Origin: Pseudonocardiales bacterium
GTDB taxonomy: Bacteria; Actinomycetota; Actinomycetes; Mycobacteriales; Jatrophihabitantaceae
Assembly (NCBI GenBank): GCA_025966155.1
Contig: JAOPVO010000303.1
Location: 1-56,618 of the forward strand
DNA length: 56,618 bases
Direction: 5' to 3'
Below, one piece after another: positions 1 through 56,618 of the stretch. How positions within the stretch are numbered: the first letter of the stretch is position 1; every line of letters starts with the position of its first letter. Both the position numbers and the translations under genes were made by a program. The notes under the pieces are model-generated. The model was not told where the DNA came from. It worked only from the letters and a program-made list of their open reading frames with translations, and made no database searches.

Positions 1-674
1 CAGCGAACCTCTGGTGGGTGCGCGGCCGGGACCGCGACCTGCTGATCGACAGCGGCAACGGCGTGGCGTCGCTGCGCGCCAACCTGCCGGACCTCTTCGA
101 GCGCGACCCGCTGCTGGTGCTGACCCATAGCCACGGCGACCACATGGGCGGCGCGCACGAATTCGGCGATGTGTGGATGCACAGCGCCGAGGTGGCCAAG
201 GTGGAGACCCCGAAGCCGGGCAGCCTCAAGGGCGGCTGGTCACTAGCTACCGATGGATCGCTTGAGGGGACGGCGCTCGCGGTCCTGCCGCCTTGGCTCA
301 TCGACGCAGTGCCGTACGCGGGCTACGACCCCGCGGCGTACGAGCTGAAGGCCGCCACTGTGACGCGCGAGCTCGCCGAGGGCGATGTGATCGATCTGGG
401 CGACATCTCGTTCACCGTGCTGCACCTGCCTGGCCACACCCCGGGGAGCATCGCGCTCTACGACGAGCGGGCGGGCACGCTGTACACCGGCGACATCGTC
501 TACGACGGGATCCTGCTGGACACCGGCGAGGGCTCGAGCATCCCGGACTACCTGGCGACGATGCAGCGGCTGCACGACCTCGACGTCAGCATGGTCCACG
601 GCGGCCACAAGCCCAGCTTCGATCGCGACCGTCTCCAGAAGATCACCGGCGACTACCTCGCCTTCCGGGGCTGA
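1..674 (+). CDS. MBL-fold metallo-hydrolase (5' end probably outside window)
   Basis: ORF 18..674 has no upstream stop before the window edge. HxHxDH zinc motif (THSHGDHMGG), then HLPGHTPGS and C-terminal GGH. The strands that normally precede LLIDSG are missing. Confidence 0.85.
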   Translation, partial: ANLWWVRGRDRDLLIDSGNGVASLRANLPDLFERDPLLVLTHSHGDHMGGAHEFGDVWMHSAEVAKVETPKPGSLKGGWSLATDGSLEGTALAVLPPWLIDAVPYAGYDPAAYELKAATVTRELAEGDVIDLGDISFTVLHLPGHTPGSIALYDERAGTLYTGDIVYDGILLDTGEGSSIPDYLATMQRLHDLDVSMVHGGHKPSFDRDRLQKITGDYLAFRG

Positions 675-694
675 GACACGCCAGTTAAGTACCA

Positions 695-1747
695 GTGAAC
701 TTGATCTTGCCGACGACGGCCCTATGCTGGTCCGCGTCCACCAGGACAAGCGCGCATCTGAGCCGGCCGGGAGGAAACTCCATCAGCAACGAGAAGAACC
801 ATCGCCGGGTTCTCGTGCTTGGTGGCACGGGTTTCATCGGATCGCATATCGTCGAGGAATTCCGTGCTGTCGGGGCAACGGTCGTCGTGCTCGCGCGCAA
901 TCCACCGGACATCAAGCGATCCCTCACCGACAACGTCGATTACCTACAGGGCGACGCTCACGATCCATCGATTCTCTCCCGTGCGATGACCGATGTCGAC
1001 CACGTCGTCCACGCACTGGGCGGTCAGTCGCCGGTCGAGGCCGAAGGTGACGCGGGCGCGGCGTTGGTCAACGCGGCGCGCCTGGCCGTCAGCCTGGCGG
1101 GAGAGTTGACGCGCCGGCCCGAAGTGAGCTTGACCTATCTGTCCTCAGGCGGCGCGGTGTACGGAAATGTAGCGGGCCTCCCGGTCGCTGAATCACGCGC
1201 GTGCTCGCCCATCTCGGCGTACGGCATCGCGAAGCTCACGGCGGAGCATTACCTGTCGATGCACGCCGATGTCCATAGCCTGCCAATCCGAATACTCCGA
1301 GTGGCGAACGCCTACGGGCCGGGTCAGACCGCGAAACGGGGCCAGGGCCTCATCGCCACGCTGCTCGATGCGGCTGCGGCATCGTCGCCGGTCAGCGTCT
1401 ACGGCGACGGCACCTCGCTCCGGGACTACGTATACGTCGGCGATGTCGCCAAGGCAGTAGTGCGCCTCTCGCGGCAGCGCGGCAGCCAGCCGCGGATCGT
1501 GAATGTCGGCAGCGGGATAGGACATTCGGTGCTGGACGTGCTGCAGGTCGTCGACGAGATCACGGGCAAGACGACGAAGGTGAACTGGCGGGCGGCCCGC
1601 GGCTTCGACGTGCAGGGGATCTTCCTCGACGTCGCGCGCCTCCGGTCGCTGACGCCATGGGCGCCTGTATCCCTGCGCGACGGTGTCGCCGACGCCTGGG
1701 CGTACCGGAACGCGCTGAGCGCGGACCTGCAGAACGCGTCGGCGTGA
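695..1747 (+). CDS. NAD-dependent epimerase/dehydratase (extended SDR, UDP-hexose 4-epimerase-like)
   Basis: Rossmann motif GGTGFIGSHIV and catalytic YxxxK (YGIAK). Start uncertain: GTG 695 gives a 37-aa pre-Rossmann extension, and an SD-like GGGAGGA at 769-775 is followed only by an ATC codon. Confidence 0.85.
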   Translation: MNLILPTTALCWSASTRTSAHLSRPGGNSISNEKNHRRVLVLGGTGFIGSHIVEEFRAVGATVVVLARNPPDIKRSLTDNVDYLQGDAHDPSILSRAMTDVDHVVHALGGQSPVEAEGDAGAALVNAARLAVSLAGELTRRPEVSLTYLSSGGAVYGNVAGLPVAESRACSPISAYGIAKLTAEHYLSMHADVHSLPIRILRVANAYGPGQTAKRGQGLIATLLDAAAASSPVSVYGDGTSLRDYVYVGDVAKAVVRLSRQRGSQPRIVNVGSGIGHSVLDVLQVVDEITGKTTKVNWRAARGFDVQGIFLDVARLRSLTPWAPVSLRDGVADAWAYRNALSADLQNASA

Positions 1748-3873
1748 GAATCCCGCGCATCGCTTCCCTCAGGCGCTGGACCGAGGCAACCGGCCCTGTG
1801 CGTTCCCACCTGCCGATTGACCAGCCATCTGACGTCGCGCCGACCGTGATGGGCAATGTGGATTGGCCACAGCCCGGCGTGCCGGCGCAGCGCTCCCTGC
1901 AGGATTTCCGAGGATGGCACGCATGGCAGGGCGGCCCGGTGCTTGCCGTCGTGGCGACGGTCGCCGGCATTGAGGTTGGCCGGGCGCTTGGCGCCGGCGA
2001 CGTCCGTCAGGACCTCATCGATGTGCTGGGCGAGGGCTTCGCCAGGTGCGGTTGGACGATGCCGGTCGACCTCTCAACCGTCACCGAGACGAGCGTCGTC
2101 GTCGACTTCACGGTCTGGCCAAGCGTCATCGATGGCCCGATTCTCGCGGGCTCGGTCCCCGTGCGAATCGCACCCACGACCGGTGCGGTCGAGGTGGGCG
2201 AGCCGCGTAACGGCCCGGTGGTGGGGCATTTCGACGGCCCCTCTGCGGCGGGTCCGCTCCAGCGGGACGTCGTCGTTGTGTCCGGCTGGGCGCTGAGTCC
2301 GCGCGGCCCGCTCGCCCAGGTGGCCGTCGTTGTTGACGACGACCCCCCGATCACCGCCCGAATCGGGCTCCTGCGGCAGGACCTCCGTGAGCTCATGGCC
2401 GAGCCGTATGCGCAATTCAGCGGATTCGAGGTGCAACTGGATCTGACGCAGCTGGACCCCGAAAGCACGAGCATCCGCCTTGCGTGCGTCGTCACCGATT
2501 TCGAGGGTGTTCGCGTAGTTGTCGATACTCAGGTAGTCGAGCTCGCCTCGCCTCCTGTTCCCGCTGAGCCGGCCCGACACTCGAAACCCGCGCGGAACGA
2601 CACGCTGAGCGCGGTGCAGGCGGCGATGCGCCGATGGAGCGGCGGCGGCTCGATAGCACTGGGAACCGAGGCCCAGGACGGTCTCAACCTGATGGTGTTC
2701 ACCCATCACCTGGGTCTCGGCGGTGGGCAGTTGTGGCTGTCCGAGCTGCTGTTGAAGTGCGGTGCCGGGAGTGAGTTCCGGTGCACGGTGGTCAGTGCCG
2801 TCGACGGAGAATTGCGCGGGGCGCTGGAGGAGGCGGGAATCGGCGTGCATGTCACCGGCCCCTATCCGACCGAGACCGCCGTCTATGAGGGGCGCATCCG
2901 GGAGCTATCGGCTATGGCAGCCGTGATCGGCGCCAACGCGGTGCTCGTCAATACGATGGGTTCCTTCCTCGGCGCCGACCTGGCCGGCCGATTGGGCCTT
3001 CCGGCAGTGTGGGCCGTGCATGAGAGCTTCACCCCCGCGGCGTTCTGGGCGGCTGCCTATCCCGCGGGGTACGTCGATGTCGAAGTGAAAGCCGCAGCAT
3101 CGGCGGCGCTCAGGGCTACGGCCGCGATTGTCTTCGAGGCGGACAGCACGCGACAGCTTTTCCTTGACGCAGCGACCGAGCAGAATTGCCTGGTTGTCCC
3201 CTATGGGATCGATACCGAGTCCGTGGAGAAGTATTGCGCTGACGTGAGCGTCGCAGAGGCGCGCAGCATGCTGGGCATCCCGTCCGAGGCTCGACTAGTT
3301 GTGGTTCTCGGTACTGTGGAGCCGCGAAAGGCCCAGGCTCTGGTCGCAGAGGCCATGTCGCACCTTGGGGGCAAGTTCCCGGATTTGATGGTTGCGCTAG
3401 TGGGCGATACGGGCGGGCCCTATGGCGACGCAATTGCCGATTTCGTCAGCACGTCCGAGGCGGCGGCTCAGGTACTCATTTTTCCCGTCACCCCGGACAC
3501 CTATCCGTGGTATCGAGCTGCAGACGTATTCCTGAGCGCCTCTGATATCGAGTCGCTGCCGCGGTCGGTCCTGGAGGCGATGTGCTTCGGCGTGCCCGTG
3601 GTCGCGACGTCGGTCTTCGGCCTCCCTGAGTTGATTGACGACGGCCAGACCGGATATCTGTACGAGGCCCGCGACCTCCGCGCGACGGTGGAGGCTCTCG
3701 AGCAGATCGCCACACGCAGCGCTGGGGAATTGGAGCGCGTCGGCGCGGCCGGACGGCGGAAGATCCTGAAGTCGTACGACTCGCGCTGGTACGCGCACGA
3801 CATCAGGAGCATCCTCGAAGGGCTGGCGCTGGAGCCATCTGCACCACCGCGACGTTTCCTTCGCGCTCGATGA
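1744..3873 (+). CDS. glycosyltransferase family 4 with a ~310-aa N-terminal domain of unknown function
   Basis: The C-terminal ~390 aa (from about 2680) look like a GT4/GT-B enzyme (LNLMVFTHHLGLGGGQ ... ESLPRSVLEAMCFGVPVVAT ... DGQTGYL). GTG 1744 overlaps the epimerase stop (GTGA). The N-terminal part matches nothing I recognise. Confidence 0.8.
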   Translation: MRIPRIASLRRWTEATGPVRSHLPIDQPSDVAPTVMGNVDWPQPGVPAQRSLQDFRGWHAWQGGPVLAVVATVAGIEVGRALGAGDVRQDLIDVLGEGFARCGWTMPVDLSTVTETSVVVDFTVWPSVIDGPILAGSVPVRIAPTTGAVEVGEPRNGPVVGHFDGPSAAGPLQRDVVVVSGWALSPRGPLAQVAVVVDDDPPITARIGLLRQDLRELMAEPYAQFSGFEVQLDLTQLDPESTSIRLACVVTDFEGVRVVVDTQVVELASPPVPAEPARHSKPARNDTLSAVQAAMRRWSGGGSIALGTEAQDGLNLMVFTHHLGLGGGQLWLSELLLKCGAGSEFRCTVVSAVDGELRGALEEAGIGVHVTGPYPTETAVYEGRIRELSAMAAVIGANAVLVNTMGSFLGADLAGRLGLPAVWAVHESFTPAAFWAAAYPAGYVDVEVKAAASAALRATAAIVFEADSTRQLFLDAATEQNCLVVPYGIDTESVEKYCADVSVAEARSMLGIPSEARLVVVLGTVEPRKAQALVAEAMSHLGGKFPDLMVALVGDTGGPYGDAIADFVSTSEAAAQVLIFPVTPDTYPWYRAADVFLSASDIESLPRSVLEAMCFGVPVVATSVFGLPELIDDGQTGYLYEARDLRATVEALEQIATRSAGELERVGAAGRRKILKSYDSRWYAHDIRSILEGLALEPSAPPRRFLRAR

Positions 3874-5633
3874 CACTCCTACCGCAGGCGTCGCGAGGGT
3901 CCGTGGGAGCCAGGTGCTCGGCATATCTCGCGCGCCGCGGTCTCCTCATGATGTTTCTCCTCTTCTACACAATCGCCAATCTGGCTTGGGTGTGGGTCTA
4001 CCGCCGCGGACAGCCCTACGACATCGACGAGTCCGGGTATCTGTCGTTCTCTCTGGTCTTCCACAACGCACTGGGCTCCGACGGCATCGCAGGCTGGGCC
4101 GAATCCATCCTGTCCCCGACCATCTTCGCGCCGCTGACAACCGCGGCGTCGTCACTGCCCTACCTGCTGTTCGGTCCAGCGGCGACGACCGGTCTCATTG
4201 TGCCGGTGCTGTTCGGCACCCAGGTCGCGTACTTCAGCTACCTCATTGGCGACAGGCTGGGCGGCCAAAGATGCGCCTGGATAGCGATTATCCTTGTCGC
4301 GGGCACGCCAGTGCTCATAAGCTACTCACGAAGCTACAATTTCGCGATAGGCGCAGCGGCGATGTTCGTCGCAGCCGTGTACTTTCTCCTCGCCTCCGAG
4401 GGCATGACGATATCGAGGCACGCCTTCGGCTTCGGCATCTTCTTCGGCCTGACGGCACTTTCGCGAACAGTGATGCTCGCATTCCTGCCTTCGCTGGTGA
4501 TTGCGGCAGTAGTCGTTATCGTCTCTCGTGGGACTTCACGGATCGCCGTGCGGAACGCGATCGTGGCTGGACTGGCCGCACTTATTGTTGCGCTGCCCTG
4601 GTACGCCCGCAACGGCAGGGCGGTGTTCGAGTACCTCACGTCATTCGGCTACGGCGACCGAAGCGTCGAGTATGGACGGGAGAACGACTTCCTCTCGTGG
4701 GGCGCTTGGCGCGAGACCCTCAACTACGTCGTCTATAGCCTCGGCCTGCCTTTCGCCCTGGTGAGCTTCGCGGCGGTCGCTCTGGCCGCGGCCTACGTCT
4801 TCACGGCCTGCCGGCGTCATGGTCCGAGGTCAGGGATGGCGATCATCGCCAGGTCCCCGGTGCTGCCGATCGTGCTGCTCGTCATCTACGTGGTGATCCT
4901 CCTGACCACCTCCAGGAATAAGGGCAGCGGCTTTCTCGCACCGGTGGCGCCTGTTCTGATGGTTCTCGTGGCCTGGGCGTTCACCCGACCGGCCGTGTGG
5001 AGGCTGAAGTTCCTCCCACTGGCCGCTGCGGGCATCGCCGCAGTCAATTTCGCGGTGGCCGTCAGCCCATCCAGCCCGCTGGGCACACCGCGGTACGTCA
5101 ACCTGCCCGGGTACGGGGATGCGAGCCTGATCGATGGGCGAGGCACTATCCAGGCGTACGAAGCCGCAGACGATCCGCAACTTCAGGACACCGGGCAGCC
5201 CCTCAGCAAGGCCGAGGGCGAAGCCTGGGTCGCGATGAATGCCTACGTCGCGCAATTGCTGCGGGATCAAGGCGGCGCCGGAGCCGTGAGCGCGTTCGCC
5301 TTCCGTCATCGCCTGCTGAACGCCAACTCCGTTCAGCTCCAGCAGCTGCTCCACGGCGACGATCGGCTGCCCGTTGACATGATCACGCCCCGCGTCACGG
5401 GGGATACGGTCGCGGGCTACCTGAACTGGCTCCAGGCAGGGGTATCGCAGCGAGCGTGCAACCTGCTGACGTCGCCTGGGGACCGCAATGAGTTCACACC
5501 CGTCGTCGCAGCGCAGCGAATGGAGCGCGCCGCCGTTGCCGCCGGCTTCGTTGCGGCCGAGTCATTCGAGCTGCCCGACGGACGGATCGTCACCCTCTGG
5601 AAGCGCGCGGAGTTCTGTCCCGTCGGGCCTTGA
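3870..5633 (+). CDS. GT-C fold membrane glycosyltransferase (PMT_2 / ArnT-like, GT39/GT83-like)
   Basis: About 11 predicted TM segments. DE motif in the first extracytoplasmic loop right after TM1 ([10 protein letters not shown]). C-terminal ~190-aa soluble domain. ATGA overlap with the upstream GT4 gene. Confidence 0.7.
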
Positions 5634-5758
5634 GGCGCTCGACTGATACCATGACTCTGTTCGGGCCGTTTCACGCTGCCCGTTCGCGCAGAGCGCGCTC
5701 ATCGCCCGCCGTGGTACCCACCGGCTGGCCGTGCCTGCAGAGACAACAAGGAGCCCGC

Positions 5759-6028
5759 ATGTCGCTGACAGTCGAGCAGAACAAGGCCATCGTCGAGCAG
5801 TACGGCGCGTCCGCCACCGACACCGGCTCCACCGAGGTGCAGGTCGCGCTGCTGTCCAAGCGCATCGCCGACCTCACCGAGCACCTCAAGTTCCACAAGC
5901 ACGACCACCACACCCGCCGTGGGCTCCTGCTCCTGGTCGGCCGGCGTCGCCGCTTGCTGAACTACCTGGCCAAGACCGATATCACTCGGTACCGGTCGCT
6001 CATCGAGCGGCTCGGCCTGCGCCGCTAG
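5759..6028 (+). CDS. rpsO: 30S ribosomal protein S15
   Basis: 89 aa, [16 protein letters not shown]...[33 protein letters not shown] at 5747-5752. The upstream part of ORF 5630..6028 is not coding. Confidence 0.97.
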
Positions 6029-6038
6029 CTTGTGATCA

Positions 6039-6064
6039 GGGCCGTCGCCTTCGGGCGGCGGCCC
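6039..6064 (+). terminator. rpsO terminator/attenuator hairpin (11-bp stem, one G-U pair, UUCG tetraloop)
   Basis: gggccgtcgcc-ttcg-ggcggcggccc, 11 nt after the rpsO stop, followed by a weak T-containing tract (gctcgcgttgc). Confidence 0.6.
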
Positions 6065-6340
6065 GCTCGCGTTGCTGGGCAGGGTCATCACCGCACGGCA
6101 CAACTGAAGAACGACCCGTCCATCTTGGACACCCGCCTGGAGCCAGCGCTCCGGCGTGCCCGGCCCAGACGGCCGGTCCTCGGTAGTGGCGCTCGGGACG
6201 CAACGCTCCCGCCCGCTTCGATCGAAGACCGGCGCCAGACCACAGCCGGCGTACGTCGAGGCCCACGCTCGCGGGGCGGCACACCAGCGCGAACCCGGCC
6301 CACCGCCGGGCGCGTCGACGCACGAAAGAGGGAACTCTCC

Positions 6341-8545
6341 TTGTCGGAGAACACCGTCCACGAGTCCGTAGCCACCATCGACAATGGCCGCTTCGGCACC
6401 ACCACCATCCGCTTCGAGACCGGCCGGCTGGCCCAGCAGGCCGCCGGCGCCGTCGTCGCCTACCTCGACGACGACTCGATGCTGCTGTCGGCCACCACGG
6501 CCGGCAAGCACCCCCGCGAGGGCTTCGACTTCTTCCCCCTCACGGTGGACGTCGAGGAGCGCATGTACGCCGCCGGTCGCATCCCCGGCTCGTTCTTCCG
6601 GCGCGAGGGCCGCCCGTCCGAGGACGCGATCCTCACCTGCCGCCTGATCGACCGCCCGCTGCGCCCCACGTTCATCAAGGGCCTGCGCAACGAGGTCCAG
6701 GTCGTCATCACGGTCATGGCGCTCAACCCGGATCACTTCTACGACGTCGTGGCCATCAACGCCGCGTCGGCGTCGACGCAGATCTCCGGCCTGCCGTTCA
6801 ACGGCCCGGTCGGCGCCACCCGCGTCGCCCTCATCGAGGGCCAGTGGGTCGGCTTCCCGAAGCACTCCCAGCTGGAGAACGCCACCTTCGACATGGTCGT
6901 CGCCGGCCGCCTGCTGCCCAGCGGCGACGTCGCGGTCATGATGGTCGAGGCCGAGGCCACCGAGAAGGTCATCGACCTGATCGCCGCCGGCGGCACCCGC
7001 CCCACCGAGCAGGTCGTGGCCGAGGGCCTCGAGGCCGCGAAGCCGTTCATCGCCGAGCTGTGCCGCGCGCAGGCCGAGCTCGCCAAGGTCGCCGGCAAGG
7101 CCACCGTCGAGTACCCCGTCTTCCTGGACTACCAGGATGACGTGTTCGCAGCCGTCGAGGCCGCGGGCACCGCGAGCCTGACCGCCGCGCTGGCCGTCGA
7201 GGGCAAGACCGAGCGCAACGACGCCACCGACGCGTCGAAGAAGTCGACGACCGAGGCCGTCGCGCCGCAGTTCCCCGGCCGCGAGGGCGAGATCGGCGCC
7301 GCCTTCCGCTCGCTGAACAAGAACCTGGTCCGCCAGCGCATCATCCGCGACAAGGTCCGCATCGACGGCCGCGGCCTGTCGGACATCCGCACCCTCGCCG
7401 CCGAGGTCGAGGTCGTCCCGCGCGTCCACGGCTCGGCGCTGTTCGAGCGCGGCGAGACCCAGATCCTGGGCATCACCACGCTGAACATGCTCGGCCTGGA
7501 GCAGAAGCTCGACACGCTCTCGCCCGAGCGCACCAAGCGCTACATGCACAACTACAACTTCCCGCCGTACTCCACCGGCGAGACCGGGCGCGTGGGCTCG
7601 CCCAAGCGCCGCGAGATCGGCCACGGCGCGCTGGCCGAGCGGGCCCTCATCCCCGTCCTGCCGTCGCGCGAGGAGTTCCCCTACGCGATCCGCCAGGTCT
7701 CCGAGGCATTGAGCTCCAACGGCTCGACGTCGATGGGATCGGTCTGCGCCTCGACCCTCGCGCTGCTGAACGCCGGTGTGCCGCTGAAGGCCCCCGTCGC
7801 CGGCATCGCGATGGGCCTGGTGTCGGCTGAGGTCGACGGCAAGCTGCAGTACGTCGCCCTTACCGACATCCTGGGCGCCGAGGACGCGTTCGGCGACATG
7901 GACTTCAAGGTCGCCGGCACCAAGGAGTTCGTGACGGCCCTCCAGCTGGACACGAAGCTCGACGGCATCCCGTCCGAGGTCCTGGCCCTCGCCCTGACCC
8001 AGGCCCGCGAGGCCCGGCTGCACATCCTCGATGTCATGGCCGAGGCCATCGACGAGCCCGACGAGATGAGCCCGTTCGCGCCGCGCGTCACCGTGGTCAA
8101 GGTCCCTGTCGACAAGATCGGCGCGGTCATCGGCCCGAAGGGCGCGATGATCAACTCGATCCAGGACGACACGGGCGCCCAGATCAGCATCGAGGACGAC
8201 GGCACGATCTACGTCGGCGCAGCCGATGGCCCGTCGGCCCAGGCCGCGGTGGACCGGATCAACGCGATCGCCAACCCGCAGATGCCCAAGGTCGGGGAGC
8301 GCTTCCTCGGCACGGTCGTCAAGACCGCGGCCTTCGGCGCGTTCGTGTCCCTGCTCCCGGGCAAGGACGGCCTCGTCCACATCAGCAAGCTCGGCAACGG
8401 CAAGCGCGTGGGCAAGGTCGAGGACGTCGTGAATGTCGGGGACAAGATCCAGGTCGAGATCACCGAGATCGATGCCCGCGGCAAGATCAGCCTCGTGCCG
8501 GTCGCCGAGGAAGGCGCATCGACGCCGGAGCTCGCGAACGCCTGA
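6341..8545 (+). CDS. pnp: polyribonucleotide nucleotidyltransferase (PNPase)
   Basis: N-terminus ...[29 protein letters not shown], two RNase PH domains, KH and S1 domains at the C-terminus ([33 protein letters not shown]). TTG 6341 is preceded by GAAAGAGGG. ORF 6032 upstream is the leader read through. Confidence 0.95.
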
Positions 8546-8585
8546 TCCACCCGCTGACCCGTTCACGGGCCGGCACTGAACGTCC

Positions 8586-8621
8586 CTCAGCCCCTCGCGC
8601 CCACCGGTGCGAGGGGCTGAG
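8586..8621 (+). terminator. pnp terminator hairpin (13-bp perfect stem, 10-nt loop)
   Basis: ctcagcccctcgc-gcccaccggt-gcgaggggctgag, 41 nt after the pnp stop. The downstream T-tract is weak (tgcttcg), as is common in high-GC actinobacteria. Confidence 0.6.
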
Positions 8622-8859
8622 TGCTTCGAGTGGCAGGGGGTCGGACGTTTGCCGACCGCGCGGGTAGACAAATGCCGGCCATCGCCCATAGAGTCACGCG
8701 CCGTGCCTGCGCCCCTGCATCGACGTCGCCACGTCGACCTGCGCCGCACCGGCAGCGCTCTCTGTCGCTGACCCGCCCCGCCCCGCCCCGCCTCAGCGCC
8801 CCGTCCCGCTCGCCTGCGATCGACGGCTGCGCGCGCGCCTAGCCCTGAGCCACATCGGC

Positions 8860-8889
8860 TTGACATCGCCGCCGAAATCCATGTATCTC
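8860..8889 (+). promoter_or_regulatory. candidate promoter of the sulfate transporter operon
   Basis: Perfect TTGACA at 8860-8865, an 18-nt spacer, then TATCTC at 8884-8889, at the start of an unusually AT-rich stretch (8875-8945). The -10 element is weak, so this is tentative. Confidence 0.3.
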
Positions 8890-8918
8890 TATCATTCTGA
8901 TCGGAATACCCGGTTCAA

Positions 8919-8939
8919 CCGACTTGGTAGCCAAGTCGG
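8919..8939. promoter_or_regulatory. 21-bp perfect palindrome (CCGACTTGG-TAG-CCAAGTCGG), candidate operator or 5'-UTR hairpin
   Basis: Read directly. It ends 22 nt upstream of the GTG of the sulfate-binding protein gene, just before the GGAGG SD, and is preceded by CGGTTCAACC (8911-8920). Confidence 0.5.
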
Positions 8940-8960
8940 AACTCTTTTGGAGGCAGTCCC

Positions 8961-10028
8961 GTGAAGCCATCCCCTCGCCGCGGCGCCATGCGCGCCGCTC
9001 TCGCCGCCCTCGGTGCTACGGCCCTAGCCGTCGGCCTCGCGGCCTGCGGCGGCAGCTCCGGCGGGGGCGGTGGCGGCGGCACGGGAACGGGCGGCGCCGA
9101 GGCCGCGCCGGTCAAGCTCGCGCTGGTGGGGTACTCCGTGGCCAAGTCGGTCTACGACAGCGTCCAGCCGGCCTTCTCCGCGACCGACAAGGGCGCCGGC
9201 GTCAGCTGGGACTCCTCCTACGGCGCGTCGGGCGATCAGAGCCGCGCGGTCGTGAACGGCCTCGCCGCGGACTACGTCGCGTTCTCCCTCGAGCCCGACG
9301 TCACGCGCCTAGTCGACGCCGGCTTGGTCGACCCCACGTGGAATTCGGGCCCGACCAAGGGCATCGTCAGCGATTCGGTCGTCGTGTTCGTGGTCCGCAA
9401 GGGCAACCCGAAGAACATCAAGACGTGGGACGACGTCGTCAAGGACGGGGTCAAGATCATCACGCCGAACCCGGGATCGTCCGGCGCGGCCAAGTGGAAC
9501 ATCATGGGCGCCTATGCGCACGGCCTCTCCAAGGGCGGCGCCGCGGACGGGAAGGACTTCCTGACGAAGTTCTACAACAACATCGTCAGCCTGCCGGCGA
9601 GCGGCCGCGAGGCGACCAGCGCATTCACCAGCGGCACCGGCGATGTCCTGATCTCCTACGAGAACGAGGCCATCCTGGCCAAGCAGAACGGCCAGTCGCT
9701 GGATTACGTCGTGCCCGAGGATTCCTTCCTGATCGAGAACCCCGCGGCCGTCACCAAGACCGCCCCGGCCCAGGCGAAGGCGTTCCTCGACTTCGTCCTG
9801 AGCGTCGAGGGCCAGAAGCTGTTCGCCCAGAAGGGCTTCCGCCCGGTGATCGACGGCGTCGACGTCGGCAAGGTCCAGGGCGCCAACGACGAGAGCAAGC
9901 CGTTCCCCACGATCAAGAAGCTGCACACCGTCGCGGAGCTCGGCGGCTGGAAGGCCATCAACTCGCTGCTGTTCGATTCCAACACCGGCCTGGTTACCCA
10001 GATCCAGAAGGAGAAGGGACTCGGGTGA
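8961..10028 (+). CDS. sulfate/thiosulfate ABC transporter substrate-binding lipoprotein
   Basis: Lipoprotein signal (ALAVGLAACGGSSGG). The body resembles Sbp/CysP/SubI (KLALVGYSVAKSVYD...SYGASGDQSRAVVNGLAADYVAFSLEPDV). Followed by cysTWA. Confidence 0.9.
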   Translation: MKPSPRRGAMRAALAALGATALAVGLAACGGSSGGGGGGGTGTGGAEAAPVKLALVGYSVAKSVYDSVQPAFSATDKGAGVSWDSSYGASGDQSRAVVNGLAADYVAFSLEPDVTRLVDAGLVDPTWNSGPTKGIVSDSVVVFVVRKGNPKNIKTWDDVVKDGVKIITPNPGSSGAAKWNIMGAYAHGLSKGGAADGKDFLTKFYNNIVSLPASGREATSAFTSGTGDVLISYENEAILAKQNGQSLDYVVPEDSFLIENPAAVTKTAPAQAKAFLDFVLSVEGQKLFAQKGFRPVIDGVDVGKVQGANDESKPFPTIKKLHTVAELGGWKAINSLLFDSNTGLVTQIQKEKGLG

Positions 10029-10912
10029 CCGAGCCCGGCCACTCGATACTGTCTGCGGACGATGCGCCCGCCGCGCTCGGCCAGCCCGGTTCCAGCGCCG
10101 GTCGAGGCGACGACCGGCGCGACACCCGACCGCTCGGCGCGGGCACCGGGCTCGGGCTGGGCATCGGCGTCCTCTGGCTGAGCCTCGTCGTGCTGCTGCC
10201 GCTCGCCGCAATCGTGGTCGCCTCGACCGATGACGGCTGGTCCGGCTTCTACGACACCGTGACCGGCGATGCCGTCGCCGCCGCGCTGAAGCTCTCCATC
10301 GGCATGTCGCTGTTCGTCGCCTTCGTCAACGCCATCATGGGGACGCTGGTGGCGTGGGTGCTGGTGCGCGATCCCTTCCCCGGGCGGCGCGTGCTCGAGG
10401 TCATCATCGATGTGCCGTTCGCCCTGCCGACGATCGTCGCCGGGCTGGTGCTCATCACGCTGTACGGGCCGATGACGCCGATTGGGCTCGAGCTCGTCGG
10501 CACGCGCAAGGCGATCTTCGTGGCGCTGCTGTTCGTCACGCTGCCGTTCGTCGTTCGCACGGTCCAGCCGGTCCTGATGGAGCTCGACCGCGAGGTCGAG
10601 GAGGCCGCCGCATCACTGGGCGCGAGCCGCTTCACCATTTTCCGGCGCATCGTGCTGCCGAACCTCGCGCCGGCAATCGCCTCGGGGGCCGGGCTGTGCT
10701 TCGCCCGCGCCGTCGGGGAGTACGGGTCGGTGGTCCTGATCGCCGGGAACATCCCGTTCCAGACGGAGATCGCGTCGGTGCGCATCCTCACGCAGATCGA
10801 GAACGATCAGACGGCCGCGGCCGCGGCGACGGCGACGGTGCTGCTCGCGGTCGGCCTGCTGGTGATCATCGCGCTGGATCTGGGACGCCGATTGGTGGGT
10901 CGCCGTGGCTGA
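10025..10912 (+). CDS. cysT: sulfate ABC transporter permease CysT
   Basis: GTG 10025 overlaps the SBP stop (GTGA). Six-TM MetI-type permease with an EAA-like loop (EEAAASLGASRFTIFRRIVLPNLAPA). The 5' 1.1 kb of ORF 8924..10912 is out-of-frame read-through over the SBP gene. Confidence 0.9.
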   Translation: MTEPGHSILSADDAPAALGQPGSSAGRGDDRRDTRPLGAGTGLGLGIGVLWLSLVVLLPLAAIVVASTDDGWSGFYDTVTGDAVAAALKLSIGMSLFVAFVNAIMGTLVAWVLVRDPFPGRRVLEVIIDVPFALPTIVAGLVLITLYGPMTPIGLELVGTRKAIFVALLFVTLPFVVRTVQPVLMELDREVEEAAASLGASRFTIFRRIVLPNLAPAIASGAGLCFARAVGEYGSVVLIAGNIPFQTEIASVRILTQIENDQTAAAAATATVLLAVGLLVIIALDLGRRLVGRRG

Positions 10913-11768
10913 CGCCGGGGCGGACGCAGCGGTCAAGCACCCCCGGCGGCAACGGCGCCTCGGCCTGGAGCCCAGCCGGCCCACGCGCTACGGGCTGCGG
11001 TTCGTCGCCCTGCTCTACGTCGGCCTGCTCGTGCTGCTGCCATTGGGCACGGTGCTCTGGCGGACGTTCGAGAACGGCGTCGGCCCGGTGTGGGAGGCCA
11101 TCAACCAGCCCGATGTGTGGCACGCCTTCCGGTTGACCGCGCTCGTGGCGATCCTCTCGGTCATCATCAACACGATCTTCGGCGTCGGCATGGCGCTGCT
11201 GCTCGTGCGCACCCGGTTCCCGGGCCGCCAGGCGCTGGACTTCCTCCTGGACCTGCCGCTGTCAGTCTCCCCGATCGTGGTGGGCCTGGCCCTCATCCTC
11301 GTGTACGGGAAGAACGGCTGGTTCGGCGGCGCGCTGGGCGATGCCGGCATCCAGGTCATCTTCGCGACACCGGGGATGGTGCTGGCGACGGTGTTCGTGT
11401 CGCTGCCGCTGGTGCTGCGCGAGGTGATGCCCGTGCTGCGCGAGGTCGGCATCGAGCAGGAGCAGGCGGCGCAGTCCCTGGGCGCCAGCGCACTCCAGCG
11501 ATTCCGCCGAATTACCCTGCCGACTATCAAGTGGGCCGTCGCCTATGGACTCGTGCTCAGCCTGGCCCGCTCGCTTGGGGAGTTCGGCGCGGTCAAAGTC
11601 GTGTCGGGCAACCTCCTCAACCGGACGCAGACCGCGACCCTCGTCGTCGAGCAGAAGTACCAGGACTTCGAGCAGCCGGCGGCGTACGCCATCGCGTTCG
11701 TGCTGGTCTTCGTCGCGATCATCGCCATCGTCATCATCTCGATCATTCGCCCGAAGGAAGACCGCTGA
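10905..11768 (+). CDS. cysW: sulfate ABC transporter permease CysW
   Basis: GTG 10905 overlaps the cysT end by 8 nt. Paralogous permease with [26 protein letters not shown]. Confidence 0.9.
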
Positions 11769-11790
11769 TGGTCACAAGGGGACACCGCTG

Positions 11791-12777
11791 ATGGGTATCG
11801 AAGCACGCAATGTCGTCAAGCGATTCGGCAGCTTCACCGCTGTCGATGACGTCTCCCTGAATGTCACCAGCGGCAACCTGACGGCGCTGCTCGGCCCCAG
11901 CGGCGGAGGCAAGTCGACGCTGCTGCGGATCATCGCCGGCCTCGAGTCGCCCGATGGCGGCCGCATCCTCATCGACGGCGTCGATTCCACCGGCCTGCCG
12001 CCGCAGCGCCGCGGGGTGGGGTTCGTCTTCCAGCACTACGCCGCGTTCAAGCACCTATCGGTGTACCGGAATGTGGCGTTCGGGCTCGAGATCCGCCGCC
12101 GTCCGAAGGCCGAGATCCGCAAGCGCGTGCACGAGCTCCTGGAGCTCGTCCACCTCGAGCAGTTCGCCGATCGGCTGCCGTCGCAGCTATCGGGCGGCCA
12201 GCGGCAGCGGATGGCCCTGGCCCGGGCGCTGGCGGTTGAGCCCAAGGTGCTCCTGCTGGACGAGCCGTTCGGCGCCTTGGACGCCAAGGTGCGCAAGGAG
12301 CTTCGCGATTGGCTGCGCCGTCTGCACGACGAGGTGCATGTGACCACCCTGTTCGTCACGCACGACCAGGAGGAGGCGCTGGAGGTGTCCGACGAGCTCG
12401 TCGTGATCAACAACGGCCGCATCGAGCAGATCGGGTCGCCCAACGACCTCTATGATAAGCCGGCTAACGAATTCGTGATGGGCTTCCTGGGCCCGGTGAC
12501 GCAGCTGGGCGGGCGCCTGGTGCGCCCGCACGACATCGAGGTGCTGCTGACCGCCGAGCCCGGCACGATCGAGGCCACTGTGCAGCGCGTGCAGCGGGTC
12601 GGATTCGAGGTCCGGGTCGACTTCGCCACGCCCGCCTCCGCGGCCGTGACGACCGTGCAGCTGACGCGCGGGCAGGCCGATTCCCTCGGCATCCGCGACG
12701 GGCTGCGAATCTGGCTCCGGGCCGCGCCCAACGCATCGACGATCGTCGCCGCGCCGTCGCTAGCCAAGACGCTCTAG
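11791..12777 (+). CDS. cysA: sulfate ABC transporter ATP-binding protein CysA
   Basis: ATG 11791 with an AAGGGGA SD. Walker [10 protein letters not shown], signature LSGGQRQR, Walker B LLLDEPF, C-terminal TOBE-like domain. Confidence 0.92.
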
Positions 12778-12783
12778 GCCGCA

Positions 12784-13221
12784 ATGCAGATCTCCGCCCG
12801 ATCGGACTACGCGCTCCGCGCCATGCTCGTCCTCGCCGACCGGGTGCCGGAGTGGGTGAGCGTCACGGACCTGGCGCAGAACCAGCAACTGCCCCGACCG
12901 TTCCTGGAGCAGATCCTGGGCGAGCTGCGCCGGGCCCGGCTGGTGCGCAGCCAGCGCGGCGCCCGCGGCGGCTACACCATCGAGGGAACGGCCGACTCGA
13001 TCAGCCTCGGCTCGATCATCCGCGTTGTCGAGGGCACCCTGACCGAGGTGCGCGGGCGCCTGCCCGGCGATCTGGCCTATACCGGGCCGGCCGCTCTGCT
13101 GCCGCAGATCATGCTGGCCGTCGACGCCAGCGTCCGGTCGGTTCTCGACGACACGACGCTGGCCGACGTGATCAACGGCACGCTGCCCGCCCACGTTCAA
13201 TCGCTGCTAGCGGCGGGCTAG
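12784..13221 (+). CDS. Rrf2 family transcriptional regulator, cysteine-free (CymR-like)
   Basis: MQISARSDYALRAMLVLA... wHTH ...LVRSQRGARGGY. Only 6 nt after cysA, so probably co-transcribed. The 145-aa sequence contains no Cys. Confidence 0.9.
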   Translation: MQISARSDYALRAMLVLADRVPEWVSVTDLAQNQQLPRPFLEQILGELRRARLVRSQRGARGGYTIEGTADSISLGSIIRVVEGTLTEVRGRLPGDLAYTGPAALLPQIMLAVDASVRSVLDDTTLADVINGTLPAHVQSLLAAG

Positions 13222-13713
13222 GCGGTCCTCGGCGAGGGACAGCCGGCGGGACACATCGGCGCAGTCCTCGCAGATCGACTCGGGGATCACGTGCAGGCGC
13301 ATGAGGAAGCCGAACACGATGCAGCCGATGCACACGGCGAGGATCGACTCCAGCGCCGCGGCGATGGAGATCAGGACCAGAAGCACCAGCACGGCGGTGG
13401 TCTGCCCGAACGCGAAGTGCAGGATCGCCGCCGCTGTCGTGATCACCGCGCCCATGGCCTGGGCGAACCGCTTCGGCGGCCCGGGGACCAGGCGCGGTGC
13501 GCCCAGCTGCGGCGCGATCACCCGCGTCGCCAGCTGGCCCAGCGGGCTGAGCGTCGGCCCGGTCGCGGTGCGGGCGATGAAGCCGTACGCCAGCACCGCG
13601 GTCAGCCAGAGCTGGCCGGTCGCGACTGTCAGCACGCTAAGGATCAGCACCCCGGCGGCGACGGTGCGGGCGGCCTTCTCGTTGACCGGATTCGGGAATC
13701 CGATGATGCTCAT
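13207..13713 (-). CDS. DUF4395 family membrane protein
   Basis: Start MSIIGFPNPVNEKAAR (ATG at 13713). Four TM segments. C-terminal Cys pairs CIGC and CEDC. The upstream part of ORF 13207..13965 is Arg/Gly junk overlapping the rhodanese gene. Confidence 0.75.
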   Translation of the reverse strand: MSIIGFPNPVNEKAARTVAAGVLILSVLTVATGQLWLTAVLAYGFIARTATGPTLSPLGQLATRVIAPQLGAPRLVPGPPKRFAQAMGAVITTAAAILHFAFGQTTAVLVLLVLISIAAALESILAVCIGCIVFGFLMRLHVIPESICEDCADVSRRLSLAEDRLARR

Positions 13714-13736
13714 GGAGCCGACTCTAGAGTCCGCGC

Positions 13737-14273
13737 TCAGTTGCGCCCATGCACCGGCGCCGGGCTGTGCCGACGACGGTCGCGGGCGGCGAAGGCGTTG
13801 GCGGCATCCAGCAGCGGGACTGTCGCCTCGACGGCGGTCTCGCCGAAGCGGGTCGGCAGCTGCGCGGCCTGCCAGGCGTGGAATCCGCCCTCGATGTCGG
13901 TTGCCGTCACGCCGATCGAGTTCAGGGCATCGGCCGCCAGGGAGGATGTGTAGCCCTCCGAGCACAGCACGATCCAGGTCCGGCCGTCGGCCTGGGGAAG
14001 CCGGGCGGGGGAGTGCTGGTCAAGGCGCCATTCGAGGTGGTTGCGCTCGACGATGATGCTGCCGGGCACCTCGCCCTCGACGCGCCGCTGCCAGGACGGG
14101 CGGATGTCGACCAGCCCGGCTCCGGCGCCGACCGCGCGCCAGGCCTCGAGCGGCGTCATCCGCCGAAGCCGCGAGCGGGCGTCGTCGAGCAGTCCGTCGA
14201 TGCCCCGGAATCGGGCAGGCGCGCGGGCGATCGGCGGGCGGGGGAGGGGCGGACGCGTGAGGGCGGCGGTCAT
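13737..14273 (-). CDS. rhodanese-like single-domain sulfurtransferase
   Basis: Rhodanese fold with active-site loop CSEGYTS and GGFHAW. The ATG overlaps the stop of the upstream dioxygenase gene (ATGA at 14270-14273). Confidence 0.8.
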   Translation of the reverse strand: MTAALTRPPLPRPPIARAPARFRGIDGLLDDARSRLRRMTPLEAWRAVGAGAGLVDIRPSWQRRVEGEVPGSIIVERNHLEWRLDQHSPARLPQADGRTWIVLCSEGYTSSLAADALNSIGVTATDIEGGFHAWQAAQLPTRFGETAVEATVPLLDAANAFAARDRRRHSPAPVHGRN

Positions 14274-14833
14274 AGCAGCGGCTCGGCATTCTCGAGGGAG
14301 GCCTCGGGGTCATCGGTGTCGAGCTGCGCGATGCGCGTCAGCCCGCCGTCGTCGGCAAGGTCGTAGAAGGTCATGGAGGTCAGCGGCGGGGAGTAGGCGT
14401 GCACGCTGACCGCGGGCCGGGCCGAGGTGTTCAGCACGTCATGGACGTAGCGCGGCCCGAACGACACGGTCGCCCCGGCCTGGCGATCCCGGCGCTGAAG
14501 ATGCGCGGCGGTGCGGGGGCCGGCGAGGGAGGCCTCCTCGAGGGCGCCCTCCAGCACGGTGAATGCCCCGGACGAGCCGCCGTGGTCGTGCAGCTGGGTG
14601 CCCTGCGCCGGCATCCAGGTGATGAGCCAGACGTCGACGCGGTCGTCGCGGTACAGCCGCTGGTGCCATCGGCTCTGCGCATCGAAGCGCCACGGATGGG
14701 AGCCGGCGAGCAGCTCCTGCGCCAGGAAGCGGGTGTGGTCGCCCAGCTGGGCGACAGTCAGCGGACCCCGGGCGCTGGCGGTGCGGCTGGCAGTGCGCCG
14801 GATCCGGGCGGGCGAGCGGAGGGCGGTGGTCAC
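14270..14833 (-). CDS. cysteine dioxygenase type I family protein (cupin)
   Basis: 3-His iron site LHDHGG...YVHDV, SVHAYSPPL (Tyr157 region), Gly at the mammalian Cys93 position as in bacterial CDOs, and an Arg (HQRLY) aligning with substrate-binding Arg60. GTG 14833 has a GGAG SD 8 nt upstream; ATG 14917 lacks one. Confidence 0.8.
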   Translation of the reverse strand: MTTALRSPARIRRTASRTASARGPLTVAQLGDHTRFLAQELLAGSHPWRFDAQSRWHQRLYRDDRVDVWLITWMPAQGTQLHDHGGSSGAFTVLEGALEEASLAGPRTAAHLQRRDRQAGATVSFGPRYVHDVLNTSARPAVSVHAYSPPLTSMTFYDLADDGGLTRIAQLDTDDPEASLENAEPLL

Positions 14834-14876
14834 GGGTGATGCTCCAGTCAGGGGGTCGGCGAGGGAGTGGGGACGG

Positions 14877-14922
14877 CGGCACAGCGACAACACATCGCGG
14901 CACAGCGCATCGCGCAACAGCG
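14877..14922. repeat. imperfect direct repeats upstream of the dioxygenase operon
   Basis: CGGCACAGCG at 14877-14886 and 14898-14907 (21-bp period). Adjacent 15-mers CATCGCGGCACAGCG (14893-14907) and CATCGCGCAACAGCG (14908-14922) match at 13/15 positions. Confidence 0.5.
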
Positions 14923-15164
14923 GCTCATCGCCAGGGGACGCGTCCAGCTCACCTCGGGACCTCCTTTCCGCATCGCCGCGCCGTGCGCGGGTCGGGCGGC
15001 GCGGCGGTTCTCCGCCGGCAGCAGCTCTATCATCCGCGCCGGCGCGGCCGTTGTCTACTCCATCGCTAGATAAACTAGGCTTGGGCGCGGTTCAACCTGG
15101 GGCGTGTCCCGGGTGACACGCTCGCCCCCCGCGCAGGCGCGGCGGGCGCATCCCGAGGAAGATC

Positions 15165-15965
15165 GTGACCATGACTACGACAGACTCGCTGCCCGACCGC
15201 GCCGATGCGCCGCCGATCGCCTCCTGGGACGAGCCCGAGGGCCTGGCGGCGCGCGGGACGGTGATTGTCGTAGTCGGGCGGGGCGAGCACCCGGGCCTCT
15301 ACGAGCGGTTCGGGCGCCGCATCTCGGCCGACGCCTGGCGGGTCCGCGCCGTCGCCGACCCCATCACGGCGCCCGATGCCGCCGCCGAGCAGATCGCCGC
15401 GCTGCTCAGCGACCCCGACCTGCCCGAGCCCAAGGTCCTGGTGGGCTCGGATTCCGGCGCGGCCTATGTGGCCGCACGGGTGTCCGCCGGCGAGCTGGCC
15501 CCGGCCGGCGTCGTGCTGGTCGGCCTGCCGACCACCCCCTCCGCAGCGGACCGCGATGAGCTGCGCGACTGGGATGCCGAGCTGCTGGAGCGCACGTCCT
15601 GCCCGGCGCACCGGGCCCGCCTGACCGCCGACACCGGCATGCGCCGCGGCGCGATCGGCGGCGACGCCGTCCCGCAGGCCTGGCTGGAGGCCGTGGCGCC
15701 GAGCGCGTTGGGCGTGCCGGTGCTCGGCCTGCACGGCGCGGCCGACCGGATCAGCCCGCTGGCCGACGTCCGGGCGATCTACGCCCAGGCCCCGCAGGCC
15801 CGGCTGGTGAGCATCGTCGGGGGCAAGCACGACGCGCTCAACGACAAGACCCATCGCGTCGCGGCCGCGACGACGATGCTGTTCCTCGAGAGCCTCAAGG
15901 AGGGCCCGGACGTGCCCGAGATCGCCCATACCGAGGACCTCCGCGCGACGGGATCGGCTCTGTGA
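15165..15965 (+). CDS. alpha/beta hydrolase
   Basis: Nucleophile elbow VGSDSGAAY, later LHGAADRISP and GGKHDAL (Asp/His candidates). GAGGAAG SD before GTG 15165 (ATG 15171 is an alternative). Confidence 0.7.
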   Translation: MTMTTTDSLPDRADAPPIASWDEPEGLAARGTVIVVVGRGEHPGLYERFGRRISADAWRVRAVADPITAPDAAAEQIAALLSDPDLPEPKVLVGSDSGAAYVAARVSAGELAPAGVVLVGLPTTPSAADRDELRDWDAELLERTSCPAHRARLTADTGMRRGAIGGDAVPQAWLEAVAPSALGVPVLGLHGAADRISPLADVRAIYAQAPQARLVSIVGGKHDALNDKTHRVAAATTMLFLESLKEGPDVPEIAHTEDLRATGSAL

Positions 15966-16798
15966 GCGCCGTCCTGATCTCCGCGGCCGATCTGGCTCCC
16001 CGCGTCGCCGCCGGCGATGTTGTCCTGCTCGACGTGCGCTGGGCGCTGGGCGACCCCCACGGTCACCAGCACTACCTCGACGGCCACATCCCGGGCGCGG
16101 TCTTCGTCGACCTCGACACCGAGCTGGCCTCGCCGCCGTCGCCGAAGTCCGGGCGCCACCCGCTGCCGGCCATCGAGGACCTCCAGGCAGCCGCCCGCCG
16201 CTGGGGCATCAACGCAGGGTCAACCGTCGTCGCGTACGACAACGGCGGCGCGATGTCGGCATCGCGCTCGTGGTGGCTGCTGCGATGGGGCGGGCTGACC
16301 GATGTCCTGCTGCTCGACGGCGGCCTCGCGGCATGGATCTCGGCCGGCGGCGAGCTCGCCACCGACGACGTCGTCCCCGTTCCGGGCGATGTCGTGCTGA
16401 GCCCGGGCAATCTCCCGGTGCTCGACGCCGACGCGGCCGCCGGCCAGGCCGTCACCGGGATCCTGCTCGATGCCCGCGCGGGCGAGCGCTACCGCGGCGA
16501 GGTCGAGCCGATCGACCCGCGCGCCGGCCACATCCCCGGGGCGGTGAGCGCGCCGACCGGCGAGAACCTCGCCGCCGATGGGCGGTTCAAGTCCGCCGCG
16601 GAGCTGCGGGCGCGCTTCGCCGCCCTCGGGGCCACCGAGGACGCCCCCGTCGGGTCGTACTGCGGCTCCGGGGTGACCGCGGCCCACCAGGCGGCGGCAC
16701 TGGCCATCGCCGGCTTCGATGCCGTTGTATACCCCGGCTCGTGGTCGCAGTGGTCCAACGACCCCGCCCGCCCGGCCGCCACCGGCTCCGCGCCGTGA
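15962..16798 (+). CDS. sseA: 3-mercaptopyruvate/thiosulfate sulfurtransferase (tandem rhodanese domains)
   Basis: Two rhodanese domains. The active-site loop YCGSGVTA is the CG(S/T)GVT type typical of mercaptopyruvate sulfurtransferases. GTGA overlap with the hydrolase gene. Confidence 0.88.
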   Translation: MSAVLISAADLAPRVAAGDVVLLDVRWALGDPHGHQHYLDGHIPGAVFVDLDTELASPPSPKSGRHPLPAIEDLQAAARRWGINAGSTVVAYDNGGAMSASRSWWLLRWGGLTDVLLLDGGLAAWISAGGELATDDVVPVPGDVVLSPGNLPVLDADAAAGQAVTGILLDARAGERYRGEVEPIDPRAGHIPGAVSAPTGENLAADGRFKSAAELRARFAALGATEDAPVGSYCGSGVTAAHQAAALAIAGFDAVVYPGSWSQWSNDPARPAATGSAP

Positions 16799-18162
16799 CA
16801 GGGGACCCGCTGGGGCAATTGCGGGCGGCTCTGCCGACAGGCCGCGTCAGCACCGACCCCGCGGACCTCGGCGCGAACACCTTCGACCGATCCGGCTGGA
16901 TCCCCGACGGATCGGGCCCGATCGGCGTCGTGTTCGCCCGGGACGCCGCCGATGTACAGGCGACTATGCGATTCGCGTCCGAGCACGGCGTGCCCGTCGT
17001 CGTCCGCGGCGCGGGCACCGGCCTGTCCGGCGCGGCCACCGCGACGGCGGGGTCCCTGGTACTCAGCCTCGCGCGGATGGACCGCATCGTCAGCCTCGAC
17101 GCCGACGACGAGACGATCGTCGTCGAGCCGGGCGTCATCACCGCCGCCGTCGACGCCGCGGCGGCCGAGCACGGCCTGCGCTACGCCCCGGATCCCGGAA
17201 GCGTAGAGATCTCGACGATCGGCGGGAACATAGCCACCAATGCCGGAGGCCTGCGCTGCGCCAAGTACGGCGTGACCCGGGACTCTGTGCTGGGCCTTGA
17301 TGTCGTGCTGGCCACCGGCGAGCTGATCAAGACCGGCCACCGGACGGTCAAGGGCGTGACCGGCTACGACCTGACGGGCCTGTTCGTCGGGTCCGAGGGG
17401 ACGCTGGGCGTCATCGTCGCCGCGACGCTGCGGCTGCGGCCCCTGCCGACGAGCACCAGCACGATCGCCGCGTTCTTCCCGACATTCGACGATGCCGCCA
17501 AGGCCAGCCTGGCGATCACCCGAGCCCGGGTGCAGCCGGCCATCCAGGAGATCGTCGACGCCACCGTGCTGCGGGCCATCGATGCCGCCGAGGGCACCGA
17601 CTTCGCGACCCGGGGCGAGGCTTTCCTGCTCGTCCAGACCGACGGCGCCGGGGCCGCTGCGGAGGCCGGGATCATCGTCGAGGTGCTCTCGGGCCTCGCC
17701 GACTCCGTCGAGGTCACTCAGGATCCGGTCGAGGCGCAGGTCCTCCTGCGGGCCCGGCGCCTGGCGCTGCCGAGCCTGGAGCTGATCGGGCGGGTGCTCA
17801 TCGAGGACATCGCGGTGCCGCGCTCGCGGATGCCCGAGGCCGTTGCCGGGATCCAGGCGATCGCCGCCCGGCACGGCGTCACCATCGCCACGCTCGCGCA
17901 CGCCGGCGACGGCAACCTCCACCCGATCATTGTGGTCGACCCCGATGCCCCGGAGATCCCCCAGGTCGCGTGGGACGCGGCAGGGGAGATCTTCGCCCTC
18001 GCCCTGCGCCTGGGCGGCACGCTCACCGGCGAGCACGGGATCGGCGTGCTCAAGCGCGCCTGGGTCGAGCAGGAGCTCGGCAGCGACAATGTCGCGCTGC
18101 AGAAGCGGCTGCGGGTGCTGTTCGACCCGGCCGCCATCCTCAACCCCGGCAAGGTCTTCTAG
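16795..18162 (+). CDS. FAD-binding oxidase (GlcD / D-lactate dehydrogenase family)
   Basis: GTG 16795 overlaps the sseA stop (GTGA). PCMH FAD domain (VVVRGAGTGLSGAA, TGYDL, GSEGTLGV). C-terminal GEHGIG...LFDPAAILNPGKV. Confidence 0.88.
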   Translation: MTGDPLGQLRAALPTGRVSTDPADLGANTFDRSGWIPDGSGPIGVVFARDAADVQATMRFASEHGVPVVVRGAGTGLSGAATATAGSLVLSLARMDRIVSLDADDETIVVEPGVITAAVDAAAAEHGLRYAPDPGSVEISTIGGNIATNAGGLRCAKYGVTRDSVLGLDVVLATGELIKTGHRTVKGVTGYDLTGLFVGSEGTLGVIVAATLRLRPLPTSTSTIAAFFPTFDDAAKASLAITRARVQPAIQEIVDATVLRAIDAAEGTDFATRGEAFLLVQTDGAGAAAEAGIIVEVLSGLADSVEVTQDPVEAQVLLRARRLALPSLELIGRVLIEDIAVPRSRMPEAVAGIQAIAARHGVTIATLAHAGDGNLHPIIVVDPDAPEIPQVAWDAAGEIFALALRLGGTLTGEHGIGVLKRAWVEQELGSDNVALQKRLRVLFDPAAILNPGKVF

Positions 18163-18187
18163 GCGACGGTTCCAGCAGATAGTCGGC

Positions 18188-19252
18188 TCAGGTTAAGGTC
18201 AGCTCGAAATCGAGCAGCGGGATGACCTCGGCGCCGAATCGATCCACCGTCTCGTGGTAGTCGTCGAAGCTCATCAGCACCCCGCCCGTGCCCTGGACCT
18301 GAGCGATCTCGTTCAGGGCAGTGGCGACGGTGCGCGGCGATCCCGCGAGAAGGCCGTTGGTGATCGCGGCGCTGTTGAGCGCGCCGAGCTGGGCGGCTGC
18401 AGCGGCCGACGACGTCCCTGTCTTGTCGATCTCGTAGTTGCCGGCCATATGCGCCACCGCAACGGCATCGCTGCCAGCGTTGTACGCATCGATCTTGCTC
18501 TGGGCCAGTGCGTCGGTGTCGTCGATGACGATCTGGCGCAGCACTATGGATCGGACATCGCGCCCGGACGCCGCGCAGGCCGCGTCGAGCTCGGCGTTCG
18601 CGGCCCGGATGCCCTCGGGGCCGCCGGGGGCGTCGGTGAAGTTGAAGTCGGCGAACTGCGCCGCGAACTCGCGGCCGCGCGGCGACGACCCGGCCGACAC
18701 GATGTCGATATGCGAGGCCGGGGTCGGGCCGAGCTGGCAGTCCTCGAGCTGGAAGTACTTGCCGGAGAAGTCCGAGCGGCCGTCGGCCCAGAGCTCCTTC
18801 ATGACCTGCACGTACTCACTCGCATAGTCGTACCGCTCGGCGAAGTAGTGGTCCCCGGGCCAGAGGCCCATCTGGGCATACTCGGCCCGGTTCCAGCCGG
18901 ACACGATGTTGATGCCGAACCGCCCGGGGGCGACATCGTCGATGGTCGCGGCCATGCGCGCGACCACCGCCGGGTGCAGGGTCAGCACCGCAACCGAGGC
19001 GTACATCTTCATGCGCTCGCTGACCGCGGCCAGCGCCGACATGATCGTGAAGGTCTCCAGGGTGTAGTCCCAGAACTTCGTCTCGCCCCCGAAGCCGCGG
19101 AACTTGACCATGCACAGCGCGAAGTCGAAGCCCATCGCCTCGGTGCGCGCGACGATGCTGCGGTTCAGGGCGAAGGTCGGCATGTACTGCGGGGAGGCCT
19201 TGGAGGGGATCCAGCCGTTGTTGCCTGTGGGGATGAACACGCCGAGACGCAT
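18188..19252 (-). CDS. luciferase-like (LLM) flavin-dependent monooxygenase, RutA-like
   Basis: ATG 19252 with an AAGGAG SD. The N-terminal 200 aa (GVFIPTGNNGW...PQYMPTFALN...FDFALCMVKFRGFGGETKFWD...VARMAATIDDVAPGRFGINIVSGW..EYAQMGLWPGDHYF..RYDY..EYVQV) closely track my memory of pyrimidine monooxygenase RutA. An HMM search is needed to confirm. Confidence 0.8.
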   Translation of the reverse strand: MRLGVFIPTGNNGWIPSKASPQYMPTFALNRSIVARTEAMGFDFALCMVKFRGFGGETKFWDYTLETFTIMSALAAVSERMKMYASVAVLTLHPAVVARMAATIDDVAPGRFGINIVSGWNRAEYAQMGLWPGDHYFAERYDYASEYVQVMKELWADGRSDFSGKYFQLEDCQLGPTPASHIDIVSAGSSPRGREFAAQFADFNFTDAPGGPEGIRAANAELDAACAASGRDVRSIVLRQIVIDDTDALAQSKIDAYNAGSDAVAVAHMAGNYEIDKTGTSSAAAAAQLGALNSAAITNGLLAGSPRTVATALNEIAQVQGTGGVLMSFDDYHETVDRFGAEVIPLLDFELTLT

Positions 19253-19293
19253 GACGCTCCTTAGCTGGCTGCAGGAAATCTGGGACCGGCGCC

Positions 19294-19323
19294 GGGCCGG
19301 CACGGACTAGCCGTGCCGGACCC
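19294..19323 (-). promoter_or_regulatory. intercistronic stem-loop between the SBP gene and the RutA-like gene
   Basis: ccggcacgg-actag-ccgtgccgg is a perfect 9-bp stem, extendable to 12 bp with one bulge (ggg...accc). It lies 16 nt after the SBP stop. Confidence 0.5.
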
Positions 19324-19338
19324 GGCGCCGAGGGGTGG

Positions 19339-20991
19339 TCAGGAGGAGGGCTTGAGCTCCCAGTACCGGACGCCGATCTCGGGGGAGTAGGCGATTCCGG
19401 TGATGCCCTTGCTCACGACAACGGTGCGCCCGGTGATGACCAGCGGGATGAACGAGGCGTCGGCCGCGGCCTGCGCCTGCAGGTCCTTGTACGCCGCCTG
19501 CCGCTCGGGGCTGTCGGGCAGGAACTGGTACTGGTTGGCCTTGGCATCGAACGAGGCATTGGCGAACCGCGGGTAGTTCAGTGCGCCGCCGCCGTGGGAG
19601 TAGAAGCTGACCGGCGACTTCGGGTCATCGAGGTAGATGCTGAGGTTGAACATGACCATCTTCGGGTCCGACACCGACGCACCCGTGGCGGCCGTGCCGC
19701 GCTTGATGATGAGGTCGAACATCGCCGCCGGGGTCTGCGGCTGCAGGGTGACGGTGATGCCGATCTGCTTGAGGGCGGTCTGGATCAGGATCGCCATGTC
19801 CTCATATGCGGGCTCGGCATTGCTGTACACCAGCGGCACATTGATCGACGGGTTGCCGGCCTCGGCCATGAGGGCCTTGGCCTTCGCCAGATCCGTGCTG
19901 TACGTCGACCACGCGTCGTCGTAGCCCGGGGCCTTGAGGTTGACGTAGGACAGCGACCGCTCGGCGCGGCCGAAGAAGACGTTCTTCACCAGATCGTCGT
20001 AGGGGATCGCCGTGGCGACGGCCTGACGGACCTTCTCGTTGGTGAACGGCCCGCTGTCCTCAGCCAGCTGGAGGTGGATGAAGTCCGGCGTGGCCTGGTG
20101 ATCCACCGTCAGGCCGGCGTCATCGAGGTCGTTGAGCTCCTTCTGGGTCAGGCCGAATAGGCCGACGTTGACCTGCCCGCTGCGCACGAGGGAGGCGATG
20201 TTGCCGTTCGCCACGATTCGGACGGTGACCGTCTTGTAGGCGGGGTCGCCGGACCACAGGCCGGGAACGGACTTGAGGATGACCTGCTGGCCGGGTGTGC
20301 GGGAGTCGATGTAGTACGGGCCGGTGCCGGCTGCGTTGGACCGGAGCCAGTCGTTGGCGTTGGGGTCGGTGGCCGTCGCATGCTGCTTGGCAGTCACGGA
20401 ATCGACGATCCCGTAGTTGGGGAATCGCATGGTGGCCAGCAGGGTCGGCGTCGCCTGGACGGGATTGCCCGCCACATCGGTGAAGTCCATCTTGAAGGTG
20501 TGCTCGTCGACCACCGAGAACTGGCTGGGCTTCTGGAGCCCGCCGTTGCTGAAATCGGTGGCGCCGCCCAGGGCCATCGAGCGGGTGTAGCTGAACAGGA
20601 CGTCCGCGGCGGTCAGGGGATTGCCGCTCGGGTAGAACTTCACGTCCGTCCGGAGGTGGAACACCGCCGAGGTGCCGGCCATGTCGTAGGACTCGGCCAG
20701 GGAGCTCTCCGCGTCCAGCCCGCTCCATACGAGGGAGCCGTTGGCATCCGGGGTGAACTTGTACTCCAGCAGGCGCTGGTAGATGTTCATCGTGAGCTCT
20801 TTGTCCTGGTCGGTGGAGACATTCCCAGGGTCGAGAGTCGAGACATCGGAGGGCCAGGCGGTGACGAGGGAATCCCCCGACGCCGCGGCGCTGGAATCGG
20901 ACCCGCCCGACGAGCAGGCCGAGACGATGGCGAGCGCGGCGACGGCAAGGACCGTCGGCACGGTCACGCGCAGTCTTCTGAACATGGACAT
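19339..20991 (-). CDS. ABC transporter substrate-binding lipoprotein, family 5 (peptide/nickel/opine type)
   Basis: ATG 20991 (MSMFRRLRVTVPTVLAVAALAIVSACSSGG lipobox) with an AGGAGAA SD. About 550 aa, with the typical cluster-C SBP size and composition. Confidence 0.85.
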   Translation of the reverse strand: MSMFRRLRVTVPTVLAVAALAIVSACSSGGSDSSAAASGDSLVTAWPSDVSTLDPGNVSTDQDKELTMNIYQRLLEYKFTPDANGSLVWSGLDAESSLAESYDMAGTSAVFHLRTDVKFYPSGNPLTAADVLFSYTRSMALGGATDFSNGGLQKPSQFSVVDEHTFKMDFTDVAGNPVQATPTLLATMRFPNYGIVDSVTAKQHATATDPNANDWLRSNAAGTGPYYIDSRTPGQQVILKSVPGLWSGDPAYKTVTVRIVANGNIASLVRSGQVNVGLFGLTQKELNDLDDAGLTVDHQATPDFIHLQLAEDSGPFTNEKVRQAVATAIPYDDLVKNVFFGRAERSLSYVNLKAPGYDDAWSTYSTDLAKAKALMAEAGNPSINVPLVYSNAEPAYEDMAILIQTALKQIGITVTLQPQTPAAMFDLIIKRGTAATGASVSDPKMVMFNLSIYLDDPKSPVSFYSHGGGALNYPRFANASFDAKANQYQFLPDSPERQAAYKDLQAQAAADASFIPLVITGRTVVVSKGITGIAYSPEIGVRYWELKPSS

Positions 20992-20998
20992 GGTTCTC

Positions 20999-22066
20999 CT
21001 AGAGACGATTGGTTGGGGGGATCGCGGTGAGGGCGGGGTTGTCCTCGATCGCCGCAATGGCGGGCGGGCACGCTGCGACGTGCTGCTGGAGGACGCCAGG
21101 CGTCGCGGGCGGCTGGGCGGCAACTGGCTGGGGCACGAGCAGGAGGGGCGGTTGCCGCTCCCGGCATTGCGGCTGCACGAGCGGGCACCGCCCGGCGAGG
21201 CGGCATCCGCGCGGCAGATCGACCGGGCTGGGGATCTCGCCGGAAAGGACGAAGCGCTCCTTCACCGCTCCGTACTCGGCGACCGGCGCGGCGGATAGCA
21301 ATGCCCGCGTATAGGGGTGGGTGGGCGCTGAGAACACCGCCTCGGTCGTGCCCTCCTCGACGACCAGCCCCAGGTACATGACCAGGACCCGATCAGCGAT
21401 CTTGCGCACCACCTGCAGATCGTGGGTGATGAATAGATAGGCGACATTGCGTTCCCGCTGGATCCTCTGCAGCAGCTCGAGGATCTGCCCGCGCACCGAT
21501 ACGTCCAGCGAGGATGTCGGCTCATCGAGGATGATGACCTTCGGGTCGATGGCCAGGGCCCGGGCGATGCCGATGCGCTGCCGCTGGCCGCCCGACAGCT
21601 CGCGGGGGTAGCGGTCCAGATGCATGGGGTCCAGGCCGACCTCGCGGATGAGCTCCTCGGCGCGCTCCCGCCGAGCCGCGGCCGACAGCTGCAGGTGCAG
21701 CCGCATCGGCTCCTCGATGATGTCGCGGATGCGCATCCGGGGATTCAGCGAGGAATTCGGGTCCTGGAACACCATCTGGAGGTCCTTGTACGCCCGCGAC
21801 ATGTCCTTCCACCCCAGTCCGCCGAGGGTGCGGCCGTCGAGCTGGACGGATCCCGCGGTGGGCTCGATCAGGCGGGTGAGGCACCGGGCGACCGTCGACT
21901 TGCCGGACCCGCTCTCGCCCACCAGCGCGACCGTCTCGCCCGGGGCGATCGACAGATCCACGCCATCGACGGCAGTGAGGATCCCGGCGTGCCCGCGGGC
22001 CCGGATGGTGAACTCCTTGCGCAGGCCCAGGACGTGCAGCACCGGGTGGGACACGATGGCGGTCAT
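20999..22066 (-). CDS. ABC transporter ATP-binding protein (DppF/OppF-like)
   Basis: Walker A GESGSGKST, signature LSGGQRQR, Walker B IILDEPTS, oligopeptide-type C-terminal Cys-rich tail (PRGCRLAGRCPLVQPQC). Confidence 0.9.
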   Translation of the reverse strand: MTAIVSHPVLHVLGLRKEFTIRARGHAGILTAVDGVDLSIAPGETVALVGESGSGKSTVARCLTRLIEPTAGSVQLDGRTLGGLGWKDMSRAYKDLQMVFQDPNSSLNPRMRIRDIIEEPMRLHLQLSAAARRERAEELIREVGLDPMHLDRYPRELSGGQRQRIGIARALAIDPKVIILDEPTSSLDVSVRGQILELLQRIQRERNVAYLFITHDLQVVRKIADRVLVMYLGLVVEEGTTEAVFSAPTHPYTRALLSAAPVAEYGAVKERFVLSGEIPSPVDLPRGCRLAGRCPLVQPQCRERQPPLLLVPQPVAAQPPATPGVLQQHVAACPPAIAAIEDNPALTAIPPTNRL

Positions 22067-23787
22067 GCGGCCTCCACTAGTCGGCTCGCGGCCAGCAGCG
22101 CCGCCGTGTACGGGTCCTGCGGGTTGGTGAAGATCTGCTGGCAGGAGCCGGTTTCCCGCACCCGTCCGTCGCGCATAACCACGACGTCCTGGCAGGTCTC
22201 GGCTACTACGCCCAGATCGTGGGTGATCAGGCAGGCCGTAAGTCCCTCAGTCCGCACCAGGTCGACGATCAGCTTCATGACGTCGGCTTGGATCGTGACA
22301 TCGAGGCCAGTGGTGGGCTCGTCGAGGACCAGCAGCTCGGGCTCGCTGATCAGCGCGAGAGCCAGCATGACCCGCTGGGCCATCCCGCCGGAGAACTCAT
22401 GCGGGTACTGGCGCATGCGTCGCTCCGGCTCCGGGATCTGGACCCGCTCGAGCATGGCGATGGCAATGGCCCGTGCCTCGTTCCGGCTCACTTTTCGGTT
22501 GGCGCGGCAGGCATCGATGAGTTGATTGCCCACAGTGAACACGGGATTCAGCGACCCGCGGGCATCCTGGAACACCAGGCTGATCCGCGTGCCGCGCACC
22601 CGACCGTAGGACGCAGGCTCGTCGGCGAGGAGGTCGACGCCGTCGAACACCAGCTGGCCGCCAGTGCGGATGAACCCCTCCGGGGCGAGGCCGACGATGG
22701 ATAGGGCACTCAGTGTCTTGCCGCTGCCGGTCTCCCCGACGATCGCCGTCATGACCCCTCGGCGCAGCCCGAAGCTGACGTCATGGAGGACGGGGCGCAC
22801 GCCTTCGGGTCCGGCGAACCCGCCGCTGAAGCCGATGACCTCGAGAATCCGATCCGGTGCGGGCGTCGACTCCGGCCGCGCGGCCGCAGCCGTCGCCATG
22901 GCGGTCGCCGCGCCGCGGCGGGCACGGCGCAGCAGCCGGGCCGACAGCACCGATGATCCCGGGCTGTCCTCGCTCAGGCCGTCGCCGATCAGATAGAACG
23001 ACGCGGACAGCAGCAGCAGCGCGATGCCGGGGAAGCCCGAGATCCACCACTCCCCGGACAGGATCGAGTCCTGCCCGCGGGAGATCATCGAGCCCCACTC
23101 GGCGCTGCCCGGCTCGATGCCCAGGCCGATGAAGCCCAGACTCGCCACGATGATGGCGACCCAGGAGGCATTGATCGAGGAGAACGCAATCAGCGGGCGC
23201 ATGCTGTTGGGCAGCAGATGCCGGAACAGCACCCGGGACGGGCGGTTGCCGATCACCTTCGCGGCCTCGGCGAACTGCCAGTTCTTCTTCGAGAGGATCT
23301 CGGCGCGCACGAGGCGCACATAGTTAGGTATGCCCAGAATCGATACCACGACGATCACGTTGACGATCCCGGACCCGACCGCCGCCACCATGAGCATCGC
23401 CAGGAGCAGGGCCGGGAACGCCTGGACGATCTCCATGAGGCGCATGAGGATGGTGTCGAGGATGCCGCCGTAGAAGCCGGCCAGCGCACCGAGCGCCGTC
23501 CCGATCACGAAGGCGATGACGACCGCCGAGAGCGTGATGCCGAAGTCCGTCGTCGCGGCGCTGAGGGTCCGGGAGAAGACATCGGAGCCGACGCGGTCCG
23601 TGCCGAACAGATAGTCGCGGCTGGGGGCGGCGTACGGCGGGCCCACACCGGCGGTATCCGGGTCGTACGGCGCCCAGAGCCGGGTCGTCGCCGAGACGAC
23701 CGCCATCACCGCCACGATGCCGGCGCCGAGCCAGACGGAGAGGGGCGTCGAGCGCCGGCGGCGGCGGGCCGGCTGCAGGGTGCTCAT
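22063..23787 (-). CDS. fused ABC permease (DppC-like) and ATP-binding (DppD-like) protein
   Basis: The N-terminal ~290 aa form a 6-TM BPD permease. After a linker the C-terminal ~270 aa carry Walker A GETGSGKT, FSGGMAQR and LVLDEPTTGLD. This is a single uninterrupted ORF with ATGA overlaps at both ends. Confidence 0.88.
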   Translation of the reverse strand: MSTLQPARRRRRSTPLSVWLGAGIVAVMAVVSATTRLWAPYDPDTAGVGPPYAAPSRDYLFGTDRVGSDVFSRTLSAATTDFGITLSAVVIAFVIGTALGALAGFYGGILDTILMRLMEIVQAFPALLLAMLMVAAVGSGIVNVIVVVSILGIPNYVRLVRAEILSKKNWQFAEAAKVIGNRPSRVLFRHLLPNSMRPLIAFSSINASWVAIIVASLGFIGLGIEPGSAEWGSMISRGQDSILSGEWWISGFPGIALLLLSASFYLIGDGLSEDSPGSSVLSARLLRRARRGAATAMATAAAARPESTPAPDRILEVIGFSGGFAGPEGVRPVLHDVSFGLRRGVMTAIVGETGSGKTLSALSIVGLAPEGFIRTGGQLVFDGVDLLADEPASYGRVRGTRISLVFQDARGSLNPVFTVGNQLIDACRANRKVSRNEARAIAIAMLERVQIPEPERRMRQYPHEFSGGMAQRVMLALALISEPELLVLDEPTTGLDVTIQADVMKLIVDLVRTEGLTACLITHDLGVVAETCQDVVVMRDGRVRETGSCQQIFTNPQDPYTAALLAASRLVEAA

Positions 23788-24809
23788 GCGCGCACCCGCG
23801 GGTCGATGCTGGAATAGGCGAGGTCGAGGATCAGGTAGATGACGACGTAGAGGATCGCGGCGTAGAGGACGAAGCCCTGGATCGCCGGGAAGTCCGATTG
23901 CTGGATGGCATCCAGGGCGTACTGCCCGACGCCGGGCCAGGCGAAGATGCCCTCGACGAGGACCGCGCCGGAGAAGGCGAAGCCGATGACCCCGGCGAGC
24001 ATGGTCAGCACCGGGAGCAGGACATTCTTGAATGCGTACCGGAACCAGATCGTGCGCTTAGGGATATTCATGGCGATCGCCGTCCGGATGTAGTCCGCGC
24101 GCAGCGCCTCGATCATGGCGCTGCGCACCGTGCGCGCGATCGGGGCGAAGACCGCGATGCCCAGGGTGACGACAGGCAGGGCGAGCTGCGCGGCGGCGTG
24201 GCGGGCCAGCCCGAACCGGCCGGTGAGCAGCGAGTCGACGACGACGAACGAGGTAATCCTCGGCGGCGGGTTGACCCCGATCGGCAGGCGGCCCACCGGG
24301 CCAGGGGCCAGGCCCATCTTGACGAAGAAGATCCACAGCAGCATGAGGCCGATCCAGAACTGCGGCATGGCCAGTCCGCCCACAGTGAGGAACCGCAGGA
24401 TCTTGTCCAGGACACTGCCGCGGAGGACGGCGGACAGGATGCCCACGGCGAATCCCAGCAGCGTGCCGCCGATGACGGCATACGTCGCGAGCTCGAATGT
24501 GGCGGGGAGCCTGGACGTCAGGTCGGAGGTCACGGGCTGCCCGGTCGAGAACGAGGTCCCGAGCCGGCCGCGCACGAGGTCGGCGAGGAACTGGCCGTAC
24601 TGGGCCGGGATCGACTTGTCCAGGCCCAGGTTGGCCCTGATCGCCGCCCGCGTCTCCAGGTCGGCCTGTGGCGACACGTAGAGGTTCGTCGGATCGGGCG
24701 ACACGATGCGGGCCAGGACGAAGGTCAGGGTGACGACGCCCAGGATGACGGCGAGGCTCCCGGCCACTCGCACCGCGATCGGTCGCGCCCTATCCATCAG
24801 CGCGCTCAT
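23784..24809 (-). CDS. ABC transporter permease (DppB-like)
   Basis: ATG 24809 (MSALMDRARPIAVRVAGSLAVILGVVTLTFVLARI...). The upstream 146 codons of ORF 23784..25247 are Arg/Gly junk overlapping the amidohydrolase gene. Confidence 0.88.
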   Translation of the reverse strand: MSALMDRARPIAVRVAGSLAVILGVVTLTFVLARIVSPDPTNLYVSPQADLETRAAIRANLGLDKSIPAQYGQFLADLVRGRLGTSFSTGQPVTSDLTSRLPATFELATYAVIGGTLLGFAVGILSAVLRGSVLDKILRFLTVGGLAMPQFWIGLMLLWIFFVKMGLAPGPVGRLPIGVNPPPRITSFVVVDSLLTGRFGLARHAAAQLALPVVTLGIAVFAPIARTVRSAMIEALRADYIRTAIAMNIPKRTIWFRYAFKNVLLPVLTMLAGVIGFAFSGAVLVEGIFAWPGVGQYALDAIQQSDFPAIQGFVLYAAILYVVIYLILDLAYSSIDPRVRA

Positions 24810-26218
24810 CAATCGACCGCCGTGCCCCGCGCCACCGAGGGGTCGAGGGTGCGGCGCAGCAGTTGCCCGCCGGTCGAGTCGTCGACGAGGACGCCGCCCT
24901 CGATGACCACGCGACCGCCGAGGATCGTCGCGACCGGCCAGCCATAGACCTCGCGCCCGCCCCACGGGGTGTAGTCGCCCTCGTGCATGTCGGTGGGGTC
25001 GATGACCCGGCGATCCTCGGGATCCAGGATCACGAAGTCGGCATCCGATCCGACCAGGACGGCGCCCTTGCGCGGGTAGAGCCCGAAGATCTTGGCGGCG
25101 TTCTCCGAGGTGACCTCGACCAGCCGCTTCAGGCCGAGGTCGCGCTTGCGGACCATCTCGGTGTACAGCAGCGCCATCTTCGGCTCGACCCCCGTGACGC
25201 CGCCGAACGTGCCGTCGATAGTGCGCGAACGATCCTTCTCCTCCCATAGGCAGCAGACGCCGTCGGTGCCGAAGGTGTGGATGTGCCCGTCGGCGATCCC
25301 GGCCCAGATCGCCTCGACGTCCTCCTCGAACTTGATCGAGGGGTAGATGTGGTACTTATGGCCATCGGGCTCCGCGTACGACGCGGCGGTGGTGAGGGTG
25401 AGCACCGCCAGGGTCTCGGCGTAGATGGGCTGGCCCGTGGCCCGGTACTGGCGCACGGCATCGACGCCGGTCTTGGCCGTCACGTGATGCATATAGACCG
25501 CCGCGTTGTCGATATGGGACGCCAATTGAAGAACGTGCCGGAACGACAGATCCTCGGAGAGCGTCGTGTGCACGTCCGGCATGTACACGATGTCGGTCTT
25601 GCCGGCCTCGAAATGCTTCCGGTACTGATGCATGACCAATTCGTCGTCCTCGGCGTGGATATCAACGATGCCATTCGCCGCCGCCGTGCGGGTCAAGATC
25701 TCGAATAATGTCCCGGTCGACGTCCGGAATCCCTCGAATTGCGTGGGGGTGATATTCGTGGTGAAGATCTTGAAGCTCGGGAAGCCTTGCTCGATCAACG
25801 CCGGGATCTGGTCTATGTGCTCGTCCGACGCCTGGTCGGACATCACGATATGGAACCCGTAATCGGTGTAGGAGGTCCCATCCCACTCGGCGATCATGTC
25901 GTCGAGAGTGGTCTGGGGGGAGTGCTCGCCAGGCCAGATGAAGTCGATGAACGTGGTCATGCCGCCATAGAGCGCGGCCAGTCCGATGACATCGCGGCCC
26001 AGGACATTGGGCATGCCGCCCGGCGCGTTCGTGTGGACGTGCGGATCGACGCCGCCCGGGAGCACCAGCTTGGCCGAGGCGTCGACGGTCCGCGCGGCCT
26101 CGGGCAGGGCGCCTGGGGCGACCAGGTGCGTGATGAGTCCCTCGGTGACCCCGACGTCCAGGGCCGACGGCCCCTCGGGTGTAACCACTATGCCGCCGAC
26201 AATGGCGAGATCAAGCAT
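24809..26218 (-). CDS. cyclic amidohydrolase, dihydropyrimidinase/D-hydantoinase family
   Basis: Metal ligands are present: GGVDPHVHT (HxH), SFKIF (carbamylated Lys), IHAEDD, YMHHVT, FGTDGV (Asp). 469 aa. GGAAGG SD. Confidence 0.85.
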   Translation of the reverse strand: MLDLAIVGGIVVTPEGPSALDVGVTEGLITHLVAPGALPEAARTVDASAKLVLPGGVDPHVHTNAPGGMPNVLGRDVIGLAALYGGMTTFIDFIWPGEHSPQTTLDDMIAEWDGTSYTDYGFHIVMSDQASDEHIDQIPALIEQGFPSFKIFTTNITPTQFEGFRTSTGTLFEILTRTAAANGIVDIHAEDDELVMHQYRKHFEAGKTDIVYMPDVHTTLSEDLSFRHVLQLASHIDNAAVYMHHVTAKTGVDAVRQYRATGQPIYAETLAVLTLTTAASYAEPDGHKYHIYPSIKFEEDVEAIWAGIADGHIHTFGTDGVCCLWEEKDRSRTIDGTFGGVTGVEPKMALLYTEMVRKRDLGLKRLVEVTSENAAKIFGLYPRKGAVLVGSDADFVILDPEDRRVIDPTDMHEGDYTPWGGREVYGWPVATILGGRVVIEGGVLVDDSTGGQLLRRTLDPSVARGTAVD

Positions 26219-26384
26219 GGATTGCCTTCCGGGACGAGTGCGGTTGCTTATGCGACTCAGTCTGGGAACGCAATATTTCGGCTGAAGTGCGTACTCGGTT
26301 GCCGCAAGATGTCATTCATGCGGGAACATTTCCGGAATGTAAACGGCATTAGGCGCGTGAATGCCCGATAGGCCGAGCGCGACA

Positions 26385-26404
26385 AATGCGCGCGGCCGCG
26401 CATT
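26385..26404 (-). terminator. hairpin after the gntR-family gene (8-bp GC-rich stem, 4-nt loop)
   Basis: aatgcgcg-cggc-cgcgcatt, followed on the minus strand by TTTG. A second 6-bp hairpin, ggcggg-ctg-cccgcc, lies at about 26422-26436. Confidence 0.4.
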
Positions 26405-26443
26405 CGCGTTTCGGCATCGAAGGGCGGGCTGCCCGCCGGTGTG

Positions 26444-27217
26444 TCAGGTGATGCGTCGGGCGGATCGGTGGTTGGGGGGATTCGACGGCAATGAGGGGAA
26501 GACGGCGCTCTGCACGCCGGTCAGGTGGGTCCGCATGGAGCGCTCGGCCTGCTCGGCGTCGCGCTCGCGCAGTGCGGCGATGACGGCTCGATGCTCGGCG
26601 ACCTGCTCGAGGCGCGCGGCCGTCGAGCGGAGCGCCTGCTCGTTGACCAGGACCCACAGCGGATGGTGCTCGATGCTGACCAGTTGGCCGATGAACTCGG
26701 CCAGCAGGGCATTGCCGGAGTAGCCGGCCAGTCGCGAGTGGAACGCGAAGCCGGTCACCGCGAAGCGGCGGTAGTCGCCGCTGGAGCCAGCCTCCTCGGC
26801 CTCGTCGACCAGGTCCGCCAGCACGGTGATCTGCTCGTCGGTGATCCGCAGCGCCGCGAGGCGGCTGGTCGTCGGCTCGAGGGAGATGCGAGCCTCGATC
26901 AGATCGCGCGGCTCGCCGCTCAGCAGCGCCTCGGATTCGTCGATGCGGGTCGAGCTGGCCGGGGACACGTAGACGCCGTCGCCGTGGCGGATCGTGACTG
27001 CCCCGACGAGCTCGAGCGCGAGCAGGGCCTCCCGGGCGGTGGTGCGGGAGACGCCGTGCGCGGCCGCGAGCTCGCGATCGCCGGGCAGTCGGCTCATCGG
27101 CGGGTACACGCCCCCGTTGATGGAGGCGAGGACGGCGCTGGCGATGTCCATGAACCGCCGCTGCGCAGCGAGCGCCGGCGGGCTCGCGGGGACCTGGTCC
27201 AACCTCTCCATTGGCAC
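26444..27217 (-). CDS. GntR family transcriptional regulator (FadR/FCD subfamily)
   Basis: wHTH LPGDRELAAAHGVSRTTAREALLALELVGAVTIRHGDGVYV plus a helical FCD-type C-terminal domain. Start is GTG 27217 or ATG 27211, with no clear SD. Confidence 0.9.
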   Translation of the reverse strand: MPMERLDQVPASPPALAAQRRFMDIASAVLASINGGVYPPMSRLPGDRELAAAHGVSRTTAREALLALELVGAVTIRHGDGVYVSPASSTRIDESEALLSGEPRDLIEARISLEPTTSRLAALRITDEQITVLADLVDEAEEAGSSGDYRRFAVTGFAFHSRLAGYSGNALLAEFIGQLVSIEHHPLWVLVNEQALRSTAARLEQVAEHRAVIAALRERDAEQAERSMRTHLTGVQSAVFPSLPSNPPNHRSARRIT

Positions 27218-27260
27218 AAGTTAGACCACTGGTCCAACCTGTGTCCACCACTGGTCCAAC
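27192..27260. promoter_or_regulatory. three direct copies of CTGGTCCAAC (two as ACCACTGGTCCAAC) in the gntR / rrf2 divergent region
   Basis: Copies at 27194-27203, 27229-27238 and 27251-27260. The 14-mers start at 27225 and 27247 (22-bp period) and have a palindromic ACCA-C-TGGT core. The first copy lies inside codons 3-6 of the gntR-family gene. Confidence 0.55.
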
Positions 27261-27330
27261 ACGGTTCCGGCGTCCACCCGGCGAGCGCGCCGTTCAGACC
27301 TTTCCTGCCGTTATAAGCGACAATGCAGCG

Positions 27331-27786
27331 GTGGAGATATCAGCCAAGACCGACTACGCCGTGCGCGCGCTGCTCGGGCTGGCCGCGCGGTACCCGAACC
27401 TGGTCAAGGTGGATGTCCTGGTCGAGGAGCAGAAGCTCCCGCGCAAGTTCCTCGAGGCCATCCTCGGGGATCTGCGCCGGGCCAACCTCGTCCGCAGCCA
27501 GCGCGGCGCCGAGGGCGGCTATGCCCTCGCCCGGCCCGCGGCGCAGATCACCATCGGCTCGGTCATCCGGGCTGTCGACGGGCCGCTGGCCGAGGTACGC
27601 GGGCTGCGCCCGCACGAGATGACCTATCAGGGGCTGGCCGAGCACATGCCCCAGCTCTGGGTGGCGGTGCGGGCGAGCCTCCGGCGGGTGCTGGACGAGA
27701 CGACCCTGGCCCACCTGCTCAGCGGCAAGCTCCCGACGCACGTGCGCAAGCTGACCGAGGCGCCTGACGCCTGGCAATCACGCTGA
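27331..27786 (+). CDS. Rrf2 family transcriptional regulator, cysteine-free (second paralogue)
   Basis: GTG 27331 (VEISAKTDYAVRALLGLA...LVRSQRGAEGGY). About 50% identical, without gaps, to the Rrf2 at 12784. No Cys residue. Confidence 0.88.
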   Translation: MEISAKTDYAVRALLGLAARYPNLVKVDVLVEEQKLPRKFLEAILGDLRRANLVRSQRGAEGGYALARPAAQITIGSVIRAVDGPLAEVRGLRPHEMTYQGLAEHMPQLWVAVRASLRRVLDETTLAHLLSGKLPTHVRKLTEAPDAWQSR

Positions 27787-27840
27787 TCTCACCGACCAGC
27801 CCGCGCCAGGCCAGGCGGCCGTGACGACCAGTAGGCTCCC

Positions 27841-29932
<2,092 letters not shown>

Positions 29933-29940
29933 GCACGCCC

Positions 29941-30384
29941 ATGAAGGCCCGCTACGTCGTGGTCCTGCTCTGCGGGGCCGTGCTGTTCTACATGGGCCTG
30001 ATCCTGTACTCGGCGATCTACCTGCTGACCCAGGACGATCTGGTGCTCCAAGGGCTGGCGGTCGGCATCATCCTCATCGTGCCGATCGGCGGCTGGCTGT
30101 GCTACCAGGAGATCCGCTTCGGGCAGGCGACCTCGCGCCTGGCCCGCGAGCTGCCGGAGGACCCCGAGGCGCAGTCCGAGGTGGACTCGCTCCCGCGCCG
30201 CCCGTCCGGCAGGGTGGACCGCGCCGCAGCCGACAAGCTCTTCGCCGCCCGGCGCGTCGCCGTCGAGGCGGACCCGAATGGCTGGGCCGGCTGGTACCGC
30301 CTCGCCGAGGCCTACGACCTGGCCGGGGACCGCCGCCGGGCGCGCTCGGCGATGCGCACCGCGATCGAGCGCGCGGCCAGCTGA
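29941..30384 (+). CDS. hypothetical membrane protein (2 TM plus helical C-terminal domain)
   Basis: Two N-terminal hydrophobic segments, then a charged helical region. Good GC3 bias. No recognisable motif. Confidence 0.6.
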   Translation: MKARYVVVLLCGAVLFYMGLILYSAIYLLTQDDLVLQGLAVGIILIVPIGGWLCYQEIRFGQATSRLARELPEDPEAQSEVDSLPRRPSGRVDRAAADKLFAARRVAVEADPNGWAGWYRLAEAYDLAGDRRRARSAMRTAIERAAS

Positions 30385-30385
30385 G

Positions 30386-30895
30386 CTAGTCCGAGAAGGT
30401 GGTGTGCAGGCAGATCTCCCGGAGCTCGCCGTCGCCGGTATCGAGGATCCTGACCCGCCCGTCCGGCGCCCAGCCGGAGCCGGCGAAGAACGCATCGGAG
30501 ACCGTGTCCTGCTCGGGGATCCAGGCGACGCCCTTGGTGGCTCCGCCGGCCTTGGCGATGTCCGTCGCGGCGGCGAGCAGCCGGGACCCGTTGCCGCGCC
30601 GACCCCATCGCGGCTCGACCAGCAGCGGGCCGATATCGACGGTGGCGCCGAAGACGGCGAACGCAACGAAGCCCACCGCCTCGTCCCGCTCCACGCCCAG
30701 CAGCACGTGATGGCCTGCGGTCGGAGGGTTCCGGATCGCCTCGATCCAGCTCTGCGCGGCTGACGCCTCGTCCAGCCCCTCCAGCACCGAGACCGGGAGC
30801 ACCGCGGTGTAGGCGGTACGCCAGGTGCTGAGCTGGAGGCGCGCGATCTCCGCCGCATCGGCCGAACGGGCAGGGCGAACTCCGCTGATGGCCAT
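30386..30895 (-). CDS. GNAT family N-acetyltransferase
   Basis: Acetyl-CoA motif A region (EPRWGRRGNGSRLLAAA). 169 aa. Confidence 0.85.
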   Translation of the reverse strand: MAISGVRPARSADAAEIARLQLSTWRTAYTAVLPVSVLEGLDEASAAQSWIEAIRNPPTAGHHVLLGVERDEAVGFVAFAVFGATVDIGPLLVEPRWGRRGNGSRLLAAATDIAKAGGATKGVAWIPEQDTVSDAFFAGSGWAPDGRVRILDTGDGELREICLHTTFSD

Positions 30896-30984
30896 TCCGT
30901 GAGCCTACTGAGGGAAAACCGGGGGGTCCGTAAAGCTGGTGTTCGCGGTACCTTTCCCCGACACATTGGGCAGGGAGGCCGAGG

Positions 30985-31662
30985 ATGCGCGCAGGGATCG
31001 CCGAGGCGGATCCGCCTGAGCTGGCGCCGCGCCACCGATCGCCGGATGCCCGAACGTCCGCGCTGGCCTTCGATGACGAGTTGGGCAATCGCCGGGAGCG
31101 GATCGGCTGGGTGCGCGGGATCATCTCGTCGCTGGTCGTGGCGCTGGCGACCGGGTTGGTCATCGGCTCCTGCGCCTTGCTGCTGCGCTCCGTCGACCCA
31201 GTCACCAGCGCCATCGCGGCGGTAGCGACATCCGCGCCGGCCCCGGAGGTCCCCCCCGTCGTTGCCGCCGAGGCGCCGGCGCCGGCCCCGGCCACCACGG
31301 CGCCGCCCGCGCCCGTGGTATCCGCGGCCCCGGTGCAGGCCACCGGGCGGGTGGCCGAGGGCGATCGGTCGCTGTCCTTCATCATCAGCCAGGCCCAGCT
31401 GCACGCCGGCAAGGCCGTCAGCGTCACGGTGTCGGCCACCGGCCCGGACACCGACCGCATCCAGCTGGTCAACATCACCACCGCCGACGGCACATCGCTC
31501 ACCTCGGGCACCGCCGCCGGGTGCGCCGGCCCGGCGTACCCATGGTCGCAGGCCTTCGCGATCACCTTCGCGTCGGCTGAGTCCACCGAGATCCGGGTCC
31601 AGCTGACGTCGTGCACCGGCAAGGTCCTGACGGCGACCAGCCTGGTCGACGTCCAGCCCTGA
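30985..31662 (+). CDS. hypothetical membrane-anchored protein (1 TM, Ala/Pro linker, ~110-aa Cys-containing C-terminal domain)
   Basis: GGGAGG SD before ATG 30985. TM segment IISSLVVALATGLVIGSCALLL. Low-complexity APAP linker. No family recognised. Confidence 0.55.
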   Translation: MRAGIAEADPPELAPRHRSPDARTSALAFDDELGNRRERIGWVRGIISSLVVALATGLVIGSCALLLRSVDPVTSAIAAVATSAPAPEVPPVVAAEAPAPAPATTAPPAPVVSAAPVQATGRVAEGDRSLSFIISQAQLHAGKAVSVTVSATGPDTDRIQLVNITTADGTSLTSGTAAGCAGPAYPWSQAFAITFASAESTEIRVQLTSCTGKVLTATSLVDVQP

Positions 31663-32900
31663 GCACGCACCTCAGCGCCGCGACGGCCCGCCGGATCGCA
31701 CTCGCCGCGCAGGGCTTCGACCGCCCCCGCAGCGGCGGCCGGATCGACCGCCGCCACTTGCGCCGGCTGATCGACCAGATCGGCATCCTCCAGCTGGATT
31801 CGGTCAATGTGCTCGTCCCGTCCCACTACCTCCCGGTCTTCTCCCGCCTCGGCCCCTACTCCCGGACGCTGCTGGACGAGTTCGCCTGGGGGCCGGACAA
31901 GGAGCTGTTCGAGTACTGGATGCACATGGCCTCGCTCGCGCCGCTGCGCACGCAGCCGTCGATGCGGTGGCGGATGGCCCGGGTCCACACCGACGCATGG
32001 GGCGGGATCAGCGCGGCCGGGCGGCACGAGGAGCGGGTCGCGGCGGTTCTGGCGGCCGTCGAGCGGCTCGGACCGGCCCGCGGCGGGGAGATCGAGGCGG
32101 CGGTCACCGCGATCGACCCGACCCTGGTCGCGCCGCGGGCGGCCCGCCCCGCCGGCGATATGTGGAACTGGGACGACACCAAGCGCAGCCTGGAGTTCCT
32201 CTTCTATACGGGCCAGATCACCGCATCGGCCCGCGTGCACTTCCAGCGCCTCTACGACCTGACCGAGCGGGTGCTGCCGCCGGCGATCACGGCCACCCCG
32301 ACGCCGACCGAGACCGACGCCCAGATCGAGCTGACCCGGATCGCCGCGCGGGCCATGGGCATCGCGACCGAGCCGGATCTGCGCGACTACTTCCGGCTCA
32401 AGCCCGGGCCGTCGCGGGCCGCGATCGCCGCGCTGGTCGAATCCGGCGAGCTGCTCGAGGCCACCGTCGAGGGCTGGCGGGCGCCGGCCTACCTGGTGCC
32501 CGGCGCCGCCCGCCCCCGGCGCGTGGCGGCGCGGGCGCTGCTCAGCCCCTTCGACTCCCTCATCTGGTTCCGCGACCGGGCCCTGCGGATCTTCGACTTC
32601 CACTTCCGCCTGGAGATCTACACGCCCAAGCACAAGCGGGTGCACGGCTACTACGTCCTGCCGTTCCTCATGGACGAGCGGATCGTCGCGCGGGTCGACG
32701 TGGCTGCGGATCGGCGCGAGCGGCGGCTGGTGGTGCACGCGGCGCACGCGGAGGCCGATGCCGACCACGACGCGACCGCCGCGGCGCTGGCCCTCGAACT
32801 CGAGACTATGGGGGGCTGGCTCGGACTCGATGGCGTTGTCGTGGGCCCGGGCGGCGACCTGTCCGCGGCGCTGAGCCGCGCCGTGGCGCAGCGGGGATAG
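31611..32900 (+). CDS. winged-helix DNA glycosylase-like protein, YcaQ/AlkZ (DUF1006) family
   Basis: N-terminus ARRIALAAQGFDRPR...LRRLIDQIGILQLDSVNVLVPSHYLPVFSRLGPY, C-terminus FDFHFRLEIYTPKHKRVHGYYVLPFL. The only canonical in-frame start is GTG 31611, a 52-nt overlap with the upstream gene. Confidence 0.8.
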   Translation: MHRQGPDGDQPGRRPALSTHLSAATARRIALAAQGFDRPRSGGRIDRRHLRRLIDQIGILQLDSVNVLVPSHYLPVFSRLGPYSRTLLDEFAWGPDKELFEYWMHMASLAPLRTQPSMRWRMARVHTDAWGGISAAGRHEERVAAVLAAVERLGPARGGEIEAAVTAIDPTLVAPRAARPAGDMWNWDDTKRSLEFLFYTGQITASARVHFQRLYDLTERVLPPAITATPTPTETDAQIELTRIAARAMGIATEPDLRDYFRLKPGPSRAAIAALVESGELLEATVEGWRAPAYLVPGAARPRRVAARALLSPFDSLIWFRDRALRIFDFHFRLEIYTPKHKRVHGYYVLPFLMDERIVARVDVAADRRERRLVVHAAHAEADADHDATAAALALELETMGGWLGLDGVVVGPGGDLSAALSRAVAQRG

Positions 32901-32909
32901 GCTCCCTCG

Positions 32910-33662
32910 GTGCCCGAGATCGCCGCGATGCACGTCCAGGCCATCGCCTGGACGCAGTTCGCCCCGCCCGTCGACACCCCCTGGGACACCGACAGCAGCG
33001 GCGGCGAGGCGCTGGCGGAGTTCGCCGGCCGGGCCTGCTACCAGTCGTGGGACAAGCCCAATCCGGCTACTGCGACCAATGCCGGCTATCTGCGCCACAT
33101 CCTGGAGGTCGGCCACCTCTCGGTGCTGGAGCACGGCACCGTGACCTTCTACTTGACCGGGCTGTCGCGCTCGCTGACCCACGAGCTCATCCGCCACCGG
33201 CACTTCTCCTATTCGCAGCTGTCGCAGCGCTATGTGCCCGAGCGCGATGCCCTGATGGTCGAGCCCGAGGTCATTGCCGAGGACCCCGAGCTGCACGCCC
33301 GGTTCGTCGAGGCCACAGCCGCGGCGGTGAGGGCCTACACCGACCTGCTCGAGGGGCTGGAGAAGAAGTTCGCCGATACCGAGAACGCCACGCTGCGGCG
33401 CAAGCAGGCTCGGCAAGCGGCGCGGGCGATCCTGCCCAATGCGACCGAGACCCGCATCGTGGTCACCGGCAACTACCGGGCCTGGCGGCACTTCATCGCC
33501 ATGCGAGCCTCCGAGCACGCCGACGTCGAGATCCGGGGCCTGGCCGTCGCCTGCCTCCGCGAGCTGGATCGCATAGCACCCAATGTGTTCGCCGATTTCG
33601 AGATCACCCTGCTGCCCGACGGCACCGAGGTCGCGTCCAGCCCGTTCGTCGCGGAGGGCTGA
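32910..33662 (+). CDS. thyX: FAD-dependent thymidylate synthase
   Basis: ThyX signature [14 protein letters not shown]. 250 aa. Confidence 0.95.
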
Positions 33663-34278
33663 CCTGCTGTCGCCCACCCGGCTCGACGAGCTCGCCGAGC
33701 GGGCAGCGGCGCTTCCGCGATCGGCCGGGCGGCGCGCGCTGCTGGGAATCGCCGGCGCGCCGGGGTCCGGCAAGTCGACGCTGGCGCAGGCCCTCGCTGA
33801 TCGCCTCGGCCCATCGGCGGCATTGGTGCCTATGGACGGGTTCCATATCGCCGATGCCGTCCTCGTCGCCACCGGCGCGCGGGACCGCAAGGGCGCGCCG
33901 GACACCTTCGATGCCGATGGCTACATCGCGATCCTCGAGCGTCTGCGCATCGCGGATGCGACGGTCTATGCGCCGCGGTTCGACCGCGCGATCGAGGACT
34001 CCATCGCGGCGGCGATCGCGGTCCCGGCGGGCGCCGCGCTGGTGATCACCGAGGGCAACTACCTGCTGCACTGGCCGCGGGCGCGCGGGGCGCTCGATGA
34101 GGTGTGGTTCGTCGACCTGCCCGCGGAGCTTCGGCGCGATCGGCTGATCGCCCGGCATATTGCCTTCGGCCGGAGCCCGGCCGACGCCCGGTCCTTCGCA
34201 TTGGGCTCCGATGAGCGCAACGCCGGGCTGATCGAGGGCGGCCGGCACCTCGCCGATCTTGTGCTGACCGATGACTGA
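33583..34278 (+). CDS. P-loop nucleoside/nucleotide kinase family protein (uridine/pantothenate-kinase-like)
   Basis: Walker [15 protein letters not shown]. Start uncertain: ATG 33583 overlaps thyX by 80 nt, and after the thyX stop only CTG codons (33664, 33667) are available. Confidence 0.7.
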
Positions 34279-35515
34279 CGCCCGCTTCCTCGCCCCGCCG
34301 CCGGGCGGGCCGGATGTGCGGTGGCTGCTGGGCGAGGCCCGCCGATTGATCGACTTCGCCCGGGCGTCCCGCGACCCGCGCGGCGGGTTCGGCTGGCTGT
34401 CCGACGACGGGGCGCTGCTGCCCGACGGGCCGCGCGAGACGTACATGACCGCGCGCATGACCCACGTGTTCGCCCTGGGCCAGCTGCTCGGGGAGCCGGA
34501 CTGCGCGCCGCTCGTGCAGCACGGCCTCGACGCCTTGGCCGGGCCATTCCGCGACGCGGCCAACGGCGGCTGGCTCACCGCGCTGGACGGCGCCCCGGGT
34601 GGATCCACCAAGGCCGCCTACACGCACGCGTTCGTCGTCCTCGCCGCCTCCAGCGCAGTGATTGCCGGGCATGCGCGCGCGGCGGCGCTGCTCGACTCCG
34701 CGCTGGCAGTTGTGCTGAACCGATTCTGGGACGACGAGGCCGGGCTGGTCGTCGACGTGCGCTCCTCGGACTGGGCGACGACCGACCCGTATCGCGGGGC
34801 GAACGCCAATATGCACATGGTCGAGGCGATGCTGGCCGCGGCGGACGCGACCGGGGATCCGGCGTGGAGCGAGCGCGCGGGGCGCATCCTGCGGCGGCTG
34901 ATCGGGGGATTCGCGCAGGAGCGGGCGTGGCGGCTGCCCGAGCACTACGACTCGGGATGGCAGGTTCAGCCCGACTACAACCGGGACGACCCGGCGCACC
35001 CGTTCCGCCCGTATGGCGTGACGATCGGGCATCTGCTCGAGTGGTCCAGGCTGTGCCTGAATGCTCAGGCGGCGGGCCCGGCCGTCGGCGCCGAGCCGCT
35101 GCGCCTGGCGCAGGGGCTGTTCAATACCGCGGTGCGCGATGGGTGGGCCGTCGATGGCGCGCCCGGTTTCATCTACACGACCGACTGGGACGGCTGGCCG
35201 GTCGTGCGCAACCGCCTGCACTGGGTGGCGGCCGAGGGCATCGCGGCGGCGGCGGCGCTGTGGCGGGCCACCGGCGAGCTGCGCTACGCCGAGCTGCATG
35301 CGCAGTGGTGGGCCTATGCGCAGGAGCACCTGATCGACCTCGACCGCGGATCGTGGCACCACGAGCTGGACCCGGCCAACACCCCGGCGACCGGGACCTG
35401 GTCGGGGAAGCCGGATGCGTATCACGCGCTGCAGGCCGCCCTCCTGCCGATGCTGCCGCTGAACCCGGGCATCGCCTTGGGGGTTCGTCAGATTCCGTTC
35501 ACCCTGGGGCACTAG
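34271..35515 (+). CDS. AGE family epimerase/isomerase (N-acylglucosamine 2-epimerase fold)
   Basis: (alpha/alpha)6-barrel-type repeats (GGFGWL, MTARMTHVFALG, GGW, NANMHMVEA, HLLEWSRL, HWVAAEG, GSWHHEL). 8-nt overlap with the kinase gene. Confidence 0.8.
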   Translation: MTDARFLAPPPGGPDVRWLLGEARRLIDFARASRDPRGGFGWLSDDGALLPDGPRETYMTARMTHVFALGQLLGEPDCAPLVQHGLDALAGPFRDAANGGWLTALDGAPGGSTKAAYTHAFVVLAASSAVIAGHARAAALLDSALAVVLNRFWDDEAGLVVDVRSSDWATTDPYRGANANMHMVEAMLAAADATGDPAWSERAGRILRRLIGGFAQERAWRLPEHYDSGWQVQPDYNRDDPAHPFRPYGVTIGHLLEWSRLCLNAQAAGPAVGAEPLRLAQGLFNTAVRDGWAVDGAPGFIYTTDWDGWPVVRNRLHWVAAEGIAAAAALWRATGELRYAELHAQWWAYAQEHLIDLDRGSWHHELDPANTPATGTWSGKPDAYHALQAALLPMLPLNPGIALGVRQIPFTLGH

Positions 35516-35524
35516 CGTCTGGCC

Positions 35525-36664
35525 GTGCGCACGCCTCGAGTACAGCCGATCAAGTCGCTGGCCGCCCGCATCCACCGCGAGGGCCATCATGAGGGCCATT
35601 CGCCAGTGGAGCATGAGACCGGCCCTTCCATCACCCATCCGACCGGCTCGATCGTCGGCAGCGCGGTGTACCGCGGCGGCGAGCGGGTGTCGTCCCCGAC
35701 ATCGCTGGGCGAGGTCTACCGCCAGCTGGACGAGCTGCCCGACGCGCTGGCCTGGATCGGGCTGTATCGCCCCGATGAGGCCCAGATCGCGTCGCTGGCC
35801 GAGGAGTTCGATCTGCACCATCTTGCGGTCGAGGACGCGATCACCGCCCATCAGCGCCCGAAGCTCGAGCGCTACGGCGACACGCTGCTGGTGGTCCTGC
35901 GTGCGGCCCGCTACGTCGACGCCGCCGAGGAGGTCGAGTTCGGCGAGCTGCACGTCTTCGTCGGCGCCCGGTTCGTCGCCACGGTGCGCCATGCCGAATC
36001 CCCGGACCTCTCGACGGTGCGGGCCCGGATGGAGGCCGATCCGGAGCTGCTCGGGCGCGGGCCCGAGGCGGTTCTATACGCGATCATGGACACCGTCGTC
36101 GACGAGTACAGCCCGGTCGTCGCCGGCCTGTCGAACGACATCGACGAGATCGAGATCGAGGTCTTCAATGGCGATCCGGCGGTGTCGCGGCGCATCTATG
36201 AGCTGTCCCGCGAGGTGATCGAGTTCCAGCGGGCGATCCACCCGCTGCCTGGGATGATCGCGTCGCTGGCCGCCGGGTTCGACAAGTACGGCATCGACGA
36301 GGAGCTGCGCCGCCACCTGCGCGATGTCGCCGACCACGTCACCGTGGTCAACGAGAAGGTCGATGGATTCCGGCAGCTGCTGCGCGACATGCTGACGGTG
36401 AACGCCACGCTGGTGGCGCAGCGGCAGAACGAGGAGATGAAGAGCCTCAGCGAGGCCAGCAACCTGCAGAACGAGGAGGTCAAGAAGATCTCCGCCTGGG
36501 CCGCCATCCTGTTCGCCCCGACCCTGGTGGGCACGGTGTACGGCATGAACTTCGACCACATGCCCGAGCTGCATTGGTACTGGGGCTATCCATTCGCGGT
36601 GTGCGCGATGCTGATGGTCAGCCTCACGCTGTACGTGGTGTTCAGCAAGCGCGGCTGGCTCTAG
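35525..36664 (+). CDS. corA: magnesium/cobalt transporter CorA
   Basis: YGMNF (GMN) motif between two C-terminal TM helices. Start is GTG 35525, but a later start is possible. Confidence 0.9.
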   Translation: MRTPRVQPIKSLAARIHREGHHEGHSPVEHETGPSITHPTGSIVGSAVYRGGERVSSPTSLGEVYRQLDELPDALAWIGLYRPDEAQIASLAEEFDLHHLAVEDAITAHQRPKLERYGDTLLVVLRAARYVDAAEEVEFGELHVFVGARFVATVRHAESPDLSTVRARMEADPELLGRGPEAVLYAIMDTVVDEYSPVVAGLSNDIDEIEIEVFNGDPAVSRRIYELSREVIEFQRAIHPLPGMIASLAAGFDKYGIDEELRRHLRDVADHVTVVNEKVDGFRQLLRDMLTVNATLVAQRQNEEMKSLSEASNLQNEEVKKISAWAAILFAPTLVGTVYGMNFDHMPELHWYWGYPFAVCAMLMVSLTLYVVFSKRGWL

Positions 36665-36665
36665 G

Positions 36666-37211
36666 TCACGCCGGGGGCAGCGGCACGGCGCAGACGTCGG
36701 CCAGCTCGGCCGCGTCGATGATGGTCGGCCAGCTCGGCGGCGCCACAACGGCGCCGTTCTCCAGGTCGGCGCCGGTCAGCGGCGGGGCCGCCTCGAGCGC
36801 TGCCTGCTCCTCGGCTGAGAACACCCGGCCGCGGGTCAGGAAGCGCACGCCCTCCGGGGACTCCAGGCTGAAGCCGCCGCCGCGCCCGGGCACGACGTCG
36901 AGCACGAGCTGGGTGTGCCGCCACGCCTCGAACTGGCTGCTGGAGATCCACACGCGGGGGGCGTCGAGCTCATGCGAGTCGTCGACGATCAGCTCGCCGA
37001 GCAGGATGTCGCGATCGCCGACGATGAAGTCGCCGCGCGGATAGCACATAGGCGACGATCCATCGCAGCAGCCGCCGGATTGATGGAACATCAGAGCTCC
37101 GTTGCGGTCCTCCAGGAGGCGGATCAGCTCCGCCGCCTGGAGGCTCGCAACCACTCGATTGGGCGGCGCGAGCAGGGTGCTGCGTTCGTCGCTGGCTTCG
37201 TCGAACGTCAT
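36666..37211 (-). CDS. DUF779 domain-containing protein
   Basis: FHQSGGCCDGSSPMCYP motif. Lies directly downstream of the aldehyde dehydrogenase gene, the usual partner. Confidence 0.85.
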   Translation of the reverse strand: MTFDEASDERSTLLAPPNRVVASLQAAELIRLLEDRNGALMFHQSGGCCDGSSPMCYPRGDFIVGDRDILLGELIVDDSHELDAPRVWISSSQFEAWRHTQLVLDVVPGRGGGFSLESPEGVRFLTRGRVFSAEEQAALEAAPPLTGADLENGAVVAPPSWPTIIDAAELADVCAVPLPPA

Positions 37212-37241
37212 TGTCCGTACCGCCTATCGAATTGGACCGGC

Positions 37242-38765
<1,524 letters not shown>

Positions 38766-38825
38766 CGCTGCTGGTCCTCTCGCACGTCGGTGTGACCTGG
38801 GACACCCGACGCTAGGACCCGCAGA

Positions 38826-38842
38826 GTTGCACGGACGTTGCA
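38826..38842. promoter_or_regulatory. direct hexamer repeat GTTGCA-N5-GTTGCA (11-bp period) upstream of the aldehyde dehydrogenase gene
   Basis: Read directly. It lies 61-77 nt upstream of the ALDH start and 9 nt past the stop of the regulator gene. Confidence 0.45.
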
Positions 38843-38850
38843 GAGCCGGG

Positions 38851-40215
38851 CTAGCCGAGTCGGCGGTTGGCCGCGGCCAGACCGGCCAGCACCGAGGGCC
38901 GCCGCGGCGACGCGGGCGCGAGCGCATCGACCGCGGCCTCCCAGGCCTCGATGTCATCGGCGCCGTGCGGCGCCGCGCACCAGCGCAGCAGCGTGTCGGC
39001 ATCGGCGCTGGCCAGTGCCGACGCGCGCAGCAGCCAGTGCAGCTCGTCCCGCAGCTCCACGACCCCGGGCGCCTGGGACGCGGGCAGGATCGGCCCGGCG
39101 TACTGACCGAGCGCGGTGGCGGAGTCGCCGGCATCGACCATGCGCCGCAGCCGGGCCGCGTCGATGTCCATCGCAGTGGTCAGGCGGTAGGGGCGGGAGG
39201 ACAGCGCGTCCGGCCCCAGCACCGAGCGCAGCCGCGACATCTCGACCCGGACGGTGACGGCGTCGAGATCCCGCTCATCCAGTCGCATTGCCAGGTCGTC
39301 GGCCGACATCCCGTCCGGCCGTGCGGCGAGCAGCAGCAGGATCTCGGCGTGGCGGAGGGTCAGGCGCGTCGCCGTCGTGCCCCTGAGGATCGTCGGCCGG
39401 GCGGCGCCGAGCACGCGCAGCTGGGTCGCGGCCGTCGATGCGGTCGATGCGGTCGATGCGGTCGATGCGGTCGATGCGGCCGGGCGGGCGGCGCGACGCG
39501 CCCGCGGGGACGGCGCCGTCTGCTGGCGGACAAGCAGCTGCGCCTCGGCGGCGGCCACGGTCGCATTCACCAGCGCGAGGATCTGCGGCGCGGCGACGTG
39601 GTCCCCGCCGGTGATATCGATGGCGCCGAGAACGACGCCGGTTATCGGGTCGTGGACGGGGGCGGCCGAGCAGCTCCACATCTGCACCTCGCGGTGGAAG
39701 TGCTCGCTGGCGAACACCTGCACCGCATGGTCGTGGCGGATGGCCAGGGCCGGTGCATTGGTGCCCGCGTCGAGCTCGCCCCAGCGGGCGCCCTCCAGGA
39801 AATGCATATCGGCGGCGCGATCGCGCAGGTGCGTCTCGCCCTCGACCCACAGCAGGCGCCCGTCGGCATCGGCGACGGCGACCAGCAGCCCGGCGTCGGC
39901 GGCATTCTCGACCAGCAGCCGGCGCACCACCGGCATGATCGCCGCCAACGGCGAGGCGGCCCGCGCCTGCAGCAGCTCATCGGCGTCCCAGGCCATCGGC
40001 GGCAGCACGCCGTCGGGGTCGACCCCGCCCGCCCGGGAGCGGCGCCAGGAGTCCAGGACCACCGAGCGGACGTCCAGACGGCGGCTGCGCCCGGCGCCCG
40101 GCCGGGCGTCGCCGGACACGAAGCGCTCATGGGCGAGGGCGGCGGTGCGCGCGACGGAGCGCGGGTCATCGCCCTGGCGCCAGGCCAGCCAGGGATTGAT
40201 CAGCGATGAGGCCAC
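38851..40215 (-). CDS. GAF-domain transcriptional regulator with OmpR/SARP-like winged helix and helical C-terminal domain
   Basis: The N-terminal ~230 aa are GAF-like ([17 protein letters not shown]...GTNAPALAI...[22 protein letters not shown]). After an (STA)5 linker come [14 protein letters not shown]...[24 protein letters not shown]...[13 protein letters not shown] (wHTH) and a BTAD-like helical tail. No AAA+ motifs. Confidence 0.75.
39434..39478. repeat. perfect 9-bp x5 tandem repeat (GTCGATGCG) inside the regulator gene
   Basis: Read directly. It encodes [15 protein letters not shown] in the inter-domain linker on the minus strand. Confidence 0.95.
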
Positions 40216-40278
40216 GTCGACTCCTCGGGGGTGGAAAGGACGGTACGCGGCACAGGTGAGTCCCGGTACGGTGTGCGG

Positions 40279-41208
40279 ATGCGCGGGACCGAGCCGTCAA
40301 GGCCCTTCGGACGACTTCTCACAGCCATGGTCACGCCGTTCGGCGTCGCGGGGGAGGTCGACCTCGCCGCCGCCGCCGATCTCGCCCGTTATCTCGTGGA
40401 CGAGCAAGGCAACGACGGGCTGGTCATCAATGGCACGACCGGGGAGGCGCCCACCACCACCGATGCCGAGAAGGCCGATCTGGTGCGGGTCGTGGCCGAG
40501 GCGGTCGGGGATCGCGCCGTGGTCGTCGCCGGCGTCGGGACCTTCGACACCGTGCACTCGATCCACTTGGCGCAGCAGGCCGAGAAGGCCGGCGCGGATG
40601 GCCTCCTGGTCGTGACGCCCTATTACTCCAAGCCCCCGCAGGCCGGGATTGCCGCGCACTTCGCCTCGATCGCCGATGCCGCGGACCTGCCGGTGATGCT
40701 GTACGACATCCCGCATCGCACCGGCACCGCCATCGCCGCGGCCACCTTCGCCAGGGCCGCCGAGAACCCGCGCATCGTCGCGGTCAAGGACGCCAAGCTC
40801 GACCTCGAGTTCTCCTCGGCCGTCATGGCCGAGACCGGGCTGGCCTTCTACTGCGGCACCGACGCGATGACCCTTCCGCTGCTGTCCGTGGGCGGCATCG
40901 GTGTCGTGGGCACCTCGACGCACGTCAGCGGCGTCGGCGCCAAGGCCATGATCGAGGCCTACGAGCGCGGCGATGTGGCCGAGGCGCTGCGCCTGCACCG
41001 CCAGCTGCTGCCGATCTTCACGGGCATCTTCAAGGCCCAGGGCGTTGTCCTGGTCAAGGCCGCGCTGACACTGCTCGGGCGCCCGGCCGGCTCGGTCCGG
41101 CCGCCTCTGCTGGACGCCGACGACCACGAGATCTCCCACCTGCGCCAGGACCTGCACGCCGCCGGTCTGCTCACGCCGGAGCAGGCTGCGCTCATCACCG
41201 CGCACTAG
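40279..41208 (+). CDS. dapA: 4-hydroxy-tetrahydrodipicolinate synthase
   Basis: [17 protein letters not shown], catalytic Lys in VAVKDA. ATG 40279 (GTG 40231 is an alternative). Confidence 0.95.
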
Positions 41209-41267
41209 GAGCCGGCTCGCCCGCGCGGCGCCAACGTCAACGTCAGATCGAGGGTTACGGTTGGCGC

Positions 41268-43955
41268 GTGGCCGCCGCGACAAGCACCCGTACCCGCCGT
41301 CCGTCCAGCGCGCCTGCTGCCCGACGGGGCTCGGGCCCCGCCCGCGGCCCGGCCAAGGGCAGTCGCCCGCCGGCTCGCCGCGGACCCGGTCCGCTTGCTG
41401 TCTTCGTGCGCGCGCTGCGCGGGATCTGGCGCGCGCTCGCGGTCATGGCGGGGTCCGCTGCGCGAGCCATCGGCGGCCAGGCGGCCACCGCCCGCGACCT
41501 GCCGCCCGAGCATCGTCGCGACGCCGCCGGCTTCACGGTCGTGGCTGCGGCCGCGATCGCCGCCGTCGCCATCTGGTTCGATGCTGCGGGCCCCATCGGC
41601 CGGGCGCTGGCCGCCCTAGTGCGCCTGGGCGTCGGCAACGGGGCTTTGGCCGTGCCGGTCCTGCTGGCCGTCGGCGGCGTGCACATGCTGCGCCAGGTAC
41701 CCAAGCCCGATCAGCGCGGCCGGATCGTCGTCGGCGGCGGCGCGCTGGCCATCAGCATCCTGGGCCTGCTGCACCTCTGGGCGGCCTCGCCGAGCAGCGG
41801 CCACGACCGGTCCTACGCCGGGGGCATCGCCGGTTTCGCCATCGCCTCGCCGCTGGAGAACGGCCTCTCGGCCGCGCTTGCGGTCCCGCTGCTGTTCCTG
41901 ATCGGCGTCTTCGGCAGCCTGGTCGTCACCGCCACCCCGCTGCGTCAGCTGCCCGAGCAGGTGCGCGAGCTGCTCGGCGCGCTGTCGCTGCGCGGCCTGC
42001 TGCATGACGCCGACGCCGACGCGTTGGACGAGGACGCGCCGCTGCCGGCCGCCGGCTCGCTGAACGACCCCGCCACCGGCAAGAGCCCCGGCACGACGCG
42101 GAAGCTCGCCCGGGGCGTGCGGCGCTTCGACCGCGAGGTGGCGCCGGACCCGTACCTCGAGGACCCCTTCCCGGTTGCGGCCGAGGACCTGGAGGCGACG
42201 TCGGTGCTGCCGACGGCGGCCGACCTCGACCTGGCTGAGCCGCCGGCGGACGCCGAGCCCGTCCCAGCTGCGCGCCGGCCCCGCCCTACCGCGAAGCGGA
42301 TCCTCGTCGAGGAGGACCTGCCGACGATCACCCGCCCGACCCAGCTCGAGCTGCACAACGGCGGCGGGCTGTACACGCTCCCGCCGACGTCGCTGCTGAA
42401 GGACGGGGACCCGCACGCCGAGCACACCAAGGCCAACGACGAGGTCATCGCGTCGCTCACCCAGGTGTTCAGCGAGTTCTCCGTAGACTGCACGGTCAGC
42501 GGCTTCACCCGCGGGCCGACGGTCACCCGGTACGAGGTCACCCTGGGCCCGGGGGTCAAGGTCGAGCGCATCACCCAGCTGGCCCGCAATATCGCCTACG
42601 CGGTGAAGAGCCCGGATGTGCGGATCATCAGCCCCATCCCCGGCAAGAGCGCGGTCGGCGTCGAGATCCCCAACACCGACCCCGAGATCGTCATGCTCGG
42701 CGATGTCCTGCGCTCCGGTGCGGCGCAGCGCGACCACCACCCGCTGCTGGCGGCGCTGGGCAAGGACGTCGAAGGCGGATTCGTCCTGGCCAACCTGGCC
42801 AAGATGCCCCACCTCCTGGTCGCCGGCGCCACCGGCGCGGGCAAGTCCAGCTGCATCAACTCCCTGATCCTGTCGATCCTGCTGCGGGCCACGCCCGAGG
42901 AGGTCCGCATGGTGCTCATCGACCCCAAGCGGGTCGAGTTCGGCGCGTACCAGGGCATCCCGCACCTGGTGACGCCGGTGATCACCAACCCGAAGAAGGC
43001 CGCCGACGCCCTCGCCTGGGTCGTGCGCGAGATGGACCTGCGGTACGAGGACATGGAGCACTCCGGCGTCCGCCACATCGACGACTTCAACCGCAAGGTC
43101 CGCGCCGGCGAGCTCATCGCGCCGCCCGGCAGCGAGCGGGTCTACCAGACCTATCCCTACCTGCTGGTCATCATCGACGAGCTGGCCGACCTGATGATGG
43201 TCGCCCCGCGCGATGTCGAGGACGCGGTCGTGCGCATCACTCAGCTGGCCCGGGCGGCCGGCATCCACCTGGTCATCGCCACCCAGCGCCCGTCGGTCGA
43301 TGTCGTCACCGGCCTGATCAAGGCCAATGTGCCGTCGCGGCTGGGGTTCAAGACCTCGTCGGTCACCGACTCCCGCGTCATCCTCGACCAGCCCGGCGCG
43401 GAGAAGCTGCTGGGCAAGGGCGACGGGCTGTTCCTGCCGATGGGGGCGTCCAAGCCGGCCCGCATCCAGGGCGCGTACGTCACCGACTCCGAGATCAAGG
43501 CGATCGTCGACCACTGCAAGACCCAGCTCCAGCCGATGTACCGCGAGGACGTCACTGCCCCCGTCGCGGCGAAGAAGGACATCGACGCCGACATCGGCGA
43601 CGACCTCGAGCTGCTGGTCGCTGCCGTCGAGCTGGTCGTGTCGACGCAGTTCGGATCGACCTCGATGCTCCAGCGGAAGCTCCGGGTCGGCTTCGCCAAG
43701 GCCGGGCGGCTGATGGACCTCATGGAGAGCCGCGACATCGTCGGCCCGTCCGAGGGCTCGAAGGCCCGCGATGTGCTCGTGGCCCCCGATGAGATGGACG
43801 GGATCGTGTTCGCGCTCAAGACCGGCGGCGCGCTCCCGGGAGCAGCGGTCGAGGACGCACCGCGCCAGGACGTTCTGGACGACGTCGAGCCCGACACCGA
43901 ATGGGACGGCGTGCCCGACGAGCTCGAGGGCTACCCGGGCGACGCCCGCGGCTGA
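41268..43955 (+). CDS. ftsK: DNA translocase FtsK
   Basis: N-terminal TM domain, Pro/Ala linker, motor domain with Walker [11 protein letters not shown] and Walker [13 protein letters not shown]-terminal gamma (wHTH) domain [21 protein letters not shown]. Confidence 0.95.
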
Positions 43956-43998
43956 GCGACCAGAGATAGTGACCTGGGTCCTCCGGCGATCGGGCGGC

Positions 43999-44499
43999 CT
44001 ACAGCGTCAGGAGCATCCGGCTGTTGCCCAGGGTGTTCGGCTTGACGTATTCGAGGTCGAGGAACTCAGCCACACCGGCGTCATACGAGCGCAGCAACTG
44101 CGCGTAGACGTCAGGCGCGACCGGCGTCCCCTCGATCTCGACGAAGCCGTGGCGCCCGAAGAAGCCGGTCTCGAAGGTCAGGGCGAATAGCCGGGAGAGG
44201 CCCAGCTCCCGGGCGCCGCCGATCAGGCTGGTCATCAGCACATCGCCCAGCCGGCGCCCCCGGGCGTCGGGATGGACCGCTACCGTCCGGATCTCCGCGA
44301 GGTCCTCCCAGAGCACGTGCAGGGCCCCGCAGCCGACGACGATCCCCTCGGATTCGATCACCCAGAACTCCTGGACGGTCTCGTAGAGGGTCACCATGTC
44401 CTTGGCCAGCAGCAGCCGGCGGCCGGTGTAGAGGTCGACGAGGGCCTTGATGCCCGCCACATCGGCGGTGCGGGCCCGCCGCGCCACAGCCTCCGTCAC
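43999..44499 (-). CDS. GNAT amino-acid N-acetyltransferase (short N-acetylglutamate synthase type)
   Basis: 166 aa, with ...VHPDARGRRLGDVLM... Its position next to ftsK matches M. tuberculosis Rv2747 (short ArgA). Confidence 0.75.
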   Translation of the reverse strand: MTEAVARRARTADVAGIKALVDLYTGRRLLLAKDMVTLYETVQEFWVIESEGIVVGCGALHVLWEDLAEIRTVAVHPDARGRRLGDVLMTSLIGGARELGLSRLFALTFETGFFGRHGFVEIEGTPVAPDVYAQLLRSYDAGVAEFLDLEYVKPNTLGNSRMLLTL

Positions 44500-44556
44500 G
44501 AGGCAGCAGCCTAGACAACCGGCGGGCGAGCCCCGGCGCGACGGTAGGCTTCAGCA

Positions 44557-45975
44557 GTGACGTCCGCCCCAGCTCGCCGCGTAGCCCTCATCACCCTCGG
44601 GTGCGCGCGCAATGAGGTGGACTCCGAGGAGCTCGCCGGCCGCCTCGGCGCTGGTGGCTGGTCGGTGTCCAGCGAGGACGACGCCGACATCCTCCTGGTC
44701 AACACCTGCGGGTTCGTCGACGCCGCCAAGCAGGACTCGATCGACACGATCCTGGCCGCCAGCGACACCGGCAAGAAGGTCGTCGCCGTAGGGTGCCTGG
44801 CCGAGCGCTACGGCGGCCAGCTGGCCGATTCGCTGCCCGAGGCCGCCGCCGTGCTCGGCTTCGATCAGTACGAATCCATCGGCGCGCGCCTCGACGATGT
44901 GCTCGCCGGGCGATCCATCGCCCCGCACGCACCGCGCGACCGCCGCACCCTGCTGCCTATCAGCCCGGTCCATCGCCCGGCTGCCGTCGCGTCGGTATCG
45001 GTGCCAGGGCACGCCTGGCTGCCGACCGCCGACGGCGCGCCCGCGGCCCGCAAGCGCCTCGACGACGCAACCACCGCCTACCTGAAGCTGGCCTCGGGCT
45101 GCGACCGGCGCTGCACCTTCTGCGCGATCCCGTCCTTCCGCGGCGCGTTCGTGTCCCGCACGCCCGATGAGGTGCTGGCCGAGGCGCAGTGGCTGGCCTC
45201 CACCGGTGTCCGCGAGCTCGTGCTGGTCAGCGAGAACTCCACGTCGTACGGCAAGGACCTCGGCGACCTGCGCGCGCTCGAGACGCTGCTGCCGCGCCTC
45301 GCCTCGATCCCCGGCGTCGACCGCATCCGCGTGTCGTACCTCCAGCCGGCCGAGCTCCGCCCGTCGCTGCTGGAGACCATAGCCAGCACCGTGGGCGTCG
45401 CCGCCTATTTCGACCTGTCGTTCCAGCACTCCAGCGAGGCCGTCCTGCGCCGGATGAAGCGGTTCGGGTCCACCGAGGGCTTCCTGGACCTGCTGGGCCG
45501 CGCCCGGGCGATCGCGCCGGCGCTCGGGGCGCGCTCCAACGTCATCGTCGGGTTCCCGGGCGAGACCGAGGATGACGTCGTCGAGCTCGAGGACTTCCTG
45601 TCCCGCGCGCGCCTGGACTTCATCGGGGTCTTCGGCTATTCCGACGAGGACGGCACGGCCGCGGCCGGGTTCGAGGGCAAGCACGACGCCGACACCATCG
45701 CCGCCCGGGTCGAGCGCATCACCTCCCTGGCCGACGAGCTGATGAACCAGCGCGCCGAGGACCGCATCGGCGACGATGTCCTCGTGCACGTCGAGAGCGT
45801 CGACCCGGACACCGGCGAGGTCACCGGCCGGGCCGAGCACCAGGGCCCCGATGTGGACGGCATCACGACGCTGACGCTGGAGGCCGGCCAGCCGGCAGTG
45901 ACACGCGGGGATTTCATCGCGGCGACCGTGGTCGACGCTGTCGGAGTGGATCTCATCGCCCGCGTGCGTCCATGA
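44557..45975 (+). CDS. rimO: ribosomal protein S12 methylthiotransferase RimO
   Basis: MTTase N-domain ([16 protein letters not shown]), radical-SAM [12 protein letters not shown]-terminal TRAM domain. Confidence 0.9.
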
Positions 45976-46658
45976 CGCAGCGGCCGGCGCCGCAGCGGCC
46001 GATGCCCGACCCAGGCGAGAAGCGGGTCGGGCCGCCCCGCACCGATCCGCTGGCCGACCCGATCGATCAGGCTCCCACGCTCAACATCGCCAACGCGCTG
46101 ACGATGCTGCGCCTGCTGCTGGTCCCGGTCTTCGCCGTCGTGCTGTTCCACGAGGACGGCAGCAACTCGGCCTGGCGGTTCTGGGCCTGGTTCGTGTTCG
46201 CCGTCGCGGCGATCACCGACAGCATCGACGGGGACCTGGCCCGCAAGCGCGGCCTGGTCACCGAATTCGGCAAGCTGATCGACCCCATCGCCGACAAGGC
46301 GCTGATCGGCACCGCGCTTGTGGGCCTGTCGATGCTCGATCTGCTGAACTGGTGGATCACCATCGTCATCCTCGTGCGCGAGGTCGGCGTCACCCTGCTG
46401 CGGTTCTGGGTGATCCGCCATGGCGTGATCCCCGCCAGTCGCGGCGGCAAGGTCAAGACACTGCTCCAGGCGATCGCGATCGGGCTGTATGTGCTGCCGC
46501 TGTCGGGCCTATGGCATTCGGTGGCCGCGGTCATCATGGCCGCCGCGGTGGTGCTCACGCTGATCACCGGGGCCGACTACGTGCACCGCGCGATCCGGCT
46601 CCGGCGCCTCGGCCGGGCCCGCCGGCGGGCCCGGGTGCAGACCCGGCCGACCGCATGA
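45972..46658 (+). CDS. pgsA: CDP-diacylglycerol--glycerol-3-phosphate 3-phosphatidyltransferase
   Basis: CDP-alcohol phosphotransferase motif [31 protein letters not shown] overlap with rimO. Confidence 0.9.
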
Positions 46659-47155
46659 GCGAGTCGGCTGCGGTTGCGGGCCTGGTGGCGCAGGCGCACG
46701 CTGCGCTTCGGGCGTCGGGCAGCACCGTCGCCACCGCCGAGTCCCTGACCGGCGGCCTGATTGCCGCCGCCCTCACGTCCGCGGCGGGCAGCAGCGCGAC
46801 GTTCCGCGGCGGGCTCGTCGTCTATGCCACCGACCTGAAGGCATCCCTCGCGGGCGTCGACACCGACCTGCTCGCGGAGCGCGGCGCCGTGGACCCCGAT
46901 GTCGCCGCCGGACTGGCCGAGGGGGCGCGGGACCGGCTGGGGGCATCGTTCGGCCTGGGCATCACCGGTGTGGCCGGGCCCTCGCCGCAGGACGGCAAGG
47001 CAGTCGGGACGGTGTTCCTCGCCCTCGCCGGACCGGGCCGGACGGTGGTGCGCGAGCTGCGCCTGGATGGCGATCGGGCGGCTATCCGCGAGGCATCTGT
47101 GCAGGCGGCCCTGACGCTTCTGGTCGGGGAATCTTCTGCCCAGGCGCCCCGTTGA
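46655..47155 (+). CDS. CinA-like nicotinamide-nucleotide amidohydrolase (PncC domain only)
   Basis: ATG 46655 overlaps the pgsA stop (ATGA). ATAESLTGGLIAAALT and GVAGP motifs. Confidence 0.88.
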   Translation: MSESAAVAGLVAQAHAALRASGSTVATAESLTGGLIAAALTSAAGSSATFRGGLVVYATDLKASLAGVDTDLLAERGAVDPDVAAGLAEGARDRLGASFGLGITGVAGPSPQDGKAVGTVFLALAGPGRTVVRELRLDGDRAAIREASVQAALTLLVGESSAQAPR

Positions 47156-47251
47156 GCACATACGTCGCCGCTTCCGAGGCTTGTCCCAGGGGCGGCGTAA
47201 GTTTGAGGCTCGACTCCCGCTGGGGATTCGTTGCGCGGGAAAGGAGTCTTC

Positions 47252-47599
47252 GTGGCAGTTCTTCGCCAGACAATCGGTGAGACCCTTCGCAGTATCCGGC
47301 TGCGTCAGCGCCGCACGCTGCGCGAGGTCTCGACTGCGGGCCGGGTCAGCCTGGGCTACCTCTCCGAGATCGAGCGCGGTCAGAAGGAGCCCTCCTCGGA
47401 GCTGCTCGCCGCAATCTGCTCGGCGCTCGACGTGACGCTGTCTGAGCTGTTCCGCGAGGTCAGCGATTCGCTGCACCGCGCCGAGCTGCTGGCCGACCGC
47501 ACGCGGGTCGCCACAGCGTCGGCCTCGGGGCAGCTTCGCCCGGCCCTGCGCCGCCCCGCCGGGCCGCAGGTCCGTTCCGGGTCCACCGTCGCGGCCTGA
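47252..47599 (+). CDS. clgR: XRE-family HTH transcriptional regulator, ClgR-like
   Basis: GTG 47252 lies 5 nt after an AAGGAG SD (ORF opens at TTG 47231). [30 protein letters not shown]. Synteny pgsA-cinA-clgR-pspA as in mycobacteria. Confidence 0.85.
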
Positions 47600-47757
47600 C
47601 CGCACACTCTCGACAGCTTCTACCCGTCCTCGCTGGGCGCGCCTAACTCGATCCGCTTGCGCGCTTGGCTAGCGTCGGGCGCGTGACCGTGCCCTCCGCG
47701 CGAGTGGATCCGCTGGACTTCCTCTTCGCGCCGACCGTGTCCGCTGGCGGTGCGACT

Positions 47758-47787
47758 GCACCCGTCGGCACCGCACCCGTCGGCACC
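47758..47787. repeat. 15-bp x2 perfect tandem repeat (GCACCCGTCGGCACC)
   Basis: Read directly. It lies in the 305-nt region between clgR and the likely TetR start, or in an Ala/Pro-rich N-terminal extension if the TetR gene starts at 47665. Confidence 0.9.
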
Positions 47788-47904
47788 GCGCCGACAGCGA
47801 CTGCGCCTGCCGGTGCCGCAACTGCCAGCACGGCGCCAGATAGTGCGAGCCCGGCTCAGCCGCATCGCCCGGCGCTGCGCGGGACCTCGCGGGCGGGCAA
47901 CGCG

Positions 47905-48411
47905 ATGGCCCGCACCCGCGGCGCCGTCCTAGACGGGGCGCGTATCGCCATCGCCGCCTCCGGGACGTCGATCACGATGACGCAGGTGGCGGCGGCGTCG
48001 GGTATCGCCAAGGCCACCCTGTACAACCATTTCCGCAGCCGCGAGGCCGTGCTCGATGCCGTGCTCGCCGACGAGGTGCAGGCTCTGCTCGTCGGCCTGG
48101 AGGCGCTGCCGCTGGGCGACGCCCTGGCCGAGGCCGCGCTCCGGATCGGGCGGCACCCGCTCCTGCGGGCGCTGAGCGAATCCGAGCCCGCCACGGTCGC
48201 CGCCATCGCCCGCATCGATCTCTCGTCGCCGCACTGGCGCCGATGCGCCGACGAGCTTCGGGCCGCGCTGGAGCGCAGCCGTCGCGGTGGGGGCGAGCTG
48301 GTCCTGCGGTGGCTGTCCTCCTTCGTGTCGACGCCGTGCGAGGACAACTCCGCGACATCGGTCGCGTCCGGCGCCGCTGCGCTGGTGCGCGGCTTGCCCA
48401 TCGTCGCCTGA
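47905..48411 (+). CDS. TetR/AcrR family transcriptional regulator
   Basis: HTH TMTQVAAASGIAKATLYNHFRSREAV begins about 25 aa after ATG 47905, the typical spacing. The ORF is open from 47665, but that extension is low-complexity with weaker GC3 bias. Confidence 0.8.
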   Translation: MARTRGAVLDGARIAIAASGTSITMTQVAAASGIAKATLYNHFRSREAVLDAVLADEVQALLVGLEALPLGDALAEAALRIGRHPLLRALSESEPATVAAIARIDLSSPHWRRCADELRAALERSRRGGGELVLRWLSSFVSTPCEDNSATSVASGAAALVRGLPIVA

Positions 48412-48482
48412 GCCGGCTTATTTCGCTGCGGCGGGCGCGCGTGCAGACGCCGCTGACGTGGCACGATATCCGCAGCTCATCT

Positions 48483-48499
48483 GGACGCGCCGCGCGTCC
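48483..48499. promoter_or_regulatory. 17-bp perfect palindrome GGACGCGCCGCGCGTCC upstream of pspA
   Basis: Read directly. It contains CGC-N5-GCG and ends 20 nt before the pspA ATG, just before the GAGAGGG SD. Confidence 0.4.
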
Positions 48500-48519
48500 C
48501 GGCAACCGAGAGGGAATCG

Positions 48520-49305
48520 ATGGCCAAGCCGAATCCGATCATCAAAGCGTGGCGGTACATGACCGCGTGGAGCAACAACAAGATCGACGAGAAGGCCGAC
48601 CCGAAGATCCAGATCCAGCAGGCCATCCAGGAAGCGCAGAGCCAGCACGAGGCGCTGACCCGGCAGGCCGCCAATGTCATCGGCAACCAGCGCCAGCTGG
48701 AGATGAAGCTCGACCGTCAGCTCGGCCAGATCGAGGCCCTGCAGGCGCAGACCCGCCAGGCCCTGGTTCTCGCGGACAAGGCGCGCGCCGAGGGCAACGA
48801 GGTCAAGGCCGGGGAGTACGAAGCCACCGCGCAGACCCTGGCCAGCCAGCTGGTGAGCGCCGAGTCCTCGGTCGAGGACCTCAAGCAGCTGCACGACCAG
48901 TCGCTGCAGGCCGCGGGCCAGGCCCGCGAGGCCGTGCAGAACAACGCGATGATCCTGCAGCAGCGTCTGGCCGAGCGCACCAAGCTGCTCAGCCAGCTCG
49001 AGCAGGCCAAGATGCAGGAGCAGGTCTCCGCGTCGCTCAACCAGATGAGCGAGCTGGCGGCGCCGTCCAACACCCCCTCGCTGGAGGAGGTTCGGGACAA
49101 GATCGAGAAGCGCTACGCCACCGCGCTCGGCCAGGCCGACCTCGCGCAGAACTCGGTCGAGGGCCGCATGCTGGAGGTTCGCCGCGCGACCCTCGACATG
49201 GCCGGCTCCGCCCGCCTAGACGAGATCCGCGCATCGCTGGGCACGGGCACCGGCGGGACGGCCGCACCGGCCATCACGACCGAGAAGGCCGAGACCCAGC
49301 CGTAG
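48520..49305 (+). CDS. pspA: PspA/IM30 family protein (35-kDa-antigen-like)
   Basis: [40 protein letters not shown]..., long coiled-coil, 261 aa. Confidence 0.9.
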
Positions 49306-49352
49306 GCTGATCTCTCCTTAGCCAGCTCATCCGGGCGGCTCGCCAGTGCTCC

Positions 49353-50171
49353 TCAGGGAGCCTGCGGGCCGCCCGGCTGGCATGTCGGGCACCAGAAGGT
49401 GATGCGCTCCTGGGCCCGGTCGCCCTGATAGGCCGTGACGATCGGCGTGCGGCAGCGCAGGCACGGCGCGCCCGATCGGCCGTAGACCCAGTGGTCCTGG
49501 CCCCGGGCCGTGCGCCCGGTTGTGCTCTGCTCGGGGTGGTCCCGATTGGCGCGCATCAGGCGATGGGCGGTGGCAAGCAGTCGCGGGACATCGGCGTCGC
49601 CGGTGGCCGTCCACGGGTTGGTGCGCTCGAGGAACAGCGTCTCGCCCTTGTAGAGGTTGCCGATGCCTGCGACCAGCCGCTGGTCCAGCAGTGCCTCGCC
49701 GATCGCGCGGGCGGGGTTCGCCTCGATCCGCCGGATCGCCTCCGCGACGCCGGCGCCGGCCCAGTCCTCGTGCAGGATGTCCGGCCCCAGGTGCCCGACG
49801 ACGCGGTGCTCGTCCGCGGTGGCCAGGACCGACAGATCGTGCAGGCGCATGCCGGTCGCCTGCCAATCGGCGTTGTCGATGATGGCGCGGATCTGATGGT
49901 CGGGCCCGCCACCGCGAGGGGCGCCCGGGCGGGACAGCCGCCAGCTGCCATCCATCCGGAAATGCGAGTGCAGGGTCACTGCGCCCGCGGCGGCGTCCTC
50001 GAACCGGATGAGCATGTGCTTGCCCACCGGGGCCACCCCGACCACCGTCGCGCCGGTCAGGTCTACCAGGGCCAGCGTCGGTGTGCGCAGCTCGAACCGG
50101 CTGACCGGCCGGCCGGCCAGCGCCTGGTTCATGCGCTTGGCCGCCAGCCAGACGGTATCGCCCTCAGGCAT
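49353..50171 (-). CDS. nei: Fpg/Nei family DNA glycosylase (endonuclease VIII-like)
   Basis: Start MPEGDTV (catalytic Pro2/Glu3) at ATG 50171. H2TH region. C-terminal zinc finger CLRC...CPTC. Confidence 0.9.
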   Translation of the reverse strand: MPEGDTVWLAAKRMNQALAGRPVSRFELRTPTLALVDLTGATVVGVAPVGKHMLIRFEDAAAGAVTLHSHFRMDGSWRLSRPGAPRGGGPDHQIRAIIDNADWQATGMRLHDLSVLATADEHRVVGHLGPDILHEDWAGAGVAEAIRRIEANPARAIGEALLDQRLVAGIGNLYKGETLFLERTNPWTATGDADVPRLLATAHRLMRANRDHPEQSTTGRTARGQDHWVYGRSGAPCLRCRTPIVTAYQGDRAQERITFWCPTCQPGGPQAP

Positions 50172-50364
50172 CCGCGGCCCCGGCCAGCTCATCGGCGCCG
50201 TACCGGCCGGCTCGGAGGGCTAGGGAGTACCCGCCGGCCAGGACAGCGATGGTGGTCGCACCGCCCTTCGCGGCGGCGGTGACGTCCCAGGGCGCGTAGC
50301 CGATCATGATCGCCCGCCGGTCGGCCGCGGCGCGGACGACCCCGTCGAACGATGCGATGGGCAT
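50164..50364 (-). pseudogene. possible C-terminal remnant of a HAD-family hydrolase (66-aa ORF)
   Basis: IMIGYAPWDVTAAAKGGATTIAVLAGGYS resembles HAD motif III (vGDtxxDvxaAkaAGxxtiaVltG), but with the catalytic Asp replaced by Tyr. The N-terminal two-thirds of a HAD fold are absent. Confidence 0.3.
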
Positions 50365-50408
50365 GGGAGTGGCTCTACCCGGGGCCCGCGCCTGCGCACC
50401 GCGCCCGC

Positions 50409-53400
50409 TCAGCTGCGCAGCCGCAGGCCGCGGGGGGTGGGCCGGAACCCAGCTGCCTCGAGCGCCTCGCCCAGTGCGGACGCGGCAACCGGCGCGCCAT
50501 CGGCCCGCTCGACCTGCAGCTTCCCGAGGCTGCCGCCGCGGGCGCTGAGCGCCAGCGCATCGGCGGCCGGCGCCAGCACCGCGGGATCGTCGCTGAACGA
50601 CAGCAGGGTCTTGCCGCCGCGCTCGACATAGAGGGCGAGCTCGCCGTCGACCAGCACCACCAGCGAGCCGGCCTTGCGTGCCGGCTGATGGCCCCGGGTG
50701 GTCTTGCGGATGGGGACTGGCTCGAGGCCGGGGGAGTCCAGATCGGGGCCCACGAGCGCGACCTCAGCCGCGGCCCCGTGAACGGGCCAGGGCAGCGCCG
50801 CGCCGTAGACATTCGCCGGATCGGTCGCGGCCAGCACCAGCGCGGGGGTGGCCGTCCGGTCGGCGGCGGCATAGGCCCGCACCCGATCCACGGCGCCCGG
50901 CGTGGCGAACTGCGCCGCCCCGAGCCCGTCGACGAAGTACCCGCGCCGGGCCCGCCCGGACTCCTCGGCCGCCTTCAGCACCGGGTACACCGCAGAGAAG
51001 CCGCCGGGGAGGCGCTGGGCCACAACCGCCCCCCGGGTGACGACGCCATAGCGGTCGAGCAGGGCCTCCGCCGCCGCGTGGGCCCGGAGCGTGGGCTCGC
51101 CATCGCGAGCGGGCAGCAGCCACCATCGCCCGGTCATCGACGGGGGGCCGGTGCGAGCCGGGACGAACGGGCGGCTGCCGGCCAGCGACCGTCCGTAGCG
51201 GGCCCGCTGGGGCCGCGCTCGGACGGTCGGTGCGCGACCGGCCCCGAGCCGCAGCGCCCGCAGCGGCGCCAGGGAGTCGTTGGTCAGCTGCCCGGCCCAC
51301 ACGAGGTCCCACACCGCTGCGGCCAGCGCGGCGTCGTCGGTCGAGCCCACGCGGTCGGAAAGCGCGCGGAAGAACAGTGCTCCCACGTCATCGCCGCCTG
51401 CGCCCAGTGCGGCGAGCACAGCCACCTGAATCTCCGAGGCCTCCAGCGGAGCGGGCGGCGGCAGCAGCAGGTCAGCGGTGTCGGCGGGGGAGAGGCACAC
51501 CCATCCGTCGGATCCGCCGAGCGAGCCGGCCCCGCACCAGAGCACCTCGCCAGCGCCGGTGAGCTCGTCCAGCATCGCTGGTGAATAGTCGGCTACCCGT
51601 GCCGGCAGGATGAGGGTCTCGAGCGCGCTGGACGGGATCGGGACGCCGGCCAGCTGCTCGACCGCCCGCAGCACGCCGTCGACGCCGCGCGCCGACGAGC
51701 GCCCGCTGATGCCCTGCCAAGCCGGGGCGAAGCGGGCCAGAGCGGCCGGCTCGACCGGCTCGATCTCCTGTCGCAGCACCGCGAGGGAGCGGCGGCGGAT
51801 GGCGCGGAGCACTTCGGCATCGCACCATTCGAGCCCACTGCCGCCGGGCCGGAACTCCCCGGACATGACCCGGCCGGACGCCTGCAGCCGCTCGAGCACG
51901 CCAGTGACGACGGCCGCGCCCAGGCCCAGCCGCGACGCGACGTCGATGGATTGGAATGGCCCGTGGGTTCGGGCGAAGCGCGAGACGAGGTCGCCCAGCG
52001 GGTCGCGGACGGGCTCGGTGAACACCTCGGGCACGCCGACCGGCAGCGCGGCGCCGAGCGCGTCGCGGATGCGCCCGGCGTCCTCGATGGCCATCCAGCG
52101 CTCTTCGCCGGCTATACGCACCCGGATCGCGCGGCGGGCCTCCTCGAGCGCGGCGAGATCCTGCGGGGTGGCGCCGCGGGCGATCGCCTCGTCGGTGGCC
52201 AGATCGCCGATGCCGCGCAGCAGGTCGTGCACCGAGTCCACCCCGCGGGCGCGGCGCGATTCGACCAGGCGCTGCGCCTCCTGCTCGACCTGCGCCATCG
52301 CATCCGGGTCCAGCAGCTCCCTGAGCTCCGTCGACCCGAGCAACTGGGCCAGCAGCGAGGCATCGAGGGACAGCGCCTGCGCGCGGCGCTCGGCCAGCGG
52401 GGCATCGCCCTCGTAGAGGAACATCCCGACGTAGCCGAACAGCAGCGATTTGGCGAAGGGCGACGGCACCTGCGTCTCGACCTCGACGACGCGGACGGCG
52501 CGGGTCTGGAGTTCGCGCATGATCCCGACCAGGCCCGGAACATCGAACACGTCCTGCAGGCACTCGCGCATCGCCTCGAGGACCACTGGGAACGACCCGT
52601 ACTGGCTGGCCACCTGAAGCAGCGCATTCGCGCGCTGGCGCTGCTGCCAGAGCGGCGCGCGACGGCGGGGATCGCGCTTGGGCAGCAGCAGCGAGCGAGC
52701 CGCGCACTCGCGGAAGCGGGAGGCGAACAGCGCCGACCCGCCGACCTCGTTCGTGACGATGCCGGCGATCTCATCCGGGTCGAAGATAGCCAGCTCAGCC
52801 GATGGCGGCTCGCCCTCGGTCTCGGGCAGGCGCAGCACGATGCCGTCGTCGGAGTGCATCGAGGTGACGTCGAGCCCGTGCCGCTCGCGCAATCGGGCCG
52901 CGATGGCCAACGCCCATGGCGCATTCACCGGAGCCCCGAACGGGGAGTGCACGATGAGGCGCCAGTCACCGAGCTCATCGCGGAACCGCTCGATGAGGAT
53001 CGTCTTGTCGCTGGGCAGATGGGCGGTGGCCTCGCGCTGCTCGGCGATGTACTGGAGCAGGTTGGCTGTGCCCCACTCGTCCAGCCCCGCCGCCCGCGCC
53101 CGTGCCGCTGCCTTGTCCGGCTCGGCGGTCGATACCTCGCGCAGGAACGCGCCCAGGGCCCGTCCGAGCTCAACCGGGCGACCGGGGGAGTCGCCCTTCC
53201 AGAAGGGCATCTTGCCGGCCTCGCCCGGTGCGGGCGTCACCAGGACGCGATCGTGGGTGATCTCCTCGATCCGCCACGACGACGACCCGAGCAGGAACAC
53301 ATCGCCGACTCTGGATTCGTACACCATCTCCTCGTCCAGCTCGCCGACCCGGCGGCCGGGTCCCTCGCCGCTGGCCATGAATACCCCGAAAAGCCCGCGG

Positions 53401-55132
53401 TCGGGGATGGTGCCGCCGCTGGTGACGGCGAGGCGCTGGGCTCCGGGCCGGCCGGTCAGGACGCCCGTGACGCGGTCCCACACGATGCGCGGGCGCAGCT
53501 CGGCGAACTCATCGGACGGATAGCGTCCGGCCAGCATGTCGAGCACGGCCTCGAGTGCCGTGCGGGGCAGGGCCGCGAAGGGGGCGCAGCGCCGGATGAG
53601 ATCCTCGACCTCGTCGACGGTCATCTCGTCCATCGCCAGCATGGCCACGATCTGCTGGGCCAGGACGTCGAGTGGGTTCCGCGGGAAACGCATCGCTCGA
53701 TCTGGCCGGCGGCCATCCGCTCGGCGACCACGGCGCACTGCACGAGGTCGCCGCGGTACTTGGGGAAGATCACGCCGCGAGAGACCGCGCCCACCTGATG
53801 CCCGGCCCGCCCGATCCGCTGCAATCCAGCCGCCACGGAGGGCGGCGACTCGATCTGCACCACTAGATCGACGGCGCCCATATCGATGCCGAGCTCGAGG
53901 GACGAGGTGGCAACCACGGCGGGGAGCTGACCGGCCTTGAGTGCCTCCTCGACCAGCGCCCGCTGCTCGCGCGATACCGAACCGTGGTGCGCCCGCGCGA
54001 CCACCGCCGAGCCCGCTGCATCGGCCGGCGCGCCGGACCCGGCTTGAGCCATGAGCTGGGCCGGCGCGCGGGCGACCAGGGCGCCCAGCGACTCAGGCTC
54101 GGCGCTGTCGGTGGCGCGCTCGAGGGCCATCATCGCCCGCTCGGTGGCGATCTCGTTCAGCCGGGACGTCAGTCGCTCGGCCAGGCGCCGGGAGTTGGCG
54201 AACACGATCGTCGATCGATGCGATTCGACGAGATCGAGCACCCGCTCCTCGACGTGCGGCCAGATCGACGCCCGCTTCGACGCCCCGGCCGCAGAGCCGG
54301 TGAGGTCGTCGGTGGGCTCGCCCAGGTTGGACATGTCCTCGATCGGCACAACCACCTGGAGGTCGAACACCTTGGTCGAGGGCGGCGCGACGATGCTCAC
54401 GGGCCGTCCGCCGGCCAGGAATGTCGCGACCTCATCGAGCGGGCGCACGGTGGCGGACAGCCCGATCCGCTGTGCCGGGTGCTCCAGCAGCGCATCGAGG
54501 CGCTCGAGGGTCAAGGCCAGGTGGGCCCCGCGCTTGGTCGCGCAAACCGCGTGGACCTCGTCGATGATCACGGTCTGCACCCCGCGCAGCGAGTTGCGGG
54601 CCTGGGACGTCAGCAGCAGGAACAGCGACTCGGGCGTGGTGATGAGGATGTCGCCTGGGGTCCTGGCGAAGGCGCGCCGCTCATCGGCTGGTGTGTCGCC
54701 GGACCGCATCGACACAGTGATATCGGGCACCGGCGCGCCGAGCCGGGCGGCGGCTTGGCGGATGCCGGCCAGCGGCGATCGCAGATTGCGCTCGACATCC
54801 ACGGCCAGCGCCTTCAGCGGGGAGATGTAGAGGACCCGGCACCGCCGCAGGACATCCTCGGGCAGGGGCTCGGCCGCGAGCGTGTCCAGCGAGGACAGGA
54901 AAGCGGCGAGGGTCTTGCCCGACCCGGTCGGGGCGACGACCAGCGTGTGGTCGCCGCGCCCGATCGCGTCCCAGGCCCCGACCTGGGCCGGGGTCGGGCC
55001 CTCGAACGCCCCGGTGAACCAAGCCCGGGTGGCCGCCGAGAACTTCCCTAGGACGGTGGCGGCATCGGGGGTGACTGCTTTGGGCGCAGCGGTGCCATCG
55101 AGGCGCCGGTCGGTGGGGTTCTTTCGGGGCAC
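50409..55132 (-). pseudogene. lhr: ATP-dependent helicase Lhr, reading frame broken near 53693-53698
   Basis: The N-terminal ORF 53621..55273 (likely GTG 55132) carries APTGSGKTL, DEVH and GRAGH. The C-terminal ORF 50409..53738 continues with RFPRNPLDVLAQQIV. The two frames overlap by 118 nt and join cleanly at GQIE/(x)MRFPRNPLD if one base is restored. The total is about 1574 codons, as expected for Lhr. Confidence 0.85.
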
Positions 55133-55190
55133 CGCACGAGTGTGCCCCGAGGCGCCGACAGAACCCGAGGAGTCGATCAGCCGGCGATGA

Positions 55191-56612
55191 TCAGGACAGG
55201 TCGAGGCCCGGGTAGAGCGGGAAGCGGTCCAGCAGCTCCGCGGCGGCCGCGCGGGTGTTCGCGGCCACCCCATCGGGCAGCTCGTACTTGGCCTTCGACG
55301 GACCCCCGGCGGCGGTGGTCGAGGCTGACGCGGCGCTCAGCACGCCGGTGATGAGCTCGGCGGTCCGGTCGAATTCGGCCGTGCCGAAGCCGCGGCTGGT
55401 CAGCGCCGGGGTGCCCAGGCGCACGCCCGAGGTGTACCAGGCGCCGTTGGTGTCGTTCGGGATCGAGTTGCGGTTGGTGACGATGCCCGAGTCGACCAGG
55501 GCGGACTCCGCCTGCCGGCCGGTCAGCCCGTAGCCCGACACGTCCAGCAGGACGAGGTGGTTGTCGGTGCCGTCGGTGACCAAGCGGGCGCCGCGGCTCT
55601 TGAGGCCCTCGGCCAGCGCGACGGCATTGTTCGCGACGGCCTGCGCGTAGGTGGCGAAGGCGGGGAGGCGGGCCTCGGCCAGCGCGACGGCCTTGGCAGC
55701 CATAACGTGCGGGAGCGGCCCGCCCAGCACCATGGGGCAGCCGCGATCCACGGACTCGGCGAACTCCTCGGTGGCCAGCACCATGCCGCCGCGCGGGCCC
55801 CGGAGCGACTTGTGGGTCGTGGTCGTGACGACGTGCGCGTTGGGCACCGGGTCGAACTCGCCCGTGAGCACCTTGCCGGCGACCAGGCCCGCGAAGTGGG
55901 CCATGTCCACGATCAGCGTCGCGCCGACCTCGTCGGCGATCTCGCGCATCTTGGCGAAGTTGATCCGCCGCGGGTACGCCGAGTAGCCGGCCATCAGGAT
56001 GAGGGGCTTGAACTCCTTGGCGCGCGCGCGCACGGAGTCGTAGTCGAGCAGGCCCGTGCCGGGATTGGTGCCGTAGGAGGACTGCTCGAACATCTTGCCG
56101 GAGATGTTGGGGCGGAAGCCGTGGGTCAGGTGGCCCCCGGCGTCCAGGGACATGCCGAGCATCCGCTGGTCGCCCAGCGCGCGGCGCAGCTTCGCCCAGT
56201 CGGCGTCGGTGAGGTCGTTGACGTGCCCGGCGCCGGCCTCGGCCAGGGCCGGGGACTCGATGCGCTGGGCCAGAACGGCCCAGAACGCCACCAAGTTCGC
56301 GTCGATGCCCGAGTGCGGCTGCACGTAGGCGTACTCCGCGCCGAACAGCTCGCGGGCGTGCTCGGCGGCGATGGACTCGACGGTGTCGACGTTCTGGCAT
56401 GCGGCGTAGAAGCGGTGGCCGACGGTGCCCTCGGCGTACTTGTCGGAGAACCAGTTGCCCATCGTCAGCAGGACCGCGGGGCTGGCGTAGTTCTCGCTCG
56501 CGATGAGCTTGAGCGACGAGCGCTGGTCCGCGAGCTCGCTGGCGATCGCGCCGGCGATGCGCGGCTCGATCGACCCGATGACCGCCAGCGCATTGCGGTA
56601 GGCGTCGGACAC
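55191..56612 (-). CDS. glyA: serine hydroxymethyltransferase (long form)
   Basis: LIASENY, PLP-lysine motif [14 protein letters not shown]. 473 aa from GTG 56612, which is 6 nt from the window edge, so the true start could lie outside. Confidence 0.93.
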
Positions 56613-56618
56613 CAGTGC

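What the first reader, a model, noticed from the sequence alone, without database searches (positions are those of the whole stretch)
13207..14833. Translationally coupled cysteine dioxygenase - rhodanese - DUF4395 operon
A bacterial-type CDO (3-His site, Tyr in HAYSPP, Gly at the Cys93 position, Arg aligned with Arg60) overlaps by ATGA a single-domain rhodanese (CSEGYTS loop). It is followed 23 nt later by a 4-TM DUF4395 protein ending in two Cys pairs (CIGC, CEDC). CDO alone makes cysteine sulfinate. A dedicated sulfurtransferase plus a membrane protein with redox- or metal-type Cys pairs suggests a thiol or persulfide detoxification or sulfur-relay module. DUF4395 has no assigned function, and I am not aware of a described role for this trio. 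The enzyme could also be a 3-mercaptopropionate or persulfide-type dioxygenase rather than a true CDO.
Basis: partly seen in the sequence, partly recalled or inferred. Interest (0 to 1): 0.6.

Follow-up and report, generated by a model that had tools for sequence, protein, structure and literature searches.

The report
Cysteine dioxygenase–rhodanese pair plus hitchhiking DUF4395
The three genes are real, but only the thiol dioxygenase and its rhodanese partner travel together across Actinobacteria (sometimes fused into one protein), while the DUF4395 membrane protein sits beside them only in this lineage; the pairing suggests that these "cysteine dioxygenases" work together with a sulfur-transfer enzyme.

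Summary
Every sequence-level claim checks out. On the minus strand lie a CDO_I-family dioxygenase (14270-14833), a single-domain rhodanese (13737-14273) joined to it by an ATGA overlap, and a 4-helix DUF4395 protein (13207-13713) 23 nt further on.

The "trio" is not a conserved module. Of 149 other CDO loci scanned with a DUF4395 HMM, only one has a DUF4395 nearby, and there it is divergent. None of 80 DUF4395 loci has a CDO or this rhodanese within 4 kb. DUF4395 has no conserved neighbour at all.

The conserved unit is the two-gene pair:
- 24 of 29 loci in related genomes have it.
- 69 of 72 soil-metagenome loci with enough room have it.
- 13 of 40 phylum-wide CDO loci have it.
- Natural CDO-rhodanese fusion proteins exist.

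The dioxygenase has the 3-His site, the Ser-His-Tyr motif, Gly at the Cys93 position and a probable Arg60 equivalent. That is the Arg-type bacterial CDO profile. It lies outside the rhodanese-less clade that holds its best PDB hit, 8QFL.

The rhodanese role (taking sulfite, or supplying a persulfide) is inferred, not shown.

Side lead: other DUF4395 proteins carry a C-terminal thioredoxin-fold domain. This points to a membrane CxxC redox protein.

Overall this is a new variant of a known kind, of moderate interest.

The parts
14270..14833 (-). CDO_I-family (Arg-type) thiol dioxygenase, 187 aa, GTG start
   Evidence: PF05995 70.8 bits. 3-His H82/H84/H131 and S143-H145-Y147 are invariant. Best PDB hits are 8qfl-8qfr at E 1.5e-19, then B. 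subtilis and rat CDO. Orthologues of 52-64% identity occur in the same family.
13737..14273 (-). Single-domain rhodanese, 178 aa, ATGA stop/start overlap with the dioxygenase
   Evidence: PF00581 37.4 bits. Catalytic-loop motif C-x-E-G-Y-T-S-S-L is conserved in 101 orthologues. It lies immediately downstream of the dioxygenase in 24/29, 13/40 and 69/72 loci. It is fused to the dioxygenase in P0241-P0252 and in L146.
13714..13736 (-). 23-nt spacer between rhodanese and DUF4395; contains the 12-bp perfect palindrome GACTCTAGAGTC (13720-13731); no strong Shine-Dalgarno sequence, no terminator
   Evidence: Read directly from the sequence. No terminator-like site in 12700-15300.
13207..13713 (-). 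DUF4395 membrane protein, 168 aa, 4 long helices, CIGC at the end of helix 4 and CEDC in the tail; the only copy in this genome
   Evidence: PF14340 107.4 bits. Single copy in G000. Four invariant Cys plus the FPNPVNE, GPTLSPLG and GPPKRFAQ motifs. AF2 pLDDT 85.8. Linkage to the CDO pair is not conserved.
14834..15164 (.). 331-nt divergent control region between the dioxygenase operon and the hydrolase-SseA-oxidase operon; one sigma-70-like site on the minus strand (15057-15029); the 10-mer CGGTTCAACC at 15088-15097 is shared with the cysP promoter (8911-8920)
   Evidence: The 10-mer count with 1 mismatch is not above shuffles; the two exact copies both precede an inverted repeat. Function untested.
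12784..13221 (+). Convergent Rrf2/CymR-like regulator ending the sulfate-importer operon; its 3' end overlaps the DUF4395 3' end (13207-13221)
   Evidence: PF02082 107.4 bits; NCBIfam CymR 81.5 bits, below its cut-off. An Rrf2 gene also lies directly upstream of the pair in L005.

Best explanation
The functional unit is a two-gene module: a CDO-family (cupin, 3-His iron) thiol dioxygenase and a single-domain rhodanese made in equal amounts through translational coupling.

The dioxygenase has the residue profile of bacterial Arg-type cysteine dioxygenases. It therefore most likely oxidises cysteine, or a cysteine-like thiol bearing a carboxylate, to a sulfinate with O2.

The rhodanese, through its conserved Cys loop, most likely handles the sulfur that enters or leaves this reaction. 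It would either combine the sulfite that arises from the sulfinate with a Cys-persulfide to give thiosulfate, as the rhodanese domain does in persulfide dioxygenase-rhodanese fusions, or it would present a persulfide to the iron site.

In this genome the pair sits in a sulfur island (sulfate importer, two Cys-free Rrf2 regulators, an SseA-type sulfurtransferase operon) and probably serves cysteine/sulfane-sulfur homeostasis.

The DUF4395 gene is a recent, lineage-specific addition to the 3' end of the operon. It is probably co-transcribed here but is not part of the conserved machinery. It is itself a widespread membrane protein with an invariant CxGC motif, and in other lineages it is fused to a thioredoxin-fold domain, so it is probably a redox or thiol-handling membrane protein.

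Shown: gene anatomy, family membership, conservation of the pair, existence of fusions, non-conservation of the trio. Inferred: substrate, role of the rhodanese, co-transcription, role of DUF4395.
For: Pair linkage:
- 24 of 29 CDO loci in related genomes have the rhodanese directly downstream (includes L008 from the unpublished genome G427).
- 13 of 40 phylum-wide CDO loci have it, among them the Streptomyces-like genomes' best Pfam CDO_I matches, L113 and L114.
- 69 of 72 metagenome loci with at least 300 nt of room have it.

Fusions:
- 10 of 12 longer homologues carry PF05995 plus PF00581.
- This was confirmed by hmmscan for P0241, P0250 and the genomic ORF L146:2496-3341.

Tree: rhodanese-linked enzymes occupy most lineages. 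Two well-supported clades (17 rows and 5 rows, support 99) lack the partner.

Residues:
- H82/H84/H131, S143/H145/Y147, R55/H57/R59/Y61 are invariant.
- Gly is at the Cys93 position.
- The H-x-R pattern matches the Y58-x-R60 of CDO and the Q64-x-R66 of MSDO, which bind a substrate carboxylate (preprint 10.64898/2026.05.19.726356).

Rhodanese: the catalytic-loop Cys is conserved in 101 orthologues.

Precedents:
- msdo is clustered with a rhodanese gene in Variovorax and Advenella (PMC5373536).
- The CstB persulfide dioxygenase-rhodanese fusion makes thiosulfate (PMC12934615).

DUF4395 is not linked:
- 0 of 80 DUF4395 loci have a CDO or this rhodanese.
- 1 of 149 other CDO loci has a DUF4395.
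- No neighbour cluster exceeds 14 of 80 loci.

DUF4395-thioredoxin fusions.
Against: - No experiment bears on the substrate.
- The best PDB hit (8qfl series, about 40% identity over the aligned residues 51-171) is, from my memory only, an ergothioneine dioxygenase, which shows that this actinobacterial branch has diversified in substrate.
- The Arg60 equivalence depends on a gapped alignment that I could not verify on coordinates.
- The rhodanese loop carries a conserved Glu, unusual for thiosulfate- or sulfite-binding loops. This argues against a simple anion-handling role.
- A true CDO needs no sulfurtransferase in any characterised system.
- Contig-length coincidences (15809, 4937, 11112 and 3202 nt) hint that some metagenomic relatives carry CDO(-rhodanese) and DUF4395 on one contig. 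Together with the divergent neighbour in G280, a loose functional tie of DUF4395 to the pair is not excluded.
Confidence: 0.6

Rival explanations
1. Cupin-type persulfide dioxygenase system. The rhodanese Cys-persulfide, or a low-molecular-weight persulfide it loads, is the true substrate of the CDO-like iron site. Sulfane sulfur is oxidised to sulfite or thiosulfate. The pair would be a non-homologous functional equivalent of ETHE1/CstB persulfide dioxygenase-rhodanese fusions.
For: - Near-obligate pairing and repeated fusion of the two proteins are what is seen for persulfide dioxygenase-rhodanese fusions (PMC12934615).
- A free-cysteine dioxygenase has no known need for a sulfurtransferase.
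- The locus lies in a sulfur island next to an SseA-type persulfide-forming enzyme.
Against: - The active-site profile (Ser-His-Tyr, H-x-R) is that of small-thiol dioxygenases that chelate an amino or carboxy thiol.
- No CDO-family enzyme is known to act on persulfides.
- Nothing here was tested.
Confidence: 0.2
2. Dioxygenase, rhodanese and DUF4395 act together, with the membrane protein's Cys pairs receiving or exporting sulfur from the rhodanese.
For: - A 23-nt gap and no terminator, so co-transcription is probable.
- A second, independent adjacency exists in G280: a fused CDO-rhodanese divergent from a DUF4395-thioredoxin gene.
- Four contig-length coincidences in metagenomic relatives.
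- A weak N-terminal resemblance to the membrane domain of the rhodanese YgaP (E 0.15, below threshold).
Against: - 0 of 46 metagenome loci with room, 0 of 29 loci in relatives and 0 of 80 DUF4395-centred loci show the trio.
- In genomes sampled from the same family that carry both genes, they lie on different contigs or far apart.
- DUF4395 is found in nearly twice as many genomes as CDO (156 against 82 of 401).
Confidence: 0.12
3. The dioxygenase is specific for another thiol or thione (ergothioneine, mercaptosuccinate, 3-mercaptopropionate, mycothiol) rather than cysteine.
For: - The closest solved structures are the 8qfl series, which I recall as ergothioneine dioxygenase.
- The mercaptosuccinate dioxygenase gene is clustered with a rhodanese gene.
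Against: - The tree puts the window protein outside the rhodanese-less clade that holds the 8qfl-like sequences.
- At the strand facing the substrate it has H57/R59/Y61 where the 8qfl-like proteins have Tyr/Ser/His.
- It keeps Ser in the Ser-His-Tyr motif, where MSDO has His, and it lacks the Arg that MSDO (R175) and MDO (R168) use 9-10 residues after the Tyr.
Confidence: 0.1

Closest known systems
Bacterial Arg-type cysteine dioxygenases (B. subtilis CDO, PDB 3eqe/4qm8; Streptomyces CDOs)
   Same: Cupin fold family PF05995. 3-His iron site. Ser-His-Tyr motif. Gly instead of the mammalian crosslinking Cys93. An Arg two residues after an aromatic or His residue on the substrate-facing strand.
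   Different: Only E 1.6e-9 to the B. subtilis enzyme. It has an obligate rhodanese partner that no characterised CDO is described with. Activity is untested.
PDB 8qfl-8qfr, deposited as 'cysteine dioxygenase' (from memory: ergothioneine dioxygenase of an actinobacterium)
   Same: Best solved relative, E 1.5e-19, about 40% identity over the aligned residues 51-171. Same actinobacterial radiation.
   Different: The window protein lies in another clade and has different substrate-facing residues (H57/R59/Y61 against Tyr/Ser/His). The 8qfl-like genes in my sample (L119, L129, L135, L140, L148) have no rhodanese neighbour.
Mercaptosuccinate dioxygenase gene regions of Variovorax paradoxus B4 and Advenella mimigardefordensis
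   Same: A CDO homologue clustered with a rhodanese-domain gene. The product sulfinate releases sulfite (PMC5373536).
   Different: In the Advenella gene region the rhodanese gene is two genes downstream, after a cystathionine beta-lyase gene, not translationally coupled or fused. MSDO has His in place of Ser in the Ser-His-Tyr motif and a second Arg (R175) that is absent here.
Persulfide dioxygenase-rhodanese fusions (CstB of S. aureus and other PRFs)
   Same: A non-heme iron sulfur dioxygenase coupled 1:1, or fused, to a catalytic rhodanese. This is a plausible model for why the two activities are tied (PMC12934615).
   Different: The dioxygenase there has the ETHE1 metallo-beta-lactamase fold, not a cupin. 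There is no homology, so the resemblance is in working principle only.
Membrane thiol-disulfide oxidoreductases with thioredoxin-like partner domains (VKOR-Trx fusions, DsbB/DsbA, CcdA/DsbD); comparison for DUF4395 only
   Same: A small helical membrane protein with a conserved CxxC, fused in some lineages to a thioredoxin-fold CxxC domain.
   Different: No sequence or fold match to any of them. Both Cys pairs are predicted on the cytoplasmic, Arg-rich side, which would also fit a 4-Cys metal site.

Membership tests
Cysteine dioxygenase type I family (PF05995) | Profile match above the curated cut-off | tested here: met
   70.8 bits against a cut-off of 23, E 1.3e-19, profile positions 53-168.
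Cysteine dioxygenase type I family (PF05995) | Three His iron ligands (rat H86, H88, H140) | tested here: met
   H82, H84 and H131 are invariant in 18 homologues. They align with the HDH and (V/L)H motifs of rat CDO and the 8qfl protein.
Cysteine dioxygenase type I family (PF05995) | Ser-His-Tyr outer-sphere motif (rat S153, H155, Y157) | tested here: met
   S143, H145 and Y147, in the motif SVHAYSPPL, are invariant.
Authentic (Arg-type) cysteine dioxygenase | Arg equivalent to rat Arg60, which binds the cysteine carboxylate | tested here: inconclusive
   R59 is invariant and the H57-x-R59 pattern fits Y58-x-R60. The alignment to rat and B. subtilis CDO needs a gap in the hairpin, and no coordinates were available to check it.
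Authentic (Arg-type) cysteine dioxygenase | Cysteine to cysteine sulfinate activity | not testable with these tools
   Needs an enzyme assay.
Mammalian-type CDO | Cys93-Tyr157 crosslink | tested here: not met
   Gly89 is at the Cys93 position, as in other bacterial CDOs.
3-mercaptopropionate dioxygenase (Gln-type) | Gln in place of Arg60, and an Arg about 9 residues after the motif Tyr (MDO R168) | tested here: not met
   Arg at 59. Residues 156-157 are invariant Phe and Tyr, not Arg. The MDO structure 3uss/4tlf matches only at E 0.0037.
Mercaptosuccinate dioxygenase | [quoted passage not shown] | tested here: not met
   Ser143 is kept and there is no Arg175 equivalent. Only the x-R part is shared.
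8qfl-like clade (ergothioneine dioxygenase, identity of the entry from memory) | Placement in the same clade, with the same substrate-facing residues | tested here: not met
   The window protein sits outside the 17-row rhodanese-less clade (support 99) that holds the 8qfl-like rows. Residues 57/59/61 differ.
Rhodanese (PF00581), catalytic sulfurtransferase type | Profile match, and an active-site Cys at the start of a six-residue loop | tested here: met
   37.4 bits against a cut-off of 22.2. Motif C-x-E-G-Y-T-S-S-L is conserved in 101 orthologues. Activity was not tested.
Persulfide dioxygenase-rhodanese fusion (PRF/CstB) | ETHE1-type metallo-beta-lactamase dioxygenase domain | tested here: not met
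   The dioxygenase is a cupin of PF05995. The resemblance is functional only.
DUF4395 (PF14340) | Profile match over the whole domain | tested here: met
   107.4 bits, profile positions 1-130 of 130.
Conserved CDO-rhodanese-DUF4395 gene trio (as proposed) | The three families are neighbours in other genomes | tested here: not met
   1 of 149 other CDO loci. 0 of 80 DUF4395 loci. In the same taxonomic family the genes are apart.

The most novel reading that the evidence does not exclude
Actinobacterial 'cysteine dioxygenases' are really one half of a two-protein, cupin-based sulfane-sulfur oxidation machine. The rhodanese persulfide is either the substrate of, or the obligatory acceptor for, the iron site. 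This would be a convergent counterpart of ETHE1/CstB persulfide dioxygenase-rhodanese fusions. DUF4395 would be a new class of membrane CxxC redox protein that in a few lineages plugs into this pathway.
Probability: 0.15. Interest if true: 0.75.

Novelty: new variant of a known kind. Interest (0 to 1): 0.42.

Why it matters
CDO is treated as a stand-alone enzyme that disposes of excess cysteine. Here its actinobacterial relatives are tied to a catalytic rhodanese. In the window's own branch that holds for 24 of 29 loci in related genomes and 69 of 72 soil contigs with room. Across the phylum it holds for 13 of 40 loci. The two are repeatedly fused.

This means the enzymology of these proteins has probably been studied without their partner, and the physiological reaction may involve sulfite capture or persulfide chemistry. 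The pair occurs in genomes that appear to be Mycobacterium-like and Streptomyces-like, so tractable hosts may be available and it should be easy to test.

Separately, the fusion of DUF4395 to thioredoxin-fold domains gives a first testable idea for a domain of unknown function found in about 40% of sampled Actinomycetota genomes.

Tried and rejected
1. Trio conservation was tested four ways and rejected: coordinate comparison of PF14340 and PF05995 hits in 401 phylum genomes; 29 loci in relatives; 80 DUF4395-centred loci; and 80 metagenome CDO loci plus an HMM rescan of all 150 CDO loci, the window's own included. Two look-alike coordinate coincidences (G401 C4 against C6, G344 C11 against C12) were checked and lie on different contigs.

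2. A search for any conserved neighbour of DUF4395 found none above 14 of 80 loci. The neighbours were Ppx/GppA, a ThDP enzyme and an Rce1-like protease.

3. A search for conserved neighbours of the pair found only generic synteny (2-oxoacid:ferredoxin oxidoreductase, M48 peptidase, RmlA-like transferase, carbonic anhydrase) and one unknown ORF of about 130 aa that is absent from the window.

4. DUF4395 fold search:
   - Foldseek against the PDB gave nothing at E <= 0.001.
   - VIA-align wide gave only generic four-helix bundles, best Z 8.4, within the noise range quoted for helical models.
   - The ESM Atlas returned only DUF4395 clusters.
   - Pfam at E <= 10 gave only YgaP-like_TM at E 0.15.

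5. Literature:
   - 'DUF4395' gave two passing mentions.
   - No paper on a CDO-rhodanese pair in Actinobacteria was found.
   - The search for '8QFL' gave only irrelevant hits.
   - The ergothioneine dioxygenase paper and Dominy et al. 2006 are not held, so statements about them rest on memory.

I therefore could not open the 15,809-nt contig that probably carries the nearest relative's version of the operon, and the listing of cluster members gave no accessions.

7. The shared 10-mer CGGTTCAACC is not above chance with one mismatch allowed. It is kept only as a note.
Full report
**Observation**

The three genes lie head to tail on the minus strand.
- The dioxygenase (14270-14833, GTG start, 187 aa) matches Pfam CDO_I at 70.8 bits.
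- The next gene (13737-14273, 178 aa) matches Rhodanese at 37.4 bits. Its ATG overlaps the dioxygenase stop as ATGA.
- The third gene (13207-13713, 168 aa) matches DUF4395 at 107.4 bits over the full profile. It follows after 23 nt.
- NCBIfam names none of the three. The rhodanese resembles only the N-terminal rhodanese domain of a MoeB model, far below its cut-off.
- No terminator-like site lies in 12700-15300.
- The genome, a MAG of 361 contigs and 85% completeness, has one CDO_I match and one DUF4395 match, both here.
- Source names on homologues point to Jatrophihabitans and Jatrophihabitantaceae.

**Is the trio conserved? No.**

- In a sample of 401 genomes of the phylum, DUF4395 was found in 156 and CDO_I in 82. 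These tallies include unpublished genomes listed by the tool: G268, G001, G174, G018, G148, G343, G120, G391, G226, G336 and G239. Comparing coordinates, the two families are neighbours only in the window's genome and in G280.
- In 60 relatives, 36 of them in the same taxonomic family, orthologous dioxygenases (52-64% identity) and DUF4395 genes are both common. They lie on different contigs or megabases apart. These tallies include the unpublished genomes G404, G427 and G442.
- None of 80 DUF4395-centred loci from species genomes (54-64% identical to the window protein, with up to 4 kb on each side) holds a CDO or this rhodanese.
- None of 46 soil-metagenome CDO loci with at least 1100 nt downstream holds a DUF4395.
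- A profile HMM of DUF4395 was run over six-frame translations of all 150 CDO loci. It hit only the window's own locus and L146, which is G280.
- DUF4395 has no conserved neighbour of any kind. The best neighbour cluster covers 14 of 80 loci and is Ppx/GppA.

Hints of a narrow subclade with the trio remain, as inference only.
- The closest metagenomic dioxygenase (P0003, 78%) and the closest-but-four DUF4395 (P0125, 84%) both come from a contig of 15,809 nt.
- Three further pairs share contig lengths of 4937, 11112 and 3202 nt.

**What is conserved: the pair**

The rhodanese lies directly downstream of the dioxygenase in:
- 24 of 29 loci in relatives. One of the five exceptions is cut by a contig end. 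The count includes L008 from the unpublished genome G427.
- 13 of 40 CDO loci spread over the phylum.
- 69 of 72 metagenome loci with at least 300 nt of room.

Fusions also exist.
- Ten of twelve homologues longer than 328 aa carry both Pfam domains.
- I confirmed this for P0241, P0250 (a cluster of 14 member sequences) and a genomic ORF, L146:2496-3341.

A quick maximum-likelihood tree of 66 dioxygenases gave these results (the careful search did not finish).
- Rhodanese-linked genes occupy most lineages, including the Streptomyces-like genomes' best Pfam CDO_I matches (L113, L114).
- Two well-supported clades lack the partner: one of 17 rows and one of 5 Streptomyces-like rows.
- The label needs at least 4 changes on well-supported branches. 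The linkage is therefore old and has been lost several times, rather than being a recent accident.

**The dioxygenase**

- H82, H84, H131 (iron ligands), S143, H145, Y147 (outer-sphere triad) and R55, W56, H57, R59, Y61, R62 are invariant in 18 homologues.
- Gly89 sits at the position of rat Cys93, via L113.
- The H57-x-R59 pattern parallels Y58-x-R60 of CDO and Q64-x-R66 of mercaptosuccinate dioxygenase. In both of those the Arg binds a substrate carboxylate (preprint 10.64898/2026.05.19.726356).
- The alignment to rat CDO needs a short gap, so I rate the Arg60 equivalence as probable, not shown.
- The protein keeps Ser in the triad, where MSDO has His. It has invariant Phe and Tyr where MDO and MSDO have a second Arg.
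- The best solved relatives are 8qfl-8qfr (E 1.5e-19). B. subtilis and mammalian CDOs follow, and MDO is marginal.
- From memory, 8qfl is an ergothioneine dioxygenase. The library does not hold that paper. A preprint only confirms that such an enzyme, ETDO, exists and has a 3-His site.
- The 8qfl-like sequences in my sample (L119, L129, L135, L140, L148) lie in the rhodanese-less clade. They carry Tyr/Ser/His where the window protein has His57/Arg59/Tyr61.
- The profile is therefore that of an Arg-type bacterial CDO, not of the ergothioneine, 3-mercaptopropionate or mercaptosuccinate enzymes.

**The rhodanese**

- Across 101 orthologues the loop reads C-[S/T/A]-E-G-Y-T-S-S-L. Further conserved blocks are VDIRP, ERN-LEWRL and GG.
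- The catalytic Cys and the six-residue loop fit an active sulfurtransferase.
- The conserved Glu is unusual for loops that bind thiosulfate or sulfite.
- The nearest solved structures are two uncharacterised proteins, 2hhg and 6mxv.

**Mechanism (inferred)**

Three precedents guide the reading.
- Mercaptosuccinate dioxygenase genes are clustered with a rhodanese gene, and the sulfinate product sheds sulfite (PMC5373536).
- Persulfide dioxygenases are often fused to rhodaneses. In CstB the oxidised sulfur is handed to a persulfidated rhodanese Cys to give thiosulfate without free sulfite (PMC12934615).
- Fusion and translational coupling imply 1:1 stoichiometry.

I therefore favour coupled chemistry. 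The iron enzyme oxidises cysteine or a close analogue. The rhodanese either traps the resulting sulfite with a persulfide or feeds a persulfide into the reaction. Which of these holds cannot be told from sequence.

**Context**

- The operon converges on a Cys-free Rrf2/CymR-like gene that ends a sulfate-importer operon. It diverges from a hydrolase, SseA-type sulfurtransferase and flavoprotein operon.
- An Rrf2 gene also lies directly upstream of the pair in one relative (L005).
- Earlier notes of this scan describe the whole block as an 18.8-kb insertion between pnp and pepR. I did not test that.

**DUF4395 in its own right**

- Twenty close homologues share four invariant Cys and the motifs FPNPVNE, GPTLSPLG and GPPKRFAQ.
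- The model has four long helices and an amphipathic helix in the Arg/Lys-rich central loop. By the positive-inside rule, both Cys pairs would face the cytoplasm (inference).
- The family comes in three forms:
  1. The window form, with a CxxC tail.
  2. A minimal form without the tail Cys.
  3. A form fused to a C-terminal domain of about 90 aa with the motifs FTHPLCxDC and VVPT.
- The fused domain hits thioredoxin-type Pfam families repeatedly. In L235 it passes the curated cut-off (26.1 against 23.5 bits). In L252 it hits Thioredoxin_2 at E 9e-5.
- The HMM aligns the window-type tail CxxC onto the thioredoxin CxxC.
- This suggests a membrane CxxC redox or thiol-handling protein. A four-Cys metal site is the alternative.
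- No solved fold matches beyond generic helical bundles.

**Verdict**

- The pair is a robust, widespread and apparently undescribed association within a known enzyme family. I could search only the held library, and two key papers were not available.
- I class it as a new variant of a known kind, of moderate interest.

Noticed in passing
L146:3540-4301 (+); also L233, L235-L242, L244, L248, L252: In several actinobacterial families DUF4395 is fused to a C-terminal thioredoxin-fold domain (motifs FTHPLCxDC and VVPT). The window-type tail CxxC aligns onto that CxxC. This is a first functional lead for DUF4395.
   Followed up: partly
L146:2496-3341 (-): Genomic example of a single ORF fusing the CDO-like domain and the rhodanese (PF05995 plus PF00581). 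It is divergent from the DUF4395-thioredoxin gene.
   Followed up: yes
L174:3298-3798 (+), and 31 other loci: In other lineages a conserved ORF of about 130 aa with no Pfam or NCBIfam match lies just upstream of the dioxygenase on the same strand (32 of 73 loci with room). It is absent from the window.
   Followed up: partly
window 13720-13731: A perfect 12-bp palindrome, GACTCTAGAGTC, fills the middle of the 23-nt spacer between the rhodanese and DUF4395. It could be a junction scar or a small hairpin. The spacer has no clear Shine-Dalgarno sequence.
   Followed up: no
window 8911-8941 and 15088-15125: The exact 10-mer CGGTTCAACC occurs in both the cysP promoter and the divergent promoter of the dioxygenase operon. 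Each copy is followed by an inverted repeat (CCGACTTGG-TAG-CCAAGTCGG, and GCGTGTC-CCGGGT-GACACGC). These are candidate operators of the Cys-free Rrf2 regulators. The count is not above chance with one mismatch allowed.
   Followed up: partly
L005:2311-2736 (-): In one genome of the same family, an Rrf2 gene 55% identical to the window's lies directly upstream of the dioxygenase-rhodanese pair on the same strand.
   Followed up: no
L023, L026, L030: In three relatives the dioxygenase reading frame is broken or shifted (split tblastn hits, divergent C-terminal halves). These are either assembly errors or decaying copies.
   Followed up: no

Follow-up and report, generated by a model that had tools for sequence, protein, structure and literature searches.

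An actinobacterial gene cluster joining a RutA-family oxygenase to an atypical cyclic amidohydrolase and a Dpp-type importer

What could a bacterium gain from a gene cluster that brings together a hydrolase resembling the ring-opening enzyme of one pyrimidine route, an oxygenase resembling the ring-cleaving enzyme of another and an importer of the peptide type? The question is raised by seven genes of a Pseudonocardiales bacterium, lying in the window analysed here (the whole stretch of DNA, 56,618 nt). Their domains, order, tight packing and junctions are all as the initial annotation had claimed (Table 1). The ATG of the DppB gene, at 24809, shares one base with the stop codon of the amidohydrolase (AH) gene (TGATG, a 1-nt overlap), and 4-nt overlaps join DppB to the fused DppC-DppD gene (23784-23787) and the latter to DppF (22063-22066). 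A spacing of 7 nt (20992-20998) separates DppF from the binding-protein gene, and one of 86 nt, with a hairpin inside, separates the binding-protein gene from the oxygenase (LLM) gene. The GntR gene was measured to lie 225 nt upstream of the AH gene on the same strand, again as described. The cluster is flanked by a convergent GlcD-like oxidase gene ending at 18162 and a divergent M16 peptidase gene starting at 27841.

Table 1. Genes and non-coding elements of the cluster, with positions in the window
Feature	Position	Strand	Remarks
GntR+FCD regulator gene	26444..27217	-	PF00392 and PF07729 matches
AH gene (Amidohydro_1; binuclear-metal cyclic-amidohydrolase family)	24809..26218	-	dihydropyrimidinase/hydantoinase-like, atypical
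DppB/NikB-type ABC permease gene	23784..24809	-	PF19300 and PF00528 matches
DppC-type permease fused in frame with DppD-type ATPase	22063..23787	-	PF00528, PF00005
DppF/OppF-type ATPase gene	20999..22066	-	PF00005 and PF08352 (oligo_HPY)
Family-5 substrate-binding lipoprotein (SBP_bac_5) gene	19339..20991	-	PF00496 match
LLM gene (Bac_luciferase; RutA-family FMNH2-dependent monooxygenase)	18188..19252	-	outside the RutA equivalog
GntR-AH intergenic region, 225 nt	26219..26443	-	presumed promoter/operator of the structural genes
GC-rich hairpin, 20 base pairs, in the binding-protein/LLM gap	19286..19331	-	no U tract
Three GGTTGGACC(AG) copies around the GntR start	27194..27262	-	direct repeats; candidate operator

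The oxygenase is, as proposed, nearest to RutA and away from SfnG and SsuD, with 441 bits against 168 and 89 bits on the rival profiles (178.6 bits on PF00296). The RutA equivalog TIGR03612 is indeed its best profile, but its 441.2 bits fall short of the cut-off of 498.3. On the same profile E. coli RutA scores 726 bits, alphaproteobacterial RutA proteins 620-633 bits and the members of an actinobacterial clade 375-441 bits. Phylogenetic placement upheld the RutA family and put the LLM protein in this actinobacterial clade, which is distinct from the RutA clade. To say that it reads almost like RutA was an overstatement, the overall identity to the E. coli protein being 46%. In RutA, the pocket for O2 and the flavin N5 is reported to be formed by L65, T105, N134, V136 and F224, plus W139 (PMC7662398, PMC10005588). 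All six positions are kept in the LLM protein, with a serine for T105, and they are likewise kept (Ser or Thr at 105) in 31 AH-linked and 6 sister sequences and in nearly all of 15 RutA-clade sequences. About 20 clade-specific positions, on the other hand, differ from RutA and, taken with the score below the cut-off, suggest that the substrate may not be pyrimidine-like.

The hydrolase presents a similar picture. Its assignment next to the dihydropyrimidinases and hydantoinases held (289 bits, against 183 bits on the allantoinase profile), and TIGR02033, the dihydropyrimidinase/D-hydantoinase equivalog, is its best family, but its 288.8 bits lie under the cut-off of 393.25; NF009941 gave 294.3 bits for a cut-off of 647. 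The best solved hydantoinase, the D-hydantoinase 1NFG, is 34% identical. The six metal ligands (H60, H62, K150, H188, H245 and D319) are complete and invariant in 25 relatives, and they align with His59, His61, Kcx150, His183, His239 and Asp316 of PaDHPase (PMC8860565), so that by alignment the AH has the residues of the binuclear site (HxH, the lysine that is carbamylated, two His and an Asp). The substrate triad is absent. Tyr155, Ser289 and Asn337 (PaDHPase numbering) are conserved substrate-binding residues of dihydropyrimidinases (PMC8860565), and the AH has, aligned with them, Asn155 with a 5-residue insertion behind it, Tyr292 and Gly340. In PaDHPase it is the main chain of Ser289 and Asn337 that touches the substrate (PMC8860565), so the missing side chain of Tyr155 weighs more.

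Could the two proteins nevertheless be ordinary enzymes, a true uracil/thymine RutA and a true dihydropyrimidinase, with two standard pyrimidine routes lying side by side? RutA and D-hydantoinase/dihydropyrimidinase do come out on top in both the family and the PDB comparisons, and JGI labels relatives 'pyrimidine oxygenase' and 'dihydropyrimidinase'. However, both score under their equivalog cut-offs where RutA-clade proteins reach 620-726 bits, the LLM protein belongs to a separate clade, and Tyr155 and Asn337 are missing from the AH. The partner enzymes of both routes are missing too, as had been claimed: a search of the whole window for homologues of RutB, RutC, RutD, RutE, RutF, RutG and flavin reductases gave nothing at E<=1e-3, the orthologous loci have no RutB-G homologues either, and neither dihydropyrimidine dehydrogenase nor ureidopropionase nor carbamoylase was found in the cluster or in the genes next to it. 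We thus consider this explanation improbable. The scores under the cut-offs, together with the loss of the triad in the AH, indicate resemblance to the enzymes of the Rut and reductive routes and not membership in them.

A comparison of gene neighbourhoods was positive, the cluster recurring in Nakamurella, Pseudonocardia, Modestobacter and metagenome contigs. The identical seven-gene order is found in Nakamurella leprariae and Pseudonocardia sp. CNS-004; one metagenome contig keeps the order of the six structural genes but has its GntR gene behind that of the oxygenase, and a Modestobacter MAG has part of the cluster. In two loci (L002 and L036) the AH gene lies immediately beside the LLM gene, and in another minimal module, on a metagenome contig, they share one junction base and an FMN reductase gene adjoins them. 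Linkage to a RutA-like gene is never seen for AH homologues at 41-47% identity and is seen for most of those at 52% or above; in two loci the AH is 55-65% identical and its surroundings contain no RutA-like gene. In the actinobacterial LLM clade, the clusters of all members examined include an enzyme of the amidohydrolase superfamily (an AH or a cytosine-deaminase-like enzyme), and RutB-E were found in none of these clusters. The idea of a sulfur-containing heterocycle is unsupported; the neighbours of the orthologous clusters are unrelated.

These comparisons also bear on whether the oxygenase belongs with the genes upstream of it. The 86-nt gap ahead of the LLM gene folds, as a whole, with an energy of -50.8 kcal/mol, and its hairpin could terminate transcription. 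Such a gap with a strong hairpin would suit a separately transcribed neighbour, functionally unrelated to the upstream genes. We find this very improbable: the LLM gene keeps its place behind a comparable hairpin in different genera (hairpins of different sequence stand there in L001, L005, L034 and L118), the AH and LLM genes are adjacent even in loci devoid of the transporter, and the linkage to a RutA-like gene follows AH identity.

What, then, is imported? With PF00496, PF00528 twice, PF00005 twice and PF08352 on DppF (356.6 bits on NF008453), the importer is of the Opp/Dpp/Nik type. The DppC-DppD fusion (PF00528 at residues 96-270, PF00005 at residues 334-493) is real but peculiar to this window, as the halves are separate genes in five relatives (L034, L001, L005, L118 and L003); L008 has a more fragmented pattern, and in L117 one alignment runs across two called genes. 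No importer protein reached the cut-off of a substrate-specific equivalog. The binding lipoprotein, whose signal peptide ends in IVSAC, has weak best named matches (NikA, 78 bits; PDB 5isu, E 8e-24). A free nucleobase would be an odd cargo for a family-5 binding protein, which points to a ligand that is larger or of another kind. A diketopiperazine (cyclic dipeptide) or other modified peptide whose amide bonds are cut by both enzymes would agree with an Opp/Dpp-type importer and with the chemistry of RutA, an amide cleavage (PMC7662398). However, the binding protein matches no peptide-binding equivalog, the partner hydrolases across the LLM clade (DHP-like, cytosine-deaminase-like and PuuE-like) are all of nucleobase or ureide type, and one rearranged copy of the cluster adjoins a urease operon and another relative's cluster has a xanthine/uracil permease nearby. 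A peptide-type substrate is, in our view, quite unlikely.

The regulator belongs to the FadR (FCD) subfamily of the GntR family, with an N-terminal winged helix (PF00392, 52.5 bits) and a C-terminal FCD domain (PF07729, 88.1 bits). The gene is as called, but the ATG at 27211 is its more probable start. This ATG, opening M-x-R-x-D-Q, is shared by the window and two orthologous loci, L001 and L008, and all three have a TANNNT -10-like hexamer 6 nt upstream of it. The GGTTGGACC(AG) repeats may serve as the operator for autoregulation by the GntR protein; related elements, GGTCGGACC and GGTCAGACC, occur at the equivalent place in L008 and L001. The GntR-AH region contains GAATG/CATTC inverted repeats, and no sequence conservation was detected when it was compared with L001, L005 and L008.

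The reading that we tentatively prefer, and would give somewhat less than an even chance, is that of an operon induced by a ligand and serving to scavenge nitrogen from an imported cyclic ureide or imide of pyrimidine-like structure; it would be a shortened hybrid relative of Rut. The FCD-type GntR protein would repress the genes until its ligand is bound, and the compound would enter by the Dpp-type ABC system and its lipoprotein. The LLM enzyme would then open the ring at an amide or ureide C-N bond by RutA-type flavin-N5-peroxide chemistry, its FMNH2 being supplied by a flavin reductase whose gene lies in another part of the genome. Finally, the AH would make a hydrolytic C-N cut, as RutB does in E. 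coli or a carbamoylase in the reductive route, to release ammonia. In the Rut pathway, RutA cuts uracil or thymine at the N3-C4 bond to yield ureidoacrylate; RutA with RutF, and RutB, carry out the steps that free both ring nitrogens, and RutC, RutD and RutE make later steps faster or detoxify them. The RutB-like role of the AH is proposed by analogy only; we know of no enzyme of the cyclic-amidohydrolase family that hydrolyses ureidoacrylate or another linear ureide. In favour of the reading we count the closeness of the oxygenase to RutA, the conserved linkage, the variant clusters described below and the urease operon beside one rearranged copy; the family-5 binding protein, the lack of a flavin reductase gene in the window, the hairpin, the divergence of the oxygenase and the two AH loci devoid of a RutA-like gene count against it. 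The sequences themselves show the genes, the families in which they fall, the conservation of catalytic residues and that of the linkage, whereas the class of substrate, the sequence in which the enzymes act and control by the GntR protein are inferred.

The order of the two enzymes could also be the reverse. The AH is the first structural gene and has the full metal site of cyclic amidohydrolases, no carbamoylase is encoded in the cluster, and N-carbamoyl amino acids, being roughly dipeptide-sized, would fit a Dpp-type importer. The AH would open an imported hydantoin, dihydropyrimidine or cyclic imide to an N-carbamoyl or half-amide acid, and the RutA-like enzyme would oxidatively remove the carbamoyl or amide group in place of a carbamoylase or ureidopropionase. 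To our knowledge, however, no RutA-family enzyme acts on a linear ureide, the AH is devoid of the residues that bind hydantoins and dihydropyrimidines, and sister clusters use instead of the AH a deaminase-like enzyme incapable of ring opening; we regard this order as doubtful. Its more specific form, in which the LLM enzyme is an oxidative decarbamoylase/deamidase whose flavin-N5-peroxide attacks the linear N-carbamoyl or half-amide product of the AH, seems to us rather unlikely. If true, it would be a two-enzyme route from cyclic ureide to amino acid with no need of a carbamoylase, and a reaction class new to this family of flavoenzymes; the substrate would possibly be a peptide-sized natural product entering by the Dpp-type importer. 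Alternatively, the two enzymes may be parallel entries, the LLM enzyme for oxidised (uracil-like) and the AH for reduced (dihydro- or hydantoin-like) forms of a single class of imported compound, with housekeeping enzymes finishing the work. Known relatives of both attack the same type of ring amide bond, and the cluster encodes no downstream enzymes. But translational coupling of the two genes and their direct adjacency in minimal modules speak for enzymes that act one after the other, and both ring-opened products would need a ureide hydrolase, which is absent here. Parallel entry is therefore unlikely.

Set beside known systems, the locus is a variant of known pathways, uncharacterised as a gene set, and not a new kind of system. 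A literature search turned up no paper on the set, in agreement with the initial annotation. With the E. coli Rut pathway (rutABCDEFG and RutR) it has in common a RutA-family FMNH2-dependent monooxygenase with the same oxygen-pocket residues, a compact catabolic operon with a dedicated (here presumed) repressor and, probably, nitrogen release from a ring ureide. Unlike Rut, besides its divergent oxygenase and the lack of RutB-G, it has a binuclear-metal amidohydrolase where the isochorismatase-type RutB is expected, a five-component Dpp-type ABC importer where E. coli has the RutG permease, and a regulator of the GntR/FCD and not the TetR type. It shares with the reductive pyrimidine and hydantoin systems the cyclic-amidohydrolase family, with its four His, one Asp and a lysine (carbamylated in known members). 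It differs from them in the distance of its AH and the replaced triad, in the lack of dihydropyrimidine dehydrogenase, carbamoylase, racemase and NCS1 permease, and in the coupling of the hydrolase to an oxygenase.

Nor is the pairing special to this locus: RutA-family oxygenases accompany various non-RutB hydrolases, in a wider pattern. They do so in Cellulomonas sp. S1-8 (L118), Frankia (L003), a metagenome (L119) and a proteobacterial MAG (L022), and we found no characterisation of any of these clusters. L118 and L003, both sister clusters, share with this window a GntR/FCD regulator and a closely similar Dpp importer (DppB 57-60% and binding protein 44-46% identical), but have a cytosine-deaminase-like enzyme in place of the AH. 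The hydrolase is PuuE-like in L119. The L022 cluster has no RutB and combines a RutA that passes the cut-off (619.6 bits), RutF, AtzE-like amidases and a DHP-like AH, 40% identical to that of the window. Flavin reductases, the counterpart of that of E. coli Rut, are, unlike in this window, encoded within clusters of relatives (L118, L119 and L022), the Cellulomonas cluster having two.

The initial annotation had placed seven co-directional minus-strand genes at 18188-27217, among them those of a dihydropyrimidinase-like amidohydrolase (AH) and of a RutA-like luciferase-like monooxygenase (LLM). Indeed, the ORF listing and profile searches recover all seven, and the junctions match its account of overlaps and gaps. 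A GlcD-like FAD oxidase gene, convergent with the cluster, borders it on one side, and a divergent M16 peptidase gene on the other.

Genes of the cluster, in order of transcription, with their junctions
Product	Coordinates	Strand	Basis	Junction with the following gene
GntR regulator with FCD domain	26444-27217	-	ORF listing and profile search	225-nt gap
AH, amidohydrolase	24809-26218	-	ORF listing and profile search	one-base overlap (TGATG) at 24809
DppB-type permease	23784-24809	-	ORF listing and profile search	four-base overlap, 23784-23787
Single ORF, DppC-type permease domain and DppD-type ATPase domain	22063-23787	-	ORF listing and profile search	four-base overlap, 22063-22066
DppF-type ATPase with oligo_HPY domain	20999-22066	-	ORF listing and profile search	7-nt gap, 20992-20998
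Family-5 substrate-binding protein, signal peptide ending in a lipobox	19339-20991	-	ORF listing and profile search	86-nt gap with GC-rich 20-bp hairpin, 19286-19331
LLM, luciferase-like monooxygenase	18188-19252	-	ORF listing and profile search	

The gene-neighbourhood comparison proposed earlier was positive. Nakamurella leprariae (L001) and Pseudonocardia sp. CNS-004 (L008) have all seven genes in this order, the six structural genes keep their order in a soil metagenome contig (L005), where the GntR gene follows that of the oxygenase, and a Modestobacter MAG (L034) carries a partial cluster with an oxygenase fragment 90% identical to the LLM. In rearranged copies the AH and LLM genes are still together: beside a urease operon (L006), adjoining each other inside a larger amidase-rich island (L002 and L036), or sharing a junction base, with a divergent FMN reductase gene as neighbour (one metagenome contig). 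These arrangements have to be set against the rival reading in which the oxygenase gene is an unrelated neighbour. In two other loci, with an AH 55-65% identical, a RutA-like gene is absent near the AH gene. The L006 copy comprises two RutA-like genes, a dihydropyrimidinase-like AH and a cytosine-deaminase-like enzyme, and the urease operon adjoining it (5133-9710) is complete, with ureABC and accessory genes.

A linker of about 45 residues joins the DppC and DppD domains in a single frame. Wherever the junction is readable in other loci (L034, L001, L005, L118, L003 and L117), two separate genes are called, and in the closest relative, L034, these occupy different frames. The fusion is peculiar to the window, and could be either a true fusion or a sequence or frameshift error in the assembly.

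Few enzymes are known to work through a flavin-N5-peroxide, and RutA is one of them. The N-terminal 200 residues of the LLM had been described as almost like RutA, which is by far the closest of the luciferase-like subfamilies: the LLM scores 441.2 bits on TIGR03612 (RutA) against 168 for SfnG and 89 for SsuD, and its best solved-structure matches are the E. coli RutA entries (E 5e-109). However, it is not a RutA equivalog. Its score lies below the curated cut-off of 498.3 bits, it shares 46% of its residues overall with E. coli RutA, and in a neighbour-joining tree of 156 homologues, which carries no bootstrap values, it falls in an actinobacterial clade apart from the E. coli RutA clade. On the same profile, E. 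coli RutA scores 726 bits, alphaproteobacterial RutA proteins 620-633, and six relatives from the actinobacterial clade 375-441.

In RutA, the oxygen pocket beside flavin N5 is reported to comprise L65, T105, N134, V136 and F224, with W139 bordering the substrate cavity (PMC7662398, PMC10005588). All these residues are kept in the LLM, with Ser replacing Thr105, and they are common to the AH-linked, sister and RutA-clade groups compared. About 20 positions distinguish the actinobacterial clade from the RutA clade, and Glu292, at the cavity edge, is not retained in this comparison. From sequence, we infer a chemistry of RutA type for the LLM, on a substrate that may differ from that of RutA. 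An exact-sequence look-up of the oxygenase returned no record, and no characterised RutA relative outside the canonical rut operon was found in the literature; such relatives are numerous in soil Actinobacteria and Alphaproteobacteria.

The description of AH as dihydropyrimidinase/hydantoinase-like holds for the family and for the metal site. Dihydropyrimidinase/D-hydantoinase is its best family (TIGR02033, 288.8 bits, with 183 for allantoinase and about 165 for ErtD and dihydroorotase), and it is 34% identical to the D-hydantoinase 1NFG. All six metal-site residues (H60, H62, K150, H188, H245 and D319), aligned to the ligands of the Pseudomonas aeruginosa DHPase (PMC8860565), are present and are invariant in 25 relatives. 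However, the score falls short of the curated cut-off of 393.25 bits and the substrate site is not kept: at the positions of the conserved Tyr155, Ser289 and Asn337 of DHPase (PMC8860565), AH has Asn155 followed by a five-residue insertion, Tyr292 and Gly340.

AH belongs to a large family of proteins of about 476 residues, the members being 41-47% identical to it. At 78 metagenome loci the neighbours of this family are mixed (branched-chain-type ABC systems, SDR, TctC, CoA-transferase, xanthine-dehydrogenase-like proteins, asparaginase and NMT1-like binding proteins) and give no substrate clue; none of the 78 has a RutA-like gene beside the AH-family gene. NMT1/THI5-like binding proteins recur beside RutA-like or dihydropyrimidinase-like genes, as in Frankia (L003, 11169-12077), and are neighbours at 7 of 80 AH-family loci (for example L095, 3435-4445). 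ThiY, a member of the NMT1/THI5-like family, binds a pyrimidine.

In the sister clusters of Cellulomonas sp. S1-8 and Frankia, a GntR/FCD regulator is kept, with a Dpp system very like that of the window (DppB 57-60% identical, binding protein 44-46%) and an oxygenase 57-58% identical to the LLM. Their hydrolase is a cytosine-deaminase-like amidohydrolase of 411-415 residues, far under its own cut-off, and in Cellulomonas a Flavin_Reduct gene heads the operon, which also includes an FMN reductase and an FmdA-like amidase. A metagenome contig (L119, 1531-6632) has the order Flavin_Reduct, RutA-like LLM, two PuuE-like deacetylase-family proteins, FMN_red and a second RutA-like LLM, and represents a third oxygenase clade among the RutA relatives, one that is frequent in soil metagenomes. 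An apparent further Rut variant is found in a proteobacterial MAG (L022, 9386-16528), with the order RutF, RutA, AtzE-like amidase, CobW-type GTPase, dihydropyrimidinase-like amidohydrolase (314.8 bits on TIGR02033) and second AtzE-like amidase; its RutA passes the TIGR03612 cut-off (619.6 bits), and RutB is absent from the cluster. Since the sister clusters, L119 and L022 all show it, the pairing of a RutA-family oxygenase with a non-RutB hydrolase is a recurring pattern, of which the window is one well-conserved form.

In the Rut pathway, RutA/F and RutB suffice to free both ring nitrogens. This, together with the partner hydrolases of the oxygenases, all of nucleobase or ureide type, and with the urease operon by one relative's cluster and the xanthine/uracil permease gene near another's, leads us to favour, on gene content, a route that would scavenge nitrogen from a pyrimidine-like cyclic ureide: the oxygenase would open the ring and AH would provide the hydrolytic cleavage. 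We know of no enzyme of the cyclic amidohydrolase family that acts on a linear ureide, and in a rival order the hydrolase acts first, with oxidative decarbamoylation after it. Oxidised and reduced rings could also enter in parallel, or two ordinary enzymes could simply lie side by side, a reading to be weighed against the replaced substrate site of AH. No flavin reductase or Rut partner gene was found within the window. The importer bears on the nature of the substrate: a family-5 binding protein suggests a ligand bigger than a free base, and a cyclic peptide is the rival to the cyclic ureide here. By sequence, the binding protein itself matches NikA, Lmo0135, HbpA, AapF and AgaA, in each case only weakly.

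The literature yielded no paper on this gene combination, within incomplete journal coverage. The components and likely chemistry are those of known families, and the novelty lies in their conserved combination and in the atypical hydrolase. The locus is a clean enzyme-discovery target, with no surprise at the level of system type. The module of regulator, importer and two enzymes is conserved and self-contained, and could be directly expressed and screened for a new substrate of flavin-N5-peroxide chemistry. A dihydropyrimidinase-fold enzyme taking over the role of RutB, if this is what the locus shows, would be a non-orthologous replacement in pyrimidine or ureide catabolism. The locus would also correct the 'pyrimidine oxygenase', 'dihydropyrimidinase' and 'dihydroorotase' annotations given to many relatives of AH and LLM.

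The ATG at 27211, shared with L001 and L008, is the probable start of the GntR gene. In all three sequences a TANNNT hexamer lies six bases upstream of this ATG, and the transcript may therefore be leaderless. Three GGTTGGACC repeats are found around the start (27194-27262) and related GGTCGGACC elements upstream of the orthologous GntR genes of L008 and L001; these repeats form a candidate autoregulatory operator. In the GntR-AH spacer, no 9-mers indicative of a shared operator are common to four loci. A GlnR box upstream of AH was also considered, and one match with a single mismatch is present (26328-26342); the total for the window is below that of shuffled sequence (32 vs 57), which gives no evidence for it. 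In L001, L005, L034 and L118 (Cellulomonas), too, a hairpin lies between the binding-protein and oxygenase genes, with a sequence that differs from locus to locus. These hairpins would fit an element that stabilises the mRNA or partly terminates transcription behind the binding-protein gene, as is known from ABC operons.

The window corresponds to a core block of actinobacterial genomes (rpsO, Actino-pnp leader RNA, pnp, pepR, dapB, thyX, dapA, ftsK, miaB, pgsA, cinA, lhr and glyA), and both the sulfur locus and the cluster lie between pnp and pepR, the M16 peptidase gene. This interval of about 18 kb (8931-27217) holds a sulfate ABC system, Rrf2, DUF4395, cysteine dioxygenase, rhodanese and the GlcD-like oxidase in addition to the cluster, whose G+C of 0.66-0.69, against 0.72-0.74 in the flanks, may indicate acquired DNA. 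Adjacency to the sulfur genes had raised the idea of a sulfur-containing heterocycle as substrate. None of the sulfate ABC, Rrf2, cysteine dioxygenase or rhodanese genes adjoins the orthologous clusters; this link therefore finds no support and was rejected.

The RutA family has expanded in Alphaproteobacteria outside the classical rut operon. Devosia indica (L031, 7799-12472) carries four RutA-family paralogues in tandem, beside a RutF-like gene and a weak RutB-like one, and Methylocapsa and Pseudooceanicola (L018, L027) have three RutA-family copies each. In the window, rpsO, the Actino-pnp leader RNA (6172-6233, 65.8 bits) and pnp follow one another at 5630-8545; the longest pnp ORF call, from 6032, overruns the leader, and the true pnp start therefore lies downstream of 6233.
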